NCBI GenBank assembly: GCA_044225365.1
Contig: JBGAIQ010000027.1
Coordinates: 1-64,000, forward strand
Length of the DNA: 64,000 nucleotides
Direction: 5' to 3'
Origin: Planctomycetota bacterium
Lineage (GTDB): Bacteria; Planctomycetota; B15-G4; JADJEK01
Shown: piece by piece, positions 1-64,000 of the stretch
Layout of the letters: every line of letters starts with the position of its first letter
Position numbering within the stretch: the first letter of the stretch is position 1
Notes under the pieces: generated by a model
Database searches by the model: none
Seen by the model: the letters and a program-made list of their open reading frames with translations, nothing else
Told to the model about the DNA's origin: nothing
Made by a program: the position numbers and the translations under genes

Positions 1-258
1 GCGCTCGACACCTTCCCGGTACTGCGCGCGATGGTGGAGAAGGGCAATCCGAACTCGATCACCGACGCCGCGGTCGGCGCGCTCTGCGCGAAGGCGGCGG
101 TGCTCGGCGCCTGGCTCAACGTCCGCGTGAATGCGAAGGGCCTCGACGACGCCTTCGCCCGCGAGAACGTCCTGCAAGACGGCGCGGCCATCGTCGAAGC
201 CGCGCTGAAGGCCGAGCGGGAGATCCTCGAGATCGTCGAACGCGCACTGACCAAGTAG
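1..258 (+). CDS. Formiminotransferase-cyclodeaminase family protein, C-terminal part (5'-truncated by window)
   Basis: GNPNSITDAAVGALCAKAAVLGAWLNVRVN matches the cyclodeaminase domain; frame is open from base 1. Confidence 0.8.
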   Translation, partial: ALDTFPVLRAMVEKGNPNSITDAAVGALCAKAAVLGAWLNVRVNAKGLDDAFARENVLQDGAAIVEAALKAEREILEIVERALTK

Positions 259-540
259 GCGCGCGAACGAGGGGAGTGCGGCGTCGAGACGCCCGCGCTG
301 GATTTCGGCTCGATCGGCAGTCCTTCGAGTTCGAGCGCTTGATCGACTTTTTGTAGGAAAGTGCAGTGCGTATCTCCACGGCTACCAAGCCGCCGGAGAA
401 CTCGGCATCTCGCGAGTGAGCAATGGAAATTAGGACGTCAACGATTCGCGGGTCGCATTATTACAGACGACGGAGTTCTTTGACAATGACGGCCGGAGCC
501 GGTGGACGGCCGATCCCGTGGTCGAGCCAGGGGATTCGAA

Positions 541-575
541 CGTGCCGACGACTCGCGCGATGAATCGTCGGCACG
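541..575. terminator. Stem-loop between convergent genes, possible terminator
   Basis: CGTGCCGACGA...TCGTCGGCACG 11-bp inverted repeat; second hairpin at 595-625. Confidence 0.35.
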
Positions 576-623
576 ACCCGGTTTTCGGCTTCGAGATACC
601 GAGAGTGATTCGATTCTCGGGTA

Positions 624-1142
624 TCAGCCTCCCTTCTTGCCTCCCGCAGAGTCGTCATCGTCGCCTTCGTCCTCGTCCTCGCTCTCTTCCGACAGGATCT
701 TGCCGGTGGCGTCGAACGCTACTTCCGTCGTCTTGTCACCGACCTTGACTTCGATCTCGTAGACGACGGACGACGAATCCGTATGGAAGACGAGTTCCGC
801 CTCTTCGACCTTGCCACCCGCGTATTTCGATCCTGCGATGGCTTTCGAGACCGCTGCGGGAAGGGCCGATGGGTCGATCGCCTGCTCCTGCTCGACGAGG
901 CTTCCATCGGATGCGAATTTCGCCTCGATCTTCACCGCGAGGACGGATTCGTAATACTCCTTACCATTCTCCTTCTCCATCTTGCTCTTCACGACTTCGC
1001 CGTGGGGGTAGTGTGCTTCGACCCCAGCCTTGACCGCGGGGGGAAGTTCGGTCTTCGGCGCGGGCTTCTTGTCCTGTGCGAGGGCGGCGATCATGGGAAT
1101 CGAGATCGATGCGAGGACGAGGGTCGAGATCGAGCGTTTCAT
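624..1142 (-). CDS. Secreted PepSY-like/BLIP-like repeat protein with acidic tail
   Basis: Signal peptide; two LPxAV..YE..V..E..FD..G repeats; GGAG RBS. Confidence 0.75.
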   Translation of the reverse strand: MKRSISTLVLASISIPMIAALAQDKKPAPKTELPPAVKAGVEAHYPHGEVVKSKMEKENGKEYYESVLAVKIEAKFASDGSLVEQEQAIDPSALPAAVSKAIAGSKYAGGKVEEAELVFHTDSSSVVYEIEVKVGDKTTEVAFDATGKILSEESEDEDEGDDDDSAGGKKGG

Positions 1143-1366
1143 GAATCAGCACTCCGTCGTGGAGGGAAGGACGTAATGAACTCGCTCATCCTCGTCGAGT
1201 GCAATTAGATATCGATGAGACTCGAACTATTTGCTCGATGATCTATGCGTGAGCGTCTTGCGAACTCGAATGCGGCCGTTCGCGAGGAATGCGCGATCGG
1301 TAATCGCCGCGACGTGAGCGCATCGTGAGGCTTGCGGATTCGCTTCCATTTGCGTACACCGTCGCC

Positions 1367-2437
1367 ATGGCATCGATCGTGATCGACAAGCCGCTGAAGC
1401 TCACGCTCGGTGGCGAACTTCCAAGGGTCGAGATCCGCTACGAGGAGTGGGGCGACCCCGCCGCACCGCCCGAGAAAACCGTGCTCGTGATGCCGGCGCT
1501 CTCGGCGAGCTGCCACGCGCGCAGCACCTGCGACGACCCCACACCGGGCTGGTGGGAAGGCATGGTCGGTCCGGGCCTCGGGATCGATACCGACGAGTAT
1601 CGGGTGATCTGTGCTTCGATCCTCGGCTCGCCGTACGGCACCACCTCGCCCGTTTCGATCGATCCGCGAACCGGTCGTCTCTACGGCAAGAAGTTTCCGC
1701 CGATCACGCCCGCCGATCAAGCTCGTGTCCACGCACTGTTGCTCGACCACCTGAAGGTGAAGAGCGTCCGCGCGGTGATCGGAGCGAGCCTTGGCGGGAT
1801 GCAGACTCTGCAGTTCGCCGCGATCTTCCCCGACCGCGTCGATCGCGCGATCTCGATCTCGGCGACGGGCAAGACGACGCCGGGAACGGTGGCGCTGCGT
1901 CGCGTAGGACGTTGCGCGATCCTGCTCGATCCCGACTACAAGGAAGGCGACTACGAGCCCGGCAAGGGCCCGATGCGCGGCCTCGCGATCGCGCGGGAAC
2001 TCGGCACGATCACGTATCGCTCGCGCGACGAATTCAACCAGCGCTTCCGCTGGGACCCGACTCCGCCCTATGGTCTCACCGACCTGTGCTTCGAGGTGGA
2101 GCAGTATCTCGCGGCGCAGTCGTCGCGTTTCGTGAATCGCTTCGACGCGAATTGCTACCTCACGCTCTCGCGCGCGATGGATCTCATGGATCTCGGCGCG
2201 GGTTCACCGACCTACGCCGAGGGCGTGTTGCGCATCAAGAGCCGCTTGCTCATCATCGGCGTCGATCGCGACCTGCTGATCCCGCTGTCCGAGCAGCAGC
2301 ACCTCGCCCACCTGCTCGAGAACCACGGCCGCAACGTGAAGATCGAGATCCTCTCGTCGATCTACGGGCACGATGCGTTCTTGAAGGACTACGACTGGTT
2401 CAAGCCGCGCATCCGCGACTTCATCGCGGCGCCATGA
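1367..2437 (+). CDS. metX: MetX-family homoserine/serine O-acyltransferase (alpha/beta hydrolase)
   Basis: PGWWEGMVGPG, GASLGGMQ nucleophile elbow, GHDAFL catalytic His; ATG 1367 chosen as start. Confidence 0.85.
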   Translation: MASIVIDKPLKLTLGGELPRVEIRYEEWGDPAAPPEKTVLVMPALSASCHARSTCDDPTPGWWEGMVGPGLGIDTDEYRVICASILGSPYGTTSPVSIDPRTGRLYGKKFPPITPADQARVHALLLDHLKVKSVRAVIGASLGGMQTLQFAAIFPDRVDRAISISATGKTTPGTVALRRVGRCAILLDPDYKEGDYEPGKGPMRGLAIARELGTITYRSRDEFNQRFRWDPTPPYGLTDLCFEVEQYLAAQSSRFVNRFDANCYLTLSRAMDLMDLGAGSPTYAEGVLRIKSRLLIIGVDRDLLIPLSEQQHLAHLLENHGRNVKIEILSSIYGHDAFLKDYDWFKPRIRDFIAAP

Positions 2438-3471
2438 CTCGTCGTAAGGTCTACGTCGTCCACGCGGGCGGAACGATCGGCATGCGCCGCACGGGGAAGG
2501 GCTATGCGGTCGAGCCTGGATATCTCGAGCGCTGGATCGATGCGATGCCGGATCTGCGCAGCGACGAGCTTCCGAGCTGGACGCTCTACGAGATGTCGCC
2601 GCTCCTCGATTCGTCGTGCATGAGCCCGGTGCATTGGGAGAAGATCGCGCGCGACATCGAGGCGCACTACGACGAATACGATGGCTTCGTCGTGCTCCAC
2701 GGCACCGACACCATGGCGTACACCGCGTCGGCGCTGTCCTTCATGCTGCAGGGGCTCGAGAAGCCGATCGTCGTCACCGGGTCGCAGATTCCGCTCTGCG
2801 AAGTTCGCAACGACGCGCGGCGCAATCTCATCACCGCGCTGCTCATCGCGGGATTCGAGGACGTGCCCGAGGTGTGTCTCTACTTCAACGGGCGTCTCCT
2901 GCGCGGCAACCGGGCCGTGAAGGTCAGCGCGGATCGCTTCGAAGCGTTCGACTCTCCGAACTACCCCGCGCTCGGCGAAGCAGGCGTGCGCATCGAGATT
3001 CGGCGCGATCTGCTCCTTCCCAAGGGTCGCGGTCCGCTTCGATTCCACTCGATGATGGGCTCGGGGCGAGTCAAGGTCGGCGCGCTGCGCCTCTTCCCCG
3101 GCATCTCGGCGGAGTTCGTGCGCAACGCCTTGAAGCCGCCGATCGAGGGCCTCGTGCTCGAATGCTACGGTGCGGGCAATGGCCCGGTCACCGACGCGGA
3201 CTTCATCGCGGCACTCGCCGAGGCGAGCGCCCGGGGAGTGGTGATCGTCGACGTCACACAGTGCCTGCGCGGGCGGGTGGATCTCGTCGACTACGAAGCG
3301 GGCTTCGCGCTCGCGCGCGCCGGAGTGGTCTCCGGAGCGGATCTCACCGCGGAGGCGGCACTTGCAAAGCTCTATCATCTACTCGAGCAACGTTTGCCTC
3401 ACGAACGCGTGAAGGAAGCGATGCAGCAGGACCTTTGCGGCGAATCGAGCGTGCGGCCGCGGAAGATCTGA
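2434..3471 (+). CDS. ansA: Type I (cytoplasmic) L-asparaginase
   Basis: GGTIGM, HGTDTMAY, TGSQIP, RGNR, FDSPN motifs; ATGA overlap with metX stop. Confidence 0.92.
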   Translation: MTRRKVYVVHAGGTIGMRRTGKGYAVEPGYLERWIDAMPDLRSDELPSWTLYEMSPLLDSSCMSPVHWEKIARDIEAHYDEYDGFVVLHGTDTMAYTASALSFMLQGLEKPIVVTGSQIPLCEVRNDARRNLITALLIAGFEDVPEVCLYFNGRLLRGNRAVKVSADRFEAFDSPNYPALGEAGVRIEIRRDLLLPKGRGPLRFHSMMGSGRVKVGALRLFPGISAEFVRNALKPPIEGLVLECYGAGNGPVTDADFIAALAEASARGVVIVDVTQCLRGRVDLVDYEAGFALARAGVVSGADLTAEAALAKLYHLLEQRLPHERVKEAMQQDLCGESSVRPRKI

Positions 3472-3501
3472 ATCGGCATCGCCCCTTCACCGAAGAGTCC
3501 G

Positions 3502-4878
3502 ATGATCTGCCTCACCTTCGACCGCGGAACGCTCGTTCTCACGGGCTTCTCCAAAGAGCACCCGGGACCTGGGCCGCTGGGGATCGGCGGTATCGAGTTC
3601 GATCCGCGCATCAACGCGTATCGGTCGCCGGCGCGGGCGTATCGGGCGATCGTGCTCGAACTACGACGGCAAGGAATCCCCTACGAGGACAAGGCGCGCG
3701 GGTACACCGAGCTGGCCTTGCGCTCCACGCTGGAACGTGAACCGTTCCCGTATCAACGCGAGGCCGTCGATGCGTTGTTCAAGGCGGGGGGCACGGGCGT
3801 CGTCGTGCTGCCGACGGGAGCGGGCAAGACGTACGTCGCGCAGATGGCGATCGAGCGCGCCGCGCGCAGCGCGATCGTGGTGACGCCGACGATCGACCTC
3901 ATGCAGCAGTGGTACGGCGTGCTCTCGACGGCGTTCGATTTCGAAGTCGGACTCGTCGGCGGCGGATATCACGAAGTGAAGCCGATCACGGTGACGACCT
4001 ACGACTCCGCCTACCTCCACATGGAGCGCTTCGGTGATCGCTTCGGATTCGTCGTGTTCGACGAATGCCATCACCTCCCGAGTCCCAGCATTCAGCTCGC
4101 CGCGGAATGTTGTCTCGCTCCGTTCCGGCTCGGTCTCAGCGCGACTCCCGAGCGCGAGGACGGAATGGAGTCGCGGCTCGAACGACTGATCGGCCCGTTC
4201 GTGTATCGCCGCGAGATCAAGGAACTCGCGGGCAACTACCTCGCCGACTACGAGACGGTGCGGCTCACGGTGCGGCTCTCGTCCGAAGAGAAGAAACGCT
4301 ACGACGAGACGCGCGGGATCTATCGCGACTACGTCGCGAGCCAGGGCATCAGCATGGGGTCTCTCAGCGGATTCCAACAGTTCCTACGACTCTCCGCGAC
4401 CGATCCCGAGGGTCGGCGTGCATTCCTCGCGTATCGCGAGCAGAAGGGAATCGCCGAAGGATCGGAAGGCAAACTGCGACTCTTGCGGCGACTTCTCGCG
4501 AGGCATCATGGCGATCGGATGATCGTGTTCACCGCGGACAACCGCACGGTCCACGAGATCTCACGGCGCTTCCTCGTCCCCGTCATCACGCACCAGACGA
4601 AGGTGAAGGAGCGCAAGGAGATCCTCGAGCGGTTCAACGCGGGTTCGTATCCGTTCCTCGCAACCTCGAAGGTGTTGAACGAGGGCGTCGACGTTCCGGC
4701 GGCCGGCGTTGCGGTGATCCTCTCGGGTTCTGGGTCCGTGCGCGAGCACGTCCAGCGCCTCGGCCGCATCCTCCGCCGCGGCGAGAACAAGCGCGCGATG
4801 CTCTACGAGATCGTCGCCGAAGGCACGGCCGAGGAGTTCGTGAGCACGCGGCGGAGGCAGCACGATGCTTACCGCTGA
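3502..4878 (+). CDS. XPB/Rad25 (SSL2)-like SF2 helicase
   Basis: LPTGAGKT, DECHH, SATPERED (RED motif), QRLGRILR. Confidence 0.9.
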   Translation: MICLTFDRGTLVLTGFSKEHPGPGPLGIGGIEFDPRINAYRSPARAYRAIVLELRRQGIPYEDKARGYTELALRSTLEREPFPYQREAVDALFKAGGTGVVVLPTGAGKTYVAQMAIERAARSAIVVTPTIDLMQQWYGVLSTAFDFEVGLVGGGYHEVKPITVTTYDSAYLHMERFGDRFGFVVFDECHHLPSPSIQLAAECCLAPFRLGLSATPEREDGMESRLERLIGPFVYRREIKELAGNYLADYETVRLTVRLSSEEKKRYDETRGIYRDYVASQGISMGSLSGFQQFLRLSATDPEGRRAFLAYREQKGIAEGSEGKLRLLRRLLARHHGDRMIVFTADNRTVHEISRRFLVPVITHQTKVKERKEILERFNAGSYPFLATSKVLNEGVDVPAAGVAVILSGSGSVREHVQRLGRILRRGENKRAMLYEIVAEGTAEEFVSTRRRQHDAYR

Positions 4879-6088
4879 TCTCGTCGACGCGCGCATCGTG
4901 CGCGACAAGGTGAAGCCGATCTACGTCGATTGGAACGATCCGGACGTGCATGCCGCGGCCGAACTCGTCATCGACGCCTTTGCGCGCGGCGTCGGCAAAC
5001 CGCGCGGAGATCTCGAAGCAGAGCTGAAGCAACTCGGCGGCGTGCGCAAGGAGTACCTGTTTCGGCGCGGCCTCGCGAAGCTCATGTTCGATCGCTGCGA
5101 GTTCGCGACGCGCTGTCCGATGGAGCCGCAGGACCTGCGCCGCCTCGTATTCGAGCGCGCGGCGAAGGCGCACGTGGAGGCGGGTCCGCTCGGACTCGAT
5201 CCCCTGCCGTTGCTCGAGTCGATCGGCGCGGAGCTCGGCATGGAGGCCGTCGACCTCACACGGGCTCTGTATGCCGATCTGAAGGAGGAAGAGATCGTCG
5301 CAAGCGTCGATCTTCCGACGCCTCGAGCGCTGCTGCATCGCTACGACCTGGCGCTCGCGCAGGCCGTTCTCTTGAAGGCGACGCGGCTCGAGATCTCGAT
5401 CCCCAAGCAGAAGCTCACCGTGCTGCGTGCGTTGTTCCGAGCGATCAAGTTCCATCGATTGATGCACGAGGTGACGCGCGACGACGAGGGTGGATTCTCG
5501 ATCGTCCTCGATGGGCCGCTCTCGCTGTTCCAAGCCGCGGCGAAGTACGGCGTCTCGATGGCGTTGTTCCTGCCGAGCCTTCTCCATTGCGACGGGTTCG
5601 AACTCGAGGCGGAGGTGCAGTGGGGGCGTGCGCGGGCGATCAAGCGATTCCAACTCTCCTCGGCGGAAGGTCTCGTCACCGAACAGCGCCTCACGGGTCA
5701 GTATCAGCCCGAGGAACTCTCGTGGTTCCTCACTCAGTTCCGCAAGCTCGATTCGGAGTTCGACGTTTCGGACGATCCCGAAGTGATCGATGTCGACGGC
5801 GGAGCCGTGATCATCCCCGATTTCGTCTTCGTCCACCGACGAACGGGCCGCAGCATCGCGTTCGAGGTCTTCGGTCCCTGGCGTCGGGGTGCGCTCGAAT
5901 CACGACTGAAGCGGCTTTCTGGCCATCGCCAGCTCCATCTCCTGCTCGGCGTCGGACGCGACCTGCGAGTCGATGCGTCGGCTCACGATGGCGTACCGGA
6001 GAACGTCTACGTATTCCGCAGCGTTCCGATCGCGCGGGAAGTGCTTGCGCGTCTCAACGCGTTCGTCGAGCCGAACCGGCGCCCGTGA
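4865..6088 (+). CDS. DUF790/Bax1-family nuclease
   Basis: LYADL, RYDLALAQAVL, DGPLSLF..KYG, IPDF...EVFGPW (PD-(D/E)xK-like); overlaps the XPB gene. Confidence 0.85.
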   Translation: MLTADLVDARIVRDKVKPIYVDWNDPDVHAAAELVIDAFARGVGKPRGDLEAELKQLGGVRKEYLFRRGLAKLMFDRCEFATRCPMEPQDLRRLVFERAAKAHVEAGPLGLDPLPLLESIGAELGMEAVDLTRALYADLKEEEIVASVDLPTPRALLHRYDLALAQAVLLKATRLEISIPKQKLTVLRALFRAIKFHRLMHEVTRDDEGGFSIVLDGPLSLFQAAAKYGVSMALFLPSLLHCDGFELEAEVQWGRARAIKRFQLSSAEGLVTEQRLTGQYQPEELSWFLTQFRKLDSEFDVSDDPEVIDVDGGAVIIPDFVFVHRRTGRSIAFEVFGPWRRGALESRLKRLSGHRQLHLLLGVGRDLRVDASAHDGVPENVYVFRSVPIAREVLARLNAFVEPNRRP

Positions 6089-6155
6089 ACGCAAACGGGC
6101 CGGACCCCCGCGTCTTGGGAGCCCGACCCGATCTGCGTACAAATCGCCTACGCGA

Positions 6156-7115
6156 TCAGAGCTGCGGGATCACGCCCGACATCAGCACCTCGGACGTCGA
6201 CGGATCACAGATCTCGACGTGGAGGCCACCGAGCTGCTTCAGCGACATTCCGAAGGGCAGCGGGTCGCCCTTCTTGCTCTGGAGATGGAGGGCGCCGTTG
6301 CCGCTCTTCTTCAACTGGATCGTCGCGAAGGTCGTGATGTTGTGCGTCGCGGGATGTTCGACGCCGAACGTCACGACGGAGTGATTCTTGAGGCCCGCGA
6401 GCTTGAGCTGGAGATCTTCCTTGCCCTTCTTCGGGGCCACGGCGAGCTTGAGCTTGGCCTTGCCGCCCGCGGAGGGCAAGAGGCTCGCGGCCGCCTTGTC
6501 GCTCGAGAAGTCGCCGACTAGCGTCGGAACAGAGCCTTCAAGGTAGACGACGCTCGCTTCATCGCGCACCTGGAGCGCGGAGCCGGAGAGCAGCGCGACG
6601 TCCGCCACGCCGAGCGGCAACGCGTCGGCGCTGAACTTCATCTTCATCTCGACATCATCGTCCTCGACCTCGCCGGAGTCGTCGTCGCCGCCCGCGTCGT
6701 CGTCGCCGCCGGCATCGTCGTCACCGGAGTCGTCGTCGCTCTCGGAGTGCGCCGAGCCCGGACCGGATGCGAAGTCGCCGAGACTGACGTAGGTGGAAGA
6801 TCCCGGAGCGTCCGCGATGAACAGCGTGTAGGTGTGCCCGCTCAGGAGGTGCTCGATCTCGAACTCGATCTTCTGCTTCGAGAGGCTCTCCTTCTCGATC
6901 TTGACCTTGCCCTTCGCCTGCGGCGCGGGGGCGACCAAGGGTCGATGGAAAGCCGAAACGGCTTCCGAATGGACTTCGGTGCTGGCGTCGTCGTCACCGC
7001 CTCCATCATCGTCCGAGGCATCATCGTTCGAAGCGAAGGCGAGACCCGAGACCAGCATCGGTACGATCGCGAGCGATCCCAACGCGATGGCGCGCTTCTT
7101 GAAAGACACACTCAT
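6156..7115 (-). CDS. Secreted hypothetical protein with Asp/Gly-rich repeats and internal domain duplication
   Basis: Signal peptide; DDDAGG repeats; two LP(L/F)G...L.G..(L/V)...D....V.(L/M).G.(V/I)P.L segments. Confidence 0.7.
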   Translation of the reverse strand: MSVSFKKRAIALGSLAIVPMLVSGLAFASNDDASDDDGGGDDDASTEVHSEAVSAFHRPLVAPAPQAKGKVKIEKESLSKQKIEFEIEHLLSGHTYTLFIADAPGSSTYVSLGDFASGPGSAHSESDDDSGDDDAGGDDDAGGDDDSGEVEDDDVEMKMKFSADALPLGVADVALLSGSALQVRDEASVVYLEGSVPTLVGDFSSDKAAASLLPSAGGKAKLKLAVAPKKGKEDLQLKLAGLKNHSVVTFGVEHPATHNITTFATIQLKKSGNGALHLQSKKGDPLPFGMSLKQLGGLHVEICDPSTSEVLMSGVIPQL

Positions 7116-7186
7116 GGGAAACTCCAGAGGCCGAAGGGCGATTCTCGTTCGGGCAGGAGATCGATCGACCTCCGTGAGGCGGAACT

Positions 7187-7621
7187 TTACCGCGAAACAT
7201 CCGATGTGCCGAGGCGCCGTTGTAACATTACCGCGAGTTCATCTTGGGGTTGTGGCGACAGTGGAACCTCACCGGTACGTAACGGCTCGCCCCAAATGGG
7301 CTGCGGGAACCGAGCATCGGTGCGCCAGCGCGGGATGACGTGCCAGTGAACATGCGGCGTGACGTTTCCCAAGCTCGCGAGGTTCACCTTGTCGGGTCGG
7401 ACGAATTCGAGCAGCGCCGCCTCGACGGCGAAGACGAGATCCATGACGTGGTCGCGTTCCTGCGTCGTAAGCTCCGTCATTTCCTTCACATGCCGTCGAA
7501 CCACGACTCGACAGAAGCCCGGGAACCGAGGTTCGTCGACGAGGACGACGAAGCAGAGCGGATCTTCGTAGACGAGCCGCCCCACGACGCCGGAGCAGAG
7601 TTCGCAGTGATCTGCGGTCAA
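7187..7621 (-). CDS. HIT family protein
   Basis: N-terminal CELC; NLASLGNVTPHVHWHVIPR histidine triad. Confidence 0.88.
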   Translation of the reverse strand: MTADHCELCSGVVGRLVYEDPLCFVVLVDEPRFPGFCRVVVRRHVKEMTELTTQERDHVMDLVFAVEAALLEFVRPDKVNLASLGNVTPHVHWHVIPRWRTDARFPQPIWGEPLRTGEVPLSPQPQDELAVMLQRRLGTSDVSR

Positions 7622-7631
7622 AGGCTTTGCG

Positions 7632-8642
7632 TCACTTCGAAGCAGGCTTCGCGGGGGTCACGCGCTGCAGCTTCGTGATCCTTCCGTGGGAGACCCAGTC
7701 CATCACGTAGAGGTTGCCGTCCCGATCGAAGTTGCATCCGTGCGGAGCGACGAACTCGCCGACCTTCCACTCCTCGGGCGGCACGCCATTGTTCGCGCGC
7801 TTGTTCTCGTCGGGTTGATCCCCGAGATGCGTGATGACCTTGTAGTCCTTGTCGACGATCGTCACGCGTCCCGCGAGATCCGCGATTGCGAGGTCGTCTC
7901 CGTACTGCGCGAAGCTGCAGGGCCGGCGTACGTCGGCCTTCACGACGCGCACGTGATTGCCCGTGAGGTCCCAGAGCTGCAGGCGGCCGTTCTCGCGATC
8001 CGCGACGAGGAGCAACGGCGTGCCGGAGCGCTTGTCGATCCACATGCCGTGACAGGTGCGCATCTGATCATCGGCGGATCCTGCGCCGCCGAAGCTGCGG
8101 ATGTACTTGCGATCCTTGTCGTACTGGTGGATCCACGACAGGCCGTAACCGTCGGCGATGAAGATGTCGCCGTTGTCCGCGACGGCGATCGAAGTCGGTT
8201 TGTATTCGCCGCGATCCTTGTACTTTCCGCTCTCCTGCGGGAAGCCGATCGTCCAGATCACTTCTCCGTCGAGCGTCATCTTCACGGCTTCGCCGCGCGC
8301 GATGTGCGTGAAGTAGATGAACTCGGAGTCGCCTTCGCGACGGATCAGCAGGCAATGCACGCCGCCGGCATACTCCTTCGCGATCGATTTCAGATACGTG
8401 CCGTCCTTGTCGAGCACGATGATCGCGCGCTCGGTATCGGTCGTGAAGTACATGCGGCCGCGCGAATCGAACGCGATTCCTCCGTGCGTGTTGCCGATCG
8501 GCGCGCCGCCCGGGTTCTCGCAGTAGCCCGTGACCCAATCGTATTGTTCGGCGCCGGCGCCCATATGTACGGCTGCGACCGGTTTCGAATCGTCGACGCA
8601 GATCGCGAACGAGAGAACGAGGGCGAGGCTGACTCCGAGCAT
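7632..8642 (-). CDS. Secreted NHL-repeat beta-propeller protein (PAL-like)
   Basis: IADGYG, VADRENGRLQ, APHG..FDRDGNLYVMDW; signal peptide from ATG 8642. Confidence 0.8.
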   Translation of the reverse strand: MLGVSLALVLSFAICVDDSKPVAAVHMGAGAEQYDWVTGYCENPGGAPIGNTHGGIAFDSRGRMYFTTDTERAIIVLDKDGTYLKSIAKEYAGGVHCLLIRREGDSEFIYFTHIARGEAVKMTLDGEVIWTIGFPQESGKYKDRGEYKPTSIAVADNGDIFIADGYGLSWIHQYDKDRKYIRSFGGAGSADDQMRTCHGMWIDKRSGTPLLLVADRENGRLQLWDLTGNHVRVVKADVRRPCSFAQYGDDLAIADLAGRVTIVDKDYKVITHLGDQPDENKRANNGVPPEEWKVGEFVAPHGCNFDRDGNLYVMDWVSHGRITKLQRVTPAKPASK

Positions 8643-8743
8643 GGACCGCTCCGCTGGGCCGAAAGGTATGGATCGATGAACCGCAGAGGATAGCGGATCT
8701 TCCCGCGTTACGATGAGCGAACGCTCCACGGAGACGTCGTCCC

Positions 8744-9880
8744 ATGGTTCACGTCCTCATCGTGCTCGCGTCCCTCCTCATTCCTTTCGCGCCTTCGCAG
8801 GGGAAGAACCCGAGCGATGTCTGCTCGAGCTGCCACGACAAGGGCGTGCTGCCCTGTCCCGAGCACTCGGCCGGCGAGATCGACCTCGAGAAGAACGCCG
8901 AGGCGTGCAGCGTCGTCTGCGCCTGCCCAAAGTGCTACGGCACCCTCGAGGTCGATTGCGAGAAGTGCTCGATCGGCGACAAGGCGTGGGCGGCGAAGGT
9001 CGATGCGAAGAAGAAGTGGCTCGCTGCGCAGAAGCCGCACTTCGATCTCTTCCATCGCAACGTGCGAGTCGCCTGGAGCAAACACTTCGAGGTGACGTGG
9101 GAGCACGGCAAGCTCGTCGTCGGGCAGAAGACGACGCAGGAGCACGCCGCGCTCCACCTCTATCTCGATCGCTGTGAAGCGCTGATGGCGGACTTCCAGA
9201 AGACCTTTGGTTGCACGGACGCAGACTTTCACACGCGCTTTCGCATCATGACGTGGGAGCGCTTCAAGGATCATCAGATCGCGGGCGCCAACTACTGCTC
9301 GCAGCCGAACCCCGATACCAGCGTGAAGCGGATGGGCTACGTCGGCATCTACAGCGTTCACATCGATCCCTCGAAGGTCGACCCCGACGAGTCCGTCGCG
9401 AGCGAGCTCGCGCGTGCCGTCACGCACAACGTCGCGCACCTGCTCCTTGCGAACGTGTGGAATTCGAAATGGCCGGGTGAGATGCAGGCGGGCTGGATCG
9501 ACGAAGGCGTGTCGCACTACTTCGAGGACAAGTACGACCGGCGCTGCACGAACTTCTGCTACCGCGAGCAGGACACGACGCAGAGCTACAAGGGCGGGCG
9601 GTGGCGCGAGCCCGTGAAGAAGCTCGCGGCGTCGAAGGACCGTCCGCCATTCGCCGACACCGCGACGAAGCGCACGGATCAACTCACGCTCGAGGAGCAC
9701 GCGCTTTCCTGGTCGTACTGTGAGTTCCTGATCGGGAAGAACGGGCCGGGATTCGGCAAGGTCTGCCGCGCCGTGAAGGAGGGAAAGGGCTACCGCGACG
9801 CACTGAAATCCGAATTCGGCTACAACGCGCTGGCGTTCGAGGACGATTGGAAGAAGCACGTGAAGTCCTATGGAAAGTGA
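8744..9880 (+). CDS. Secreted Cys-rich protein with degenerate gluzincin (peptidase MA-like) domain
   Basis: Signal peptide; CxxCH and CxxC pairs; HNVAH...WIDEGVSHYFE. Confidence 0.65.
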   Translation: MVHVLIVLASLLIPFAPSQGKNPSDVCSSCHDKGVLPCPEHSAGEIDLEKNAEACSVVCACPKCYGTLEVDCEKCSIGDKAWAAKVDAKKKWLAAQKPHFDLFHRNVRVAWSKHFEVTWEHGKLVVGQKTTQEHAALHLYLDRCEALMADFQKTFGCTDADFHTRFRIMTWERFKDHQIAGANYCSQPNPDTSVKRMGYVGIYSVHIDPSKVDPDESVASELARAVTHNVAHLLLANVWNSKWPGEMQAGWIDEGVSHYFEDKYDRRCTNFCYREQDTTQSYKGGRWREPVKKLAASKDRPPFADTATKRTDQLTLEEHALSWSYCEFLIGKNGPGFGKVCRAVKEGKGYRDALKSEFGYNALAFEDDWKKHVKSYGK

Positions 9881-9951
9881 GGGTTCGCCCTCGCAGGATG
9901 TTCACGATTCCCCAGATTTTCGAATCACGGATCGTCGGAGCCGTTCCTCGC

Positions 9952-10857
9952 ATGACCCAGTCGATCGTCCTCAGCGACGCGCCGCATCACAGCGGCGTCC
10001 TCGTCTTCAAGTACCGGTCCCTGCTCCATCTCGACAAGACGATCGCCGCGACAATGCAAGGCGCAGCATCCGTGGCGGAGCTCGATCCTCGGGCGAAGTG
10101 CGAACTCGGCATCGGGTTCGGTGCCAGTTTCTGGCGCACGATCGTGCCCGCCGCCGCTCCGCGGAACCTGCGGGAGTTCACGGCGATCGAGGGCAAGAAG
10201 CACAAGGCGCCCTCGACCCAGGGCGACATCGTCGTGATCGCGAACAGCGAGCGCGCCGACCTCGTTTTCGAATCGCTGCTTCGCGCGCGCCGCGCGTTCC
10301 ACGAGTGCGAGGTGATCGAAGAGGTCCACGGCTTTCGTTATCTCGACTCGCGCGACCTCAGCGGGTTCATCGATGGGACGGGGAATCCGTCGTTCGAGGA
10401 GCGGCCGGAAGTGACCTTGATCGACGAGTCGGACGTCGGATTCACGGGCGGCAGCTTTGCGTTCGCGCAGCGTTGGGTGCACGACCTCACCGCCGTCGCG
10501 AAGATGTCCGTTGCGGAGCGCGAGATGATGATGGGCCGCACGCTCGCGACGGGTGAAGAGCTCGCGGAAGACGTGATCCCGGACGACGCGCACATCAAGC
10601 GCGTGGAGATCGTCGAGAACGGCGAGGAACTCGCGATCCACCGCAAGAGCTTCCCCTACGGCACCACGGTGGAGCACGGCTTGATGTTCCTCGCCTTCAC
10701 GAAGGATCCCGCGATCATCGTGAAGATGCTCGAGCGGATGTACGGGATCACGGACGGCATGACCGATCGCATGCTCGCCTTCTCCCGCCCAGTGAGCGGA
10801 GGCTTCTACTTCATGCCGTCGAAGTCGGGTCTCTTGCGCCTCGGTCGAGCGGGCTGA
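9952..10857 (+). CDS. Dye-decolorizing (DyP) peroxidase
   Basis: RDLSGFIDGTGNP (GxxDG), QRWVHDL, AHIKR proximal His, IHRKSFPYG. Confidence 0.9.
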   Translation: MTQSIVLSDAPHHSGVLVFKYRSLLHLDKTIAATMQGAASVAELDPRAKCELGIGFGASFWRTIVPAAAPRNLREFTAIEGKKHKAPSTQGDIVVIANSERADLVFESLLRARRAFHECEVIEEVHGFRYLDSRDLSGFIDGTGNPSFEERPEVTLIDESDVGFTGGSFAFAQRWVHDLTAVAKMSVAEREMMMGRTLATGEELAEDVIPDDAHIKRVEIVENGEELAIHRKSFPYGTTVEHGLMFLAFTKDPAIIVKMLERMYGITDGMTDRMLAFSRPVSGGFYFMPSKSGLLRLGRAG

Positions 10858-10863
10858 TCGCGA

Positions 10864-11565
10864 TCACGACAGTTCGAGGATCGTGAATTGGCCGCGCCGC
10901 GAACGCTTCGCATTCGGAAGTGTCGCGAGCCAGGCGGTGACGACGGCGTCGTCCTCCGCGCGATGCGTGTCGTCGACGAGGATCACCGCGTTCTTCGCGA
11001 GGCGGTCGCGCAGGCACGGCAGGAGTCCGTGCCGTCCGCCACGCGTGTCGCCGGGAGGGCCGTCGCAGAGCACGAGATCGAACGTGCGCGACGGCTTCAG
11101 CTTCGGCATCGCGTACCAATCGAAGTCGCCGTACGAGACGAGAGCTCGACGCCGCAGCTTCACGTGGCGAAGGCCGAAGTGGCGGAGCACCTTCCGCATC
11201 TTGCCGTACCACATCGGGTGATGTTCGAGCGAGACGACGGGGAGGTCCTTGCGGTTCTTCGTCAGAGCTCCGAACAGGAGCGTCGAGAGGCCGCTGCCGC
11301 ATTCGAGGATGCCGTATTTCGCCGCGCGCGTGCGCGTCACGAGTTCATCGAGGAGATCGAGCGTCGCGGCCCAGCCCTCGTTCGAGAAGCCGTAGGCGAG
11401 ACGCGCGAGGAGATCGCGCGAGGGCGACTCCTCGCCGAGCGCCTCCAGTTCGCGGAGCGCTTTCGCGAGGACTCGATCGCGATGCCAACGGCGCAGGCGC
11501 ATCCGCCAGCTCCGCCATAGCGGTGCGTTCTCAGCGCTGGGATTCGAGGTTTCGACGTGGACCAT
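10864..11565 (-). CDS. Class I SAM-dependent methyltransferase
   Basis: ILECGSGLST, DLVLCDGPP, ILVDD. Confidence 0.8.
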   Translation of the reverse strand: MVHVETSNPSAENAPLWRSWRMRLRRWHRDRVLAKALRELEALGEESPSRDLLARLAYGFSNEGWAATLDLLDELVTRTRAAKYGILECGSGLSTLLFGALTKNRKDLPVVSLEHHPMWYGKMRKVLRHFGLRHVKLRRRALVSYGDFDWYAMPKLKPSRTFDLVLCDGPPGDTRGGRHGLLPCLRDRLAKNAVILVDDTHRAEDDAVVTAWLATLPNAKRSRRGQFTILELS

Positions 11566-11633
11566 GGGACTCTTGGGAAGGGTTGTCCTTCATCGAACGG
11601 CGCGCGCTCTCGCTTGAACTCGCGCGTCGAGAT

Positions 11634-12059
11634 TCAAGCGTGATGATAGGGCTCGCCGCGCAGGATCGTTGCAGCGCGATAGATCTGCTCGAGCGCGACG
11701 AGGTGCGCGAGCATGTGGTTCAACGTCATCGGTCCGAGCGACAACTTCTGGTCGGCCTGCGCGAGCGTCGCGGGAGAATGACCGTAGCCGCTGCCGATCG
11801 CGATCTGGATCGCACCGTGCGTCATGCTCCACTTCTCGAGCGACCTCGCGAACTCCTCGCTCGACAGCATCTTTCCGCGTTCGTCGAACGCGATCCTGAA
11901 GGCGCGAGCCGCCGGGAAGATGGAAGCCTCGTCCGTTTCGCCGCCCCGCTCGGTGACGGCGAGTTCGCCGTAGCGGCGGAAGCGCTTGACGTACTCGTCG
12001 CGATACGCCTTGACCAGCGCGTCCTTGATCCGCCCGCGCTGAAGTACCGTGATGCGCAT
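11634..12059 (-). CDS. rlmH: 23S rRNA (pseudouridine1915-N3)-methyltransferase
   Basis: SPOUT motifs DERGK..SSEEFA, IGSGYG, LSLGPMTLNH, EQIYRA..ILRGEPYH. Confidence 0.9.
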   Translation of the reverse strand: MRITVLQRGRIKDALVKAYRDEYVKRFRRYGELAVTERGGETDEASIFPAARAFRIAFDERGKMLSSEEFARSLEKWSMTHGAIQIAIGSGYGHSPATLAQADQKLSLGPMTLNHMLAHLVALEQIYRAATILRGEPYHHA

Positions 12060-12204
12060 ACGTTCGAATGATACGCGAGGCGTTCTTCGCGACGGTCTGC
12101 GCCGTGAACCGAAAAATTGCAGGCAGGCAGTTCCGGGCGGGATAGTCTTGCCCAAGCGACGCGCGAACCCGTTCGACGTGGTCGCTCCACTGGAGTGAAC
12201 AACC

Positions 12205-12495
12205 ATGAGTTCGCACCGCGTCGATCACCTGCTCGAGGAGTTGGCCTCCCGCTACGACCTCCAGGATCGCTTCTTGGTTCAGGTGCGGCCCATGGTCGCG
12301 CAGATCCTCTCCGAGAACATCCCCGACGAACGACGGACCTTCCTTCTCGAAGTCCTCGCTCAGACCTGCCAGAACGACCTGCTCATAAGGAAGCGCTTCG
12401 CTGCGCTCGAAGGCGCTCTCGGAGATCTCATTCGGGCGCTGTCGGAGATGGGGGAGCGCATGCGCCGGCTCGGCACGGCGCCGGAATCGGGATGA
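12205..12495 (+). CDS. Small helical/coiled-coil hypothetical protein
   Basis: GGAG RBS, typical codon use, 96 aa. Confidence 0.6.
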   Translation: MSSHRVDHLLEELASRYDLQDRFLVQVRPMVAQILSENIPDERRTFLLEVLAQTCQNDLLIRKRFAALEGALGDLIRALSEMGERMRRLGTAPESG

Positions 12496-12500
12496 TATTT

Positions 12501-12715
12501 GGAGCGCCGGGCTCTGCCCGGCAATGGGGAAGCTGATGACGAAGAGAAGAGCCAGGCTGGAGCCTGGCGGTCCGGCCATGGCTGGCGGTCCGGCCATGCC
12601 TGGCGGTCCGGGGAAGAAGAAGATGCCAGGCTGGAGCCTGGCGGTCCGGGCATGCCTGGCGGTCCGGGCATGCCTGGCGGTCCGGCGATCTTGGACCGCC
12701 GGGCTCTAGCCCGGC
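12501..12715. repeat. REP-like palindrome cluster with 18-bp tandem sub-repeats
   Basis: GGAGCGCCGGGCTCTGCCCGGC at 12501; GCCAGGCTGGAGCCTGGCGGTCC twice; GG(C/G)CATG(C/G)CTGGCGGTCC 18-mers; GGACCGCCGGGCTCTAGCCCGGC at 12693. Confidence 0.85.
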
Positions 12716-12828
12716 TCCTCGGTTTCATCGCCCATCCGATTCGCTTCGCCTTCCTGTTCCTCATCGCCCCCGGATACATTCGCGCCGACTCGAGCAACGT
12801 GGCATCGCTCACCGGAGGGCGCACGCGC

Positions 12829-13140
12829 ATGGACATTCGCGAATTCCAGAAGCAGATCGAGACGATCTACTTCGAGAAGGACAACGCCCGCGGGCTCGCG
12901 GGCACCTTCATGTGGTTCTCCGAGGAAGTGGGCGAGCTCTCGCGCGCTCTGCGCCGCAAGGACGACAAGGAATTGCGCGCCGAATTCGCCGACGTCCTGG
13001 CGTGGCTCTCGACGCTGGCGTCGATCGCCGGGATCGATCTCGAAGCGGCCGCCTACGAGAAGTACGGGAAGGGCTGTCCACGTTGCCGAAAGACCCCGTG
13101 CGGGTGCGCGGAGCCCAAGAGGCCGTGCGAATCGGTCTGA
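12829..13140 (+). CDS. MazG-like nucleotide pyrophosphohydrolase
   Basis: WFSEEVGELS...EFADVLAWL; C-terminal CPRC..PCGC; GGAGG RBS. Confidence 0.85.
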   Translation: MDIREFQKQIETIYFEKDNARGLAGTFMWFSEEVGELSRALRRKDDKELRAEFADVLAWLSTLASIAGIDLEAAAYEKYGKGCPRCRKTPCGCAEPKRPCESV

Positions 13141-13480
13141 CCGCCGACAGCACATCCCTGCCGTTTCGCGTGCGCGGGGTTCACCTCGGCTCGTAACCCA
13201 GTTCCCACCCGCCCGATTTCGGGGTATCCTAGCGGGGTTCAGGACCCAGATTGCGGGCCCGCCTCGACCGACCGAATCGTTTCATCGATCCTCTCACCTC
13301 CCCGGCGCTTCGCGAAAGCGGCGGCGCGGCGCGGGGGAGATGCGCGCCCGGTCCGCCGGACAGCCGGTCAGGTCGACGACCCCGATGTCTCGATGACCGC
13401 CCATGCACAGGACGTGCTGCACACCGATCCCACCGCTCGGTGCGATTCTCGTCCGCCTCCTCCCGAACGGTGCTTCACCC

Positions 13481-16207
13481 GTGACGCGACTTCGAACGTT
13501 CGCCTACGCCGCAAGCGTCTTCGTCGGCATCCTCGCGAGTCTCGAGGCGACCCCGCCCCTTTCCACCAATCCACCCCCGGGCCCTCCAGCCGCCGTGGGC
13601 TCGACGACGAGCGGTCGCATCCCGACGCCCCTCGTCTCCGCGCAGAGCGACGCCGGTAATGGCGAAGTCTGCGAGGGCGCGACGGTCACCTTCTCTGGCG
13701 CGGTGAGCGGTGCGTTCGGCAATCCGCAGTATCAGTGGTTCCATGACGGCGTGAAGATCCCCGGTGCAACGAGCATGCAATTCGTGCTCGTCGCAGGCCC
13801 GAGCTCGGGCGGTGACTACACTTTCGGAGTGAAGGCCGGCGTCGGCACGAAGCCGACGGCGTACACCCAGTCGGCCGCGGTTCATCTCAGCGTCATCGTT
13901 CTTCCCGCGCAGGTTTCCGTCGCCGCGTCGAATTCGACGCCGAGCACGTGTCTCGGGGTGCAGTTCACGCTCGTGGCGAACATTGCGGTCGGCACGCCGC
14001 CCTTCGATTACCAGTGGCTGAAGAACGGCACGCCGATCGTCGGGGAGACGAACTCGACGATCACGCTGCCCTCGCTCGTGCAAGGCGTCGATGACGGGCT
14101 CTACGACGTCGAAGTTCGAAACGCGTGCAATCAGGCCCCGTCGTTGCCGGTGCTCGCGGCCTTGCCCTACAGCCTCGTCGTCGCCGATCCGCCGCTCAAT
14201 CTCGCGGTGCAGTCGATTCCGGCGAATGGCATCGCGTGCGTCGGAGACACGCTTCACTTCACGTCGTCCGTCGCGGGCACTGCGCCGTTTACGTATCAGT
14301 GGCGCAAGGATGGCGTCGCCATCCAGGGTGCGACGGGTTCGACCTTCGATTTCGCAACGACCTCGGTGAACGATTCGGGCGCGTACGACGTCGTCGTGAC
14401 GAACGGGTGCAACTTCGCGCAGAGCACGCCGATTGCGATCTCGGTCCTCGCGCCGCCCGATATCACGGCGGATCCGGTGACGACCGCGGCGTGCGTGAGC
14501 GGTCTCGGCAGCGCGACGTTCACCGTGGCAGCGAGTGGCAGCGCGCCGTTCACGTATCAATGGCGCAAGGACGGGAACGTCCTGCCCGCCGCAACGAACT
14601 CGAGTCTCACGATCTCGCCGGTCACATCCAATGACGGCGGACTCTACGACTGCGTCGTCTCGAACGCATGCGGCACGGTCACGTCGAACGCGGCGTCGCT
14701 CGCGCTCATCGACTTCCTGCCGGCCGTCCACTACGCGGTCGGGAATGCGCCGAACGACGTCATCGCCGCCGATCTGTCGATCCCTCCCGACGGGCTGCTC
14801 GACCTCGCGACCGCGGACTCGGGCTCCGCGCGCGTGACGATCCGCCGCAACAACGGAGCGGGATCGTTCAACGCGGTGCAGAACGTTTCGCTCTTCAATG
14901 GCGACGTGCCGGCCGCGCTCGCCGCGGGCAACTTCATCGCGGGCGGGCCGACCGACCTCTTCGTCGTGTGCTCCACGCCCGGGCTCATCCGAGTGCTTAA
15001 CGGCGCGACGAACTTCACGCAGAACAAGATCCTGCTGATGCCCAACAACTCGACGAACCCGATCGGGATCGCCGCGGGCAACTTCAATGGGAACGCGATC
15101 ACCGACGTCGTCGTCGCCGTCAGTGGCGATCTCCTCCTCGGGGGCGGATCGGTCGCCGTGAGTCTCGACACCAATCCACTCGTCGCATTGCCCGCGCCGC
15201 AGGGCGGCTTCCAGCGCGTCTTCGCGGTGGCGTGCGGTGACCTCGATCACGACGGCGACGTCGACGTCGTCGCGACCGTGGCGCCGTCGGGCTTCGCGCC
15301 GTCGACGACGGACAATGTGCTGCTGTATGCCAATGCCGGGAACGGCTCGTTCACCTTCGCAGGATCGCTCTCGGTCGACGCGAATCCGCGCGCGGTCCGC
15401 ATCGGCGACGTCAACGGCGACGGTCACAACGAGATCGTGGTGACGATGGAGTCCGGCGTCTTCGCGGCGCCCGGCGGAGTGATCCTCTTCCAGCGCGATT
15501 CGAATCCGGGTCTGTCGCCCTCCAACTACACGCTCGTCGGTCCGTTCACCGCGGGTCAGGTTCCGCACGCGCTCGCGCTCGGCGACCTCGGTGCCGATTC
15601 GCCGATCGGCGGGCCCGTGAAGCAGGATGTCGTCTCGGTCAATTTCGCTTCGAGCGACCTTGGCGTGTTCGCGCAGTTCGGCGCGAGTTCGTTCGTCGGC
15701 GGCACCGCGACGTACGTGGCGCAGGTGAATCCTTCGGTCGCCGCGATCGGTGACTTCGATTCCGATGGTATGCCGGACATCGCGGTGGCGAACCGTTCAT
15801 CGAACACCGTTTCCGTGCTGCGATCGGTGAGCAATGCGAAGTCGCTCGCGTCGAGCCTTCCTTGCGAAGGCGCGCCGTTGCTCGGCGTCGCGTTCGATGG
15901 TGCGCAGCGAGAATTGCTCCGCGTGCGCGCGGTCGCGCCTTCGCCCTCGCGCGCATGGATCGGCATCGGAACCGAATTCGCCGGCCGCGACGCCGTCGGC
16001 GCGGCGGGATGCCCGCTGCTGCTCTCAGGTCTCGTGAGCATCGCACCGGTCGCGCTGGCTCGCGACGGTTCGTTCGAACTCTCCGCCGTCCTCCCCGCGA
16101 ACACGCTGTTCGAGGGTCGCGACTTCTACGTCCAGGCCTTCGTCCACGACGAGGCGACGAATCTCTTCGCAGGCAGCAACGCACTCAGAATCGACATCGG
16201 GCGGTGA
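13481..16207 (+). CDS. Secreted Ig-like + FG-GAP repeat protein
   Basis: Four YQW...G.Y..V Ig repeats, GDLDHDGDVD/GDVNGDG/GDFDSDG FG-GAP loops; start uncertain (13403 or GTG 13481). Confidence 0.85.
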   Translation: MTRLRTFAYAASVFVGILASLEATPPLSTNPPPGPPAAVGSTTSGRIPTPLVSAQSDAGNGEVCEGATVTFSGAVSGAFGNPQYQWFHDGVKIPGATSMQFVLVAGPSSGGDYTFGVKAGVGTKPTAYTQSAAVHLSVIVLPAQVSVAASNSTPSTCLGVQFTLVANIAVGTPPFDYQWLKNGTPIVGETNSTITLPSLVQGVDDGLYDVEVRNACNQAPSLPVLAALPYSLVVADPPLNLAVQSIPANGIACVGDTLHFTSSVAGTAPFTYQWRKDGVAIQGATGSTFDFATTSVNDSGAYDVVVTNGCNFAQSTPIAISVLAPPDITADPVTTAACVSGLGSATFTVAASGSAPFTYQWRKDGNVLPAATNSSLTISPVTSNDGGLYDCVVSNACGTVTSNAASLALIDFLPAVHYAVGNAPNDVIAADLSIPPDGLLDLATADSGSARVTIRRNNGAGSFNAVQNVSLFNGDVPAALAAGNFIAGGPTDLFVVCSTPGLIRVLNGATNFTQNKILLMPNNSTNPIGIAAGNFNGNAITDVVVAVSGDLLLGGGSVAVSLDTNPLVALPAPQGGFQRVFAVACGDLDHDGDVDVVATVAPSGFAPSTTDNVLLYANAGNGSFTFAGSLSVDANPRAVRIGDVNGDGHNEIVVTMESGVFAAPGGVILFQRDSNPGLSPSNYTLVGPFTAGQVPHALALGDLGADSPIGGPVKQDVVSVNFASSDLGVFAQFGASSFVGGTATYVAQVNPSVAAIGDFDSDGMPDIAVANRSSNTVSVLRSVSNAKSLASSLPCEGAPLLGVAFDGAQRELLRVRAVAPSPSRAWIGIGTEFAGRDAVGAAGCPLLLSGLVSIAPVALARDGSFELSAVLPANTLFEGRDFYVQAFVHDEATNLFAGSNALRIDIGR

Positions 16208-16245
16208 ACCGCAATCCCTGCGGAATCACTGGAGGCCTTCGGCAC

Positions 16246-18816
16246 ATGCGCATTCCCACGTTCGCTCTCGCCCTCGCGGGCACGCTCCTCGTCGCTGCGA
16301 CGGCGTACTCGCAGGTTCGAATCATCCCGATCGGCGATTCGATCACCGACGGCAATCAGACGGCGCATACGACCTATCGCTGCAATCTGTGGTCGATGCT
16401 CGAGGCGCAGAACTACAACGTCGACTTCGTCGGCAGTCAAAACGGCGCCTCCGGTCAGCCGGCGGTGTGCAACCTCTCGGTGAATTTCGACGCCGACCAC
16501 GAAGGCCATTCGGGTTGGAAGATCGAGCAGGTGCTCGCCTGGATCTCCGATCCGCAGCACCAAGTGAGCCCGCCCCCGGACGTCGCGCTCATCCACATGG
16601 GCGTCACGAACCTGCTGCAGGATCTCTTCAACGCGATCACGCAGGTCACGGGACAGCCCCCGACGCAGGAGCAGGTCAACGCCGCGATCGGTAATGCGCT
16701 GACGAATCTATCCGCGATGATCGATCAATTGCGTACGCAGAATCCGAACATCACGATCTGCATCGCGCAGATCATCCCGGCGGACGTGTTCTTCGCGGGC
16801 TTCATGATCCCGTTCTCCGCGGTCGAGGTCTACAACGAGCAGATTCCCGTTCTCGCCGCGGCGAAGGACACGGACGCGTCGCGCGTCTTCGTCGTCGATC
16901 AGCACACGGGATACGACCCGGTGTTCGATTCCGTCGACGGCATCCATCCGAATCCCTCGGGCGAGCAGAAGCTCGCGAACGGCTGGTTCCCGCGCCTCAA
17001 GTTCATCCTCGATTCACTGCCCTGTTCCCAGGCGGCCTCGGCGTCCGTTTCGAGCAACATCGCTCCGAGCAATGTCCTGCCCGGCGACACGGTCACGCTG
17101 ACGGCGAGCGTCTCCGGCGGCACGACGCCCAATCTCTATCAATGGCGCCGCAACGGCGCGCCGATCGCGGGCGCGACGAATCCGACGTATACGATCCCGT
17201 CGATCACGATCCTGCAGGAGGGCGTATACGACTGCATCGCGGGCAACCTCTGTACGACGCTCACGAGCAACGGCGTCGCGCTGTTGCCCGGCGAGTTCGC
17301 CGCGCCGAGTCCTTACGCCGCGGGCAGCGGCCCTTCGGACCTCCTCGCTCTCGATCTCGGAGCGAATCCTGACGGGGCAATCGATCTCGTGTCGAGCAAT
17401 TCGGCGAGCGATGATCTGACGATCCGCTGGAACGATGGCAGCGGCCACTTCGCGACGACGACCACGATTCCGCTCGTGCCGGGCGATCAGCCCACGGCAC
17501 TCGCGGCCGCGAACTTCCAATCCGGGAATGGCGCGGAGATCGCCGTCGCGTGCGCGGGGAGCGACCTGGTTCGCGTGCTCGCCGACAACGGCGGCTACGC
17601 GGAGATCGTTTCGATCGCCGCGCCCGGCAGCTCATCGAATCCCGTCAGCCTCGCGTCGGGCGATCTCGACGGGGACGGCATCGCCGACTTGGTCATCGGC
17701 TACGCGGGTCAGCTCTTCTCGGGCGGCGGCAATCTTGCGATCGCGCTCGATCCCAACGTCCCTGGAACGGCGATTTCGCTGCCGCAGCCCGTGGGTGGGT
17801 TCCTCAGCGTGAAGGGCGTCGTCGTTGCGGACCTCGACGCGGATGGCGACCTCGACATCGCCGCCACGATGGCAGGCACGATGCTCTCGGCGTCGCAGAG
17901 CGACAACGTGCTGCTCTACGAGAACACGGGCGGCGGCGCGTTCCAGTTGAACGGCGCGCTCTCTGCGGATCGCAATCCCGGAGCGATCTGCGCGGGCGAT
18001 CTCGATGGCGACGGCCGCAAGGACCTCGCGGTCACCGTCGAGTCGGCGCCGTTCGGCGCGCCCGGCGGCGTGATCGTGTTCCGCCACGACTTGGCCGCGA
18101 GTCTCGCGCCAGTGGCGTTCACGCCGAGTGCGACCTTCAACTCCGGATCGCTCCCGATCGACATCGCTTGCGCCGATCTGCGCGACGACTCCATTCCCGG
18201 ATTCCAGTCGCGTGTCGATGTCGTCACGGCGAACTTCGCATCGGCGAATGTCGGTGTCCTGTATGGCTTCGACGGCGTGAACTTCGCTTCGACCGGCTCC
18301 TGCGCAGGCGGTCTCAATCCGCGCGCGATCGCGATCGCCGACTTCAACAACGATCGCACCGCCGACGTCGTGATCGCGAACGCGACTTCCAACGATCTCA
18401 CGGTCTCGCTCGCACTGCCGCGCGCGCTCGCGCAGAAGTTCGGCGCGGGTTGTTCGGGAACGGCGGGAACGCCTGCGATCCAGAGCGTCTCGACGCCGAG
18501 CTACGGCAGCACGACGTTCAGCGTCAATCTCACGAACGCGCGGCCATTCGCGCCGACGCTGCTCGGCGTGTCGCTGCAGTACACGAACATCGATCTCGGC
18601 GGCTGCACGCTGCTGATCTCGATGCCGTTCGTGCTCATCCCGATGTACGCGAGCGGCACGGGCACGGCGCAGTTCCCGGTCGGGATCCCGAACGAGGTCA
18701 CTCCGTTCCAGGGTCTCAACGCGTACTTCCAGTACTTCGTCTACGACCCCGCGGGCGGCTACCAATCGCAGATCGCGTTCAGCGACGGACTGCGCATCAA
18801 GTTCGGGAACCCGTGA
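16246..18816 (+). CDS. Secreted SGNH esterase + Ig + FG-GAP repeat protein
   Basis: Signal peptide; GDSITDG, HEGHSGW, DGIHPN; FG-GAP loops; GGAGG RBS at 16231. Confidence 0.85.
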   Translation: MRIPTFALALAGTLLVAATAYSQVRIIPIGDSITDGNQTAHTTYRCNLWSMLEAQNYNVDFVGSQNGASGQPAVCNLSVNFDADHEGHSGWKIEQVLAWISDPQHQVSPPPDVALIHMGVTNLLQDLFNAITQVTGQPPTQEQVNAAIGNALTNLSAMIDQLRTQNPNITICIAQIIPADVFFAGFMIPFSAVEVYNEQIPVLAAAKDTDASRVFVVDQHTGYDPVFDSVDGIHPNPSGEQKLANGWFPRLKFILDSLPCSQAASASVSSNIAPSNVLPGDTVTLTASVSGGTTPNLYQWRRNGAPIAGATNPTYTIPSITILQEGVYDCIAGNLCTTLTSNGVALLPGEFAAPSPYAAGSGPSDLLALDLGANPDGAIDLVSSNSASDDLTIRWNDGSGHFATTTTIPLVPGDQPTALAAANFQSGNGAEIAVACAGSDLVRVLADNGGYAEIVSIAAPGSSSNPVSLASGDLDGDGIADLVIGYAGQLFSGGGNLAIALDPNVPGTAISLPQPVGGFLSVKGVVVADLDADGDLDIAATMAGTMLSASQSDNVLLYENTGGGAFQLNGALSADRNPGAICAGDLDGDGRKDLAVTVESAPFGAPGGVIVFRHDLAASLAPVAFTPSATFNSGSLPIDIACADLRDDSIPGFQSRVDVVTANFASANVGVLYGFDGVNFASTGSCAGGLNPRAIAIADFNNDRTADVVIANATSNDLTVSLALPRALAQKFGAGCSGTAGTPAIQSVSTPSYGSTTFSVNLTNARPFAPTLLGVSLQYTNIDLGGCTLLISMPFVLIPMYASGTGTAQFPVGIPNEVTPFQGLNAYFQYFVYDPAGGYQSQIAFSDGLRIKFGNP

Positions 18817-18828
18817 ACTGCTGAACGA

Positions 18829-20379
18829 TCAGTCGTCCATGTGCGCCGAGATTCGCTCGTCGCCCATCTTCACGGCCGATGCGAGGCGCTTCGAGATCTT
18901 GCCGAAGATCGCTTCGTACGTGCGAATGAAGCCCTTCGTGATGACTCGCTTCGAGAAGTCGGCGAACATCGTGTTCTTGAAGCCCTTGAGACCCTGGGCG
19001 TCGGTGAAGCGCTTGTTGTGCTCGGAGAGCAGGATCTCGGTGAAGAGCAGGTAGGCGACGTTGTAGACCGGCGTCATCCACTTCAGCTTGATCGCCTTCA
19101 ACATCAGCGGCCGAAGTTTCGGATTGCGGACGACGATCGGGAACCACTTCTGGAAGTTCTCGAACTCGTGGCGGTTCTCGTAGGCGATCGGGAGCGAGCG
19201 GTTGAAGCGGTTGTCGAACTTGTCCCAGCTCTCGGTCGCGAAGCCCATGTTCTCCGTCATCTCGTTGATGTCGGTCATCGGATAGGGCTGGAGGAGCGAC
19301 ACGAGCGGGTGATCGACCCGCGCCTCGATGTTGAGGTCGAGCGTCTCGAGCTCGTCGCTCAGGGTCGCGCCCGGTCCGCCGATCATGTTGAGCGAGCCGA
19401 GGCGGATGCCTTCCTGCTTGATCCACTTCGAGGCGTTGAGGAGCTGCGCCTTCGTCGTGTTCTTCTTGTAGACCTGATTGCGCATGAAGTCGTTCGCGGC
19501 TTCGAAGGCGATGCGCGTGTAGACGCACCCGGCCTTCTTCAGCAGCTTGATGTGCTTCTCGACCGTCATGTTCGCCATCAGGATGCAGTCGAACGGCAAG
19601 CCGACTTCCTTGGGCCAACGCTCCGCGAACTCTTCGAGCCACTCGTTGCGCAGGTTGAAGATGTCGTCGACGAGATGGGCCATCCGCATCGGGTACTTCG
19701 CACGGATTGCATTGACCTCGGCGATCAGCGCCGAGACCGAACGGCGGCGCGTGTACTCGACCTTCGTGAGGTCGTAGACCTTCTTGCGCCAGGCGTGATG
19801 GAAGCAGAACGAGCAATCCATCGGACAGCCGCGCATCGTGATGAAGACCTTGCGGTGCGCGTTGGCGTAGAGCGGCGCCGCGTCGTAGACCATCTCGCGA
19901 TCGGGAGAACCGATGGCCTCGTACTCGGCCTCGGTCATGATCGGACGCACGCCGTTCTGGACGAGGGATCCGTCCTTGCGCTTGAACCAGAAGTTCTTCG
20001 TGTCGTAGATGTCGACGCCGTCGCGCATGCGATTCGCGAGGTCGACGAACGCCATCTCGCCCTCGCCGCGACACACCGCGTCGACCGGCCCCTGTTCGAT
20101 GAGGTTGGGGACGAATGTCGGGTGCGGTCCGCCGTGGATCACGAGCGCGTCGCACGCGCCCTTCACCTGGCGCGTGTAGTCCATCACGAGTTCCTGCATC
20201 CCGGTCGTGTACGAGAACGCCACGATCTGCGGGTCGTACTCCTTCAGCTTCGCGATCCAGTCCTTGTCCGGGAGGAAGAGCGCCTTCGTGTCGTGACCCG
20301 CGTTCTTGAGCGCGCGGGAGAGGAACATGATTCCGAGAGGCTCTTGCGGGATGTACTCGTGGACGAAGAGGACGCGCAT
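18829..20379 (-). CDS. Cobalamin-dependent (class B) radical SAM protein
   Basis: N-terminal B12-binding PLG..GGPHPT..RGEGE; RGCPMDCSFC. Confidence 0.9.
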   Translation of the reverse strand: MRVLFVHEYIPQEPLGIMFLSRALKNAGHDTKALFLPDKDWIAKLKEYDPQIVAFSYTTGMQELVMDYTRQVKGACDALVIHGGPHPTFVPNLIEQGPVDAVCRGEGEMAFVDLANRMRDGVDIYDTKNFWFKRKDGSLVQNGVRPIMTEAEYEAIGSPDREMVYDAAPLYANAHRKVFITMRGCPMDCSFCFHHAWRKKVYDLTKVEYTRRRSVSALIAEVNAIRAKYPMRMAHLVDDIFNLRNEWLEEFAERWPKEVGLPFDCILMANMTVEKHIKLLKKAGCVYTRIAFEAANDFMRNQVYKKNTTKAQLLNASKWIKQEGIRLGSLNMIGGPGATLSDELETLDLNIEARVDHPLVSLLQPYPMTDINEMTENMGFATESWDKFDNRFNRSLPIAYENRHEFENFQKWFPIVVRNPKLRPLMLKAIKLKWMTPVYNVAYLLFTEILLSEHNKRFTDAQGLKGFKNTMFADFSKRVITKGFIRTYEAIFGKISKRLASAVKMGDERISAHMDD

Positions 20380-20940
20380 GGATCTGCCCTTGGACCAATG
20401 GTGATGGATCGAGGAAGGCGGTCGGGCAGCGATGGATAGCTCAAATGTGGCATGTGCAATACCTGATTCTTGGGCGAAGTCTCGTCGATGCGTCGCGGGT
20501 CCGTTCCGTGCGCCGCCCGCCGGAGACCGCCTTCACCAAGATCAGCGTCGCTTAGCGCTCTAACCTCCTTGCATGCTCGGTTTGTGTCGAGTCGAAGTGA
20601 GTGACACGAGGTGTGCTCTCGTCGGAAGCGCCCGGCGGGTGCAACCGGCGCCGAATTCTCGAAAGCCCTTCACGATTTGACCCGGCCACCGACCAGGAAC
20701 GAGCCTCCTACGCGTCGTTGCATCCCGATCGAAGTCGTGCTTGGACTGCAGTCCAGGCCCTCATCGGGATTTCTCTTGGACCGCGCGAGTTTTCCGCGCG
20801 TCCGAACTCGGTGGGATCGGTTTGGTGCCCCGTGATCCATGGGAGTACCCACTGGTCGCGGGTCTGGATCGACCAAGATCACGGATCGTCGACGCTTCGA
20901 GGATTCGCGCGCGGATTCGGACGATCGTTCAAAGAAACCG

Positions 20941-21546
20941 ATGGCGGTACTTTGTGCAGAACACGGTCTCTTGTTCATCGGGAGCAAGAGAACGGCATCG
21001 ACGGCCGTTGGGAATGCACTCGTCGAGCAGCTTCGCGGGGTCTACGTTCCGCGAGTCAGGATCGAACTCCGGCCATCGGGAAACATATCGAAACGACACT
21101 CCACGATCGCCCAGATCGAACACTATGGGCTGATCCAAGTGGAGCTCGATTCGCTCCTGAAGGTCACGACGGTTCGAAATCCGTTCGACTCGCTCGTCTC
21201 GCTATGGGCGAAGGAGCGGTTCCGGGAGAACCGTACGCAGTCGTTCACCCAATTGAAGAGGGTCGATTTCAGCGAGTGGATGTGGAAGAAATTCAACCAC
21301 CGCGAAGTGATCTCGATGAATCGAGACTTCGTTCAAGGCGTCGATTCGATCTTGCGCTTCGAATCGCTGCAGGACGATCTGAACGGGCTTCTTCGTTCAA
21401 GAGGCATCCCGCCGGTCGTTCTGCCCGTCGTGAATCGGACGTCCGAGCGAGATCGAGATTATCGCAAGTACTACGATGATCGCGCGAGAGAGGTCGTGGA
21501 AAGAGTGTTTGCTCCCGATATCGAGAACTTCGATTACACATTCTGA
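20941..21546 (+). CDS. Sulfotransferase family 2-like protein
   Basis: LFIGSKRTAST (5'-PSB-like), VRNPFDSLVS (3'-PB), RFESLQDD, YRKYYD...DIENFDYTF. Confidence 0.75.
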   Translation: MAVLCAEHGLLFIGSKRTASTAVGNALVEQLRGVYVPRVRIELRPSGNISKRHSTIAQIEHYGLIQVELDSLLKVTTVRNPFDSLVSLWAKERFRENRTQSFTQLKRVDFSEWMWKKFNHREVISMNRDFVQGVDSILRFESLQDDLNGLLRSRGIPPVVLPVVNRTSERDRDYRKYYDDRAREVVERVFAPDIENFDYTF

Positions 21547-21625
21547 CTCGGCGGCTCGAATCGGTATCCATGGAAGTGCAGACTCGCGCCGAGGATTCGA
21601 TGGCACCAGCGATGAATGGACGAAC

Positions 21626-23191
21626 ATGACGGCTCGAAGGTCGGGTGCGCCGCGCGAACGCCGAACTCGTCAGTTCGTCCGAGCGGCGATCGTCGGCGTC
21701 CTGTCCGGAGCAGTCGCCGTGGCGTTCCACCTCGCACTCGAATACTGTGAGGAATCGAGGCGATGGCTCCTCGACACGCTGGGCCGACGATCAACCACGT
21801 TGTCCGTGCTCATTCCCGTCATCGTCTTCTCCACGATCGGTGCGTTCGTCGGATGGATGACCGAGAGATTCGCGCCAGAGGCTGCCGGCAGCGGCATTCC
21901 CCACTTGAAGGGCGTGTTGCTTCACCTTCGAGCCATGAATTGGCGAAGGGTCCTTCCTGTGAAGTTCTTTGGGGGTGCGCTCGGAATCGGGGCAGGACTA
22001 TCCCTCGGGCGCGAAGGACCCACGGTGCAGTTGGGAGCCGCGGTTGGAGCGTTCGTCGGCGAGGTGCTCCGAGTTCCCGATCGATCGCGCAACTCCCTCA
22101 TCTCCTGCGGCGCCGGGGCCGGCTTGGCCGCGGCATTCAACGCCCCTCTCGCCGGATTCCTCTTCGTCATCGAGGAGTTGCATCGCGAACTGTCCGCGAT
22201 GACGTTCGGAGGCGCGTTCGTGGCCTCGGTTTCGGCCGACATCCTCGTCAAGCTCGTGGGTCGGGATCGCTCGGCATTCGCGATCCATCACGAAGCGGGC
22301 ATGCCGGCGTCTCTGCTTCCGTTGCTGATCGTGCTCGGAGCGACTTGCGGCGTCCTCGGCGTAGTCTTCAACAAGGGTCTCCTGTTCTGCTCTCAGCGCC
22401 TCCGAGATCTGATACCTGTCTCACGCACGGTCTCGGTCGCTTCCGCTGCAGGGATCGCGGGCCTCGTGGCGTGGACCGTGCCCGATGCGCTCGGCAGCGG
22501 CCAACTCGCGGCGGCCTCGATCCTCGACGGGTCCCTCGATCGGTCGACTCTCGCTCTCCTCGTTCTGCTCGTCGCGAAGTTCGGGCTCACACTGCTCAGC
22601 TACGGATCCGGAGCTCCTGGAGGAATTTTCGCTCCGATGCTGCTGCTCGGCGCCACGGTGGGAGGAATCCTCTCGAATCTCGCAGGCGCGCTGTTCCCGA
22701 TTCCCGATTCGAGTGGATCGGCCTTCGCGGTACTCGGGATGGCGGCGTTCTTCTGTGCGTCGGTGCGAGCGCCGCTCACGGGAATCGTGTTGATCGTCGA
22801 GATGACCGGCAACTACGAGCACCTGCTCGACATCTGCGTCGCTTGCCTTTCTGCTTACCTCGTTGCTGAAGCGCTCTACGACACGCCGATCTACGACGCA
22901 TTGCTCCATTCGGATCTCCGGCGACAAGGACTTCTTCCACGCGAGCTGGATGGCGTCGAACCCCGTTCGCTCGTGTTCGTCGTCGAGCCCGGCGCACCGA
23001 TCGATCAGTCGCTGCTGATGGACGCAGGAATTCCGTCCGGCTGCCTGATCGTCGGCATCGAGCGGAGTGGACGCGAGATCATGCCGCGACCGAAACTGAA
23101 GCTGCTCGCAGGCGATCAGCTGACGGTTCTGCTGGATCCTGGCGAAGAACGAGTGCTGAGGCTCCGGGAGTTGACGCGGGCGTCGGGCTGA
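21626..23191 (+). CDS. clcA: ClC H+/Cl- exchange transporter with C-terminal TrkA-C (RCK_C) domain
   Basis: GSGIP, GREGP (gating Glu), GIFAP, IY motifs; GCLIVGIERSGREIMP...GD. Confidence 0.9.
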   Translation: MTARRSGAPRERRTRQFVRAAIVGVLSGAVAVAFHLALEYCEESRRWLLDTLGRRSTTLSVLIPVIVFSTIGAFVGWMTERFAPEAAGSGIPHLKGVLLHLRAMNWRRVLPVKFFGGALGIGAGLSLGREGPTVQLGAAVGAFVGEVLRVPDRSRNSLISCGAGAGLAAAFNAPLAGFLFVIEELHRELSAMTFGGAFVASVSADILVKLVGRDRSAFAIHHEAGMPASLLPLLIVLGATCGVLGVVFNKGLLFCSQRLRDLIPVSRTVSVASAAGIAGLVAWTVPDALGSGQLAAASILDGSLDRSTLALLVLLVAKFGLTLLSYGSGAPGGIFAPMLLLGATVGGILSNLAGALFPIPDSSGSAFAVLGMAAFFCASVRAPLTGIVLIVEMTGNYEHLLDICVACLSAYLVAEALYDTPIYDALLHSDLRRQGLLPRELDGVEPRSLVFVVEPGAPIDQSLLMDAGIPSGCLIVGIERSGREIMPRPKLKLLAGDQLTVLLDPGEERVLRLRELTRASG

Positions 23192-23295
23192 ACGTGCACG
23201 CGATCACCGCAACCGGCGCCGAATCTGCTTCCCCGATTTCACGTCGATCTTGTAGCCTCGGCGAGTTCCTCGACGGAATCCTCCTCGACGGAACC

Positions 23296-23353
23296 CAAGG
23301 GTGCAGAGTCATTGGGACTCCAGCAGGCTGCGAGATGGTCGGGCCGCCATCTC
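23296..23353 (+). ncRNA. nhaA-I-like (Li+/Na+) riboswitch candidate, copy 1
   Basis: CAAGGGTGC-A-GAGTC/GACTC-CA-GCAGG...GAGATGG-TCGGGCCG-CCATCTC; same architecture as copy at 28397. Confidence 0.75.
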
Positions 23354-23439
23354 AATTCCATGGCAACCCGTTTCAGGCGATCGTGCGCGATCACGATCGT
23401 CCACTCGAATTCGGGAGGCTGTGAACGGAACTGCCTGCC

Positions 23440-25659
23440 ATGCGTCGGTCGACACAGAGATATCTCGCTCTCCTCCTGCTCGGCCTCGCCGTCGCACTGT
23501 GGGTCGCTTCGAAGATCGTGACGGTCACGACTTGGCAGTGGTTCGAAAGGGACTTGGCGTTACGAGCCGAGCTCGCGGCCAATGGAGCGCGACAGACTCT
23601 CGCCGAGAGGATCGGCGCGAACGACGACACCGGCGCGATACGAGTGCTCGAAGACATTACTCGCGATGAGCGAATCATCGCCGCGGCACTGCTCAGTCCA
23701 GGCGGCGAACTCTTCGCAGTCACTCCCGATTACCCTCCGACACTGCGCGGCGAGGATCTGGGCCTCGATCTTCATCCCGACGTCACTTCGAACGCGCGGG
23801 GTGAACTCGGCACTCGCGCGATCGAGATCAGCGGTGTCCCGATCGACGTCAAGGGCGCCACCTATCATGTCGTATTGCTCCACGACCTCAGCTTCGTCGA
23901 GCGACGCCAAAAAACCGTGGATCGCTTTCTTTGGGTTGGGTTCCTCGCGCTCTTGATCTGCGGTGCGCTCTCGCTGTTCGTGGGGACGCGACTCTCATGG
24001 GGTGAATGGACTGCACGTTTGCGCCGATTCGTCCGGGGCGAGACGCGCGAAGCTCTATTCCAACCTCTCGTCGGCGAGATTCGGGACCTCAGCCGTCGTA
24101 TCCAGGATCAACGAGGTGGTGCAACGGGGAATCCATGGACACCGGCGCGCCTCAAGCAGTTCCTCCGTACCGAACTCATGGGCGAGCGAGTCATCATGCT
24201 CGCGAATCGCGAACCGTACATACACGTCAAGGACAAGGAAGGAAACGTCCGCGTCATGCATCCCGCGAGCGGCCTCGTCACCGCGATGCAGCCGGTCATG
24301 CGAGCATGCTCCGGAGTGTGGGTCGCACATGGAAGCGGCACCGCGGACCGCGAAGTCGTCGACGCGAAGGATCACGTCGGCGTTCCACCCGAATCACCGC
24401 AATATACGTTGAGGCGCGTGTGGTTGTCGCCGGCCGAAGAGCAGGGGTATTACTACGGATTCGCGAACGAAGGGCTCTGGCCGCTGTGCCATCTGGCGCA
24501 TGTGAGGCCGGAGTTTCGCAGATCGGATTGGGATCAGTACCGTGCCGTGAATCAGCGCTTTGCCGACGCAGTCTGTGAAGAAGCGGATGTCGACGATCCC
24601 ATCGTTCTGGTCCAGGACTACCACTTCGCGCTCGCCCCTCGAATGATCCGCGAGCGACTTCCCCGCGCGAGTATCATCACGTTCTGGCACATCCCGTGGC
24701 CAAACGCGGAGCGGATCGGCGTCTGCCCCTGGGCGAACGAGATCCTGGACGGCTTACTCGGAAGTTCCATCCTGGGCTTTCACACCCAACTTCACTGCAA
24801 CAACTTTCTCGACGCCGTCGACCGGCTACTGGAATCGAGGATCGACCGTGAAGTGCACGGAGTCCAGGTACAGGGACGCGTTTGCCTCGTTCGACCGTAT
24901 CCGATATCCATCGAGTGGCCGCTCCGATGGCCAGCGGAGTCACCGCCACCGACCAAGTGTCGACAAGTGGTGTTCGATGAACTGGGACTTGCTAAGGATG
25001 CGATCCTAGGCGTCGGAGTTGATCGTCTTGATTATACAAAAGGCATTCTCGAGCGATTCCGCGCGGTCGAGCTCGCATTGCAGCGAGACCCCGAGCTCGC
25101 GAGACGCCTGACTTTCGCACAGCTATCGGCGCCTTCGCGTTCCGCGATCGAGAAGTACCGAGATTTCGATCAACAAGTCATCGACGAGGCGGCACGGATC
25201 AACCGTCAGTTCCAGCGAGCGGATGGTGGTCCGATCCGCTTGCTTCGAGCACACCATGAACCGCCCCGTGTCCTTGCTTTCTATCGTGCGGCCGATTTCT
25301 GCATGGTCACGAGTCTCCACGACGGGATGAACCTGGTGGCCAAGGAATTCGTCGCGGCGCGGGAGGATGAGCGCGGAGTGCTCATCTTGAGCAAGTTCAC
25401 AGGGGCCGCCAAGGAGCTGAGCGAAGCGCTCGTCGTGAATCCTTACGATCTGGAACACTGCGCTGCGGCGATTGCTTTTTCCGCCGCGATGCCGATCCAC
25501 GAGCAAACTGCGAGAATGCGAGCGATGAGATCGGTAGTCGCCGAATTCAATGTCTACGCATGGGCCGGTCGAATGCTCGCAGATGCTGCGCGACTTCGCT
25601 GGCACGAGCGATTGATTGGACAGCTCAGTCGGTTTCCGGACTCGTTGGGGACATCATGA
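23440..25659 (+). CDS. otsA: Trehalose-6-phosphate synthase (GT20) with N-terminal TM-periplasmic-TM extension
   Basis: [50 protein letters not shown]. Confidence 0.92.
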
Positions 25660-28208
25660 ACCCATCATCGCGACTCGATCAACGGCTTCGCGAGATCTCG
25701 ACCGCGCCGGTACTGCTCGTCGCCACCGATTTCGACGGGACTGTTGCCCCCATAGTGCCCCGGTACGAGGATGCGACAGCGGATCGGGACGCGATCGTCG
25801 CGCTGCGAATGCTCTCGCAATTGCCGCATACCTTCGTTGCGGTCATCTCGGGACGTTCCCTCGATGACCTTTCGAAACGCATGGACGGAGCGTCGGACTT
25901 CCATCTCATCGGCAGTCATGGAAGCGAGTTCGAATCGGGCTTCGCCGAGCGACTGACCGAAGCGGATCTCCACCTTCTCGAAGCGATCCGAATCGAGCTC
26001 GAACCGATCGTGGCGCGCTTTCCGGGTTCGCGTATCGAGCTGAAACCCGGTGCGCTCGCATTTCACTTCCGTGAACTCTCGGATGAGGAAGGCGCGCAGG
26101 CGGAGCAAGCTGTCATGCTGGGACCGGGTCGCCGTCACGGCGTACAGGTGCGCCAGGGAAAGAAGGTGGTCGAATTCTCTGTCGTTCCGGCGAACAAGGG
26201 ACTGGCTTTGGATCGGATTCGCCAGCGCGTTGGGGCCACGGTCGTGGTCTACCTCGGTGATGACGTCACCGATGAAGACGCGTTTGCCGCACTGAGTGGG
26301 CCCGATCTCGGATTGAAGATCGGCAGTGGAGGTACGAGTGCCAAGTACCGAGTGCCGGAGCGGTCGGACGTTTCTCGCCTTCTCGCGCGACTTGCCGAAG
26401 CCCGAGCCGAGTGGCTGGCCGGTCGAGATGCCGAACCGATCGAATCGCATGCGATGCTCTCGGACCAACGCTCGATCGCGCTCTTGACGCAGAGCGGCAG
26501 GATCTCATGGTTCTGCTCGCCGCGCATCGACTCGTCGGCGCTGTTCGCAGAACTGGTTGGTGGCCCTCCCGCCGGATTCTTCGAGATTCGCGAGGAGGGC
26601 TCGTCGCGACCGATTCGACAACGCAATGACGGCGACACCTTCACCGTGATCACGGAATGGCCCAATCTGCGGGTCATCGATTATCTCGATGCTGCGAATG
26701 GGCGCGCTTTCCAGCGTGCGGGTCGGACGGATCTCGTTCGGGTCGTGGAGGGGGCGGGACGTGCTGCGGTCACCTTTGGTCCACGACTCGATTTTGGTCG
26801 AATTCCGACGCGACTGTCGAAGGCCGACGGAGGACTGGTGGTCGAGGGGGCGCGTGAGCCCATCGTGCTCTACACCCCCGGTGTCGAGTTCGAGATCGTC
26901 CAAGACGGAGCGCATCAGACAGCGTATGCGACCCTCGAGGCCACGGGCCGGCCAATCGAATTCGAACTTCGTTGCGGCACTCGCAGTCTCGCACCGACGA
27001 TGAAGTCGGAGCGCATTCGACGCGACTCCAATCAGCGGTTCTGGAGCAGTTTTGCATCGACTCTGGTCTTGCCGACTCGATTCGCCCAGCCCGTGAAGAG
27101 GAGTGCGCTCATCCTGAAAGCACTCACGTACGGACCCACCGGCGCAATCGCGGCAGCGGCGACGACGAGCCTTCCCGAGTGCCGTGGCGGCGTTAGGAAT
27201 TGGGATTATCGATTCTGTTGGCCACGAGACGCTGCGATCGCGTCTCAGGCGCTTGCCCTCATCGGTGCGATAGGAATCGGCTCGAAATTCCTCGATTGGC
27301 TGATCGAAACACTCGAGCGAACGTCCTCCGAGCCAGGTTCGATCGATCTTCCCGCACCGGCGTATTCGGTGACCGGAGCGCACCTCTCGCCCGAGGCCGA
27401 ACTCACTCATCTCGCGGGCTATGCGGGCAGTCGACCCGTGCGCCTCAGCAATGCCGCCTCCCAACAGATTCAGCTCGATGTTTTGGGCCCAGTGGTGGCC
27501 CTGGTCGCCGAACTCGCGAAACACGGCGCTCCGATTTCGGTGGATCATTTCCGGCTCGTGGAACTCGCCGTCGAATCCGTTCGCGCTCGGTGGATGGAGC
27601 CAGACCATGGGATCTGGGAGATCCGCCTGCCGAAGCGCCATCATGTTCATTCGCGCGTCTCGTGCTGGCTCGCCGTCGATCGCGCCCTCGTCGTGGCGCA
27701 CTATTTAGGGGTGACACGCGACGGGTGGGTCGAACTCGCGAACGAGATCAAGAACGATATTCTCGATCGCGGATTCCATCGGTCGGTGAATGCATTCGGT
27801 ACGAGTTATGAAGACCCGGCGGCGGATGCTGCCGCCTTGATCACAGGCCTATCAGGAATGATCGCTCCGGATGATCCACGCTTCATTGGAACTGTAGATT
27901 GGGTGGAGAGGAACCTAAAGCAAGGCTCGGCGGTGTACCGTTATCGATTCGACGACGGGCTCCCTGGAAGAGAGGGAGCCTTCAATATAGCAACGACGTG
28001 GTTCATCGAGTCGCTCGCCCTTCTCGGTCGCTACGATGAAGCTGAGAGTCTGTTCGCTGATTACCTTCGACTCGCCGGCCCGACCGGCCTCATCGCCGAG
28101 GAGTTCGATCCGGAGACGAAGGCGGCCCTGGGAAACGTGCCGCAGGCGTACTCGCATGCCGGTCTCATCTTCGTCGCTCACCGACTGTCGACGCGGGCCG
28201 AACATTGA
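25656..28208 (+). CDS. otsB: Trehalose-6-phosphate phosphatase fused to GH15 (trehalase/glucoamylase-like) domain
   Basis: HAD DFDGT, SGR, NKG, GDDVTDEDAF; GH15 RNWDYRFCWPRD, DHGIWEIR, EEFD..LGNVPQAYSH; ATGA overlap with otsA. Confidence 0.9.
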   Translation: MNPSSRLDQRLREISTAPVLLVATDFDGTVAPIVPRYEDATADRDAIVALRMLSQLPHTFVAVISGRSLDDLSKRMDGASDFHLIGSHGSEFESGFAERLTEADLHLLEAIRIELEPIVARFPGSRIELKPGALAFHFRELSDEEGAQAEQAVMLGPGRRHGVQVRQGKKVVEFSVVPANKGLALDRIRQRVGATVVVYLGDDVTDEDAFAALSGPDLGLKIGSGGTSAKYRVPERSDVSRLLARLAEARAEWLAGRDAEPIESHAMLSDQRSIALLTQSGRISWFCSPRIDSSALFAELVGGPPAGFFEIREEGSSRPIRQRNDGDTFTVITEWPNLRVIDYLDAANGRAFQRAGRTDLVRVVEGAGRAAVTFGPRLDFGRIPTRLSKADGGLVVEGAREPIVLYTPGVEFEIVQDGAHQTAYATLEATGRPIEFELRCGTRSLAPTMKSERIRRDSNQRFWSSFASTLVLPTRFAQPVKRSALILKALTYGPTGAIAAAATTSLPECRGGVRNWDYRFCWPRDAAIASQALALIGAIGIGSKFLDWLIETLERTSSEPGSIDLPAPAYSVTGAHLSPEAELTHLAGYAGSRPVRLSNAASQQIQLDVLGPVVALVAELAKHGAPISVDHFRLVELAVESVRARWMEPDHGIWEIRLPKRHHVHSRVSCWLAVDRALVVAHYLGVTRDGWVELANEIKNDILDRGFHRSVNAFGTSYEDPAADAAALITGLSGMIAPDDPRFIGTVDWVERNLKQGSAVYRYRFDDGLPGREGAFNIATTWFIESLALLGRYDEAESLFADYLRLAGPTGLIAEEFDPETKAALGNVPQAYSHAGLIFVAHRLSTRAEH

Positions 28209-28396
28209 TTCGATCGTCGACGGCGGACGGCGGCGAGCGCTACAGGTCGTCACGATGCTCGATCGCTCAGGGCCTGCGGTCGAGAGGACCACGGTTTTCT
28301 TCGAAATCGACTGCGGTCCAAGTGCGGACCCGCTAGTCTACCGGTTCGTTGAATGGTTCGGCTTTGCCGAAGCCTTCGACGCGCTGCGAAGCGGCG

Positions 28397-28456
28397 CAAG
28401 GGTGCCGAGCCCATTCGGGGCTCGAGCAGGCAACGTGGATGGTCGGGCCGCCATCC
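28397..28456 (+). ncRNA. nhaA-I-like (Li+/Na+) riboswitch candidate, copy 2
   Basis: CAAGGGTGC-C-GAGCCC/GGGCTC-GA-GCAGG...GGATGG-TCGGGCCG-CCATCC; upstream of NhaD-like gene. Confidence 0.78.
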
Positions 28457-28475
28457 CAAAAGGCGTTGCTCTTTC

Positions 28476-28826
28476 GTGACGACTACCAAGAACTCCGGAT
28501 CGCCCTCGGGCGACCCGAGGGCCCTTATCAATACACCCAGCGGTTGCTTGCTCCACGTGTTCTCACAGTTCGGTGGCGCCATGCTCATATTGTGCGTTGC
28601 GCTGCTGATTCTTCGCCGGCCGCCGTGGGTCTTTTCCGTTCTCGACATCGTGTATCTCGTTGCGGTCATGGCGCTCGTGGCCGTGCAGCGCTTCGATTAC
28701 GCTAGTTCGCCCATCGAATCGGAGGGGCGTGTGATCGACGCGCGATCGCCCACGCTCCGCCGTGCAATGAAGACCGTTGGGCTCACCGCGGTGCTCTGGG
28801 CGGCAGTCAACTCGTTTCAGATTTGA
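28476..28826 (+). CDS. Small hypothetical membrane protein (about 3 TM)
   Basis: Three hydrophobic segments; GTG 28476 lies just after the riboswitch candidate; start uncertain. Confidence 0.55.
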   Translation: MTTTKNSGSPSGDPRALINTPSGCLLHVFSQFGGAMLILCVALLILRRPPWVFSVLDIVYLVAVMALVAVQRFDYASSPIESEGRVIDARSPTLRRAMKTVGLTAVLWAAVNSFQI

Positions 28827-28961
28827 ATGCGGATCGCGAGGCCGTGAGCTCCTGATCGAAGAGACGACGCGACCGGCAAAGCGTCGTCGCTTCGTTCGGT
28901 GCAACGGATCGCGGTTTCGCGATCGATGAATCCCACCTGCTTTCGGCTCGGAGCGCCAACC

Positions 28962-30101
28962 TTGCCTGTCGAATTCGTGATCTTCGGTCTCACACTTCTC
29001 GGCGTCGCGATTTTTCATAACAAGACTCTATGGGTCGCGCTCGCCGGTCTACTCTCGTTGCTCACATACAAACTCGGATTCACCGATTTCCCGGTCGCGC
29101 ATCACCTTCATGAAGAACTTCCTCTCCTACTGAATCTGTTCGGCCTGCTCGTTGGATTCACGGTACTCGCTGGACACTTCGAACGATCGGGAGTGCCCGA
29201 GTGGCTGCCGCGTCTATTGCCGAACGATTGGAAGGGAGGATTCGTACTACTCGTGATCGTGTTCGGCCTGTCGGCGGTGCTGGACAACATCGCCGCGGCG
29301 TTGATCGGAGCAACGATTGCTCGCACCGTCTTCTGTGACCGGCTTCATATCGGGTATCTCGCCGCCATCGTCGCCTCGTCGAATGCGGGAGGAGCACCCT
29401 CCGTCGTCGGAGACACCACGACGACGATGATCTGGCTCGCCGGCGTGGAGCCGCTCCGGGTCCTTCCCGCGCTCATTGCGTCGATCGCCGCGTTCCTTTT
29501 CTTCGGAATCATCGGTTCCGTTCAACAGGATCGATATCAGCGCATTACACGAGACGAACGCATTCCGGTTCGGATCGATCGGGGGGCGCTTGCCACCGTC
29601 CTCCTCATCCTTGCGGGAGCGGTGGCGGCAAACGTGTATCTGGGGCACCGACCGGCCGTGGGTGTGTGGGCGGCGATCCTCGTCGCGGCGCCGTTTCGGA
29701 AGCCGCATTGGCGGGCAATCCCCAAGGCCGCCGTGAGCGCGTCGTTCCTCGTTGCGCTGGTCTTCACGGCTTCGATGATGCCGGTCGACCGCCTTCCATC
29801 CCCCTCGTGGGGTTCCGTGTTCGGACTTGGAGTCGTTTCGGCCGTCTTCGACAACATCCCGCTGACGAAACTCGCGATCGACCAGAACGGCTATGACTGG
29901 GCCCTGCTCGCCTACGCGGTCGGCTTCGGCGGCTCCCTCATCTGGTTCGGGTCGTCGGCGGGAGTCGCCGTTTCGAGCGTCTGCTCGAACGCGAAGTCAG
30001 TGGCAGCTTGGGTGCGGCACGGCTGGCCGGTTTGGATCGCCTACTCGATCGGTTTCTTCGCGCTTCTTTGGATTCGAGGATGGAATCCGATCCACCTTTG
30101 A
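28962..30101 (+). CDS. IT-superfamily (NhaD/CitM-like) ion transporter
   Basis: LSAVLDNIAA, SNAGGAPSVVGDTTT, SAVFDNIPLT, GGSLIWFGSSAGVA; GGAG before TTG 28962. Confidence 0.85.
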   Translation: MPVEFVIFGLTLLGVAIFHNKTLWVALAGLLSLLTYKLGFTDFPVAHHLHEELPLLLNLFGLLVGFTVLAGHFERSGVPEWLPRLLPNDWKGGFVLLVIVFGLSAVLDNIAAALIGATIARTVFCDRLHIGYLAAIVASSNAGGAPSVVGDTTTTMIWLAGVEPLRVLPALIASIAAFLFFGIIGSVQQDRYQRITRDERIPVRIDRGALATVLLILAGAVAANVYLGHRPAVGVWAAILVAAPFRKPHWRAIPKAAVSASFLVALVFTASMMPVDRLPSPSWGSVFGLGVVSAVFDNIPLTKLAIDQNGYDWALLAYAVGFGGSLIWFGSSAGVAVSSVCSNAKSVAAWVRHGWPVWIAYSIGFFALLWIRGWNPIHL

Positions 30102-30133
30102 ATTCGCGATGATGCTCGTTCACGTCGGCGCGC

Positions 30134-31174
30134 TCAACGCGACTCCGCCGCCTTTCTGGTGCGCTTTGCCTTCGCGGCCACCGGCGCGGCTTCGAGAGCG
30201 AGCTCGGGAAACTCACGATCGAAGCCGGCCTGCTTGAACCCGGCGAGCGTGTTCTCGTAGACCGGGCTCTTCAGGTGCTTCTCGACGTAGGCCTTGCCGC
30301 CGTCGAGGAGCAGCAGGCTGCGCAGGTAGTGGCGAATCCGGTCGTGGCCGTAGGCCGTGTTGTGGTCGAGCCAGAACACGATGAGGTTCAGGTAATTCGA
30401 CCGGGCATCGAGGCCGAGGCGTTCCTTCAGCATCAGCGATCGTTCGCACCACAAGATCGCGCTCTGGACTTCGCCGCGGCGGACGTGGACGCCGGCGAGG
30501 TTGTTCATGGCGTGGGCTTGCGTCTCGCGTTCGTAGGCGTCGTTCGTCGTGCGCCGGCACACCGTGTTGAAGAGCAACTCCGCGCCGTCGAGATCGCCCT
30601 TCGTGTAACGGAGGAATCCGAGCAGGTTCGCGGCATCGAGAGCATGTCGGCCGCCGATCGCGATCGCGCGCCGCAGTACGGCTTCGACGAGTTGGAACGA
30701 ACGCTTCGACTTCGAACGCGATTCGACGATGAGTTGCTTCAACGCCTTCGCTTCGCAACTCGTCTCGGTGCGACCTTCGGAGTACTCGTCGAGCGCATCG
30801 AGACGATCGAGCGCGTCCGAGGCGACATCGTCGACCTGCGCCGGGATCTGATCGAAGCAGAACATCCGGAACGTCGATTCGTCGGTCTCTCGCAGCAGCG
30901 ACTTGGCGAGGCGGTAGACCGTGGAGTTCACCCCGTCGATGATGCGCAGGAGCGGATCGGATTCGGCTGGGGACGTGGCGAGGAAGAGATCGCAGAGTCG
31001 GGAGAAGCAGCGCGGGCAGTGCGCCGCGTGCAGCGTCAGCGTGGTCGCTTGACCGAGGGGACGCAGCGCACCCAGCAGTTGGCGCAGGTCGGCAGCATCG
31101 GCGAGACAAGCTCGATCCGTCTGCCTCAGCGCCGCGCGCGTTCGCGTGTCCGATTTGCGTCGTTCGACGTTCAT
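30134..31174 (-). CDS. Soluble ZAS zinc-finger + TPR protein (anti-sigma-like)
   Basis: C-x25-HAAHCPRC; TPR-like NLLGFLRYTKGDLDGA and NNLAGVHVRRGEVQSA; ATGA overlap with upstream gene. Confidence 0.7.
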   Translation of the reverse strand: MNVERRKSDTRTRAALRQTDRACLADAADLRQLLGALRPLGQATTLTLHAAHCPRCFSRLCDLFLATSPAESDPLLRIIDGVNSTVYRLAKSLLRETDESTFRMFCFDQIPAQVDDVASDALDRLDALDEYSEGRTETSCEAKALKQLIVESRSKSKRSFQLVEAVLRRAIAIGGRHALDAANLLGFLRYTKGDLDGAELLFNTVCRRTTNDAYERETQAHAMNNLAGVHVRRGEVQSAILWCERSLMLKERLGLDARSNYLNLIVFWLDHNTAYGHDRIRHYLRSLLLLDGGKAYVEKHLKSPVYENTLAGFKQAGFDREFPELALEAAPVAAKAKRTRKAAESR

Positions 31175-32313
31175 GATGTGATGACCCCCTCCGTGGAGTC
31201 CTCCCGGTCCAACGAGAGCACGGAACTCTCGTTGTCCTCCGTCGCCAGTTTCACGACGAAGGAAAGGGTCTCGGCGTAGCGCCGGAAGAGTCGAGACGCG
31301 ATCTCGTCCGCATCCTCGATCGATGCGTCCTCGACGTTCGCGCTCTCGATCTGGAGCAACGCCGCGCGCACCAGGCCGTAGGGGCTGTGACCCGGGAAGA
31401 ACCAACCCCAGGTGCGCTGAAGGTGCGTGGCGAGGGCGCTCGAGAACTGCGCCAACGCTTCACGCGGTGAGAAGGAGAGTTCCTGACACAGACGCGACCA
31501 GCGTTCGAATCCTTGCTGGGTGCGAACCGCGCGAAGCGGCTGCCAGAGACGATGATGATCGTGGAGGCAGATGCCGTAGGACTGCGTCGCCTGCGGCGGG
31601 GGGATCTGCGAGACGACGAGCGTCTGCTGCAGCTCCGAGAGGCTGAGGACGAAGAGGTCGACGACCATCGAGACGACGTAGTCGGGAGTCGACCGGCCGT
31701 TCGTGGACTCATCCGCCAGCGCCTGATCGGCGCGCGAGCGCTCTTCGCCGCGCATCCGCATGAGGCGGAATCGGGCGAGGTAGCCCTCGGCGATCCGAAC
31801 TCTCCGGCCCGCGCGCAGGCGCTGCGCCGACGCCTCGAGGAACTCGAGGAGATTGGCGCGGAACCGTGTCCAGAGCGTCGGGTGCTCGTACTCGAGCTCG
31901 ATCGTGACGCGTGGATCGGTCACCGTCGCGATGAACTCCTCGCCGGCGATGAAGAGCCACGTGGCGAGGAAGTCGAGGACGGCGCCACTGCGGTACTGAG
32001 CTTCCGCTGCGGCCTCCGCGACGCGATCGATCAGTTGGGCAAGCGTCTGGGCCTTGGCCCCGCGCGCTCGCAGATGAACGAGGAACTCCGCCGCCTTCTC
32101 GCGTCGAGTCTGGATGCCGCTGTCGTCGCGAGCGACTGCCGATAGTTGGTCGGCGAGTTCGCTGAGCGAATGGTGCGCTTGATCGAGGAGCTGTCCTCGG
32201 TCGCTGTTGCGCACCAACTCGCGAAGCAGCATCACCCCGATCGGGGGTGACCCGTAGCGCAGGGCGGACAGCGTCTTAATGTCCGCTTCCTTGGATGGGC
32301 GAGGGTTGATCAT
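31171..32313 (-). CDS. Hypothetical helical protein, possible highly divergent ECF-type sigma factor
   Basis: RFRANLLEFL (sigma2-like) and WSRLCQELSFSPREALAQFSSAL (sigma4 HTH-like); coupled to ZAS gene. Confidence 0.5.
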   Translation of the reverse strand: MINPRPSKEADIKTLSALRYGSPPIGVMLLRELVRNSDRGQLLDQAHHSLSELADQLSAVARDDSGIQTRREKAAEFLVHLRARGAKAQTLAQLIDRVAEAAAEAQYRSGAVLDFLATWLFIAGEEFIATVTDPRVTIELEYEHPTLWTRFRANLLEFLEASAQRLRAGRRVRIAEGYLARFRLMRMRGEERSRADQALADESTNGRSTPDYVVSMVVDLFVLSLSELQQTLVVSQIPPPQATQSYGICLHDHHRLWQPLRAVRTQQGFERWSRLCQELSFSPREALAQFSSALATHLQRTWGWFFPGHSPYGLVRAALLQIESANVEDASIEDADEIASRLFRRYAETLSFVVKLATEDNESSVLSLDREDSTEGVITS

Positions 32314-33118
32314 GGGTCGCTGCGACGAGGGAGTGGGTGGTAATGAGCCGAAAGGGAACCGAACCGGGCTTGTTCGCCGAGTAGCTCGCCCCGCCGCCGC
32401 CGAAATTGGCTTTGCCGGCGGAGGGAGACGGGGGCGCTTGAGCGTCCTGCGGGCCCGGATCGGGAGGTCCCGCAGTCGTGGAGGTGGAGTTGGAACCGCT
32501 TGCAGCGACTCCTTGGGATTGCGCCGTCTCGGCTGACGGGGCCGACGCGCCCGACGACGCGAGCGTGCTCGGCGGAAGCGTCGTCGAACTCGGGGCGGGC
32601 GCAGGCGTGTCGGGCGTGGGCGTTTCCGCGTCGTCAGTTGCGACCGCGACGGGATCGGTGACGACGTAGTTCTGGCTGACCGGATCGTGGAATGCGACTC
32701 GGAACTGCAGGCCCGCATCGCGAAGCTGCTGAAGGGTCACGTCGATCGGAAGGGTTCCGTCGACATCGACCTTGCCCGCCGCATCAATGGTCAAGGGCAT
32801 CACGATCGCCGAGGCGAGTTCTTCCGCCGTCAGTTGATTCGACGTCGGATCTCCGGCGAACGCCGCGTGCGTCACGAGAAGAACGGCTTCGGTCGTGCCG
32901 AGGTCGTCCAAATGCAAGTGGAGGCCATCACCCGGGTGTTGCGGAGGCGCGTAGGACAGCGCCACCGAGCCGACCGTATCGGTCGGAAGCGCGTCCGTTG
33001 CGCCATCGGCCGGGAGGGCAGAGAGATGCCCGGCGATGGCGATCGCGGTTGCGAATCCGATTCCCGCGATCGAGAGCGGTCGGCAAGCTCGATCGGCGGG
33101 GTACCTGCGATTGTGCAC
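32276..33118 (-). CDS. Secreted protein with beta domain and Pro/Ser/Thr-rich tail
   Basis: GGAGG RBS before GTG 33118; hydrophobic signal SIAGIGFATAIAIAG; low-complexity C-terminus. Confidence 0.65.
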   Translation of the reverse strand: MHNRRYPADRACRPLSIAGIGFATAIAIAGHLSALPADGATDALPTDTVGSVALSYAPPQHPGDGLHLHLDDLGTTEAVLLVTHAAFAGDPTSNQLTAEELASAIVMPLTIDAAGKVDVDGTLPIDVTLQQLRDAGLQFRVAFHDPVSQNYVVTDPVAVATDDAETPTPDTPAPAPSSTTLPPSTLASSGASAPSAETAQSQGVAASGSNSTSTTAGPPDPGPQDAQAPPSPSAGKANFGGGGASYSANKPGSVPFRLITTHSLVAATHDQPSPIQGSGH

Positions 33119-33396
33119 GAAGAAGTTCCTCCGCTCCCGTCCACCGGACGACAAAGCGCTGACGATGTCTCGCAACGATTCCGCACGATGCGGCCACCAC
33201 ACCGTTGACTCGATGTGGTAGATCCCCAGGGTGGTCGACCTCGTCCTGACTCGAGATTCGATCACCACCGGCGCAGGACCTGGATCGGCAGCGTTTCCCG
33301 AGTCTCGTCGAAAAAACACATCTTTTCTTCAAGGTCCGTCACCGACCACCTTCTCGCGCGTGAGGGGATCGCCCAAGTTCCATTGCGCTCAATCCC

Positions 33397-35622
33397 ATGG
33401 TCACTTTCGCTCAGATCGCTCTTCACCTTCCCGTCGACCAACCCTTCACCTACATGGTGCCGGGCCCCTTGGAGTCAGCGGTCCAGCCCGGGGTCCGGGT
33501 GCGCGTCCCGTTCCAGTCGCGGGTCGTCTTCGGGACGTGCATGGCCATCGGGAGCGAGATCCCGGCCTTCCCGACGCGCCCGATCCTGGGGGTGGTTGGA
33601 GGTGACAAGCTCTTCGACGAGAAGATGTTACGCCTGTGCGGCAACATCGCGAGTCGGTACGGCGCGGGGATCGGCGAAGTGTTCGACGCGGCGCTTCCCG
33701 CAGCGGTGAGGCGAGGCACGGCGACGAAGACCGTCACCTTCGCGCGGGTGAAGCTGAAGAATGCGGAGGACGTCCACCGAGTCGTGCTCTCCCTCCAGGA
33801 GAAGCACCCCAAGCAGGCGCGCGCGCTGCGCATCCTCGCCGAAGCCAAAGTGCCGCTCGAGGTGAGACGGATCTGTTCCTTGGCCAAGGTGACCGAGGCG
33901 CCGGTGAAGACCCTCGCGAAGCACGATTACATCGAGCTGTTTCGCGCCAGGCCCGAGGACGACGACCTCGACCTCCAAGTCACTCCGGAAGAAGACAAGG
34001 TCGTGACGCCCGAGCAGTCGGCCGCGCTCGCGAAGATCTGTGCGGCACTCGACTCGAAGAAGCACCGCGGCTTCCTCCTGTTCGGAGTCACGGGCAGCGG
34101 CAAGACCGAGGTGTATCTGCAAGCACTGCGAAGGGCGATCGAGAGCGGGCGGCAAGGCATCGTCCTCGTTCCCGAGATCTCCCTGACGCCGCAGACCGTC
34201 GCGCGGTTCAAGGCGCGTTTCCCGCGCGTGGCCGTGATGCACTCGCATCTGACCGACGCCGATCGGCATCGCGAATGGCGCCGGATCCAGAAGGGCGAGG
34301 TCGATGTCGTCGTCGGCGCGCGATCAGCGATCTTCGCGCCGTTCGCGAACCTTGGTCTCATCGTGGTCGACGAGGAGCACGAGTCGAGCTTCAAGCAACA
34401 GAACTCGCCGCGCTACGACGCCCGCGAGGTCGCTCGCACGCGCGCCCGCCTCGAGCGCGCGGTGCTCGTGCTGGGATCTGCGACGCCCTCGGTCGAGACC
34501 TGGCACAAGTCGCGGAAGGGTCGGCTCGAACTCCTCCGTCTCCCCGCACGCGTGGGCGGCGGCTCGTTCCCCGAGACGATCGTCGCCGATCTGCGAAAGA
34601 CGGTGAAGCAGCCCGGTCGACCGCGGATCCTCACCGATCGCCTGCGCACCGCGCTCATTCATTGTGTCGCTCACAAGAGTCAGGCGATCCTGTTCCTCAA
34701 TCGCCGCGGTTACGCGACGGCGGCGATCTGCCGCGAGTGCGGTGAGGCGATCGAGTGTCCTCATTGCGACATCGTTCTCGTCTTCCACCGCAAGATCGGG
34801 CGCATCCTGTGTCACTACTGCGGCCATGAGAGTCCGCTGCCGCCCAACTGCGAGAAGTGTCGGGGACCGTTCCGACTCGCGGGATTCGGCACCGAGCGCA
34901 TCGAAGAAGAAGTCCGCATGTTCCTGCCCGAAGCGCGTTCGGCGCGCATGGACAGCGACACGATGCGGGCGCGGGGCGCGCACGACGAAGTGCTCACGCG
35001 CTTCAAGAAGGGCGAGATCGATGTCTTGATCGGCACGCAGATGATCGCGAAGGGACTCGACTTCCCGAACGTGACGCTCGTCGGGATCGTCGCCGCGGAC
35101 TCGACGCTCCACCTGCCGGACTATCGGGCGACCGAGCGCACGTTCTCCCTCATCGCGCAGGTGTCCGGCCGCGCGGGCCGCGGCTCGAAAGGCGGGCTCG
35201 TCATCGTCCAGACGCAATGTCCCGATCACTTCGCGATCAAGCTCGCCATCGCGCACGATTTCGAGCGCTTCGCCGCGCTCGAGCTCGAGGCCCGAGAGCG
35301 CGACGGGTATCCGCCGTTCGGCGCGCTCGCCCGCGTCGTGCTGCAAGGTGAGGACGAGGACAGCGTGCGGCAGAGTGCGGATCGGTTGCGGGCGCATCTC
35401 GACATCGCGCTCACCGGGGACGACACGGGCGTTTCGGTACTCGGGCCCGCGCCGGCTCCGATCGAGATCTTGAACGGGCAGCATCGCCATCATCTCGTCG
35501 CGAAAGCGCCGACGCGCCGGGGAATCCGCGCCTTCGTCATGGCGGTGAAGAGCGCGCCGCGCCTCAAGGGCAAGGGCGAACAACGCATGCTGCTCGACGT
35601 CGATCCGCTGTCGATGCTTTGA
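33397..35622 (+). CDS. priA: Primosomal protein N'
   Basis: GVTGSGKTEVY, DEEHE, four CxxC, GTQMIAKGLDFP, QVSGRAGR. Confidence 0.97.
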   Translation: MVTFAQIALHLPVDQPFTYMVPGPLESAVQPGVRVRVPFQSRVVFGTCMAIGSEIPAFPTRPILGVVGGDKLFDEKMLRLCGNIASRYGAGIGEVFDAALPAAVRRGTATKTVTFARVKLKNAEDVHRVVLSLQEKHPKQARALRILAEAKVPLEVRRICSLAKVTEAPVKTLAKHDYIELFRARPEDDDLDLQVTPEEDKVVTPEQSAALAKICAALDSKKHRGFLLFGVTGSGKTEVYLQALRRAIESGRQGIVLVPEISLTPQTVARFKARFPRVAVMHSHLTDADRHREWRRIQKGEVDVVVGARSAIFAPFANLGLIVVDEEHESSFKQQNSPRYDAREVARTRARLERAVLVLGSATPSVETWHKSRKGRLELLRLPARVGGGSFPETIVADLRKTVKQPGRPRILTDRLRTALIHCVAHKSQAILFLNRRGYATAAICRECGEAIECPHCDIVLVFHRKIGRILCHYCGHESPLPPNCEKCRGPFRLAGFGTERIEEEVRMFLPEARSARMDSDTMRARGAHDEVLTRFKKGEIDVLIGTQMIAKGLDFPNVTLVGIVAADSTLHLPDYRATERTFSLIAQVSGRAGRGSKGGLVIVQTQCPDHFAIKLAIAHDFERFAALELEARERDGYPPFGALARVVLQGEDEDSVRQSADRLRAHLDIALTGDDTGVSVLGPAPAPIEILNGQHRHHLVAKAPTRRGIRAFVMAVKSAPRLKGKGEQRMLLDVDPLSML

Positions 35623-35682
35623 ATCCGCGCGAACGCTGCTACTTTTCCCGCCCGCGGCATTCTTGTTCGACGGAGGCAAACG

Positions 35683-36261
35683 ATGAATGCACTGTTCGCG
35701 AGCAAGCGCTCGCTCGCCGTCGAAGAGTTCGAGAGCGCGTTCGGGCTCATCCGGATCTACGTCTCGCCGCTCGGCGTCATCGCGATCGATCTTCCCGGCA
35801 AGAAGAAGTCCGATGCGCGGAAGTTCGTCGGGAAGGACGAAACCGATCTACCCCTGACTGGGCCCGACGTGCGAACTCGCACCGTCAGGAAGCAGCTCGA
35901 AGAGTACTTCAAGGGCAAGCGACGGCGGTTCGATCTGCCCGTCGCCCCGCATGGCGCGGAATTCGATCGCAAGGTCTGGGCCCGCGTCGCGCAGATCCCG
36001 TACGCCGCCGTCGTGACCTACGGCGACATCGCGCGCGACGTCGAACATCCGAAGGCGTTCCGCGCGGTCGGCGCCGCGAACGGTCGCAATCCGATCCCGC
36101 TCGTCATCCCGTGCCATCGCGTCGTCGGCGCCGATCGCCGGCTCACGGGGTTCTATGGCGGCGTTGCTCTCAAGGCGAAGCTCCTCGCGCTCGAGGGTCT
36201 TGCCGTGTCGGACAAGAAGCCCAGCGCGGACAGCAGGGTTCTCGCGGCGTCAGGGAATTGA
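35683..36261 (+). CDS. ogt: Methylated-DNA--protein-cysteine methyltransferase
   Basis: RAVGAANGRNP, IPCHRV. Confidence 0.93.
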   Translation: MNALFASKRSLAVEEFESAFGLIRIYVSPLGVIAIDLPGKKKSDARKFVGKDETDLPLTGPDVRTRTVRKQLEEYFKGKRRRFDLPVAPHGAEFDRKVWARVAQIPYAAVVTYGDIARDVEHPKAFRAVGAANGRNPIPLVIPCHRVVGADRRLTGFYGGVALKAKLLALEGLAVSDKKPSADSRVLAASGN

Positions 36262-36273
36262 GGACAACCTCCT

Positions 36274-36528
36274 TCATCGGGCGCCGCGTCGGTTCTTCTC
36301 CAGGACACCCGCGATGATCAATACGAACGCGAGCAGGCGAATCCAGTAGTTCCGTACTCCGTCCCCGTGCTCGGAGATCGCGGAGAGGCACCATTCGGCG
36401 CAGAAGAGCCAGAACGCCACGAAGAAGTACGCGAACAGCCGATCGCGACTGAGTCGCCAGAACTTCAGGAAGAAGAGTCCGATGACGAAGCAGCCCATCG
36501 CAAGGGCGCCGAAGAAGAACTGGCTCAT
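36274..36528 (-). CDS. DUF5985-like small membrane protein
   Basis: GLFFLKFWRLSRDRLF...IRLLAFVLII...KNR; ATGA overlap with upstream gene. Confidence 0.75.
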   Translation of the reverse strand: MSQFFFGALAMGCFVIGLFFLKFWRLSRDRLFAYFFVAFWLFCAEWCLSAISEHGDGVRNYWIRLLAFVLIIAGVLEKNRRGAR

Positions 36529-36797
36529 CGACGCGGTTTCCCCTCGGACTCGAACACGAGTCCGATCAGCATCAACACGACGGCGATCAAGGCGGGAACT
36601 CGCCTCCATAACGCCAGATCGGTACCCGGAAGAACGACGAGATCCACGAACAGCGCGATGTTGTTGAGCGCGAGCCCAACGAAGCAGAGACTGCTCCAGA
36701 AGAGAAGCGGAGACCCGCTCGCGCGATAGCCGCGAAGCAGGAGAACCGCGCAGAGGATGCTGGTCAGCGCGCACAGGGCGTAGACGAGCTCACCCAT
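36525..36797 (-). CDS. DUF5985-like small membrane protein
   Basis: VYALCALTS..CAVLLLRGY...LLFWSSLCF.GLALNN. Confidence 0.78.
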   Translation of the reverse strand: MGELVYALCALTSILCAVLLLRGYRASGSPLLFWSSLCFVGLALNNIALFVDLVVLPGTDLALWRRVPALIAVVLMLIGLVFESEGKPRR

Positions 36798-37212
36798 CCG
36801 GCTTCCTCCTGATCAGGAATGAATCCGCGAACATGCGCATCGCCGCCGTCCGCACTCGCTCGATCGCATTCGCTCCGAGACAGACGAGGATCGCATTCGG
36901 CTGGTCGCGATAGAACTCACCCAGCCTGCCGACCGCGGCATCGAGATGGGGCGGATTCGCCGAGTAGCGGTGACGCGGTGGATCCTTCGACGTCACCTCC
37001 ACGAGCCGATGCGCCGTGAGGTGCTCGAGAGCCATGGGCACGAGGATCAGCGGCAATCGGAGATTCGCGCACATCTCCTCGTTCGTCCATTCCCGGGTCG
37101 GATCGCTTCGCAGGAGCAAGAGAAGCTCGACGTGCTCGTGCGACCAAACGTGCTCACGCAGCAGCTCGCGGACGTCGTCGGGTATCGAGGTGTCGTTCAT
37201 GGTGACGTCCAA
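36790..37212 (-). CDS. Small soluble protein, winged-helix-like
   Basis: ELLLLL...REW..EE....L...L..L...LV; C-terminal FADSFLIR; overlaps next gene. Confidence 0.7.
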   Translation of the reverse strand: MDVTMNDTSIPDDVRELLREHVWSHEHVELLLLLRSDPTREWTNEEMCANLRLPLILVPMALEHLTAHRLVEVTSKDPPRHRYSANPPHLDAAVGRLGEFYRDQPNAILVCLGANAIERVRTAAMRMFADSFLIRRKPDG

Positions 37213-37286
37213 CTCTCGTTGGCCGCTCCACCGTACACCTCACGACCCTTCGAAGGGAAGAACGGAAACCTCTTGGCGGAGTCCCC

Positions 37287-39818
37287 TCAACCGTCGCTGA
37301 ACGCAACTCGCACGATCTTCGTATCGCGAACACCGACCACGACCTTCCCCTCCTGCTTCGGTCGCCACGCGATCTTCTTCCCTCCGCTCGTACGCGTCGT
37401 CGTTTCGACGGTCCAGGAGTACTCACCTGGCGCTACTTCGAAGTAGGCGAGCGTCGGATCGTCGGTCGACGAATTGGGACTATGATCGGAAAACGTCTGC
37501 ATATGGCCCGCGGCATCGCGGATCACGAAGACGTAGTCGACGCCTTCGGGCGCGAATCCATTGAAGTGGAGGTAAGAAGTCGGCGCAACGACGACGTCGA
37601 CGTGCACAGCCTCTTCGTTCGCAACGTTCACGTCGACGCGTCCCATCTCCCCGTAGTGGCCCTCCTGGCCGCTGACTCGAAGCGTGTAGAAACCTGCGGG
37701 GACCTCCTGCAGGGTGAACGATCCATCTGGAGCGGAGAGAGTGGTGGCGAGGTAGCTACCTCCCGCGTCGAGCATCTTCGACCATGCTCCATCCCTCGGC
37801 ATCGCGAATGCCCACGTCATCGTGATCTTGAAGCCGTTCGCATCCGGCACGCCGAGGATCCGGCCGTCGATCGCGCCGTGGCCGCCGATCGGGAGCCGCG
37901 CTTTCACGTTCGCCGCGGCGCTCGGTACGAGCACTTCCATCGATCCATGTTCCTTGCTCGCGATCGCCGCGACGCGGTATCGCCCGGGCTGGAGACCGTC
38001 GAAGAACACGTGCGAGCCTTCGACTCGTGGGGCTGCGCCGTATTCGAAGTCGTTCGTCCGATCGAGGAACTCCGCGGTGCCGGCGTCGACCGCGATCGGC
38101 TCTGCATTCTTCCCGTGCACGACTTCGAGATCGATCGTCGCGCCACTTTCGACGCGTTCGAGAACGGCGACGTAGTCCCTCGTTCCGCCCTCCACCAACC
38201 CGCGGAACGCAACGTAGTAATAGGGCAGAACGGGCGAGCCCTGATTCCGGTACTTCGAGACGTAGATCGTCCAGGCCCCTTCACCGCCGGGCTCGAACTC
38301 GAAGCGGCCGTTCGAGTCGGAGAGAATGCTCGGAGGGAGCGGCGCATCCGGAGTAAGACAAAGACGAACCCGAGCGCCCTCGACCGGCGTTCCCATGGAA
38401 TCGACGACAGTCCCCGCAATCGGCGCCACTTTCCATAGGGTGAAGTCGAGCGTGATGTCCGCACCCTTCGTCGTCAGGTCATAGTTCCATCGAAAGTCGA
38501 CGTAGCCCTCTTTCTTCACGATGGGGTACCACCAGCGGGATCTTCCGAGGGAGGCGACATCGAGACGATATTGCCCGTTCGCGTCGCTGGTGACGGGCGG
38601 CAACTCGGATCTCGTGCTCTGGATGATGGCTCCCGCGATCGCTCTTCCCCCGCGATCCCGTACGACGCCGTGAATCGAGATTCCCGCCGACGGCTTCAAC
38701 ACCGCCTTCACTCGCTTCTCGCGCACGTCCTTCTCGAACATCACGTCGACCGCCGTCGATTCGTATCCCTTCGCCGACACGTCGACGGCGAAACGATATG
38801 CGCGAGAGAGAGGAGGCAGGCGGTCGAACTCGATGCGTCCCTTCTCGTCGCCCTTCGCGGACAGGACATCGCGCTCGACCTCGAGCGGATAGTGATTCGC
38901 GAGTCGTGCATTCGCGAGCGAGCCTTGGATCCGCGCGGGAGTCACGTGCGCGAATGCGTCGAGAATCGAATGATCGGCCTGATCCCTCACGTCGATCGAG
39001 AGCGTCGCTCGGTCGAGCGAGAGATCGAGATCGAAATCGTCTTCGTTCGAGATCGTCTCGTGGGCGCCGCCTTCCTTGGTGATCACGAGGATGTCGATTC
39101 GCGGCATCGAACTCGTCGTCGCCTTGTCCTCGACGAGGCCGATCTCGAAGACGCCGTCGTCGCCCGTCGCGTCCTCGAAGCGATCGTACGAAGTCATCGC
39201 TTCGCCGATTCCATTGGCGCCCGCGACGAAGACCGTCGCGTGTGAGATGGCCCTCGCGCCGCGTGCGTCCCTCACGCGGCCACGCAACTGGGTGCCGCGC
39301 GTCAACTCGACCTCGTGCGATCCGGCGCCACGAATTCGTTCTCGAAGTCCTTCTGAACGTTCGATGTGCCAGACGTGTCGTGGCGCATGAATGAGGAGAA
39401 GCGCGGCAGACCCGCGCATCCATGACGCGAATCGATCGATGGCGGATGAATCGACGGTGTTGGCTCCGACGTGGAGCGTTGCTCTTCCAGCGTCGTCGGC
39501 GATGCCGACCCATGCCTCCGTCTTGCCCGCGGGCCCGGCCTCGAGGTAGCACACTTCGGCGAGTGCGAGCGGAGCTCGCGTTCCGGCATCGAGGATCGCG
39601 AAGCGAACGATGTCGTTGGTCCGCGTTTCCTCGGTACGCACCACTTTCGACGATTCGATCTCCGGTGTGCGCGTTTCGCTCGACTTCGATGCAGAAGGCG
39701 CGGGCGAGGCGACGACGTCCGAAATCGTGTCGGGCTTCGTGATCTCCAACAAGAGCGCGAGAAGAACGACGATTCCGAGCAGAAGGAGCGCCAGGACGGT
39801 GAAGCGTCGTCGAACCAT
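37287..39818 (-). CDS. Membrane-anchored carboxypeptidase-regulatory-like (beta-sandwich) repeat protein, paralog 2
   Basis: N-terminal TM; repeated I.G.V.D..G.P..GA.....D..G.F units. Confidence 0.8.
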   Translation of the reverse strand: MVRRRFTVLALLLLGIVVLLALLLEITKPDTISDVVASPAPSASKSSETRTPEIESSKVVRTEETRTNDIVRFAILDAGTRAPLALAEVCYLEAGPAGKTEAWVGIADDAGRATLHVGANTVDSSAIDRFASWMRGSAALLLIHAPRHVWHIERSEGLRERIRGAGSHEVELTRGTQLRGRVRDARGARAISHATVFVAGANGIGEAMTSYDRFEDATGDDGVFEIGLVEDKATTSSMPRIDILVITKEGGAHETISNEDDFDLDLSLDRATLSIDVRDQADHSILDAFAHVTPARIQGSLANARLANHYPLEVERDVLSAKGDEKGRIEFDRLPPLSRAYRFAVDVSAKGYESTAVDVMFEKDVREKRVKAVLKPSAGISIHGVVRDRGGRAIAGAIIQSTRSELPPVTSDANGQYRLDVASLGRSRWWYPIVKKEGYVDFRWNYDLTTKGADITLDFTLWKVAPIAGTVVDSMGTPVEGARVRLCLTPDAPLPPSILSDSNGRFEFEPGGEGAWTIYVSKYRNQGSPVLPYYYVAFRGLVEGGTRDYVAVLERVESGATIDLEVVHGKNAEPIAVDAGTAEFLDRTNDFEYGAAPRVEGSHVFFDGLQPGRYRVAAIASKEHGSMEVLVPSAAANVKARLPIGGHGAIDGRILGVPDANGFKITMTWAFAMPRDGAWSKMLDAGGSYLATTLSAPDGSFTLQEVPAGFYTLRVSGQEGHYGEMGRVDVNVANEEAVHVDVVVAPTSYLHFNGFAPEGVDYVFVIRDAAGHMQTFSDHSPNSSTDDPTLAYFEVAPGEYSWTVETTTRTSGGKKIAWRPKQEGKVVVGVRDTKIVRVAFSDG

Positions 39819-39838
39819 CTTCGTCGATTCTCTCCGCT

Positions 39839-42409
39839 CTATTTCTCGGGGAACTCGAGCGCGATCGCCTTGCGTTCGCCCGCGGCGAGGGTGAACGATC
39901 CTTCGAGTCGGGGACGCCACGTGACGCTCTGGCCGCCGCTCACCTTCGTCGTTGCGTCGACGGACCAAGTGTACTCGCCGGGAGCGAGTTGAAAACCGGG
40001 ATTGAAGCGTCGTTGGACCGTGTCGTAGGTGCCGATCGTCGTGACGTTCTGCGTCGAGCCGTCGCGCCCGCGAACGACCAAGGCGAAGCGTACGCCCTCG
40101 GGGACATTCGCGCTCGTAAACGCGACGTATGCGGGTTTCGCCGCGACGACCTCGACGTGCGACGCGGCGTTGCGGCGGACGCTGACGTCGGTGATCGCCG
40201 ACAGGCCGCGCTGATCGTCGAGTCCCATGGCCCACACGCGATACGCGCCTTCGCAGACGTCGTTCAGGACGAACGAACCGTCGTCCCGCGAGAGCGTCTC
40301 TCCGAGGATGCCGATGGTGCCCGGCACGGCGAGGCGCTTCCACGGTCCATCGTTCGGTATCGAGGTGCCCGCGCCCGCCATCAGCCAGATCTTCCATTTT
40401 GCGCGGGGCCCGCCGCCGAGTACTCGCCCTTCGATCGAACCGAGTCCGCCGATCGAGAGCGTGGCCTTCACGTTCGCGGCCCCATTCGGGACGTCGACGT
40501 CGATTGCGCCGAACTCCTTGCCGGCGATCACCGCGACCTTGTATCGACCGGCGGGCACGCCCGCGCATCGCACGTGCGAGCCGTCGATCTTCGCGCTCGT
40601 TCCGTAGCTGCTCTCTCCCGATACCAACTCGCGGATCGGCGTGGCAAACGCGCCGTCGACGGCGACCGGTTCGTCGTTCTTGCCGTGAACGACCTCGACA
40701 TCGATCGACGCGCCGCATTCGATGCGCTCGAGCACGACGACGTAGTCCGAGGTGCCGCCCTCGACGAGGCCGCGGAATGGGGCGTAGAAGTAATTCGGGG
40801 AGGAATCGCCCACGGCGTCGAAATCCATCGCGAAGATCGTCCACGTCCCTTCGCCACCGGGTTCGAATGCGAAGCGGCCCGCTGCGTCCGATTTCACGCT
40901 ATCCGGGATCGGTGCGTCTTCCGTGAGATGCAGTTCGACCTGAACCTTGGGAACGGGCGCGCCGGTAGTGTCGACGACGGTTCCGTGAATCGGAGCGATC
41001 TTCCAGAGCGTGAGATCCTGCGCGACGTCGTTGCCCTTCTTGGAGAGATCGAACTCGCGCTTCGATTCGACGTATCCCTCCTTCGTGATGACGGGCGACC
41101 ACGAGCGGTCGTTCAGAGCGCCGCCCTCGATTCGATAGGCGCCGGACGCGTCGGTCGTGACGCGCGGCAGGTTCGAATGCCGGCTCTCGATCACCGCACC
41201 CTCGAGGGGCTGGCCTCTGCGATCGCGTACGAACCCATGGATCGTGATTCCGCTCGGCGGCTTCATCACGGCCTTCAACGTCAATGTCGGCGTCTTGCTC
41301 TGCTCTTCGGCCTCGAACCTGGCATCGAGCGTCGTCATTTCGTAGCCGTCGGCGGCCACGGTGACGGAGTAGCGACGTGCACGCGTCAGGGCGGGGAGCG
41401 ATTCGAACTCGATGCGGCCTGCTTTGCCGGCCTTTCGGAACAGGAAATCGCGCTCGATCTCGAACGGGATGCGTCCCTTGGTCACCGCGTCGGAGAGTTC
41501 GCCGTAGCCGCGCGCGGGCGTGGCCTTCGCCGTCGCGCCGAGGATCGGATGGGCGCCTTCATCGACCACGTCGATGAAGAGCTGCATTCGTTCGATCGTG
41601 AGCGAGGCGTCGAGGACTTCCGCATACGGAACCGTCGTGTGCGCGACACCGGATTTCGTGAACGCATAGACCTCGAACTCGGCGTCTTGCGTGAGGCTGG
41701 CTGCCTTGCCCTCGACGAGCGCGACTTCGAACACGCCGTCGGCCGCCGTCGCATTCGGGAACGAGTCGTAGTCGGTGTACACGTCGCCGACGCCGTTCCC
41801 GCCGCCGACGAAGATCGTCGCGCCTTCGACGGGCGCCGAGTCCATGGAGTCCTTCACGATGCCGCGAAGTTCGAGACCGGGCGAGAGCTCGATGACGCGC
41901 GTCGTCGCCTCCGTTGGAGTGTTCGATTCTGCGAACGGGCTCGCGCGCTCGACGAACCATGCGTGCCTCGCCGCTCGCACGAGCAGAACGGATTTGCCGC
42001 TGCGCAGCCACGGCTCGAAGCGTTTCGCGGCGCCCGCGTCGCTCTGCTCGGAGTGGATCGTCAGGTCGGCGCGTCCGGAACGGTCCGTCGTGGCGAACGC
42101 GGCCGTGAGTTCTCCCGCGCCCGTCCGTTCGAGGAACGCGATCTCAGCGAGTTCGAGCGGGTTCGACGTCTTGGCGTCCTTCACCGTGAAGTGAACGAGC
42201 AGCGGCTGCGGGCGCAAAACTGCCGGTTCGCGCTGAACCGTCGGCGCTTCGACGCTCCGTGCATCGCTCGACTCTTTCTTTGTTCCCGAAGACTCCGCTG
42301 CGGGCTCTTGCGGATTCTCGTTCGAAGTCGAGAATCGAACGCCGTAGTAGAGCGCGAGGAAGAGCACGAGCGGCCCCACGATGCGCGCGCCTCTTGCCAA
42401 TTTCGACAT
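39839..42409 (-). CDS. Membrane-anchored carboxypeptidase-regulatory-like repeat protein, paralog 1
   Basis: Same architecture; shares FRGLVEGGT.DY, LTLWK.API.GTVVD, PGEY.W.V with neighbour. Confidence 0.8.
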   Translation of the reverse strand: MSKLARGARIVGPLVLFLALYYGVRFSTSNENPQEPAAESSGTKKESSDARSVEAPTVQREPAVLRPQPLLVHFTVKDAKTSNPLELAEIAFLERTGAGELTAAFATTDRSGRADLTIHSEQSDAGAAKRFEPWLRSGKSVLLVRAARHAWFVERASPFAESNTPTEATTRVIELSPGLELRGIVKDSMDSAPVEGATIFVGGGNGVGDVYTDYDSFPNATAADGVFEVALVEGKAASLTQDAEFEVYAFTKSGVAHTTVPYAEVLDASLTIERMQLFIDVVDEGAHPILGATAKATPARGYGELSDAVTKGRIPFEIERDFLFRKAGKAGRIEFESLPALTRARRYSVTVAADGYEMTTLDARFEAEEQSKTPTLTLKAVMKPPSGITIHGFVRDRRGQPLEGAVIESRHSNLPRVTTDASGAYRIEGGALNDRSWSPVITKEGYVESKREFDLSKKGNDVAQDLTLWKIAPIHGTVVDTTGAPVPKVQVELHLTEDAPIPDSVKSDAAGRFAFEPGGEGTWTIFAMDFDAVGDSSPNYFYAPFRGLVEGGTSDYVVVLERIECGASIDVEVVHGKNDEPVAVDGAFATPIRELVSGESSYGTSAKIDGSHVRCAGVPAGRYKVAVIAGKEFGAIDVDVPNGAANVKATLSIGGLGSIEGRVLGGGPRAKWKIWLMAGAGTSIPNDGPWKRLAVPGTIGILGETLSRDDGSFVLNDVCEGAYRVWAMGLDDQRGLSAITDVSVRRNAASHVEVVAAKPAYVAFTSANVPEGVRFALVVRGRDGSTQNVTTIGTYDTVQRRFNPGFQLAPGEYTWSVDATTKVSGGQSVTWRPRLEGSFTLAAGERKAIALEFPEK

Positions 42410-42441
42410 CGTCTCTCCCCTAACGTCGAAGGAGGATCTCG

Positions 42442-42882
42442 ATGGACGAAGACATCCTATGGATTCGGCCCGAACCGGCCACCGATCGATACGTACTGGT
42501 GCGCGACTTCCGCGTCGTGACGTCGATCCACACGGTCTGGGTCCCCGAGGGTTTTCCGTACGACGGCGCGAGCATTCCCGCCGCGGTCTGGACGATCGCC
42601 TACACGCCATTCAGTCCGATCGTGATGGCGGCCGCGGCCGCGCACGACTGGCTCTACCACACGCATGCGGTCGAGCGCGGCGATGCTGACAGGATCCTGC
42701 GTGAGATCCTGCTGCGCGATGGCGTCTCGTCCGAGCTCGCGAGGAGCATGTATCTCGCGGTGCGCCTCGTCGGCGGCAATTACTGGGACAACAACGACGA
42801 GGACCTCGCGCTGCTGAATGCTCTGTGGGCGCGTCACAAGGATCGACCCGACGTCGCGAAGTTCGAGTTCCCGCCGCTCTGA
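42442..42882 (+). CDS. DUF1353 family protein
   Basis: VPEGFPYDGASIP, AHDWLY, ADRIL, MYLAVRL; GGAGG RBS. Confidence 0.8.
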   Translation: MDEDILWIRPEPATDRYVLVRDFRVVTSIHTVWVPEGFPYDGASIPAAVWTIAYTPFSPIVMAAAAAHDWLYHTHAVERGDADRILREILLRDGVSSELARSMYLAVRLVGGNYWDNNDEDLALLNALWARHKDRPDVAKFEFPPL

Positions 42883-42961
42883 TCGCGGTCGGCGGTCGTT
42901 GACCCGCGCTCCGCCGCGGCGTCGTTTCGTGCGCGGCGGCATCCTGGTATCCTCCGGCCCC

Positions 42962-43948
42962 ATGAACCCACGCGCCACCGTCACCGCCGTTCTCGCCGTC
43001 CTGTCCGTCGCCACGCTCGCGTTCTCGCGTCCCGTCGTGGACGTCAAGCTGGACAAGAAGGTCATCGCGGTGATCCCGAAGGGCACCTCCCACGAGTTCT
43101 GGAAGTCGATCCACGCCGGCGCGAACAAGGCCGGCAAGGACCTCGGCGCGGACATCCTGTGGAAGGGGCCGAGCGGCGAGGGCAATCGCGACGATCAGAT
43201 CAAGGTCGTCGAGGATTGCGTGAGTCGTGGCGTCGCGGGGATCGTGATTGCGCCGCTCGACGACAAGGCCTTGAAGACCCCGCTCGAAGAAGCGAAGCGC
43301 GAGGGCATCCCGGTCGTGGTGATCGACAGCGATGTTCAGTGGGACGGTCGGGTCAGCTACATCGCGACCGACAATCTGAAGGGCGGCAAGCTCGGCGCGA
43401 AGCGGCTCGGCGATGTCCTTTCGGGCAAGGGCAAGGTCTTGATGATGCGCTACGCCGAGGGCTCGGCGAGCACGACGTTGCGCGAGAAGGGATTCCTCGA
43501 GGAGATGAAGGCGAGTTTCCCCGACATCACGATCGTGTCCGACAATCAATTCGGTGGCGCGACGCTCGAGAGCAGTCAGCGAACGGCCGAGAACCTGCTC
43601 GGGCGATTCTCGGAGCTCGACGGCATCTTCTGCCCGAATGAATCGACGACGATGGGCATGCTGCTCGCCCTGCGCAGCGCGGGCCGCGCGGGCAAGGTGA
43701 AGTTCGTCGGCTTCGACGCGAGCCAGAAGTTGATCGACGCGATGAAGGCGAAGGAGATCGAAGGCCTCGTGATCCAGAACCCGTTCGCGATGGGGGAGAT
43801 CGGCGTCAAGACGATCCTCGATCACATCGCGGGGAAGTCGGTCGAGAAGATCATCGACACCGGAGTCGTCGTCGCGACGCCGCAGAACATGGACGACAAG
43901 GGCGTGAAGGAGCTGCTCGCTCCGGATCTGTCGATCTGGCTGAAGTGA
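42962..43948 (+). CDS. Sugar ABC transporter substrate-binding protein (RbsB-like)
   Basis: IPKGTSHEFW, VIDSD, ATDN, VGFD, QNPFAMG. Confidence 0.9.
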   Translation: MNPRATVTAVLAVLSVATLAFSRPVVDVKLDKKVIAVIPKGTSHEFWKSIHAGANKAGKDLGADILWKGPSGEGNRDDQIKVVEDCVSRGVAGIVIAPLDDKALKTPLEEAKREGIPVVVIDSDVQWDGRVSYIATDNLKGGKLGAKRLGDVLSGKGKVLMMRYAEGSASTTLREKGFLEEMKASFPDITIVSDNQFGGATLESSQRTAENLLGRFSELDGIFCPNESTTMGMLLALRSAGRAGKVKFVGFDASQKLIDAMKAKEIEGLVIQNPFAMGEIGVKTILDHIAGKSVEKIIDTGVVVATPQNMDDKGVKELLAPDLSIWLK

Positions 43949-45447
43949 TGGCGTCGCATCCGCTGCTGCGGATGACGGGGGTCGAGAAGGCGTTCGGGTC
44001 GACTCGGGCGCTGCGCGGCGTGGCGTTGCGAGTGGGCGAGGGCGGCGTCGCGGAGGTCCACGCGCTCATCGGCGAGAACGGCGCGGGCAAGAGCACGCTG
44101 ATGAAGATCCTCTCGGGCGCGATCGAGCCGGATTCCGGCGAGATCGAATTCGGAGGAGCGCCCTATCGCGTGACGGGTCCGCAGGACGCACGCGCTCGCG
44201 GCGTGGCGATGATCTACCAGGAGCTGTCGATCGCTCCGCACCTCACCGTCGAGCAGAACATCATGCTCGGGCGCGAGCCATCTCGCCTCGGATTCGTCGA
44301 TACCAAGGCGCTGCGACCGCGCGTCCTCCGAGCCCTCGAATTCCTCGAGCATCCGGATCTCCATCCCACGCGCCGGCTCATCGAATTGCCGCCCGGCGCG
44401 CGCCAGCTCGTCGAGATCGCGCGCGCGCTCGCGTTCGAATCGAAGCTCATCGTGATGGACGAGCCGACGAGTTCGCTCGGGAGCAAGGACGTGGAGCGGC
44501 TGTTCCACGTCATTGCCCGCTTGAAAGAACGTGGCGTGAGCGTGATCTACATCAGCCACTTCCTCGAGGAAGTGCGCCGCGTGGCCACGCGCTTCACGGT
44601 GCTGCGCGACGGCGAGACGGCGGCGACGGGCGCGCTTTCCGACGTTTCGGATCGCGACTTGATCGCCCACATGGTCGGGCGGAACGTCGACGAGTTGTTC
44701 GCGCATTCGCAGCGGACGAGCGGTGAGGTCGTGCTCGAGCTGCGGGAGATCTGGGGAAAGAAGCTGCCGCGGGGCGCTTCGCTCTCGCTGCGGCGAGGCG
44801 AAGTACTCGGCATCGCGGGTCTCGTCGGCGCGGGGCGCACCGAGTCGCTGCGGGCGTTGTTCGGACTCGACGCGGTGGTTCGAGGCGAGGTCGTGGTGAA
44901 GGGATCCGTCGATCGGGGTGGCTCTCCGAATCGGCGATTGCGACAAGGCGTGGGCCTTCTGTCGGAGGATCGCAAGGAAGAGGGTCTCGCGGTCCGCTTG
45001 TCGATTGCGACGAATCTCACGCTCTCACGCTTGGAGCCGATCGCGACGGCGGGGTTCGTCGATCCCTTGAAGAAGCGCGCGGCTGCGGAGCGGCGCGCGG
45101 GCGAGCTGCGCATCAAGTGCGCGAGCGTCGATGCTCCGGTTTCGTCGCTCTCGGGCGGAAACCAACAGAAGGTGGCGCTCGCGCGATTGCTGCATCACGA
45201 CTGCGACGTGCTGTTGCTCGACGAACCGACGCGCGGTGTCGATGTCGGCAGCAAAGCGGAGATCTACCGGCTGATCGCGGACCTCGCGGGAAATGGAAAG
45301 GCCGTGCTCTTCGTCAGCAGTTATCTTCCGGAGCTGATGGGCAACTGCGATCGGATCGCGGTGATGCGCCGCGGCGAGGTGCTCGCCGTGAAGGCGACGC
45401 GAGAATGGACCGAGCACGAGATCCTGGAGGTCGCAACGCGCGCATGA
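43948..45447 (+). CDS. Sugar ABC transporter ATP-binding protein (RbsA-like)
   Basis: GENGAGKST, MDEPT, LSGGNQQKV, DEPTRGVDVG. Confidence 0.93.
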   Translation: MASHPLLRMTGVEKAFGSTRALRGVALRVGEGGVAEVHALIGENGAGKSTLMKILSGAIEPDSGEIEFGGAPYRVTGPQDARARGVAMIYQELSIAPHLTVEQNIMLGREPSRLGFVDTKALRPRVLRALEFLEHPDLHPTRRLIELPPGARQLVEIARALAFESKLIVMDEPTSSLGSKDVERLFHVIARLKERGVSVIYISHFLEEVRRVATRFTVLRDGETAATGALSDVSDRDLIAHMVGRNVDELFAHSQRTSGEVVLELREIWGKKLPRGASLSLRRGEVLGIAGLVGAGRTESLRALFGLDAVVRGEVVVKGSVDRGGSPNRRLRQGVGLLSEDRKEEGLAVRLSIATNLTLSRLEPIATAGFVDPLKKRAAAERRAGELRIKCASVDAPVSSLSGGNQQKVALARLLHHDCDVLLLDEPTRGVDVGSKAEIYRLIADLAGNGKAVLFVSSYLPELMGNCDRIAVMRRGEVLAVKATREWTEHEILEVATRA

Positions 45448-45479
45448 TTCGAGCCGTTGAGACGCATCGACGCCTCCCC

Positions 45480-45720
45480 GGACCGCCACGCTCCAGCGTG
45501 GCTGTTTTGAATTCATGCCGGGCAGAGCCCGGCGGTCCGGGCGGAGGGATTTCTGGACCGCCACGCTCCAGCGTGGCTCCTGATCCATCATGCCGGGCAG
45601 AGCCCGGCGGTCCGGGCGGAGGGATTCCCGGACCGCCCCGCTCCAGCGTGGCTCCTGATCCATCATGCCGGGCAGAGCCCGGCGGTCCGGCATGCCGGGC
45701 AGAGCCCGGCGGTCCGGGGG
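45480..45720. repeat. BIME-like array: three 75-bp units, each with two inverted REP-like palindromes
   Basis: GGACCGCC(A/C)CGCTCCAGCGTGGC at 45480, 45555, 45630, each followed by GCCGGGCAGAGCCCGGCGGTCC. Confidence 0.9.
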
Positions 45721-45754
45721 GGATTCAAGGAACCCGTCATTCGAGTCCGTCGTT

Positions 45755-46714
45755 ATGAACCGCGGTGACAGGAAGCGCGTGCTCGATCTCGTTGGCCCGT
45801 TCATCGGGCTTCTGCTCGTTGTGGGCCTTTTCGCCTTCCTCGAGCCGAAGGCCTTCCTGTCGGCCTACAACGGCAAGACGGTCGCGACGCAGACCGTGAT
45901 CGTCGGGCTCGGCGCGATCGGCATGACGTTTGTCATCGTCAGCGGCGGGATCGATCTCTCGATCGGATCCGTCCTCTGCCTCTCGTCGGTCGTCACGGCG
46001 CTCTGCTTGAAGCACGAAGTTGCGCCATGGCTCGCGATCCTCGCCGGCATCTTCACGGGGATCGTCTGCGGATTCATCAACGGCATGCTCATCGCGCGGC
46101 TGAAGATCGTGCCGTTCATCGTCACGCTCGGCATGCTCGGGATCGCGCGCGGCTTTGCGAAGTATCTCGCCGAGGAGCAGAAGATCGATGCGCCGTCCGA
46201 ATGGCTGCCGCGCCTCATGGCGAAGACGCCGGATCCGTCGTGGCTCGTCGTCGCTCCCGGTGCCTGGATCCTCCTGCTGCTCGCGATCGGAATGGGATTC
46301 GTCCTGCGCCGCAGCGTCTTTGGCGTCCACGCCTTCGCGATCGGCAGTAACGAAGCCACGGCGCGTCTCTGCGGCATCCGCGTGGAGCGCGCGAAGGTCT
46401 GGCTCTACACGTTGAACGGCGCATTCGCCGGCCTCGCCGGCGTGCTGCAGTTCGCTCGCCTCACGGTCGGCGATCCGACGACCGCGATCGGCAAGGAACT
46501 CGACATCATCGCTGCCGTCGTGATCGGAGGCGGAAGCCTCGCGGGCGGCGAGGGCACGATCCTCGGATCGATGATCGGCGCGTTCCTGATGTCGGCGCTC
46601 GCGAACGGGTGCAATCTCGTCGGCGTCCAGAACTACGTCCAGGAGATCCTGATCGGCGTCATCATCGTGGCCGCGGTCGCGCTCGATCGCTGGCGTCGTT
46701 CCCGTGTCGTTTGA
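45755..46714 (+). CDS. Sugar ABC transporter permease (RbsC-like)
   Basis: GGIDLSIG, PFIVTLG, AIGSNE, ELDIIAAVVIGG. Confidence 0.92.
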   Translation: MNRGDRKRVLDLVGPFIGLLLVVGLFAFLEPKAFLSAYNGKTVATQTVIVGLGAIGMTFVIVSGGIDLSIGSVLCLSSVVTALCLKHEVAPWLAILAGIFTGIVCGFINGMLIARLKIVPFIVTLGMLGIARGFAKYLAEEQKIDAPSEWLPRLMAKTPDPSWLVVAPGAWILLLLAIGMGFVLRRSVFGVHAFAIGSNEATARLCGIRVERAKVWLYTLNGAFAGLAGVLQFARLTVGDPTTAIGKELDIIAAVVIGGGSLAGGEGTILGSMIGAFLMSALANGCNLVGVQNYVQEILIGVIIVAAVALDRWRRSRVV

Positions 46715-46752
46715 GGGCGCGCGCCCGAGCTTCGAGTCGCTAATCTGAGGCG

Positions 46753-47991
46753 ATGGACCGCGCAAGACTGAAGACTCTCCTCGACGAACTCGAGCGCGAC
46801 GGAGTGCTCGACCGCGCGCAACGCGAAGCGGTGTTCCTCCGCCTCGCGAACGATGCGTGGCTCGCGCCGCGAGTCGACTCGACGCCTGCATCGCAAGAAC
46901 CCCCCGAACTCAAGAAGGACGGCCTCGGTCGCTTCGTGAGCATCATCGGGATGTTCGGCGGGTTCCTCCTCGCGCTGGGCGTCTTCAGTCTGTTCGCGTC
47001 GAACTGGGATCACATGTCGAAGGAGACGAAGCTCGTTCTCATCTTCGGCACGCTGATCGGGGTGCACTTCCTCGGCTATCGGCTCGCGGAGTCGCCGGGA
47101 AACGCGCCCAAGATCGGGCGCGGACTCACTGCAGCGGGCGTGCTCATCTTCGGCGGCGCGATCGCGCTCGTCGGGCAGATCTATCACCTCACCGCGCACT
47201 ATCCGAACTGGATGCTCGTCTGGTGGGCGACGTCCCTGCCCCTCGCGATGATCACGCGGTCTCGCACGATCCTGTCCATCGTCATCTTGCTCTTCGGGGC
47301 GTGGGTGTTCTGGCAGGCGGGCGTCTTCCTGGACGACCAGGGAAACTCGTTCGATCATGACTTCGTCGCAGCCTTCGCATCGCTCGCGCTGGGCATCGCG
47401 ATCTTCTTCAAGGGCATCATCGCGATCCTCAACAAGTCGAGTTGGGACGACTTCGCGCAGGTGCTGCGCTTGTACTCCGCACCCGCGGCGATCGGCGCGA
47501 TCTACGTGCTCTCGTTCAAGGACGCGGTCGATCATTCGTCCGGCACGACGGGCTTCATCGTCTTCGCTCCGGCGCTGCTGATCGCGGCGTTGGGCACCGC
47601 CCTGCTCCTGCTCGCCGTCAAGCGACGGGATGGAAGGTCCGACGCCGTCGATGGCCTCGGCCTCGTCGGCGCGTTCGCGATACTCGTGCTCCTCCTGCAC
47701 GCGCACACCGTCCTGATCGTTCTCGTCGCGAACGTGCTTCTCTTCGTCGGGCTCATCGGGATGATCGGGCGCGGCGTCCAGCACGGCGTCCCCGCCTACG
47801 TCAACTACGGCACCCTCGGTTTCCTCGTCGTGCTGATGACGCGGTACTTCGAATATCTCGCGGAGTTGCTCGGACCCTTCTTCTCGTTCTGCGGCGCGGG
47901 CGCGCTCTTGCTCGGCGTCGGATACGTCCTCGAGCGGAAGCGGCGCACCCTCGTTCAGCAGGCGCAGAATTCGATCGCGAGGCTGAAATGA
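46753..47991 (+). CDS. DUF2157 multi-pass membrane protein
   Basis: FASNW, IALVGQIYH, YFEY; many TM segments. Confidence 0.8.
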   Translation: MDRARLKTLLDELERDGVLDRAQREAVFLRLANDAWLAPRVDSTPASQEPPELKKDGLGRFVSIIGMFGGFLLALGVFSLFASNWDHMSKETKLVLIFGTLIGVHFLGYRLAESPGNAPKIGRGLTAAGVLIFGGAIALVGQIYHLTAHYPNWMLVWWATSLPLAMITRSRTILSIVILLFGAWVFWQAGVFLDDQGNSFDHDFVAAFASLALGIAIFFKGIIAILNKSSWDDFAQVLRLYSAPAAIGAIYVLSFKDAVDHSSGTTGFIVFAPALLIAALGTALLLLAVKRRDGRSDAVDGLGLVGAFAILVLLLHAHTVLIVLVANVLLFVGLIGMIGRGVQHGVPAYVNYGTLGFLVVLMTRYFEYLAELLGPFFSFCGAGALLLGVGYVLERKRRTLVQQAQNSIARLK

Positions 47992-48530
47992 CCCGCGCAA
48001 TGAAATACGTCACCGTCATTGCGGTGCAGGTCGCGGTCCTCGTCCTCCTGATCGCGCGCGAGGAGCACACGCTGAAGGATGGTCGCCCCGTCGAACTGCG
48101 CGTCGAGCCCTTCGATCCGATCGACCCGCTCTCCGGGCGCTTCGTCCAGGTTCGACTCGAGATCGATCATCCCTCGGTCGAGATCTTCGAAGCGAATCGC
48201 GACGAACTGAAGCAGGGAGCCTCGGTCTACGTTCTCCTCGACACCAACGCGGATCCCGCAGAAGTGAGTTCCGTCCGATCGATACCGCCGAACGACGATT
48301 CGCCGTTCCTGAAGGCCACGGTCCGCTCCGTCGACGTCACGCAGATGCACCTCGACTACGGTCTCGAGCGGTTCTTCATCCCGAAGGATGCGAAGGATCC
48401 GACGCGCCCGCGCGACTCGATCGGCAACATGAACAACGTCCGACTCCTCGTGAAGATCGACAAGTCGGGACACGCCGTGACGCAGGATCTGCTCGTCAAC
48501 GGCGTGCCGTTCGCGGAGTGGAATCGGTAG
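47988..48530 (+). CDS. GDYXXLXY-domain membrane-anchored protein
   Basis: LRVEPFDPIDPLSGRF, YGLERFFIP; usual DUF2157 partner; ATGA overlap. Confidence 0.75.
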   Translation: MTRAMKYVTVIAVQVAVLVLLIAREEHTLKDGRPVELRVEPFDPIDPLSGRFVQVRLEIDHPSVEIFEANRDELKQGASVYVLLDTNADPAEVSSVRSIPPNDDSPFLKATVRSVDVTQMHLDYGLERFFIPKDAKDPTRPRDSIGNMNNVRLLVKIDKSGHAVTQDLLVNGVPFAEWNR

Positions 48531-48565
48531 GCAGAAATCGCGCGATCCGTCGGCCGTGGTCGCAT

Positions 48566-49687
48566 CTACGAAATTCGAAACGCGTAGTGCTCGGGCTTCT
48601 CGACGGGGGGCAGGAGATGGCGCGGGACCAGGATCGTGCGCGCGGCCCACAGGTCCTGGAAGACGCGATAGCGGAGCGCGACGGCATCGAGATAGTCGAC
48701 GCCCGACGAGCCGCCCGTGCCGACGCGCTTGCCGATGATGCGTTCGGCCATGCGAGCGTGTCGTTGCCGATAGTGGACGATCGTCTGCTCGAGCGCGACG
48801 AGCTTGTCGAGCACTTCACGCGGCCACGCGAGGAGCGGCAGTTCGCGATAGGTCTCGATGAAGAGGATCGCGGCGCGAATCCGCCGGCGGCGTGAACGCT
48901 CGGCGTCCGGCACGTCGAGCGCATTCATGAACTTCGCGGTCTGCTCGTGCTCGGTCGCGTAGCGCTTCTTCAGTTCTTCGCGATCGAGAGCATTCGTCAT
49001 CATCGCACAGGCGTCGTTGCCCGTGGTCTCGAGGAAAGCGGCGTGCCGCTTCAGATACTCAGCGATGAAACGATCGACGACGGCGGCGTCGCTTGCGTCC
49101 TTCGGCATCGAGCCGTGGATCGGCGTGCGGTACAGCCATTCGTCGAGCGCCACTTTGAACGAAGGCAGATCCTTCTTGCGCGCTTCGACGCGTTCGAGTG
49201 CGAACGTCGCGCCGCCCGTCATCGACTTCAAGACGTCCGTGTAGCTGCCGCCCGTGACGTATGGAATGCGCTGGGAGTCGTCGAGGCCGAGGAGGATCTC
49301 GAACTCGCGAAACTGCGGCGATTGGCCGCCGTTCGCCGGGAAGAGCTTGTCGCGGAACTCGAGGTAATCGCGCGTCGTCAGCGTTTCGATGAGCGGGAAG
49401 TGCGAGACCGCGAGTTCGAAGATGATCTTGAGCCGATCGAGCTTGCGACACGCGCCCGCCAGGGCGTCGTCGGGAACGTGAGTTTGCTTGAACAGGTCCC
49501 GCGCCTCGACGAGATCTCGCAGCGCGATCTTGAACCACAGTTCGTAGACCTGATGAACCGTGATGAAGACGACCTCTTCTTGCGCGATCTTTCGATCGTC
49601 GTGTTCTTTCCCGCCTTGGAGGCCGAGGAGTTCCGGAACGCGGATGTATTCCCAGTAGGTCGTCGGAGTCGGCTTCGGTTCGTTCAT
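48566..49687 (-). CDS. kynA: Tryptophan 2,3-dioxygenase
   Basis: YWEY..LL, FITVHQVYELWFK, QSPQFRE.E, RH..MAERIIG..GTGGSSGVDYL. Confidence 0.92.
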   Translation of the reverse strand: MNEPKPTPTTYWEYIRVPELLGLQGGKEHDDRKIAQEEVVFITVHQVYELWFKIALRDLVEARDLFKQTHVPDDALAGACRKLDRLKIIFELAVSHFPLIETLTTRDYLEFRDKLFPANGGQSPQFREFEILLGLDDSQRIPYVTGGSYTDVLKSMTGGATFALERVEARKKDLPSFKVALDEWLYRTPIHGSMPKDASDAAVVDRFIAEYLKRHAAFLETTGNDACAMMTNALDREELKKRYATEHEQTAKFMNALDVPDAERSRRRRIRAAILFIETYRELPLLAWPREVLDKLVALEQTIVHYRQRHARMAERIIGKRVGTGGSSGVDYLDAVALRYRVFQDLWAARTILVPRHLLPPVEKPEHYAFRIS

Positions 49688-49724
49688 GTCGATCGCCGCG
49701 CGCAATCTTCGCGCCGACGCGCGG

Positions 49725-50888
49725 TCAGCGCCGGCCCGCCGCGGCGGTGTTCTTCTCGATCAGGGTGCGGAAGCGATCGAAGAGGTATTGCGACTCGCGC
49801 GGACCGGGCGCGGCTTCGGGGTGATATTGAACCGTGAAGCAGGGCGCCTGCAGCAGTTCGAGTCCCTCGACCGTGCCGTCGTTGAGATTCTTGTGCGAGA
49901 CGCGCGCCTTCTTGGGATCGAGCGTGTCCATGTCCACCGCGAACGAGTGGTTCTGCGACGTGATCTCGATCTTGCCGGTCGTGAGGTCCATCACGGGCTG
50001 GTTGCCGCCGTGGTGCCCGAACTTCATCTTGTAGGTCTTCGCGCCGAGCGCGAGCGCCGTCAATTGGTGGCCGAGGCAGATCCCGAACGTCGGGATCTTC
50101 TCGCCGATGAAGTGACGGATGGCCTCGATCGCGTAGCCGACCGGCTCGGGATCGCCCGGTCCGTTGCTGAGGAAGACGCCATCCGGCGCCATCGCGATCA
50201 CGTCCTTCGCCTTGGTCTGCGCGGGGACGACCGTCACGTCGAAGCCCGAGTGGACGAGCGAGCGCAGGATGTTGTTCTTGATGCCGTAGTCGTACGCGAC
50301 CACTTTGTAGGTCGGCCGCTCACCCGCGAACGGGCCCGGCATGAAGTCCTTCGCATAGCTCTCCGACCAGCGCTCCTGCGACTTCCTCGTCACGTCCTTC
50401 ACGAGATCGAGGCCGTCGGTCTTCGGCGACGCGAGCACCTTGGCGAGGAGCGATTTCGGATCGAGGTCCTTCGAGGAGATCACGGCGCGCATCGCGCCCT
50501 TGCTGCGGACGGCGAGCACGATCTCGCGCGTATCGACGTCGGAGATGCCGACGACGCCGTGGCGCTTCATGTATTCGTCGAGGCTCTCGTTCGAGCGGAA
50601 GTTCGAGGTGACCTCGCTCACTTCGCGCACGATGAACCCCTGCGTGTAGACCTTCTTCGACTCGACATCGGCCGGGTTCGTGCCGTAGTTCCCGATGAGC
50701 GGGTAGGTCATGAGGACGATCTGGCCGAAGTACGAGGGATCGGTGAGGATCTCCTGGTAGCCGCACATCGACGTGTTGAAGACCACCTCACCGAACGCCT
50801 CGCCGCGAGCGCCGAACGCGACGCCCTCGAGCGTCATTCCGTCTTCGAATACGAGAAGGGCTTTGTCGCGGGGAAGCTTTGGAGCCAT
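49725..50888 (-). CDS. carA: Carbamoyl-phosphate synthase small subunit
   Basis: [35 protein letters not shown]. Confidence 0.97.
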
Positions 50889-50925
50889 GCCTTCGGTCGT
50901 CTCCGGTGAGAGGGGAGTTTCGTTG

Positions 50926-51705
50926 TCAGGTCGTCGGCGCGGTCGCTTCGTGGGCGTCGTCGTCCGCGTTGATCAGCCCTGCAAGGTAACCTGCGCCGAA
51001 GCCATTGTCGATGTTGACGACAGCGACATTCGGCGAACACGAGTTCAACATGCCGAGAAGGGCCGCAAGCCCTTGGAACGACGCGCCATAGCCGATGCTC
51101 GTCGGCACCGCGATCACCGGCCGTTTCACGAGTCCTCCGACGACGGAGGCGAGCGCGCCCTCCATTCCGGCCGCGACGACGACCGCTTTGGCGCGACGCA
51201 GCAAGTCGAGTTCGGCGAACAGGCGATGGATGCCGGCGACGCCGACGTCGATTCGCTGCTCCACGTTCGCTCCCAGCATCCTCGCGGTGAGCGTGGCTTC
51301 TGCAGCGACCCGCAGGTCGGAGGTGCCCGCCGACAGGACGGCGACGAGTCCGCTGCACACGCGCGGCGTCCCGCGCTCGAGCGTGATCGCGCAAGCGTCC
51401 TCGTGCCACACGGCTTCGCGGACTCGATCCTTCACGGCGTCGCGGATCTCGATCGAGGCGCGCGTCATCAAGATGCGATCGGACTTCTCGAACAGGCGCT
51501 CGGCGATCTGCGCCGCGTGTTCGGGCCGCTTGCCGGAGCAGAACACCACTTCGGGGAACCCGCAGCGCAACTCGCGTTCGTGATCGACGCGCGCGAAGCC
51601 GAGGTCGGTGAACGACGGCCTCCCGATCTGGCGGGCCGCATTGTCGACCGACACCGCGCCGGCAGCCACCGCGCGCAGCAGCATCACGAGTTCGGATTCG
51701 TTCAT
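50926..51705 (-). CDS. larB: Nickel-pincer cofactor biosynthesis protein LarB (PurE-like)
   Basis: [52 protein letters not shown]. Confidence 0.93.
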
Positions 51706-52721
51706 GAATTCGGCCTGGCGTCGATCGAGAGGTCGTCGGGTCCGTGCAGCACGAACTCATGGTAACCGAGACCGGCGATCATCGCTCCGTTGTCGGTGCA
51801 ACGCGCCCTCGAAGGCAGATGAAGCTCGATGCCGCGATCCGATGCGAGAGACTCGAAGCGCCGTCGGATCTCGGAGTTCGCGGCGCAGCCGCCACCGATC
51901 AGGATCGACTTCGCACCGCAGGCGTCCACGGCGGCGAGCGTCGCCAGGACGAGGCCGTCGACGACGGAGCGTTGGAACGACGCTGCGATGTCGCGGAGGT
52001 TCTTGTCGTCGAGCACGAGCGGCGGCGCCTTCTTGTTCTCGCCCGTGACGCGATACCGCACGGCGGTCTTGAGGCCCGAGAACGAGAAATCGGTTCCGCC
52101 CCGTTCTTGGAGTGGCGGTTTGAACTTGAAGGCGTCGGAATCGCCCTCTTGCGCGAGGCGATCGAGGATCGGACCGCCCGGATATCCGAGATGGAGTAAT
52201 GCCGCGACCTTGTCGTAGGCTTCGCCGCAGGCGTCGTCCTGCGTGTTGCCGACCTCGACGAACGAAAAGGGATCCGGGCCATCGCAGCGATAGAGAACGG
52301 TGTGACCGCCCGACACGACGAGGGCGATCGCCGGCAATCGCGGGGCCGTGCCGCGATCCATCCACGAGGCGAAGACGTGCGCTCTCACGTGATCGACTCC
52401 GATGATCGGCTTCTTCGCGGCGAGTGCGAGCGATTTGGCCACCGCGACTCCGACGAGCAACGCGCCGATCAAGCCGGGGCGATTCGTCACCGCGATCGCG
52501 TCGATCTCATCGAGCCTAAGCTTTGCATCGCAAAGAGCTTGTTCGACGACCGGAAGGATCACCTCGAGATGACTGCGGCTCGCGATCTCCGGCACGGGTC
52601 CGCCGTACGGCGCGTGCAATTCGACCTGCGAGCGAACGACGTCCGAGAGCACGCGATGACCGTCTTCGACGACGGCCGCCGCGGTCTCGTCGCAGCTCGA
52701 TTCGATGCCGAGGATCCGCAC
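51702..52721 (-). CDS. tsaD: tRNA threonylcarbamoyltransferase TsaD
   Basis: ILGIESSCDET, PEIASRSH, VSGGHT, DDACGEAYDK, FSFSGLKT, TDNGAMI; GTG start. Confidence 0.95.
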   Translation of the reverse strand: MRILGIESSCDETAAAVVEDGHRVLSDVVRSQVELHAPYGGPVPEIASRSHLEVILPVVEQALCDAKLRLDEIDAIAVTNRPGLIGALLVGVAVAKSLALAAKKPIIGVDHVRAHVFASWMDRGTAPRLPAIALVVSGGHTVLYRCDGPDPFSFVEVGNTQDDACGEAYDKVAALLHLGYPGGPILDRLAQEGDSDAFKFKPPLQERGGTDFSFSGLKTAVRYRVTGENKKAPPLVLDDKNLRDIAASFQRSVVDGLVLATLAAVDACGAKSILIGGGCAANSEIRRRFESLASDRGIELHLPSRARCTDNGAMIAGLGYHEFVLHGPDDLSIDARPNS

Positions 52722-52732
52722 CGGCGAGGGCC

Positions 52733-54154
52733 TCAGTAGACCTTCTGGAACGCCGGAACGCCGTTCAGTACGTCGATCGCGCGCTCGAGTTGCCGATCGC
52801 GGAACTTGCCGTCCTGCACTTGCGTCACCTTCGGGCAGCGCTCGCGGATGAGCGCCCAAGTGGAATCCGCGATCTCGCGGTCCTTCTGATACTGCTCGAA
52901 GTCGCGCGCTTCCTGCTCGTCCTCGAGGAGGATCGGAACGTCGGGAACGAGTCCGCCGCGACGTCGCTCGTTGCCGAATCCGAAGCGCGCCTCGATGAGG
53001 CGACCGGACGGCGTGAGATAGCGTGAAGTCGTGATCTTCAGGACGGCGACCTTGTGGTCGGCCTCGGTGCCGTAAGGCCGCTGGATCTGCGTCTGCACCA
53101 TCCCCTTGCCGAACGTGCGTTCGCCGACGAGGGTCGCGCGCAGATGGTCCTGCAAGGCGCCCGACACGATCTCCGACGCGCTCGCGCTGCCGGCGTCGAC
53201 GAGGACGCTGAGCGGGAGATCGAACCAACCGAGGCGCTTGCCGTCGCGCATCAGTTGCTCGGTCTTGTAGGTCACGTTGTTGTCTTCCGTGCGCCCTTCG
53301 GTTCGCACGACGACGGCATCGTCGAGGAACAGGCTCGTCACCTGGATCGCTTGCGTGAGCAAGCCACCGCGATTGTGTCGCAGGTCGAGCACGAGCGACT
53401 TCATCCCTTGCGCGTCGAGGGCGAGCATCGCCGCGACGAGTTCCTCGGTCGTGTGCTCGTGGAAGTCCGCGACCCGCACGTAGCCGACACCGGATTTCGT
53501 GTCGACGATGCGCGGATCGAACACCGACGGCGTGTCGATCAGCTCACGAACGACGACGAGTTCCCTCTCTGCGGTGGCGTCCTTCGAGCCGTACGGGCGA
53601 ACGCGCAGCTTCACCGGCGTGCCCGGGAGATTCTTGATCTTCTTCACGATCTCGTCGCTCTTCTTGCCGGCGCAGTCCTCGCCGTCGACGGCGACGATTC
53701 GATCGCCCGGCATCAGCCCCGCCTTCGCGGCGGGAGAGCCCGGGAACGGATAGAGCACGGTGACCGGGTCGCCCGCGGCGTAGAGCACGAAACCGATGCC
53801 GACGTACTGACCCTCGGCCTCCTCGCGGTACTTCTCGAAGTCATCGGGGCTGACGAAATCGGAGTACGGATCGAGGCTCGCGGTCATGCCCTTGATCGCT
53901 TCCCAGGCGAGGCGATCGGAGTCGATCGGTTCGACATAACGTTCGGCGATCAGGTTCGAGGCGTCGACGATCCAGGCGAGGCGATCCTTGCCGAGGTCGG
54001 TTCCCGGTTTCACGACGAAGTGGTAGACGAGGAGCAGTGCACACGCCGAGGCGAGTGCGGGGAACACGAAGAACTGGATGAACGTGCGAAAGAGGAAGCG
54101 ACCGACCGGCTCGCGTTGCATTGGAGTCCGATCCGATCCGTTGAGGATGTCCAT
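52733..54154 (-). CDS. ctpA: S41A C-terminal processing peptidase (PDZ)
   Basis: LDPYS, PDZ domain, DLRHNRGG, SASASEI, TFGKG. Confidence 0.9.
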   Translation of the reverse strand: MDILNGSDRTPMQREPVGRFLFRTFIQFFVFPALASACALLLVYHFVVKPGTDLGKDRLAWIVDASNLIAERYVEPIDSDRLAWEAIKGMTASLDPYSDFVSPDDFEKYREEAEGQYVGIGFVLYAAGDPVTVLYPFPGSPAAKAGLMPGDRIVAVDGEDCAGKKSDEIVKKIKNLPGTPVKLRVRPYGSKDATAERELVVVRELIDTPSVFDPRIVDTKSGVGYVRVADFHEHTTEELVAAMLALDAQGMKSLVLDLRHNRGGLLTQAIQVTSLFLDDAVVVRTEGRTEDNNVTYKTEQLMRDGKRLGWFDLPLSVLVDAGSASASEIVSGALQDHLRATLVGERTFGKGMVQTQIQRPYGTEADHKVAVLKITTSRYLTPSGRLIEARFGFGNERRRGGLVPDVPILLEDEQEARDFEQYQKDREIADSTWALIRERCPKVTQVQDGKFRDRQLERAIDVLNGVPAFQKVY

Positions 54155-54193
54155 TTCGATGTCGCTCCGGTGAAGACGCGGCGCGTTGTCGTC

Positions 54194-55399
54194 TCAGCGC
54201 AGCGATTCGACGAATCTGGCAATCCGAGTGCAGCCTTCTTCGAGGCTCTCGTACGAAGCAGCGTACGATAGCCGAAACGCTTCGTCATCGCCGAATGCGC
54301 CGCCGGGGACCACGGACACGAAGGCTTCGTCGAGGAGCTGATCGCAGAACGTCGTCGAGTTCGTGATCTTCACGCCGCGCGGCGTGGTCTTGCCGAAGAG
54401 CTTGCGGATCGTGGGAAATGCGTAGAACGCGCCTTCCGCAGCCTTGATCTCGAAACCGGGGATCGAGGAGAAACGATCGAGGACGAGCTTGCGCCGCCGA
54501 TCGAACTCCGCGCGCATCGGTGGGATGTCGTCGCGGCAGTCGCGCACGCCTTTCTCGGCGGCGTGCTGCGCGATCGACGATGCGTTCGATGTCGTGTGGC
54601 TCTGGATGCGGCCCATCGCCTCGAGTAGGGGCTTCGCGGCCGCGGCGAATCCGAGTCGCCAGCCCGTCATCGCGAACGCCTTGCTCATCCCGTGGCAGAC
54701 GATCGTGCGGTCGCGCATCCGGGGATCGACCGCGGCGATCGAGACGTGGTGATTGTCGCCGTAGACGAGCGGACCGTAGATCTCGTCGGAGACGACGACG
54801 AGATCGTTCGCCACGACCACGTCGGCGATCGCGCGCAGTTCGTCCTTCGACAGCACGGCGCCGGTTGGGTTGTTCGGCGAGTTCAGGATGAGGACGCGCG
54901 ATTTCGACGTGATCGCTCGCTCGAGGTCACGCGGGTCGAGGTGATAGGCGTTCTCCGCGCGGGTCGGAATCTCCTTCACGACGCCTTCGCAGAAGTGCAC
55001 GAGTTCGGGATACGTGACCCAGTAGGGCACGGGCAGCAGGACTTCGTCGCCGGGATCGACGAGCGCGAGCAGCGCGTGTGCGATCGCTTGCTTCGCCCCC
55101 GCGGTGACGAGGATCTCGGACGTCGCCATGTAACGAACGCCCTGTTCCTCGAAGAGCCAGTCCGAGATCGCCTGCCGTAAGGAGAGGATGCCCTCGTTTG
55201 CGGTGTACCGGGTCTCTCCGCGATGGATCGCGGCGACGGCGGCGTCCTTCACTCGGACGGGAGTATCGAAATCCGGTTCGCCCAATCCGAAGACGAGCAC
55301 GGGGAGACCGCGCGACTGCATCTCGGCGGCCCGCTTGGCGAGCGCGAACGTCGCGGACGGATTGAGGCGCTTGGCGCGCTGGCTCAGATGGGGACTCAT
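54194..55399 (-). CDS. Class I/II PLP-dependent (aspartate) aminotransferase
   Basis: GEPDF, NSPNNPTG, SDEIY, SKAFAMTGWRLG. Confidence 0.93.
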   Translation of the reverse strand: MSPHLSQRAKRLNPSATFALAKRAAEMQSRGLPVLVFGLGEPDFDTPVRVKDAAVAAIHRGETRYTANEGILSLRQAISDWLFEEQGVRYMATSEILVTAGAKQAIAHALLALVDPGDEVLLPVPYWVTYPELVHFCEGVVKEIPTRAENAYHLDPRDLERAITSKSRVLILNSPNNPTGAVLSKDELRAIADVVVANDLVVVSDEIYGPLVYGDNHHVSIAAVDPRMRDRTIVCHGMSKAFAMTGWRLGFAAAAKPLLEAMGRIQSHTTSNASSIAQHAAEKGVRDCRDDIPPMRAEFDRRRKLVLDRFSSIPGFEIKAAEGAFYAFPTIRKLFGKTTPRGVKITNSTTFCDQLLDEAFVSVVPGGAFGDDEAFRLSYAASYESLEEGCTRIARFVESLR

Positions 55400-55630
55400 T
55401 GCGGCCATCGAAGGGTCCGTGCACCGGTCGACCGCCGAGGGGAGCGGAGGTGGGTGCGGGACTGGGGGATCTTAACGAGCGGCATCAGGAGTCTTTCGCA
55501 GGGGCTGGCGGAGTTCCCGCGATGGACTCCGTTCTGGACTCGAAGGAGACTCGGACCGGAGAAACTACCCGGAGGGACCGCGATTTGCGAACCGGTAGCG
55601 GCCCTCTCGCTTGTCGAACGCAGGTAACTC

Positions 55631-57001
55631 ATGGTCGCCGTGGCATCGTCCTTTCCGGTCGTCGATCCCGCGCTCCTCGAGCGCTACGAAATCGCGGCGC
55701 CGCGGTATACGAGCTACCCGACCGTCCCGGAGTGGAGCGAACTCTCCGGGGACGAGTACGGCAGACGACTCGTCGCTGCGGGAAGTGGCGCCGCGCGAGG
55801 CGAGCCGCTGTCCTTGTACGTGCACCTGCCGTTCTGCGAGGAGCTCTGCTCCTACTGTGGATGCAACGTCGTCGTTGCGCGCAATCGAACCGTAGCGGAT
55901 TCCTATCTCGACCGCGTACTCGCCGAGATCGCGCTCGCCGCCGACCGACTCGGCTCGCGGCGCACGTTCGACCAACTCCACTATGGCGGGGGCACTCCGA
56001 CCTTCTTGTCGGAGGAACAGCTCGAGCGGCTCTACGCCGGGATCCGGAAGTACTTCACGCCGACGATGGACGCGGAACTCGCGATCGAGGTCGATCCGGT
56101 CGTCACCACGCGATCGCAGCTCGCGCTCTTGCGCAGCCAGGGATTCAACCGACTGTCGCTCGGAGTCCAGGACCTCGATCCCGTGGTGCAGGCCGCCGTG
56201 CGGCGCATTCAGACGGTGGAGCAGACGCAGGCCGTCGTCGACGCAGCCCGCGAACTCGGTTTCACGGGCATCAACTTCGATCTCATCTACGGCCTCCCGC
56301 ACCAGACGAAGGAGGGCTTCGCCCGCACGATGGAGCAGGTGCTCGCGATGCGCCCGGACCGTGCGGCGGTCTACTCGTTCGCGTACCTGCCGAGTCAGCG
56401 CACGCATCAATCGCGGATCGAGGAGAGCGCGGTGCCGACGGGTGGCCGGAAGCTCGAGCTCTTCGCGACGGCGTACGACGCCTTCGTCCACGCGGGCTAT
56501 CGCCCGATCGGGATGGATCACTTCGCGCATCCGACGGATGATCTCGCACGCGCCCAGGCCGAGAAGCGCCTCGGGCGCAACTTCCAGGGCTACACCGCGC
56601 GAAGGGTCGGCGACGTGATCGCGTTCGGCGCCACGGCGATCAGCGACGTCGCGGGTGTCTACGCCCAGAACGTTCGCCCGCTGAACAAGTACTACGCCGC
56701 CATCGACCAGGGCGAGTTCGCGACCGAGCGCGGAATCGTCACGACCGCGGACGACCGCGCCCGCCGCGCGATCATCTCGTCGCTGATGTGCAACTTCTTC
56801 GTCGACCTCGGCGAGCACGGTCGGGCGCGCTACGCCCGTGCGTGGGAGGCTCTCGAGCGTCTAGAGCGCGAGGGGCTCGTCCACCTCGACGGCTCGACGA
56901 TCACGCTCACCTCGCTCGGCACGATCTTCGTGCGCAACGTGGCGAGCGTGTTCGACGCGTACCTCGGGCGCAGCGAGCGATTGTTCTCGAAAGCCGTCTA
57001 G
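55631..57001 (+). CDS. hemN: Oxygen-independent coproporphyrinogen III oxidase
   Basis: PRYTSYPT, HLPFCEELCSYCGC, GGGTP, GMDHFA, RNFQGY. Confidence 0.93.
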   Translation: MVAVASSFPVVDPALLERYEIAAPRYTSYPTVPEWSELSGDEYGRRLVAAGSGAARGEPLSLYVHLPFCEELCSYCGCNVVVARNRTVADSYLDRVLAEIALAADRLGSRRTFDQLHYGGGTPTFLSEEQLERLYAGIRKYFTPTMDAELAIEVDPVVTTRSQLALLRSQGFNRLSLGVQDLDPVVQAAVRRIQTVEQTQAVVDAARELGFTGINFDLIYGLPHQTKEGFARTMEQVLAMRPDRAAVYSFAYLPSQRTHQSRIEESAVPTGGRKLELFATAYDAFVHAGYRPIGMDHFAHPTDDLARAQAEKRLGRNFQGYTARRVGDVIAFGATAISDVAGVYAQNVRPLNKYYAAIDQGEFATERGIVTTADDRARRAIISSLMCNFFVDLGEHGRARYARAWEALERLEREGLVHLDGSTITLTSLGTIFVRNVASVFDAYLGRSERLFSKAV

Positions 57002-57014
57002 GCGCGATCCACCC

Positions 57015-57173
57015 CGACCGCCGAATCCTGCCGGACCGCCGAATCCTGCCGGACCGCCGAATCCTGCCGGACCGCCGAATCCTGTCGGACCGCCGCGCTC
57101 CAGCGCGGCTCTGGGGACCGCCTAGTCTGTTAGGACCGCCGAATCCTGCCGGACCGCCGCGCTCCAGCGCGGC
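57015..57173. repeat. 18-bp tandem repeats plus two full REP-like palindromes
   Basis: GGACCGCCGAATCCTGCC units at 57015, 57033, 57051, 57069, 57133; GGACCGCCGCGCTCCAGCGCGGC at 57087 and 57151. Confidence 0.9.
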
Positions 57174-57179
57174 TCTGGC

Positions 57180-58100
57180 TCAATTCCCCCTTGGCGTCGG
57201 CGCATCCCCAAACGTCTTCGCCGGAATCTCGAACACGTAATTCGACCCGCCGATCGAGAACGTGGCCTTCGAGCCGTCGCCGGCGTCCGACATGCTCACC
57301 GCGACCGCCGGCGCGGGCGTTTTCACCGTTTCCTTCTTGCCCGTGACCGAGCCGGCGCCCGTGAGACTCACGCCCGCCGCGATCCGCAGGCGCGGCGTCT
57401 CGCCGCCGGTCAGGTACACCCGCGCGGGCTCGGCGTCCTTGCGATCGATGCGGCCGACGCAGACCTCGCCCTTCTCGAGTTGCTGGTCGAGCGCGCCGAT
57501 GTCGGTGCGCTCGAGATACGTGAGCGTGTACGGCTTGCTGCCGGCCTTGCCCTTCGCGGTCTTGGCCTTTGCGGTGTCGAACGTGCTCTCGAGACGGTGC
57601 GGGCCGAACGTGATGCGGAAGACGTAGGCGCGTGAAATCACGCCTTGCGCGGGACCCGCCGGGTTCTTCACGAGCTCGATGACGAGCGCCTTCGTGACCT
57701 GCTTGCCTTCGACCTTCCTCGCGTCGAACGCTGCCGCGCCTTCGGTCTTCTTGTTCGTATAGAACTGCCCGTCGTGGTGGAAGACGACCTTGTACTCGTC
57801 TTGCTTGTCGCTCGTGAGGGCGAGGTTGTACTCCCCGGGGAACGCGACGAAGTCGGAGAAGATCATTCCGGCGTCGGCGTTCAGCGTGGTGGCGGCGTCC
57901 GAGCCGAGGCGCCAGTTGAGGCCCGCCTTGAGCTGCGACTCGAACTCCTCCTTCCAGGGCGGAGTGCCGTGCTGGATCTTGATCTTGCCGCCCTTGGCGG
58001 CGAGTTCGGCGCCCGCGAGGGCGATCGCACCACCCGCACCCACGACGAGAACGGCGAGAACGCACTTCGAAAGCAGCATGCGGCGACGCAGCGAGACCAT
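57180..58100 (-). CDS. Secreted protein, DUF2911-like N-terminal domain
   Basis: Signal peptide; WRLGSDAATTL...PGEYNL. Confidence 0.6.
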   Translation of the reverse strand: MVSLRRRMLLSKCVLAVLVVGAGGAIALAGAELAAKGGKIKIQHGTPPWKEEFESQLKAGLNWRLGSDAATTLNADAGMIFSDFVAFPGEYNLALTSDKQDEYKVVFHHDGQFYTNKKTEGAAAFDARKVEGKQVTKALVIELVKNPAGPAQGVISRAYVFRITFGPHRLESTFDTAKAKTAKGKAGSKPYTLTYLERTDIGALDQQLEKGEVCVGRIDRKDAEPARVYLTGGETPRLRIAAGVSLTGAGSVTGKKETVKTPAPAVAVSMSDAGDGSKATFSIGGSNYVFEIPAKTFGDAPTPRGN

Positions 58101-58320
58101 GGCTCCTCCATTTCGCGCGAAGTAGGGACTGCGAGACCCGAGCCTCGCGGCCCCCTTTTACGCGATCCTCGAATCCGCGTCGCGACGTCTTCGCCGCGGT
58201 GCTCGGAACTTTTCGAACCCGTTGCAAGGCACCCCCCGGTCCGACGTAGACTGTCCGGTTCCCGCCGGAAGGCATCCAAACGGGTGCTTGCAGCGGGTGC
58301 CGTCGTGAGCAGGGGTCATC

Positions 58321-60591
58321 GTGAGCAAGACCGCGCGTCGTATTGGAATCATCCTCGTCTTCGTCCTCGGGCTCGGGTACTTCCTGTTCTCGACGCTCGT
58401 GTACAACCCATTCGAAGCGTCCTACATGGACCAGTTCGAAGGAACTCCCGAGGTTGCGATCGAGTTCGCGATCCCGCGCGAGGTGGACTTCATGGTCCAC
58501 AAGCGAGGCCTCGCGGCGGACTATGCGGGCGGTTCGTTCCCGCTCCCCGACTTCTGGAACGAGATCCGCGTTCGCAAGGACTGGCGACACTTCGCGGACA
58601 CCCAGCTCGCGAAGGATGCGGAGGCCTCGCTCGAGATCGACAAACGGATCGACGAGATCCGCAGCGCCGTCGAGCAGATTCCCGTGCTCGATCCCGTCGC
58701 CGACATCCTCGGTCGCGACGTTGCGATCTTCGGCCGCATCAAGGGCTACGGCTACGACCACGACGAGGCCGCCGCGATCTTCCTTGGCTCCGGCATGGCG
58801 CGATTCGCCTACGCCGCGACGAACATCTCCCTGCTCCGCTCCATGTTCGGCATGCCGGTCGAGGTCACCGAGACCGAGGACGGCGTCATCGCGATGAAGC
58901 CGGAGAACGGCCCCACGCTCTACACCCTGCGCCATCTCGACCTCATGGTCGTGAGCACCGGGCCCGGGCTCGTCAAGGAAGTGAAGGAGATGCTGGACTC
59001 CGGCATCGAGCAGAGCCTCGGCCGCTCGCGCGGCTACAACACGACCGTCGCTCAGGACGTCTCGGAGTTCGCCGGCGTGAAGCTCGCGGCCGCGGCGAAG
59101 GGCCCGAGCGTCGATCGGCGTATCCAGCTCTTCGGGCGCATGCCGTCGCTGCAGTCGCTCACGAAGTTCGACGACGAGATGCTCGAGCCGCGGGGCGATG
59201 TCTCGCGCTGGCTGCTCGCCCGCTTGTTCAATCCGCGCTACTTCCAGGCCGTGACCCTCGACATCGGCATGGGCGACGCCATCGAACTGCGGGGCACCCT
59301 CGGTTTCGACCGCCAGATGGCGGAGAACGCCAAGACGGGCTTCTACAACCGCAAGACGTTCGAACTGAAGAAGGCGATGGACAAGGCGGCGCGGGTGCTG
59401 CCGGACGATACGTTCTTCCTGATGGCGGCGCGCGTCGACATGCGGGAGTTCTTCCCGCAGCTCATCGATGGCCTGAAGGAGGTCGATCCCAAGGCCGTCA
59501 CGTTGATCGACGATCTCATCGCCAACGTTCGCAAGATCCGTCCCGACTTCCGCTCGCTCAATGCCGCCGACGCGGCGCGCAACTTCGCGAGCTTCCTCGG
59601 CGACGACGTCGTCGTCGCCATGAAGCGCGACAACTACTTCGGCGCGCCGACGGAGCCGATGCCGCTCATCGCGTTCTTCTTCGATGTGACGGAGCGCGGG
59701 CCGAGCTTCGAAGAACTGCGTAAGAGCAATGGCGACCCCTCGAAGACTCGCGGCTACAACGGATTCGTCTTCCCGATCCAAACCGCGCATGCGCAGCTCA
59801 AGTCGCAGAACGCGTCGATCGCGAACTGGTTCACGGTGACGCACGGCGGCCAGAATCCGGAGACGCAGCGCACGATCCAGGAAGTCATCCTGCAGGGTAC
59901 GTCGGGGATCAAGAACGTCTCGTTCGGCATCGTCGATCCCGCGAACAAGGAGCAAGGTCCCTGGCAGTTCGTGCTCGTGCTCTCGCCGCACATCGAGAAG
60001 CGCGACGTGAAGCGGGACAACGTTTTGAAGTCGGAGGACTTCGGCACCGCGCAGGAGATGATCACCGACGTGATCCAGCTCTCGCAGCGGACGGACAATT
60101 CCCCCGCGACCTTCCGCGACGCCAGCGGCAACACCGAGCGCACGGTGAGACGGCTCTCGATCTCCGCCAAGTACACGCAGGGCAGCGGCTTCCTCGATCG
60201 ATTCGCGAGCGTCGCGATGTTCGTCGACGCCGTCGGCCTCAAGGCCGCGCTCGCCGACCAGGCCGAGGCCTACGCCGACGATGCGACCGCGATCGACTGG
60301 AACGTCGAGACCCCGCGTCTCACGAACCAACTGATGGACGGCGAGTTCGCGACGTGGAAGGGCAAGCCGATGCCGGAGAAGGTGAAGACCGACTTCGATC
60401 GGAAGCTGAGCGAGATGAAGGAAGACCTCGACAAGAAGCGCCGCGAGGAGAAGATGCCCGCGATTCGCGCGGCCTACGAAGAAGGGCTCGCCTGGGTCGA
60501 CCTCTTCGAGGATGCGTTCCTCGCCGCGCGCATCGACGACAAGGAACAGATCATCGAGCTCGGTGCTCGCGTGCGCACCAGTCTGAAGTGA
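58321..60591 (+). CDS. Large membrane-anchored hypothetical protein
   Basis: 756-aa ORF with host codon usage; single N-terminal TM. Confidence 0.75.
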   Translation: MSKTARRIGIILVFVLGLGYFLFSTLVYNPFEASYMDQFEGTPEVAIEFAIPREVDFMVHKRGLAADYAGGSFPLPDFWNEIRVRKDWRHFADTQLAKDAEASLEIDKRIDEIRSAVEQIPVLDPVADILGRDVAIFGRIKGYGYDHDEAAAIFLGSGMARFAYAATNISLLRSMFGMPVEVTETEDGVIAMKPENGPTLYTLRHLDLMVVSTGPGLVKEVKEMLDSGIEQSLGRSRGYNTTVAQDVSEFAGVKLAAAAKGPSVDRRIQLFGRMPSLQSLTKFDDEMLEPRGDVSRWLLARLFNPRYFQAVTLDIGMGDAIELRGTLGFDRQMAENAKTGFYNRKTFELKKAMDKAARVLPDDTFFLMAARVDMREFFPQLIDGLKEVDPKAVTLIDDLIANVRKIRPDFRSLNAADAARNFASFLGDDVVVAMKRDNYFGAPTEPMPLIAFFFDVTERGPSFEELRKSNGDPSKTRGYNGFVFPIQTAHAQLKSQNASIANWFTVTHGGQNPETQRTIQEVILQGTSGIKNVSFGIVDPANKEQGPWQFVLVLSPHIEKRDVKRDNVLKSEDFGTAQEMITDVIQLSQRTDNSPATFRDASGNTERTVRRLSISAKYTQGSGFLDRFASVAMFVDAVGLKAALADQAEAYADDATAIDWNVETPRLTNQLMDGEFATWKGKPMPEKVKTDFDRKLSEMKEDLDKKRREEKMPAIRAAYEEGLAWVDLFEDAFLAARIDDKEQIIELGARVRTSLK

Positions 60592-60628
60592 TTTTCACTG
60601 CCGGACTTTTCTTCGGGGTCATGGGGGC

Positions 60629-60656
60629 TTTACGTCGAACCGACCCCCGCTATACT
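60629..60656 (+). promoter_or_regulatory. Sigma70-type promoter for tRNA
   Basis: TTTACG-16 bp-TATACT, ending 18 bp before the tRNA. Confidence 0.6.
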
Positions 60657-60674
60657 GCCCCGCTCGCTATCCAG

Positions 60675-60763
<89 letters not shown>

Positions 60764-60790
60764 CTTATCGCAGCGCATCAAGCGAACGAG

Positions 60791-61243
60791 CTAGATGCGG
60801 TCCTGCGCCACGCCGACGCGAGTCGCGCCCCGCTCCCAAGCGCTGGAGACGCGACTCGCTTCGAGCAACCCCGCAAAGAATCCCGCGATCGCCGACACCA
60901 GCACGATCGCCGCGAGATCGTCGGGCTTTCCGGAGTGGAGCGTCTTTCCGGCGAACAGTACGACCGGAAGCAGGGGCCCGAGCGCGATCGAGAGCAGGAT
61001 CTTGGTCTTGGGACCCGTATCGAACAGACGCAGCAGGATCATCGTGGCGGCCGCCACGATCGCACCGAGGATTCCGACCCCGAACAACTGACTCGTTCGT
61101 TCCGGCGCTTCCGCGATCAATGTGTCGAGCGCCTTGCGCTTGCCTTCGGGATCGTTCGCGCCCGAAGCGAAGAGCGCGCCGATCGCAACGAGGGCGGCGA
61201 ATCCCAGCAGCGCGCTGCGCAGGAGGTCCTTCAGGAATCTCAT
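60791..61243 (-). CDS. Four-TM hypothetical membrane protein
   Basis: Hydrophobic segments; 4-bp overlap with anti-sigma gene. Confidence 0.65.
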   Translation of the reverse strand: MRFLKDLLRSALLGFAALVAIGALFASGANDPEGKRKALDTLIAEAPERTSQLFGVGILGAIVAAATMILLRLFDTGPKTKILLSIALGPLLPVVLFAGKTLHSGKPDDLAAIVLVSAIAGFFAGLLEASRVSSAWERGATRVGVAQDRI

Positions 61244-61695
61244 CGCGCGTCACCGCGCGAGGGGCCGACGAAGTAGAAGCCCCGAAGCTGACTCGCGAGG
61301 GGCCGCAAGCGTTCGAGGACGGCGCGAGGCACGTCCTTCAGCGAGTTCGCCGCGAAGTCATCGGGCGTCGCGAACTTCAATGTCGTTGCGAGGACGAGCA
61401 GCGCAGCGAAGGAGAGGGCGAGGGTGCGATCGTGGTTGCGAACCGGTGGGAGGCGCTCGGTCGCGAGCATCTGCGGCACGCGCGCGAGGGTGGACTCGAT
61501 CCACGCTTCTTCGTGGTCGTCATTCCGCGCTGCGATCCCCGCGATGATGCTCTTCGTGTCGGTGAACGCACGCGAGCACGCTTCGCAGTCCTGAAGATGC
61601 GCTCGGATCAGGAGCAGTTCCCCCGGTGGGAGGTCGTTCTCGAGGAGATTCCCGAGTCGATCGACGATGAGAAGGCATTCGTTCTTCGGCGTCAT
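61240..61695 (-). CDS. zf-HC2 (ZAS) membrane anti-sigma factor
   Basis: C-x25-HLQDCEAC plus one TM. Confidence 0.85.
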   Translation of the reverse strand: MTPKNECLLIVDRLGNLLENDLPPGELLLIRAHLQDCEACSRAFTDTKSIIAGIAARNDDHEEAWIESTLARVPQMLATERLPPVRNHDRTLALSFAALLVLATTLKFATPDDFAANSLKDVPRAVLERLRPLASQLRGFYFVGPSRGDAR

Positions 61696-62276
61696 CGTTC
61701 GTCCAGGAAGCGCTCGGAGCCGAGCGAACGCGAGAACGAGGGAAGTGACTTTCGCAGCGTCTTCAAGGCCTGATAGTGATTCGCCCGGGCGTTCTCCTCG
61801 CTGATCCCGAGCGTCGTCCCGATCTGCTGGAACGGGAGTCCGAGGTCGAGGCGAAGCGAGATCACCGCGCGCTGGCGAGCCGGCAGTTCGTCGATCGCCG
61901 CGCGGAGCAAGCGCGCGCGCTCCTGACTCTCGAGCGCGGACGACAGCGATTCGTGTTCCATCGTCGCGGGATCCGTGATCTCTGGCGTGAGCTCGAGGGG
62001 CATCGGCCCTCTGTTGCGCCGTGCGCGTTTCTTGAAGACGTTGGTCGCGATCATCGCGAGCCAGGGGCGGAACGCCTCGGCGTCGCGCAGCGAAGCGATC
62101 GACCGAAATGCGAGCAACAGGGAGTCCTGGAAGACGTCCTGCGCTTCCTCGCGACGACCCGTGAGACGCAGGAGGAAGCGCAGCAAGTCCGCGCCGTGCA
62201 AAGCGATGAGACTCTCGAACGCGGCTTTGTCACCGCGTCTCGCCCGCAGCACGAAATCGGCAGGATCGTCGCTCAT
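61692..62276 (-). CDS. ECF RNA polymerase sigma-70 factor
   Basis: GDKAAFESL, EAQDVFQD, FRPWLAMIATN, LPARQRAVISLR..FQQIGTTLGIS. Confidence 0.92.
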   Translation of the reverse strand: MSDDPADFVLRARRGDKAAFESLIALHGADLLRFLLRLTGRREEAQDVFQDSLLLAFRSIASLRDAEAFRPWLAMIATNVFKKRARRNRGPMPLELTPEITDPATMEHESLSSALESQERARLLRAAIDELPARQRAVISLRLDLGLPFQQIGTTLGISEENARANHYQALKTLRKSLPSFSRSLGSERFLDER

Positions 62277-62440
62277 CTCGTCGTGCCTAGGGAGCCTTCG
62301 ACGGGCCTCCGCGTGAAAAAGAACTTCCGCAGTTTCGCAACGCACTCAAGAACACCCCCGCCGCGTTCGATCGAGGAATTGCGCATCGCGCGCCGTGATT
62401 TCACACCGTAGACGTCAGCAACGGAAGAGGCCGATCCCTC

Positions 62441-63067
62441 ATGAGCGACCCCATTCGCCCGAAGGTCCATTCAACGGTGCCCGTGGAGAACGCAACGACG
62501 AGGGGTACGTCCCGCGTCGAGTTCTTGTTCGCGGGAGTTCTCTTCCTCGCGCTCGCCGGGATCGTTGGGCCGACGCTCATCGCCTCGTCCAAGTCGGAGC
62601 AGGCCGAATCGATCGTCACGTATTGCCAGCAGCTCGAACGAGCGTGTTTTCGGCACTACGTCGACGTGCGCAGCACCGCGACCGAGTTCTCGATGCACGA
62701 CGCGTCGCTCGTTCCCTATCACGGCCTGACCGCGAGCAACGGCGATCCGCGATGGAGTGGTCCCTACCTCGACCATGCCGTATCGCGGGCCGACAACCCG
62801 TGCGGCGGCGATGTATTCGTCTACCCCAACCTCCGCGGCGGCGCGGCGCACCCCAGCGGGGCGTTCTGCGGGGCGACGAGCCATGGCAAGACCGCGGTCG
62901 ATCACGGCCAGTTCGTGGCGTTCACGAACGTCCCCGAGGACGTGGCGCGCGAGGTCGAGATCGCGCTCGACGGCGAATCGGAAGGCAACTCCTGGCGGAC
63001 GACGGGACGCTGCGAGTACGATGCGGGCTCGATGTCGCTGATGGTGCTCTTGCTCGAACTGCCGTGA
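62441..63067 (+). CDS. GspG-like pseudopilin/type IV pilin
   Basis: RG|TSRVE + hydrophobic helix (Glu at +5); WSGPYL motif. Confidence 0.6.
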   Translation: MSDPIRPKVHSTVPVENATTRGTSRVEFLFAGVLFLALAGIVGPTLIASSKSEQAESIVTYCQQLERACFRHYVDVRSTATEFSMHDASLVPYHGLTASNGDPRWSGPYLDHAVSRADNPCGGDVFVYPNLRGGAAHPSGAFCGATSHGKTAVDHGQFVAFTNVPEDVAREVEIALDGESEGNSWRTTGRCEYDAGSMSLMVLLLELP

Positions 63068-63504
63068 GTGGGGATGAACCGGGAGGCGGATCCGCCCGCT
63101 CTCTGCCCTCGAGCACCGCGTTCGAAATGTTCGACCGCGCCATTCAGCTCGAGTGAGGGAGACGACGTGATGGACGCGTTCGGCGAACGTCAGAGCTTCG
63201 AGCCGATGGGTAATGTGACCTCCCCGATCTTGACGACCGCCGTGAGTTCCGAGATCTCGTCACCCGAGGCGCTCAATTCCGTGACGAGCAGGACGCCGAA
63301 AAATCGTCACGGTTTGCATCCAAAGGGCAGCGGAACGCTTACGCTGCTCGGAGTGTGCTTTCAGCGTCAATCTCGCGGGTGATGGCTCTGATCGCTTGAT
63401 ACTAAGTTTCCCGCCTCGTTACGAATCTGCGATTGCATCTGGATTTCGAACGAGAGTCCGGAGGTCATCGGTTCTCGCACCACCAAAGTAAGGGGAGTTT
63501 CAAA

Positions 63505-64000
63505 ATGAAGCGATCCGTTGGCATCGTAGTGATGATCGCCATCGTGGCAGCGTTGCCGTTCGTGCCGAACGTCTTTTCCTCGAAGGTCGGATCGGCAAAC
63601 GCCCAAACGATAGAGCCCTCGACCTATGCGCTCGGCCAGTCCCTGACGTTGAGCGGGACGTTCATTCCATCGAGGCTGGAGACGATCGGCCATCCAAGTA
63701 CTGACCAAATCGTTTCTGCGACAAAGTCTGGTGCACCTCTGCCCGGCGCGAAGTACGACGATGAGTCGATCCATGTCGACTATGTAGCAGCAGTGGGTGC
63801 GCTGGAGTCATCAACCGCGATTACACAGGCTCAAGTGAAGTCCTTGGATGAAGTGGGGTTATCCCTCCATGTATCTTCGACTGGAGCGGCGACCGTCGAG
63901 TTGCTCCCGGACTCCTCGGAACCCGTGCGCGGAATCGCTTACGACACGAAGTCGGATGGCTCAGTGCGATATATGGTTTCCAATGGACCTCCGAAGTTCA
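63505..64000 (+). CDS. Secreted hypothetical protein, 3'-truncated by window
   Basis: AAGGGGAG RBS, MKRSVGIVVMIAIVAALPFV signal peptide, frame open to window end, more AT-rich codons. Confidence 0.65.
   Translation, partial: MKRSVGIVVMIAIVAALPFVPNVFSSKVGSANAQTIEPSTYALGQSLTLSGTFIPSRLETIGHPSTDQIVSATKSGAPLPGAKYDDESIHVDYVAAVGALESSTAITQAQVKSLDEVGLSLHVSSTGAATVELLPDSSEPVRGIAYDTKSDGSVRYMVSNGPPKF

Follow-up and report, generated by a model that had tools for sequence, protein, structure and literature searches.

A putative salt-stress locus of a planctomycetal genome carrying two nhaA-I riboswitches ahead of trehalose-synthesis and NhaD-like permease genes

The window, a 64,000-nucleotide stretch of DNA from a member of the Planctomycetota, contains a block of six open reading frames that all lie on the plus strand between 20839 and 30101. 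Minus-strand genes border the block on both sides, one encoding a radical SAM protein (18829-20379) and the other a TPR protein (30134-31405), which bears out the co-orientation described in the initial annotation. The block comprises the following features.

20641-20656, +, 16-mer GCAACCGGCGCCGAAT, copy 1 (exact; sulfotransferase start 183 nt downstream)
20839-21546, +, sulfotransferase-family gene, 235 aa (PF03567 Sulfotransfer_2, E 7.8e-8)
21626-23191, +, ClcA-type H+/Cl- exchanger (ClC) with a C-terminal TrkA_C domain (PF00654, E 1.1e-100; PF02080, E 2.8e-10)
23209-23224, +, 16-mer GCAACCGGCGCCGAAT, copy 2 (ClC stop 18 nt upstream, switch 1 75 nt downstream)
23299-23352, +, nhaA-I (Li+-I class) aptamer, copy 1 (RF03057, 47.3 bits)
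23440-25659, +, membrane sensor-fused trehalose-6-phosphate synthase OtsA, 739 aa (PF00982, E 7.7e-109)
25656-28208, +, OtsB fused to TREH_N and a GH15 trehalase-like domain (PF02358, PF19291, PF00723)
28400-28456, +, nhaA-I (Li+-I class) aptamer, copy 2 (RF03057, 52.4 bits)
28476-28826, +, three-helix membrane protein, 116 aa (start GTG at 28476; catalogued version P0138, 81 aa)
28899-30101, +, NhaD-like permease, 400-aa ORF (TIGR00775, E 1.8e-19; catalogued version P0001, 379 aa)

The ClC gene exceeds the cut-off of the ClcA equivalog NF003640 (428.3 bits against 350). Its reading frame (21476-23191) opens at 21476, and the sequence places the likely start at ATG 21626. The sulfotransferase gave no match in an NCBIfam search.

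The two riboswitch-like RNAs noticed earlier both belong to RF03057, the nhaA-I motif or Li+-I riboswitch (Weinberg et al., 2017, PMC5737381; White et al., 2022, PMC9646797). Both score above the gathering score of 37 and span model positions 1-55 of 55; these sequence matches place them in a riboswitch family validated for alkali cations. They are the only copies in the whole 6.5-Mb assembly, and a full-model scan of positions 18000-34000 for a third switch returned just these two. Experiments have established ON switching of this RNA family by Li+ and, for a variant, by Na+ (White et al., 2022, PMC9646797). A U is the majority state of the Li+-selective Li+-I aptamers and a C is found in the validated Na+-sensing variant, in which a C-to-U mutation widened the response to Li+, the mutant answering Li+, Na+ and NH4+ alike (White et al., 2022, PMC9646797). 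Both window aptamers carry the U in GGUCGGGCC and are without the C of the variant; therefore, it is solely the gene context that points to a Na+ ligand. The same U is present in 24 of 24 aligned aptamers from Planctomycetota and thus cannot tell Li+ from Na+ sensors in this phylum. Identity with the Na+-I riboswitch was rejected, as the DUF1646 covariance model, applied to 3 kb around each copy and to the switch loci of nine relatives, gave no match at E up to 1.

Aptamer 1 ends 88 nt before the OtsA start, and a strong hairpin falls within this spacer, 3' of the aptamer. Aptamer 2 precedes the start codon of the small membrane protein by 20 nt; in the related genome G003 the spacing is 21 nt and the leader is alike. 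The leader folds were not clearly more stable than those of shuffled sequences (z -1.3 and -2.4).

The trehalose genes agree with the initial description of a membrane OtsA followed by an OtsB-GH15 fusion. OtsA consists of a first transmembrane segment, an extracytoplasmic PAS/Cache-like domain, a second transmembrane segment, a helical linker and a GT20 domain (residues 250-716). From sequence, the GT20 domain is certain (PF00982, 365 bits, far over the cut-off), and the exact substrate is less so (TIGR02400, 393.7 bits against a cut-off of 564.85). Residues 1-253 gave no match in a Pfam search; a predicted model of the N-terminal 260 residues (pLDDT 86.4) finds its best fold matches in the extracellular domains of WalK/YycG (9a5d, 7dud, 4ywz). 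The start of OtsB-GH15 overlaps the OtsA stop as ATGA, an arrangement that suggests translational coupling of the two genes. The OtsB part exceeds the cut-off of TIGR00685 (116.6 bits against 68.05) and matches the trehalose-6-phosphate phosphatase 6qj6 of the PDB (E 9e-24), with the HAD motif DFDGT aligned. The GH15 part matches both PF19291 and PF00723, scores 308 bits against a cut-off of 820 for NF041084, and has no sequence relative in the PDB at E up to 1. If active, this trehalase-like domain would undo the synthesis, an observation that counts against the explanation favoured below.

The permease is NhaD-like, as initially annotated, at the superfamily level only, because it misses both NCBIfam cut-offs for NhaD equivalogs with partial matches (TIGR00775, 69.8 against 577.1 bits; NF038006, 56.1 against 80); the same scores do not support strict identity as an NhaD Na+/H+ antiporter. 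A Pfam search at E up to 10 gave no match for the protein. The superfamily-level label comes from the homologues. Of the 120 listed, many go by the source names 'NhaD/arsenite permease-like', 'citrate transporter' or 'SLC13 family permease', and PF03600 is present in many as well.

The gene between aptamer 2 and the permease, first recorded as an unknown membrane protein, turns out to belong to a large family that has no match in a Pfam search and often sits behind nhaA-I. Similarity to the G003 protein extends upstream of ATG 28581, and the predicted model has three helices (pLDDT 76.7). The family comprises 1311 representative clusters, and its profile has matches in 23 of 301 genomes of the phylum. 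An nhaA-I switch lies directly upstream of the gene in 57 of 80 metagenome loci, and RF03057 does so at 14 of 28 places in Planctomycetota genomes. This nameless, widespread family is put forward as the one in the set most faithful to the riboswitch.

Sixty relatives were searched for pairings of switch and cargo, with the cargo named by Pfam. Pairings as in the window recur in six other genomes of the phylum:

G003: switch, small protein, NhaD-like gene (62% identity)
G060: switch, CitMHS permease, OtsA and OtsB-like stretch
G012: switch, small protein, TreT, phosphatase, OtsA
G050: tandem switches, octopine-DH-like gene, Na+/H+ exchanger, MscS, GT4, TrkH, TrkA
G043, switch a: small protein, Na+/H+ exchanger
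G043, switch b: 405-aa protein without a Pfam match, GT2
G020: tandem switches, CitMHS_2 permease, adjoining OtsA and OtsB-GH15

The closest relatives of OtsA (68% identity, genus g6) lack a switch, a ClC gene and an NhaD-like gene nearby, so the module is not a conserved unit; what recurs is the pairing of RNA and cargo. Such pairings are already in the literature. White et al. (2022, PMC9646797) place otsA in 16 and nhaD in 6 of 944 nhaA-I associations, and the genes of their Supplementary Table I include otsA, nhaD, a putative citrate transporter, a glycosyl transferase, trkA and mscS. The combination, which the initial annotation did not know as a described system, is therefore not undescribed. 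The locus plainly adds a new example to a theme already published; what is fresher is the small-protein family.

The block is also compositionally foreign to its own genome. Its GC content is 0.613, against a mean of 0.651 (sd 0.012) for 9.7-kb windows of the genome, a value this low occurring in just 0.85% of 2818 such windows; its tetranucleotide distance to the genome mean is matched by 0.86% of 1161 windows. GC3 across the six genes runs from 0.67 to 0.74, against a mean of 0.807 (sd 0.049) for 3092 long genome ORFs, and the richness in A/T-ending codons, initially judged by eye, is thereby put in figures. OtsA, OtsB-GH15 and the sulfotransferase, the last having the lowest GC in the block (0.555; GC3 0.669), fall at or below about the 1st percentile of GC3; the NhaD-like gene ranks near the 5th percentile and ClC near the 8.5th. 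Overall, GC, GC3 and tetranucleotides place the block among the roughly 1% most deviant parts of the genome.

Taken together, these features make it probable (about 0.7) that the block is a salt/ion-stress module of three transcription units, which would join cation-switched trehalose synthesis to cation export. Unit A would consist of the sulfotransferase and the ClcA-type exchanger, with no riboswitch. Unit B would run from the first nhaA-I riboswitch through the sensor-fused OtsA to the coupled OtsB-GH15, and unit C from the second through the 116-aa membrane protein to the NhaD-like permease. A rise in a cytoplasmic alkali cation, Na+ in salt stress and possibly Li+, would lead to its binding by each aptamer. 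The bound aptamer would turn expression ON, probably through release of the translation start region, as neither aptamer is followed by a terminator-like site on the plus strand. In the ON state, trehalose would be made as a compatible solute and the cation would be exported, and the extracytoplasmic domain of OtsA may add a second layer of control at the protein level. A speculative further reading, weaker than the improbable one given for the small protein below, is that the adjacent sulfotransferase might turn trehalose into a charged osmolyte. Of the RNA-level cation sensing first proposed for the entire module, the part concerning the trehalose and NhaD-like units is supported, both lying behind RF03057, and the part concerning the ClC unit is not. 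Switch 1 comes only after the sulfotransferase and ClC genes, and there is no third switch. Cl-/H+ exchange is therefore a neighbour for which the analysis gives no sign of RNA control.

Chloride exchange would nevertheless be tied into the response of the trehalose unit if the 16-mer served both units as a shared operator or promoter element, co-regulating them at transcription initiation, which is improbable. The shared upstream motif of the initial annotation is exact at 20641 and 23209; these two intergenic sites are alone in the 6.5-Mb genome, hold the 8-bp palindrome CGGCGCCG and lie about 180-220 nt ahead of the next start codon. Moreover, of 80 unrelated loci with a sensor-fused OtsA, 9 have a ClC gene at most 10 kb away. 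However, the motif has two copies only, and an equally good intergenic alignment arose in 1 of 300 shuffles, so that its chance origin is unlikely, yet possible. It is missing upstream of switch 2, recurs with at most two mismatches at a single unrelated site (L026) among about 120 loci searched, and has no sigma-70-like promoter beside either copy. The ligand invites another alternative, in which the switches are strictly Li+-selective and the module serves lithium detoxification, with the NhaD-like permease and the small protein as exporters. This is unlikely, and equally so is its corollary that more trehalose is synthesized to compensate for the inhibition of sugar-phosphate enzymes by Li+. 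Both RNAs do carry the U of most Li+-I aptamers, and that base brought Li+ into the response of the Na+-sensing variant; Li+ selectivity has been demonstrated for tested nhaA-associated members, and Li+ control of trehalose synthesis was offered as one reading by White et al. in discussing trehalose control (2022, PMC9646797). Yet the U is universal among the phylum's aligned aptamers, and the U mutant did not distinguish Li+ from Na+ or NH4+ (PMC9646797). No nhaA gene was found behind any switch examined in Planctomycetota, and the cargo in this phylum is mostly osmoadaptive, including MscS, TrkAH, TreT, OtsA, glycosyltransferases and octopine-DH-like enzymes.

The origin of the block bears two readings as well. 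Horizontal transfer, and a recent one, is suggested by composition and patchy distribution alone; of the acquired module initially proposed, the atypical composition stands, but no integrase, transposase, tRNA or flanking repeat was found at the borders, and no empty site was readable in relatives, the flanks being non-syntenic in G001 and G005. The six genes may instead be old resident neighbours, their low GC3 reflecting weak selection on codons in stress genes that are seldom expressed, a less probable account that still deserves some weight. Besides the featureless borders, three observations speak for it. OtsA (68%), the NhaD-like gene (62%) and the small protein all have their best relatives within the same family; the native radical SAM neighbour is likewise 68% identical to genus g6; and the switch-linked unit of G003 has a GC3 of 0.85, below that of most neighbours (0.87-0.96). 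Residence fits less well with six adjacent genes all in the low tail and a tetranucleotide signature that deviates too. The orthologous OtsA of G005 (genus g6) has a GC3 of 0.89, the same as its flanks there, and low GC3 is therefore no property of the gene. In addition, the nearest relatives differ by part, genus g6 for OtsA, G001 and G020 for OtsB-GH15 (48-50%) and G003 for the NhaD-like gene. A second NhaD-like copy exists elsewhere in G000, and a quick tree sets the switch-linked G000 and G003 copies apart from it (SH-aLRT 98).

The locus places two U-type aptamers ahead of clearly osmotic cargo at a single site. It thereby offers a small natural setting for a question that White et al. 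(2022, PMC9646797) left open, namely whether Li+ or Na+ is sensed by the members linked to otsA. Sequence comparison further suggests that in Planctomycetota the nhaA-I class is linked to compatible-solute synthesis and to varied ion-transport genes. The small protein aside, this is an ordinary, readily annotated stress locus.

Among known systems, the Li+-I riboswitch is the closest. The window RNAs share its GGGUG 5' end, P1, GCAGG linker, P2 and CGGGCC loop, with the U before CGGGCC, and they lead genes of its otsA and nhaD classes. They differ in their cargo, which is trehalose synthesis and a sub-cut-off NhaD-like permease without nhaA, and in being two separate copies for two adjacent units. 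The Na+-II riboswitch of Desulfobulbus propionicus has an overall fold in common with the window copies and, plausibly, an osmotic or sodium context. Na+-II identity was nonetheless rejected, since it has a C and an intrinsic terminator, whereas the window copies have U and no terminator-like site; reports of this variant are confined to Deltaproteobacteria, before genes without assigned function (White et al., 2022, PMC9646797).

Like E. coli OtsBA, the trehalose unit combines GT20 and a HAD-type trehalose-6-phosphate phosphatase in a single operon. Unlike E. coli OtsA and other soluble GT20 enzymes, the window OtsA has a 250-residue front end that resembles a membrane sensor kinase, with a WalK-like fold; the phosphatase carries a GH15 trehalase-like domain as a fusion partner, and an RNA switch stands in front. 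The E. coli otsBA promoter is RpoS-dependent and osmotically induced.

The fluoride riboswitch with CrcB (Fluc) offers an analogy only, in that there, too, the gene with the closest link to an ion-sensing RNA encodes a small membrane protein without a known family. No relation of sequence or fold between CrcB and the small protein was found, and CrcB has four helices as against three. Some nameless riboswitch-linked families have in the past proved to be the missing transporter. By this analogy, the small-protein family might be the dedicated first gene of nhaA-I units and perhaps a new Li+/Na+ efflux channel or carrier, a speculative proposal with the odds well against it. If it were true, the small protein would be to the nhaA-I class what CrcB is to the fluoride riboswitch.

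The observation behind the initial annotation, which had proposed an acquired, cation-sensing salt and osmo-protection island, is confirmed, and its interpretation is partly right. The co-oriented gene set that it described comprises six plus-strand genes in region 20400-30101, lying between minus-strand neighbours; the OtsA stop and the OtsB-GH15 start overlap in an ATGA. Among the sequencing runs listed as containing this DNA, none is an RNA run, and the whole of it is present only in two DNA runs from a single sample, possibly its source.

Gene content of the block and its flanks
18829-20379, minus strand: B12/radical SAM gene (left flank)
20839-21546, plus strand: sulfotransferase (Sulfotransfer_2)
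21476-23191 (ORF; likely start 21626), plus strand: ClcA-type exchanger with a TrkA_C tail (NF003640, above cut-off)
23440-25659, plus strand: OtsA, 739 aa (GT20 domain at residues 250-716)
25656-28208, plus strand: OtsB-TREH_N-GH15 fusion
from GTG 28476, plus strand: small membrane ORF, 116 aa
28899-30101, plus strand: NhaD-like membrane protein, 400 aa
30134-31405, minus strand: TPR gene (right flank)

The two copies of a riboswitch-like RNA reported earlier are both nhaA-I aptamers (RF03057, the Li+-I class). An Rfam scan of the whole window placed switch 1 before OtsA (23299-23352, 47.3 bits) and switch 2 before the small membrane protein (28400-28456, 52.4 bits), each covering the full model and exceeding the gathering score of 37. 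They are the only RF03057 copies in the 6.53-Mb assembly, and DUF1646 (Na+-I) gave no match at E up to 1. When 18000-34000 was scanned over the full length of a model built here, the next best match after these two scored 6.3 bits, and a third, degenerate copy ahead of the ClC or sulfotransferase gene was rejected. Neither gene sits behind a switch, and the suggestion that Cl-/H+ exchange is under RNA-level sensing is not supported.

Ribosome access is described as the probable mode of action for most nhaA-I members (White et al., 2022; PMC9646797). Switch 2 fits this mode because the start codon of its first gene follows the aptamer by only 20 nt. Switch 1 is followed by an 88-nt spacer, in whose minimum-energy fold a GCAGGC linker pairs with GCCUGC beside the AUG, a fold not significantly better than those of shuffled sequences. 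A terminator-type expression platform was rejected, as no terminator-like site lies downstream of either aptamer on the plus strand; a GC-rich hairpin at about 28495-28521 falls inside the small-protein coding sequence, and the peptide encoded there is kept in G003, a related genome. A 53-codon ORF starting 8 nt after aptamer 1 was dropped as a leader peptide, being neither hydrophobic nor seen elsewhere.

Of everything in the block, the small membrane protein, with its faithful link to the riboswitch, most deserves experiment. The collection version (P0138) has 81 aa; the protein is assigned 116 aa because conservation with G003 extends upstream of that version's ATG to the GTG at 28476. Similar ORFs lie 3' of a switch in G003, G012, G043 and G050, and in G060 a 68-aa hydrophobic ORF, at most a candidate relative, stands behind a further switch. 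A profile of five members gave hits in 23 of 301 phylum genomes, at 28 places in all; half of these (14/28) have a same-strand RF03057 element upstream. Four of these 14 are profile seeds; non-seed places are switch-positive in 10 of 24 cases, and in 7 of 7 at E at or below 1e-17. The word-indexed collection holds 18 relatives, and the four named by NCBI are all 'hypothetical protein' from Planctomycetota. An exhaustive search at E up to 0.001 widened the family to 1311 representative clusters (1001 at 1e-10).

Metagenomes extend this association. A search with a 4-row alignment confirmed 149 of 304 candidates, and the best 80 loci were kept, several of them near-duplicates from sister samples. 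According to a covariance model built here, 57 of the 80 carry a switch, on the coding strand in every case (57/57), with 43 nt (median; range 29-130) between switch end and protein start; the 20 weakest calls all exceed the Rfam gathering score. Rechecking 20 of the 23 switch-negative loci revealed no nhaA-I and no DUF1646 at E up to 0.1, and two other switch-negatives (L214 and L219) lack upstream sequence. Of 50 next-gene ORFs, 44 were scanned, leaving out six duplicate or short ones. They include OtsA (L208; 744-aa forms in L232 and L241), P-type cation ATPases (2), CNNM/CorC (3, each at a switch-negative locus), ThuA (2), CitMHS_2, MscL and an octopine-DH-like gene, while 19 of the 44 have no Pfam match. 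In three loci (L185, L192 and L198), switch-less members precede CNNM/CorC-type (Mg2+/Co2+ efflux-like) genes. One metagenome contig (L170) carries a fluoride riboswitch (RF01734, 51.1 bits) at 806-869 on the minus strand; an nhaA-I switch lies about 220 nt away on the other strand.

None of 12 family members examined matches Pfam. The conserved features are a first motif (GCLxRLFWMxxGN), an aspartate in helix 2 and a loop motif (RYVDIxxLxGxTAxGEPATxxHWRRY). The predicted model has three helices (pLDDT 76.7), and a fold search of the PDB had its best hit at E 2, with nothing at or below 0.001. By analogy, one might guess at a small cation efflux protein.

OtsA carries a 250-residue front end without a Pfam match. 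Its model, from a 23-row alignment (pLDDT 86.4), runs from a transmembrane helix through an alpha/beta domain and a second long helix to a helical linker. Among PDB structures it matches WalK/YycG extracellular domains best (9a5d, E 3.7e-7; TM-score 0.70 on target for 7dud and 4ywz), then other PAS/Cache sensor domains; Pfam detected no HAMP domain. The sensor-OtsA fusion is widespread: 599 of 600 pattern matches in species-representative genomes encode a relative. The best 80 (45-65% identity) bear the titles Acidobacteriota, Pseudomonadota, Myxococcota, Gemmatimonadota, Nitrospirota, Bdellovibrionota or Verrucomicrobiota; Planctomycetota is not among them. Among the 301 phylum genomes, matches spanning the front end occur only in G005 and G010, of genus g6 (68%), and in G147 (43%). 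Two cysteines of the outer sensor domain are nearly invariant in most sensor-fused homologues; the window protein (in the part encoded at 23440-24200) and that of G010 both lack them. None of the papers listed by a full-text literature search deals with sensor-fused OtsA, which does not prove that such work is absent.

Conservation of the gene set as a whole was not borne out. Across the 80 nearest OtsA loci, a strict riboswitch core occurs in three, never directly before OtsA, with an NhaD-like gene in 3/80 and a sulfotransferase in 0/80. In 9 of these 80 unrelated loci, a ClC gene is found no more than 10 kb from the sensor-fused OtsA, a hint of a loose functional link. In three of the OtsA loci (L044, L068 and L089), a riboswitch-like element 1-5 kb from OtsA has the nhaA-I P2 and loop, with U kept, and a P1 (CAGAAA...UUUCUGGAGG) resembling the P1 of the published Desulfobulbus propionicus RNA that senses Na+.

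The 16-bp upstream motif does hold: it is exact at two intergenic sites, found nowhere else, and partly palindromic. An equal alignment arose in 1 of 300 shuffles, and the other loci compared offered one unrelated site (L026) within 2 mismatches. It is possibly a shared operator or promoter element.

The 400-aa protein had been called NhaD-like, a name that its sequence supports at superfamily level only. It misses the equivalog cut-off of both NhaD models and lacks any Pfam hit of its own, but among at least 8000 homologues scored, PF03600 is frequent in the matches listed, and frequent source names are 'NhaD/arsenite permease-like', 'citrate transporter' and 'SLC13 family permease'. Another contig of the window genome encodes a second copy (59%). 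A quick tree of 50 rows, unfinished and with long branches flagged, puts the switch-linked copies of the window genome and G003 together, apart from other family copies (SH-aLRT 98). For the GH15 domain, no PDB sequence relative was found for a catalytic-residue check.

Whether the block is an acquired module has a divided answer. Its composition deviates in all three measures: GC is in the bottom 0.85% of 2818 windows, GC3 of the six adjacent genes is 0.67-0.74 versus 0.807 (sd 0.049), and tetranucleotide distance is in the top 0.86% of 1161 windows. The nearest relatives also differ by part, being g6 for OtsA, G001 and G020 for OtsB-GH15, and G003 for the NhaD-like gene. In G005 and G010, OtsA adjoins separate GH15 and OtsB genes, the 20-kb stretches around it hold no switch, ClC or NhaD-like gene, and the G005 copy has a native GC3 of 0.89. 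Against a recent insertion stand the bare borders, which show neither mobility genes nor repeats, and the flanks, which are not syntenic in relatives, so that no empty site can be read there; only 1 of 29 window ORFs, the radical SAM gene, matched the G001 and G005 loci that surround its orthologues. The native radical SAM gene is, moreover, as similar to g6 as OtsA is (68%), which also counts against recent arrival. We infer a mosaic that earlier resided in a genome of lower GC, probably one from this phylum. Outside the block, two plus-strand ORFs at 37482-39245 form a second low-GC3 stretch (0.65-0.67).

White et al. (2022; PMC9646797) validated the nhaA-I class, whose members tested there switch expression on in response to Li+; their text also discusses Li+ versus Na+ sensing by otsA-linked switches. 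The rare Na+-II variant of D. propionicus, which senses Na+, has C where most members have U and an intrinsic terminator as its expression platform (PMC9646797). By our mapping, from a construct in that paper's supplement, this base immediately precedes the CGGGCC loop. Both window aptamers, like all 24 aligned from the phylum, read GGUCGGGCC; they are thus U-type, in contrast to the variant, and unlike it have no terminator-like site after them.

RF03057 is present in 7 of 61 lineage genomes, the window genome included, and in 1 of 11 other same-family genomes.

Genes behind the switches of the six other genomes
G003: small protein and NhaD-like gene (62% identity)
G060: CitMHS permease, then OtsA and an OtsB-like stretch
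G012: small protein, TreT, phosphatase, OtsA
G020: tandem switches, then CitMHS_2; OtsA and an OtsB-GH15 fusion (50% identical) adjoin
G043, one switch: small protein and Na+/H+ exchanger
G043, other switch: 405-aa protein without Pfam match, and GT2
G050 (L014, G050:C23), 4398-17102, minus strand: tandem nhaA-I switches heading nine genes (octopine-DH-like, B12-binding protein, Na+/H+ exchanger, asparagine-synthase-like, MscS, GT4, GH130, TrkH, TrkA)

The G050 operon is an unusually large osmoadaptation operon under one RNA class. In G060 (L015, G060:C135, 3723-3997), a second nhaA-I switch, on the plus strand, separates the CitMHS and OtsA genes, both on the minus strand; the 68-aa hydrophobic ORF follows it by 18 nt and converges on the CitMHS 3' end, which may be a stand-alone switch and small-protein unit or an antisense arrangement.

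This cargo agrees with the association table of White et al. (PMC9646797, Supplementary Table I), where 944 nhaA-I representatives are associated with nhaA (356), hypothetical genes (171), otsA (16), nhaD (6), putative citrate transporter (5), glycosyl transferase (5), trkA (4) and mscS (3). The combination, thought earlier not to be a described system, is therefore not new: the table already lists otsA and nhaD.

Follow-up and report, generated by a model that had tools for sequence, protein, structure and literature searches.

Two nhaA-I class aptamers in a trehalose gene cluster of a planctomycete: candidate RNA sensors of a monovalent cation

The window analysed here is a stretch of 64,000 nucleotides of a Planctomycetota bacterium (GenBank assembly GCA_044225365.1, contig JBGAIQ010000027.1, positions 1 to 64,000 of the forward strand). 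Among 120 listed relatives of the PriA encoded in the window, the best that bear an organism name are ten proteins from Planctomycetota/Planctomycetes MAGs and one from Pseudohongiellaceae, the nearest of them with 61% identity. The plus strand of the window harbours a cluster that encodes ClcA, OtsA, an OtsB-GH15 fusion and an NhaD-like protein, an order of genes that fits salt stress. The upstream neighbour in this context (21476..23191, +) codes for an H+/Cl- exchanger of the ClcA type with TrkA_C as its C-terminal domain, and is recognised by Pfam (Voltage_CLC, E 1.1e-100) as well as by NCBIfam (NF003640, 428 bits vs a cut-off of 350). It is followed by an intergenic region of 248 nt, whose codon-position composition is not gene-like and which holds the first of two structured RNA elements, hereafter termed copy 1, on the sense strand and 87 nt 5' of the ATG of otsA. 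The latter gene (23440..25659, +) encodes a trehalose-6-phosphate (T6P) synthase of 739 amino acids with a GT20 domain at residues 250-716 (Pfam Glyco_transf_20, E 7.7e-109); the NCBIfam OtsA models match at E 1e-117 to 1e-133, below their equivalog cut-offs, and the start codon is backed by a homologous N-terminus in an Anaeromyxobacter MAG (locus L047).

Directly adjoining is otsB, fused to a GH15 trehalase-like domain (25656..28208, +; Trehalose_PPase, TREH_N and Glyco_hydro_15). The T6P phosphatase model TIGR00685 (T6PP) is matched with 116.6 bits vs a cut-off of 68, and an archaeal TreH1-like model at E 1.1e-91, below its cut-off. The likely start of the fusion, ATG 25656, overlaps the stop codon of otsA (ATGA), and the frame bears the HAD DxDGT motif. 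Because of this overlap, otsA and the otsB fusion almost certainly form one operon, and the first-pass annotation, which had placed a trehalose operon downstream of the structured RNA, was thus right about the genes according to both Pfam and NCBIfam. Since T6P phosphatase, TREH_N and GH15 lie in one frame, a single protein unites an enzyme of trehalose synthesis with one that may hydrolyse trehalose or a glucan.

In addition, OtsA carries an N-terminal extension of about 250 amino acids (window 23440-24190), in which hydropathy reveals hydrophobic segments at residues ~8-30 and ~160-187. The layout of the extension, a domain of about 130 amino acids flanked by these two segments, appears like that of a membrane sensor. 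The extension matches no Pfam family up to E 10, nor did any relative with a solved structure emerge. It is common to 14 other protein clusters, all of them GT20 proteins of 732-763 amino acids, among which are one assigned by name to a Planctomycetes MAG and another to Candidatus Binatia, and it is also present in the OtsA of the Anaeromyxobacter MAG.

The second RNA element, copy 2, is located 5.1 kb downstream of copy 1 in the same cluster, where it is again intergenic and in sense orientation, 192 nt 3' of the otsB stop codon and 124 nt 5' of the ATG of a small open reading frame (ORF). As the plus strand has no terminator-like site between otsB and copy 2, read-through from the trehalose operon into copy 2 is possible. 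The first frame after copy 2 is a putative, hydrophobic orphan ORF of 81 residues (28581..28826, +), called from its composition; its GC content by codon position (0.63/0.44/0.74) resembles that of the neighbouring genes. It belongs to no Pfam or NCBIfam family and has no relatives in the sampled aptamer loci described below, and a search against representatives of 1.84 billion clusters at 50% identity (one for each, closer relatives being merged) returned its own representative and three repetitive matches only. Further downstream follows a polytopic membrane protein of 400 amino acids (28899..30101, +), which is distantly NhaD-like: TIGR00775 (E 1.8e-19) and NF038006 (E 3.1e-15) both match below cut-off and with partial coverage, while Pfam gave no match and no solved-structure relative emerged at E<=0.01. 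The protein is 52% identical to a frame 3' of an nhaA-I aptamer in another sampled genome (L024), where the aptamer is followed by a GNAT gene and then by the NhaD-like frame.

Elsewhere in the window, two large adjoining genes at 13403-18816 encode FG-GAP/Ig-repeat proteins, one of them with a GDSL lipase domain, and many other long ORFs are devoid of a Pfam family. Two microRNA-precursor models match on opposite strands at 12614-12725, with 31 and 25 bits vs a cut-off of 90; this is probably nothing, and the segment contains no inverted repeat of 14 or more bases.

The identity of the two RNA elements was addressed by a cmscan search of the whole window against 4227 Rfam families. Both matched the nhaA-I (Li+-I class) model RF03057, copy 1 at 23299..23352 (+) with 47.3 bits (E 3.1e-6) and copy 2 at 28400..28456 (+) with 52.4 bits (E 1.8e-7), the gathering score of the family being 37 bits, and both matches span model positions 1-55 of 55. 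The class that the first-pass annotation had named, nhaA-I or Li+-type, is hence the one recovered at both sites. The two further models it had put forward, nhaA-II and DUF1646, gave no match anywhere in the window at E<=1 under permissive filters, nor did any other riboswitch family reach E<=1 at either aptamer site in the Rfam scans. The sole other above-cut-off match to the 4227 families is a tRNA, namely a tRNA-Leu with anticodon GAG and a long variable arm at 60675-60763 (+).

Copy 1 comprises the structured elements that had been claimed 5' of otsA. Read from 23296, it opens with CAA, followed by GGGTGC from 23299 on. Helix P1 (23303-23324) is formed by GAGTC (23306-23310) pairing with GACTC (23316-23320) and by the closing pairs G23303-C23324 and C23304-G23323, which are set apart by a small internal loop (A23305 / C23321 A23322) that appears in the cmscan output as two non-standard positions. 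The junction 3' of P1 reads GCAGG plus CTGC, and P2 is composed of AGATGGT (23333-23339) and GCCATCT (23346-23352) around the loop CGGGCC, with G23332-C23353 as an additional pair. In copy 2, whose blocks begin at 28397, the core is the same as in copy 1, while P1 (28404-28427) is built from GAGCCC/GGGCTC and P2 from GGATGGT (28437-28443) and GCCATCC (28450-28456). In either copy, P2 consists of 7 standard pairs; P1 has 7 pairs in copy 1 and 8 in copy 2, whereas GGGUGC at the 5' end, GCAGG in the junction and GGUCGGGCCGCC at the tip of P2 are unchanged in both. A recent duplication of a larger segment was considered as the origin of the pair and rejected, because the flanks of the copies are unrelated and their likeness is confined to the aptamer.

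The recurrence of the element near 28397 with re-paired stems, as described in the first-pass annotation, is thus real. The covariation it had read from the two copies amounts to a single double (compensatory) change per helix, which is thin when taken alone as support; across the family, covariation is evident. As one change per helix is too little, a genome collection was scanned with a core pattern in which the conserved unpaired core and five pairs were fixed and Y was allowed at the loop U. The scan yielded at least 119 loci, which are to be regarded as a sample rather than a census, and which split into 34 matches with C at this loop position (C-type), seven U-type matches without a closed P1 and 78 aptamer-like U-type matches. 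The seven with unclosed P1 (L005, L010, L014, L027, L090, L091 and L098) were dropped before any counts were made, and the 78 aptamers from other genomes, among the matches listed, were aligned together with the two window copies.

In the resulting alignment of 80 aptamers, 81.9% of the pairing cells hold a pair vs 67.4% in shuffles, and the covariation score amounts to 0.349 vs 0.124 in shuffles, a value reached by none of 500 shuffles; with slid partners as a control, the score stayed at or below 0.146. Changes on both sides occur in 10 of the 15 pairs, the remaining five being those fixed by the pattern. Moreover, the outer four pairs of P2, which the pattern does not demand, are complete in 69 of the 80 U-type aptamers and present as three of four in the other 11, in a count that tolerates the bulge of one base by which the beta/gamma-proteobacterial form is characterised. 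Among the matches listed, all four of these pairs occur in none of the 34 of C type. The gathering score of Rfam was accordingly passed by 15 of 15 U-type loci that were submitted and by none of the three C-type loci. Taken together with the matches in the window, this identifies both window elements as genuine nhaA-I aptamers, an assignment made from sequence and covariation.

The C-type loop, GGCCGGG, had been entertained as a mark of the published Na+-II variants. As all 34 such matches are without P1 and P2 and the three tested failed Rfam, they were ascribed to chance and used as a negative control. Two sub-forms of the aptamer were also noticed in the alignment. The dinucleotide AA just before GGGUGC (columns 2-3) is shared by the two window copies, and it recurs in 15 of 22 loci whose downstream frame has no family or is cut, in three of six solute-synthesis loci and in five of 37 NhaA-type loci; the one-base bulge in P2 (columns 54-58) occurs in all 10 members linked to PF07399, which are of the beta/gamma-proteobacterial form. 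Both sub-forms probably reflect phylogeny rather than function.

With respect to gene content, the longest ORF starting within 450 nt 3' of each aptamer was taken as the downstream gene, which gave 72 ORFs for the 78 loci, six loci being too short. This rule may select an incorrect frame, L047 being an instance, and other rows without a family may hide similar cases. Among the matches listed, 43 of the 72 downstream ORFs encode cation antiporters, in line with the literature: 27 belong to NhaA (PF06965), 10 to a second NhaA-type family (PF07399), three to Na_H_Exchanger, two to the Mrp type and one to NhaD (CitMHS in Pfam, NhaD in NCBIfam). No family was assigned to 17 of the 72, the wrong-frame ORF of L047 included. 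Rfam-passing aptamers were also found in genomes of Planctomycetota, Verrucomicrobiia and Lentisphaeraceae and in those of Acidobacteriota and Myxococcota type.

A link to trehalose was encountered at two of the sampled loci among the matches listed. In the Anaeromyxobacter MAG (L047), the aptamer lies 58 nt 5' of an OtsA with 50.8% identity to that of the window over residues 24-423, the extension being part of the match. In a Kofleriaceae MAG (L044), the aptamer at 993-1043 (+) precedes a T6PP-GT20 fusion by 24 nt; this locus also holds a second, divergent nhaA-I aptamer about 100 nt away (841-890, -), and the gene it serves has no family. A further arrangement was observed in a Vicinamibacteraceae MAG (L013), where an aptamer (848-897, -) is situated after an otsA-containing frame and before nhaA. 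This frame (988-3747, -) spans 919 amino acids with a Na_H_Exchanger domain at 46-390 and a GT20 OtsA domain at 433-900, and may represent either a genuine fusion or a pair of genes that no stop codon separates.

Other routes of solute synthesis recur in the sample as well. In L070 (4694-7881), the aptamer is followed by an SPS-like GT4 gene and then by a sucrose-6F-phosphatase, and in L119 (2326-3340) it stands 5' of a gene of the mannosyl-3-phosphoglycerate-phosphatase family. The links to trehalose, sucrose- and mannosylglycerate-type pathways support the view that part of the class serves in osmotic stress. In L066 (1-3760, -), the aptamer heads a putative operon of DapB, a ClC-CBS channel and an inositol-monophosphatase-family gene, while MscL (L086), TrkA (L053) and an amino-acid permease (L057) are further targets in the sample. 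DapB-ClC, MscL and TrkA, like the solute-synthesis genes of L070 and L119, count among osmotic-stress genes.

The expression platform of the two copies was sought by several approaches. On the plus strand of 23000-29100, neither terminator-like sites nor a sigma-70-like site were found, and the hairpins 3' of both aptamers are without a U tract. A looser terminator scan of the leaders of the 80 aptamers gave 21 matches, mostly deep in coding regions, and was judged uninformative. The segment 28495-28526 after copy 2 is GC-rich and palindromic, so that two overlapping hairpins are possible; it is terminator-like on the minus strand only, where there is no plausible gene. For copy 1, the fold of the leader has a z-score of -1.19, and the pairings that could join the aptamer to the start region are at the level of chance, as they were equalled by 61, 172 and 273 of 500 shuffles. 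Constrained folding left the otsA start codon paired with or without the aptamer being locked. A thermodynamic switch for copy 1 was thereby rejected, since locking of the aptamer lowers the mean unpaired probability of the otsA start region from 0.50 to 0.39 instead of freeing it.

For copy 2, an 11-nt stretch at 28543..28553 (+) is complementary to 28424-28434, that is, to the junction and the beginning of the linker. The corresponding duplex of -19.9 kcal/mol was reached by four of 500 shuffles and is part of the minimum-free-energy fold; the stretch overlaps an in-frame TTG at 28548, and constrained folding with a locked aptamer sets it free. It may thus act as a regulatory partner of the copy 2 junction. 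In many of the sampled leaders, inspected by eye, the 3' arm of P2 and the bases next to it are complementary to a purine-rich stretch before the start codon, which fits the gating of ribosome access that has been published for most nhaA-I members (PMC9646797). Because no platform above chance was found for copy 1 and copy 2 has one candidate, we infer the step that leads from ion binding to expression in both cases from related RNAs.

The nhaA-I RNAs have been characterised as Li+-triggered ON switches, some variants of which answer to Na+ (White et al. 2022, PMC9646797). The nhaA leader of Azorhizobium caulinodans, the one member of consensus type that was tested in vivo, is induced by 50 mM Li+ and neither by 50 mM Na+ nor by K+, and the validated consensus-type representatives are Li+-selective. 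The window copies resemble this leader in covariance-model family, core and two-helix architecture, and probably in their position in a 5' leader. With regard to the typical target, a cation/proton antiporter, the likeness may extend to copy 2, which precedes the small ORF and then an antiporter-like gene, whereas copy 1 differs in preceding otsA. The spacers differ too: many sampled nhaA leaders have 10-30 nt to the start codon, in contrast to 87 and 124 nt in the window. Furthermore, the hosts named in the text of the paper are confined to Alpha-, Beta-, Gamma- and Deltaproteobacteria (PMC9646797), while the host of the window is a planctomycete.

The Na+-II variants, as found in Desulfobulbus propionicus, are rare members from Deltaproteobacteria with a terminator platform that overlaps the aptamer and with downstream genes of unknown function; at position 54 of the D. 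propionicus construct they carry C where U is usual, and their specificity became broader upon a single C-to-U change (PMC9646797). Their overall motif is that of the window copies, and the Na+ response proposed below would make the copies act alike. On the other hand, a terminator platform is absent at the window copies on the plus strand of 23000-29100, and if position 54 equals the U of GGUCGGG, both window copies have U. The Na+-I riboswitch (DUF1646 motif), an ON switch for a monovalent cation that controls transporters and genes related to osmoprotectants (dapB, ablA, eam; White et al. 2022, PMC9337991), has a similar two-helix layout, yet belongs to a different family, which is the one that left no match in the window.

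White et al. (2022, PMC9646797) already mention, in their Concluding remarks, that Li+-I riboswitches are occasionally associated with T6P synthase, and copy 1 is an instance of this pairing. The window differs from these cases in the membrane-anchored N-terminal extension of its OtsA and in the presence of a second aptamer 5.1 kb downstream. White et al. offered two readings of the T6P link, either a response to Li+, which was noted to alter trehalose metabolism in some eukaryotes, or Na+-sensing variants engaged in osmotic stress; in addition, the affinity of Li+-I aptamers for Na+ is weak, and their silence is owed in part to the low Na+ level of cells that are not under osmotic stress (PMC9646797). 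The available part of the earlier paper on the discovery of nhaA-I does not mention trehalose, and no later paper testing the association of nhaA-I with trehalose was found in the literature from 2022 on.

Against this background, it seems reasonable by analogy that a monovalent-cation RNA sensor would control compatible-solute synthesis. Specifically, the reading considered rather probable is that both copies are cis-acting ON switches, copy 1 for otsA-otsB/GH15 and copy 2 for the NhaD-like antiporter, with salt stress as the most likely trigger, i.e., Na+, Li+ being probably accepted as well. A small alkali cation that rises in the cytoplasm would cause the core (GGGUGC, GCAGG and the GGUCGGGCCGCC loop) to fold around the ion, and the ion-bound leader would, by analogy with the validated members, relay the signal to transcription or translation and increase downstream expression. 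Copy 1 would thus raise otsA-otsB/GH15 and thereby trehalose synthesis, whereas copy 2 would act in the same way on the small membrane ORF and the NhaD-like antiporter. Under Na+ salt stress, and probably also upon exposure to Li+, cation extrusion and compatible-solute synthesis would be switched on together.

The ion itself is the point at which the most serious alternative departs from this proposal. Both copies may be strictly Li+-selective Li+-I riboswitches, such that trehalose and the antiporter-like gene constitute a defence against lithium toxicity rather than a salt or osmotic response; this is a tenable but less probable explanation. The aptamers are indeed consensus-type at every core position fixed by the pattern and by the Rfam model, and neither the terminator platform nor the deltaproteobacterial host nor the downstream genes of unknown function published for Na+-II were encountered, both of which observations speak against Na+. 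The putative operon in L066 ends in a gene of the inositol monophosphatase family, the classical Li+-inhibited enzymes. Furthermore, the Li+ selectivity of the validated consensus-type representatives and the Li+ response proposed by White et al. with reference to trehalose metabolism in eukaryotes (PMC9646797) are in accord with a lithium defence. Nevertheless, lithium is environmentally rare, and the setting of ClcA, trehalose and NhaD-like genes, together with the links to solute synthesis, MscL and TrkA, reads more naturally as an NaCl or osmotic regulon. Moreover, since a single base change broadened the ion specificity of a published variant (PMC9646797), the overall consensus cannot tell which ion is bound.

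We therefore lean towards Na+ or dual sensing rather than strict Li+ selectivity, given the NaCl-stress cluster and the repeated links in the sample to compatible-solute genes, MscL and TrkA, which as genomic context would point in this direction. The weak affinity of Li+-I aptamers for Na+ would suit a high-threshold salt alarm. A more far-reaching version, put forward tentatively, holds that in this planctomycete consensus nhaA-I aptamers may be internal Na+ sensors instead of lithium alarms, heading a small regulon of trehalose synthesis and Na+ extrusion, in which the membrane-anchored and putatively outward-facing N-terminal domain of OtsA could provide a second layer of sensing.

A second alternative to the ON-switch reading assumes that aptamer folding and perhaps ion binding persist while control of otsA has been lost, so that copy 1 would be a relic, a stable 5' fragment or a processing site. 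The expression platform of copy 1 is not above chance and the z-score of its leader fold is only modest, in keeping with such a loss; however, its full-length match is intact at every conserved position, where decay would be expected of a relic, and a distant genome (L047) keeps the aptamer directly 5' of an orthologue-like otsA, which together render a defunct element improbable. Finally, chance resemblance in GC-rich DNA is effectively refuted by the Rfam scores and the C-type control: although the 34 C-type matches, among the matches listed, illustrate that parts of the motif arise by chance in GC-rich genomes, these are without helices and fail Rfam, whereas the window holds two complete, intergenic and sense matches with E-values obtained for the whole window against all families.

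As to novelty, which the first-pass annotation had overrated, both the nhaA-I class and its occasional link to T6P synthase are already in print (PMC9646797), and hence the find in the window is in itself unsurprising. What may be new, on a modest scale, is the planctomycete host, the occurrence of two separate aptamers in one salt-stress cluster and an OtsA with a membrane-anchored extension, although Supplementary Table I of White et al. may already list such cases. Among the sampled genomes, copies of the motif that score above the Rfam cut-off occur in Planctomycetota, Verrucomicrobiota, Lentisphaerota, Acidobacteriota and Myxococcota. The locus is, moreover, a clean test case for the question left by the discoverers, namely whether trehalose-associated members sense Li+ or Na+, because the two aptamers have identical cores, one 5' of a transporter-like gene and one 5' of a solute-synthesis operon, and so permit a side-by-side comparison. 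If Na+ sensing by such consensus aptamers held true, an inorganic ion would gate compatible-solute synthesis directly through RNA in phyla other than the Proteobacteria, and ion specificity in the nhaA-I class would not be readable from the conserved core.
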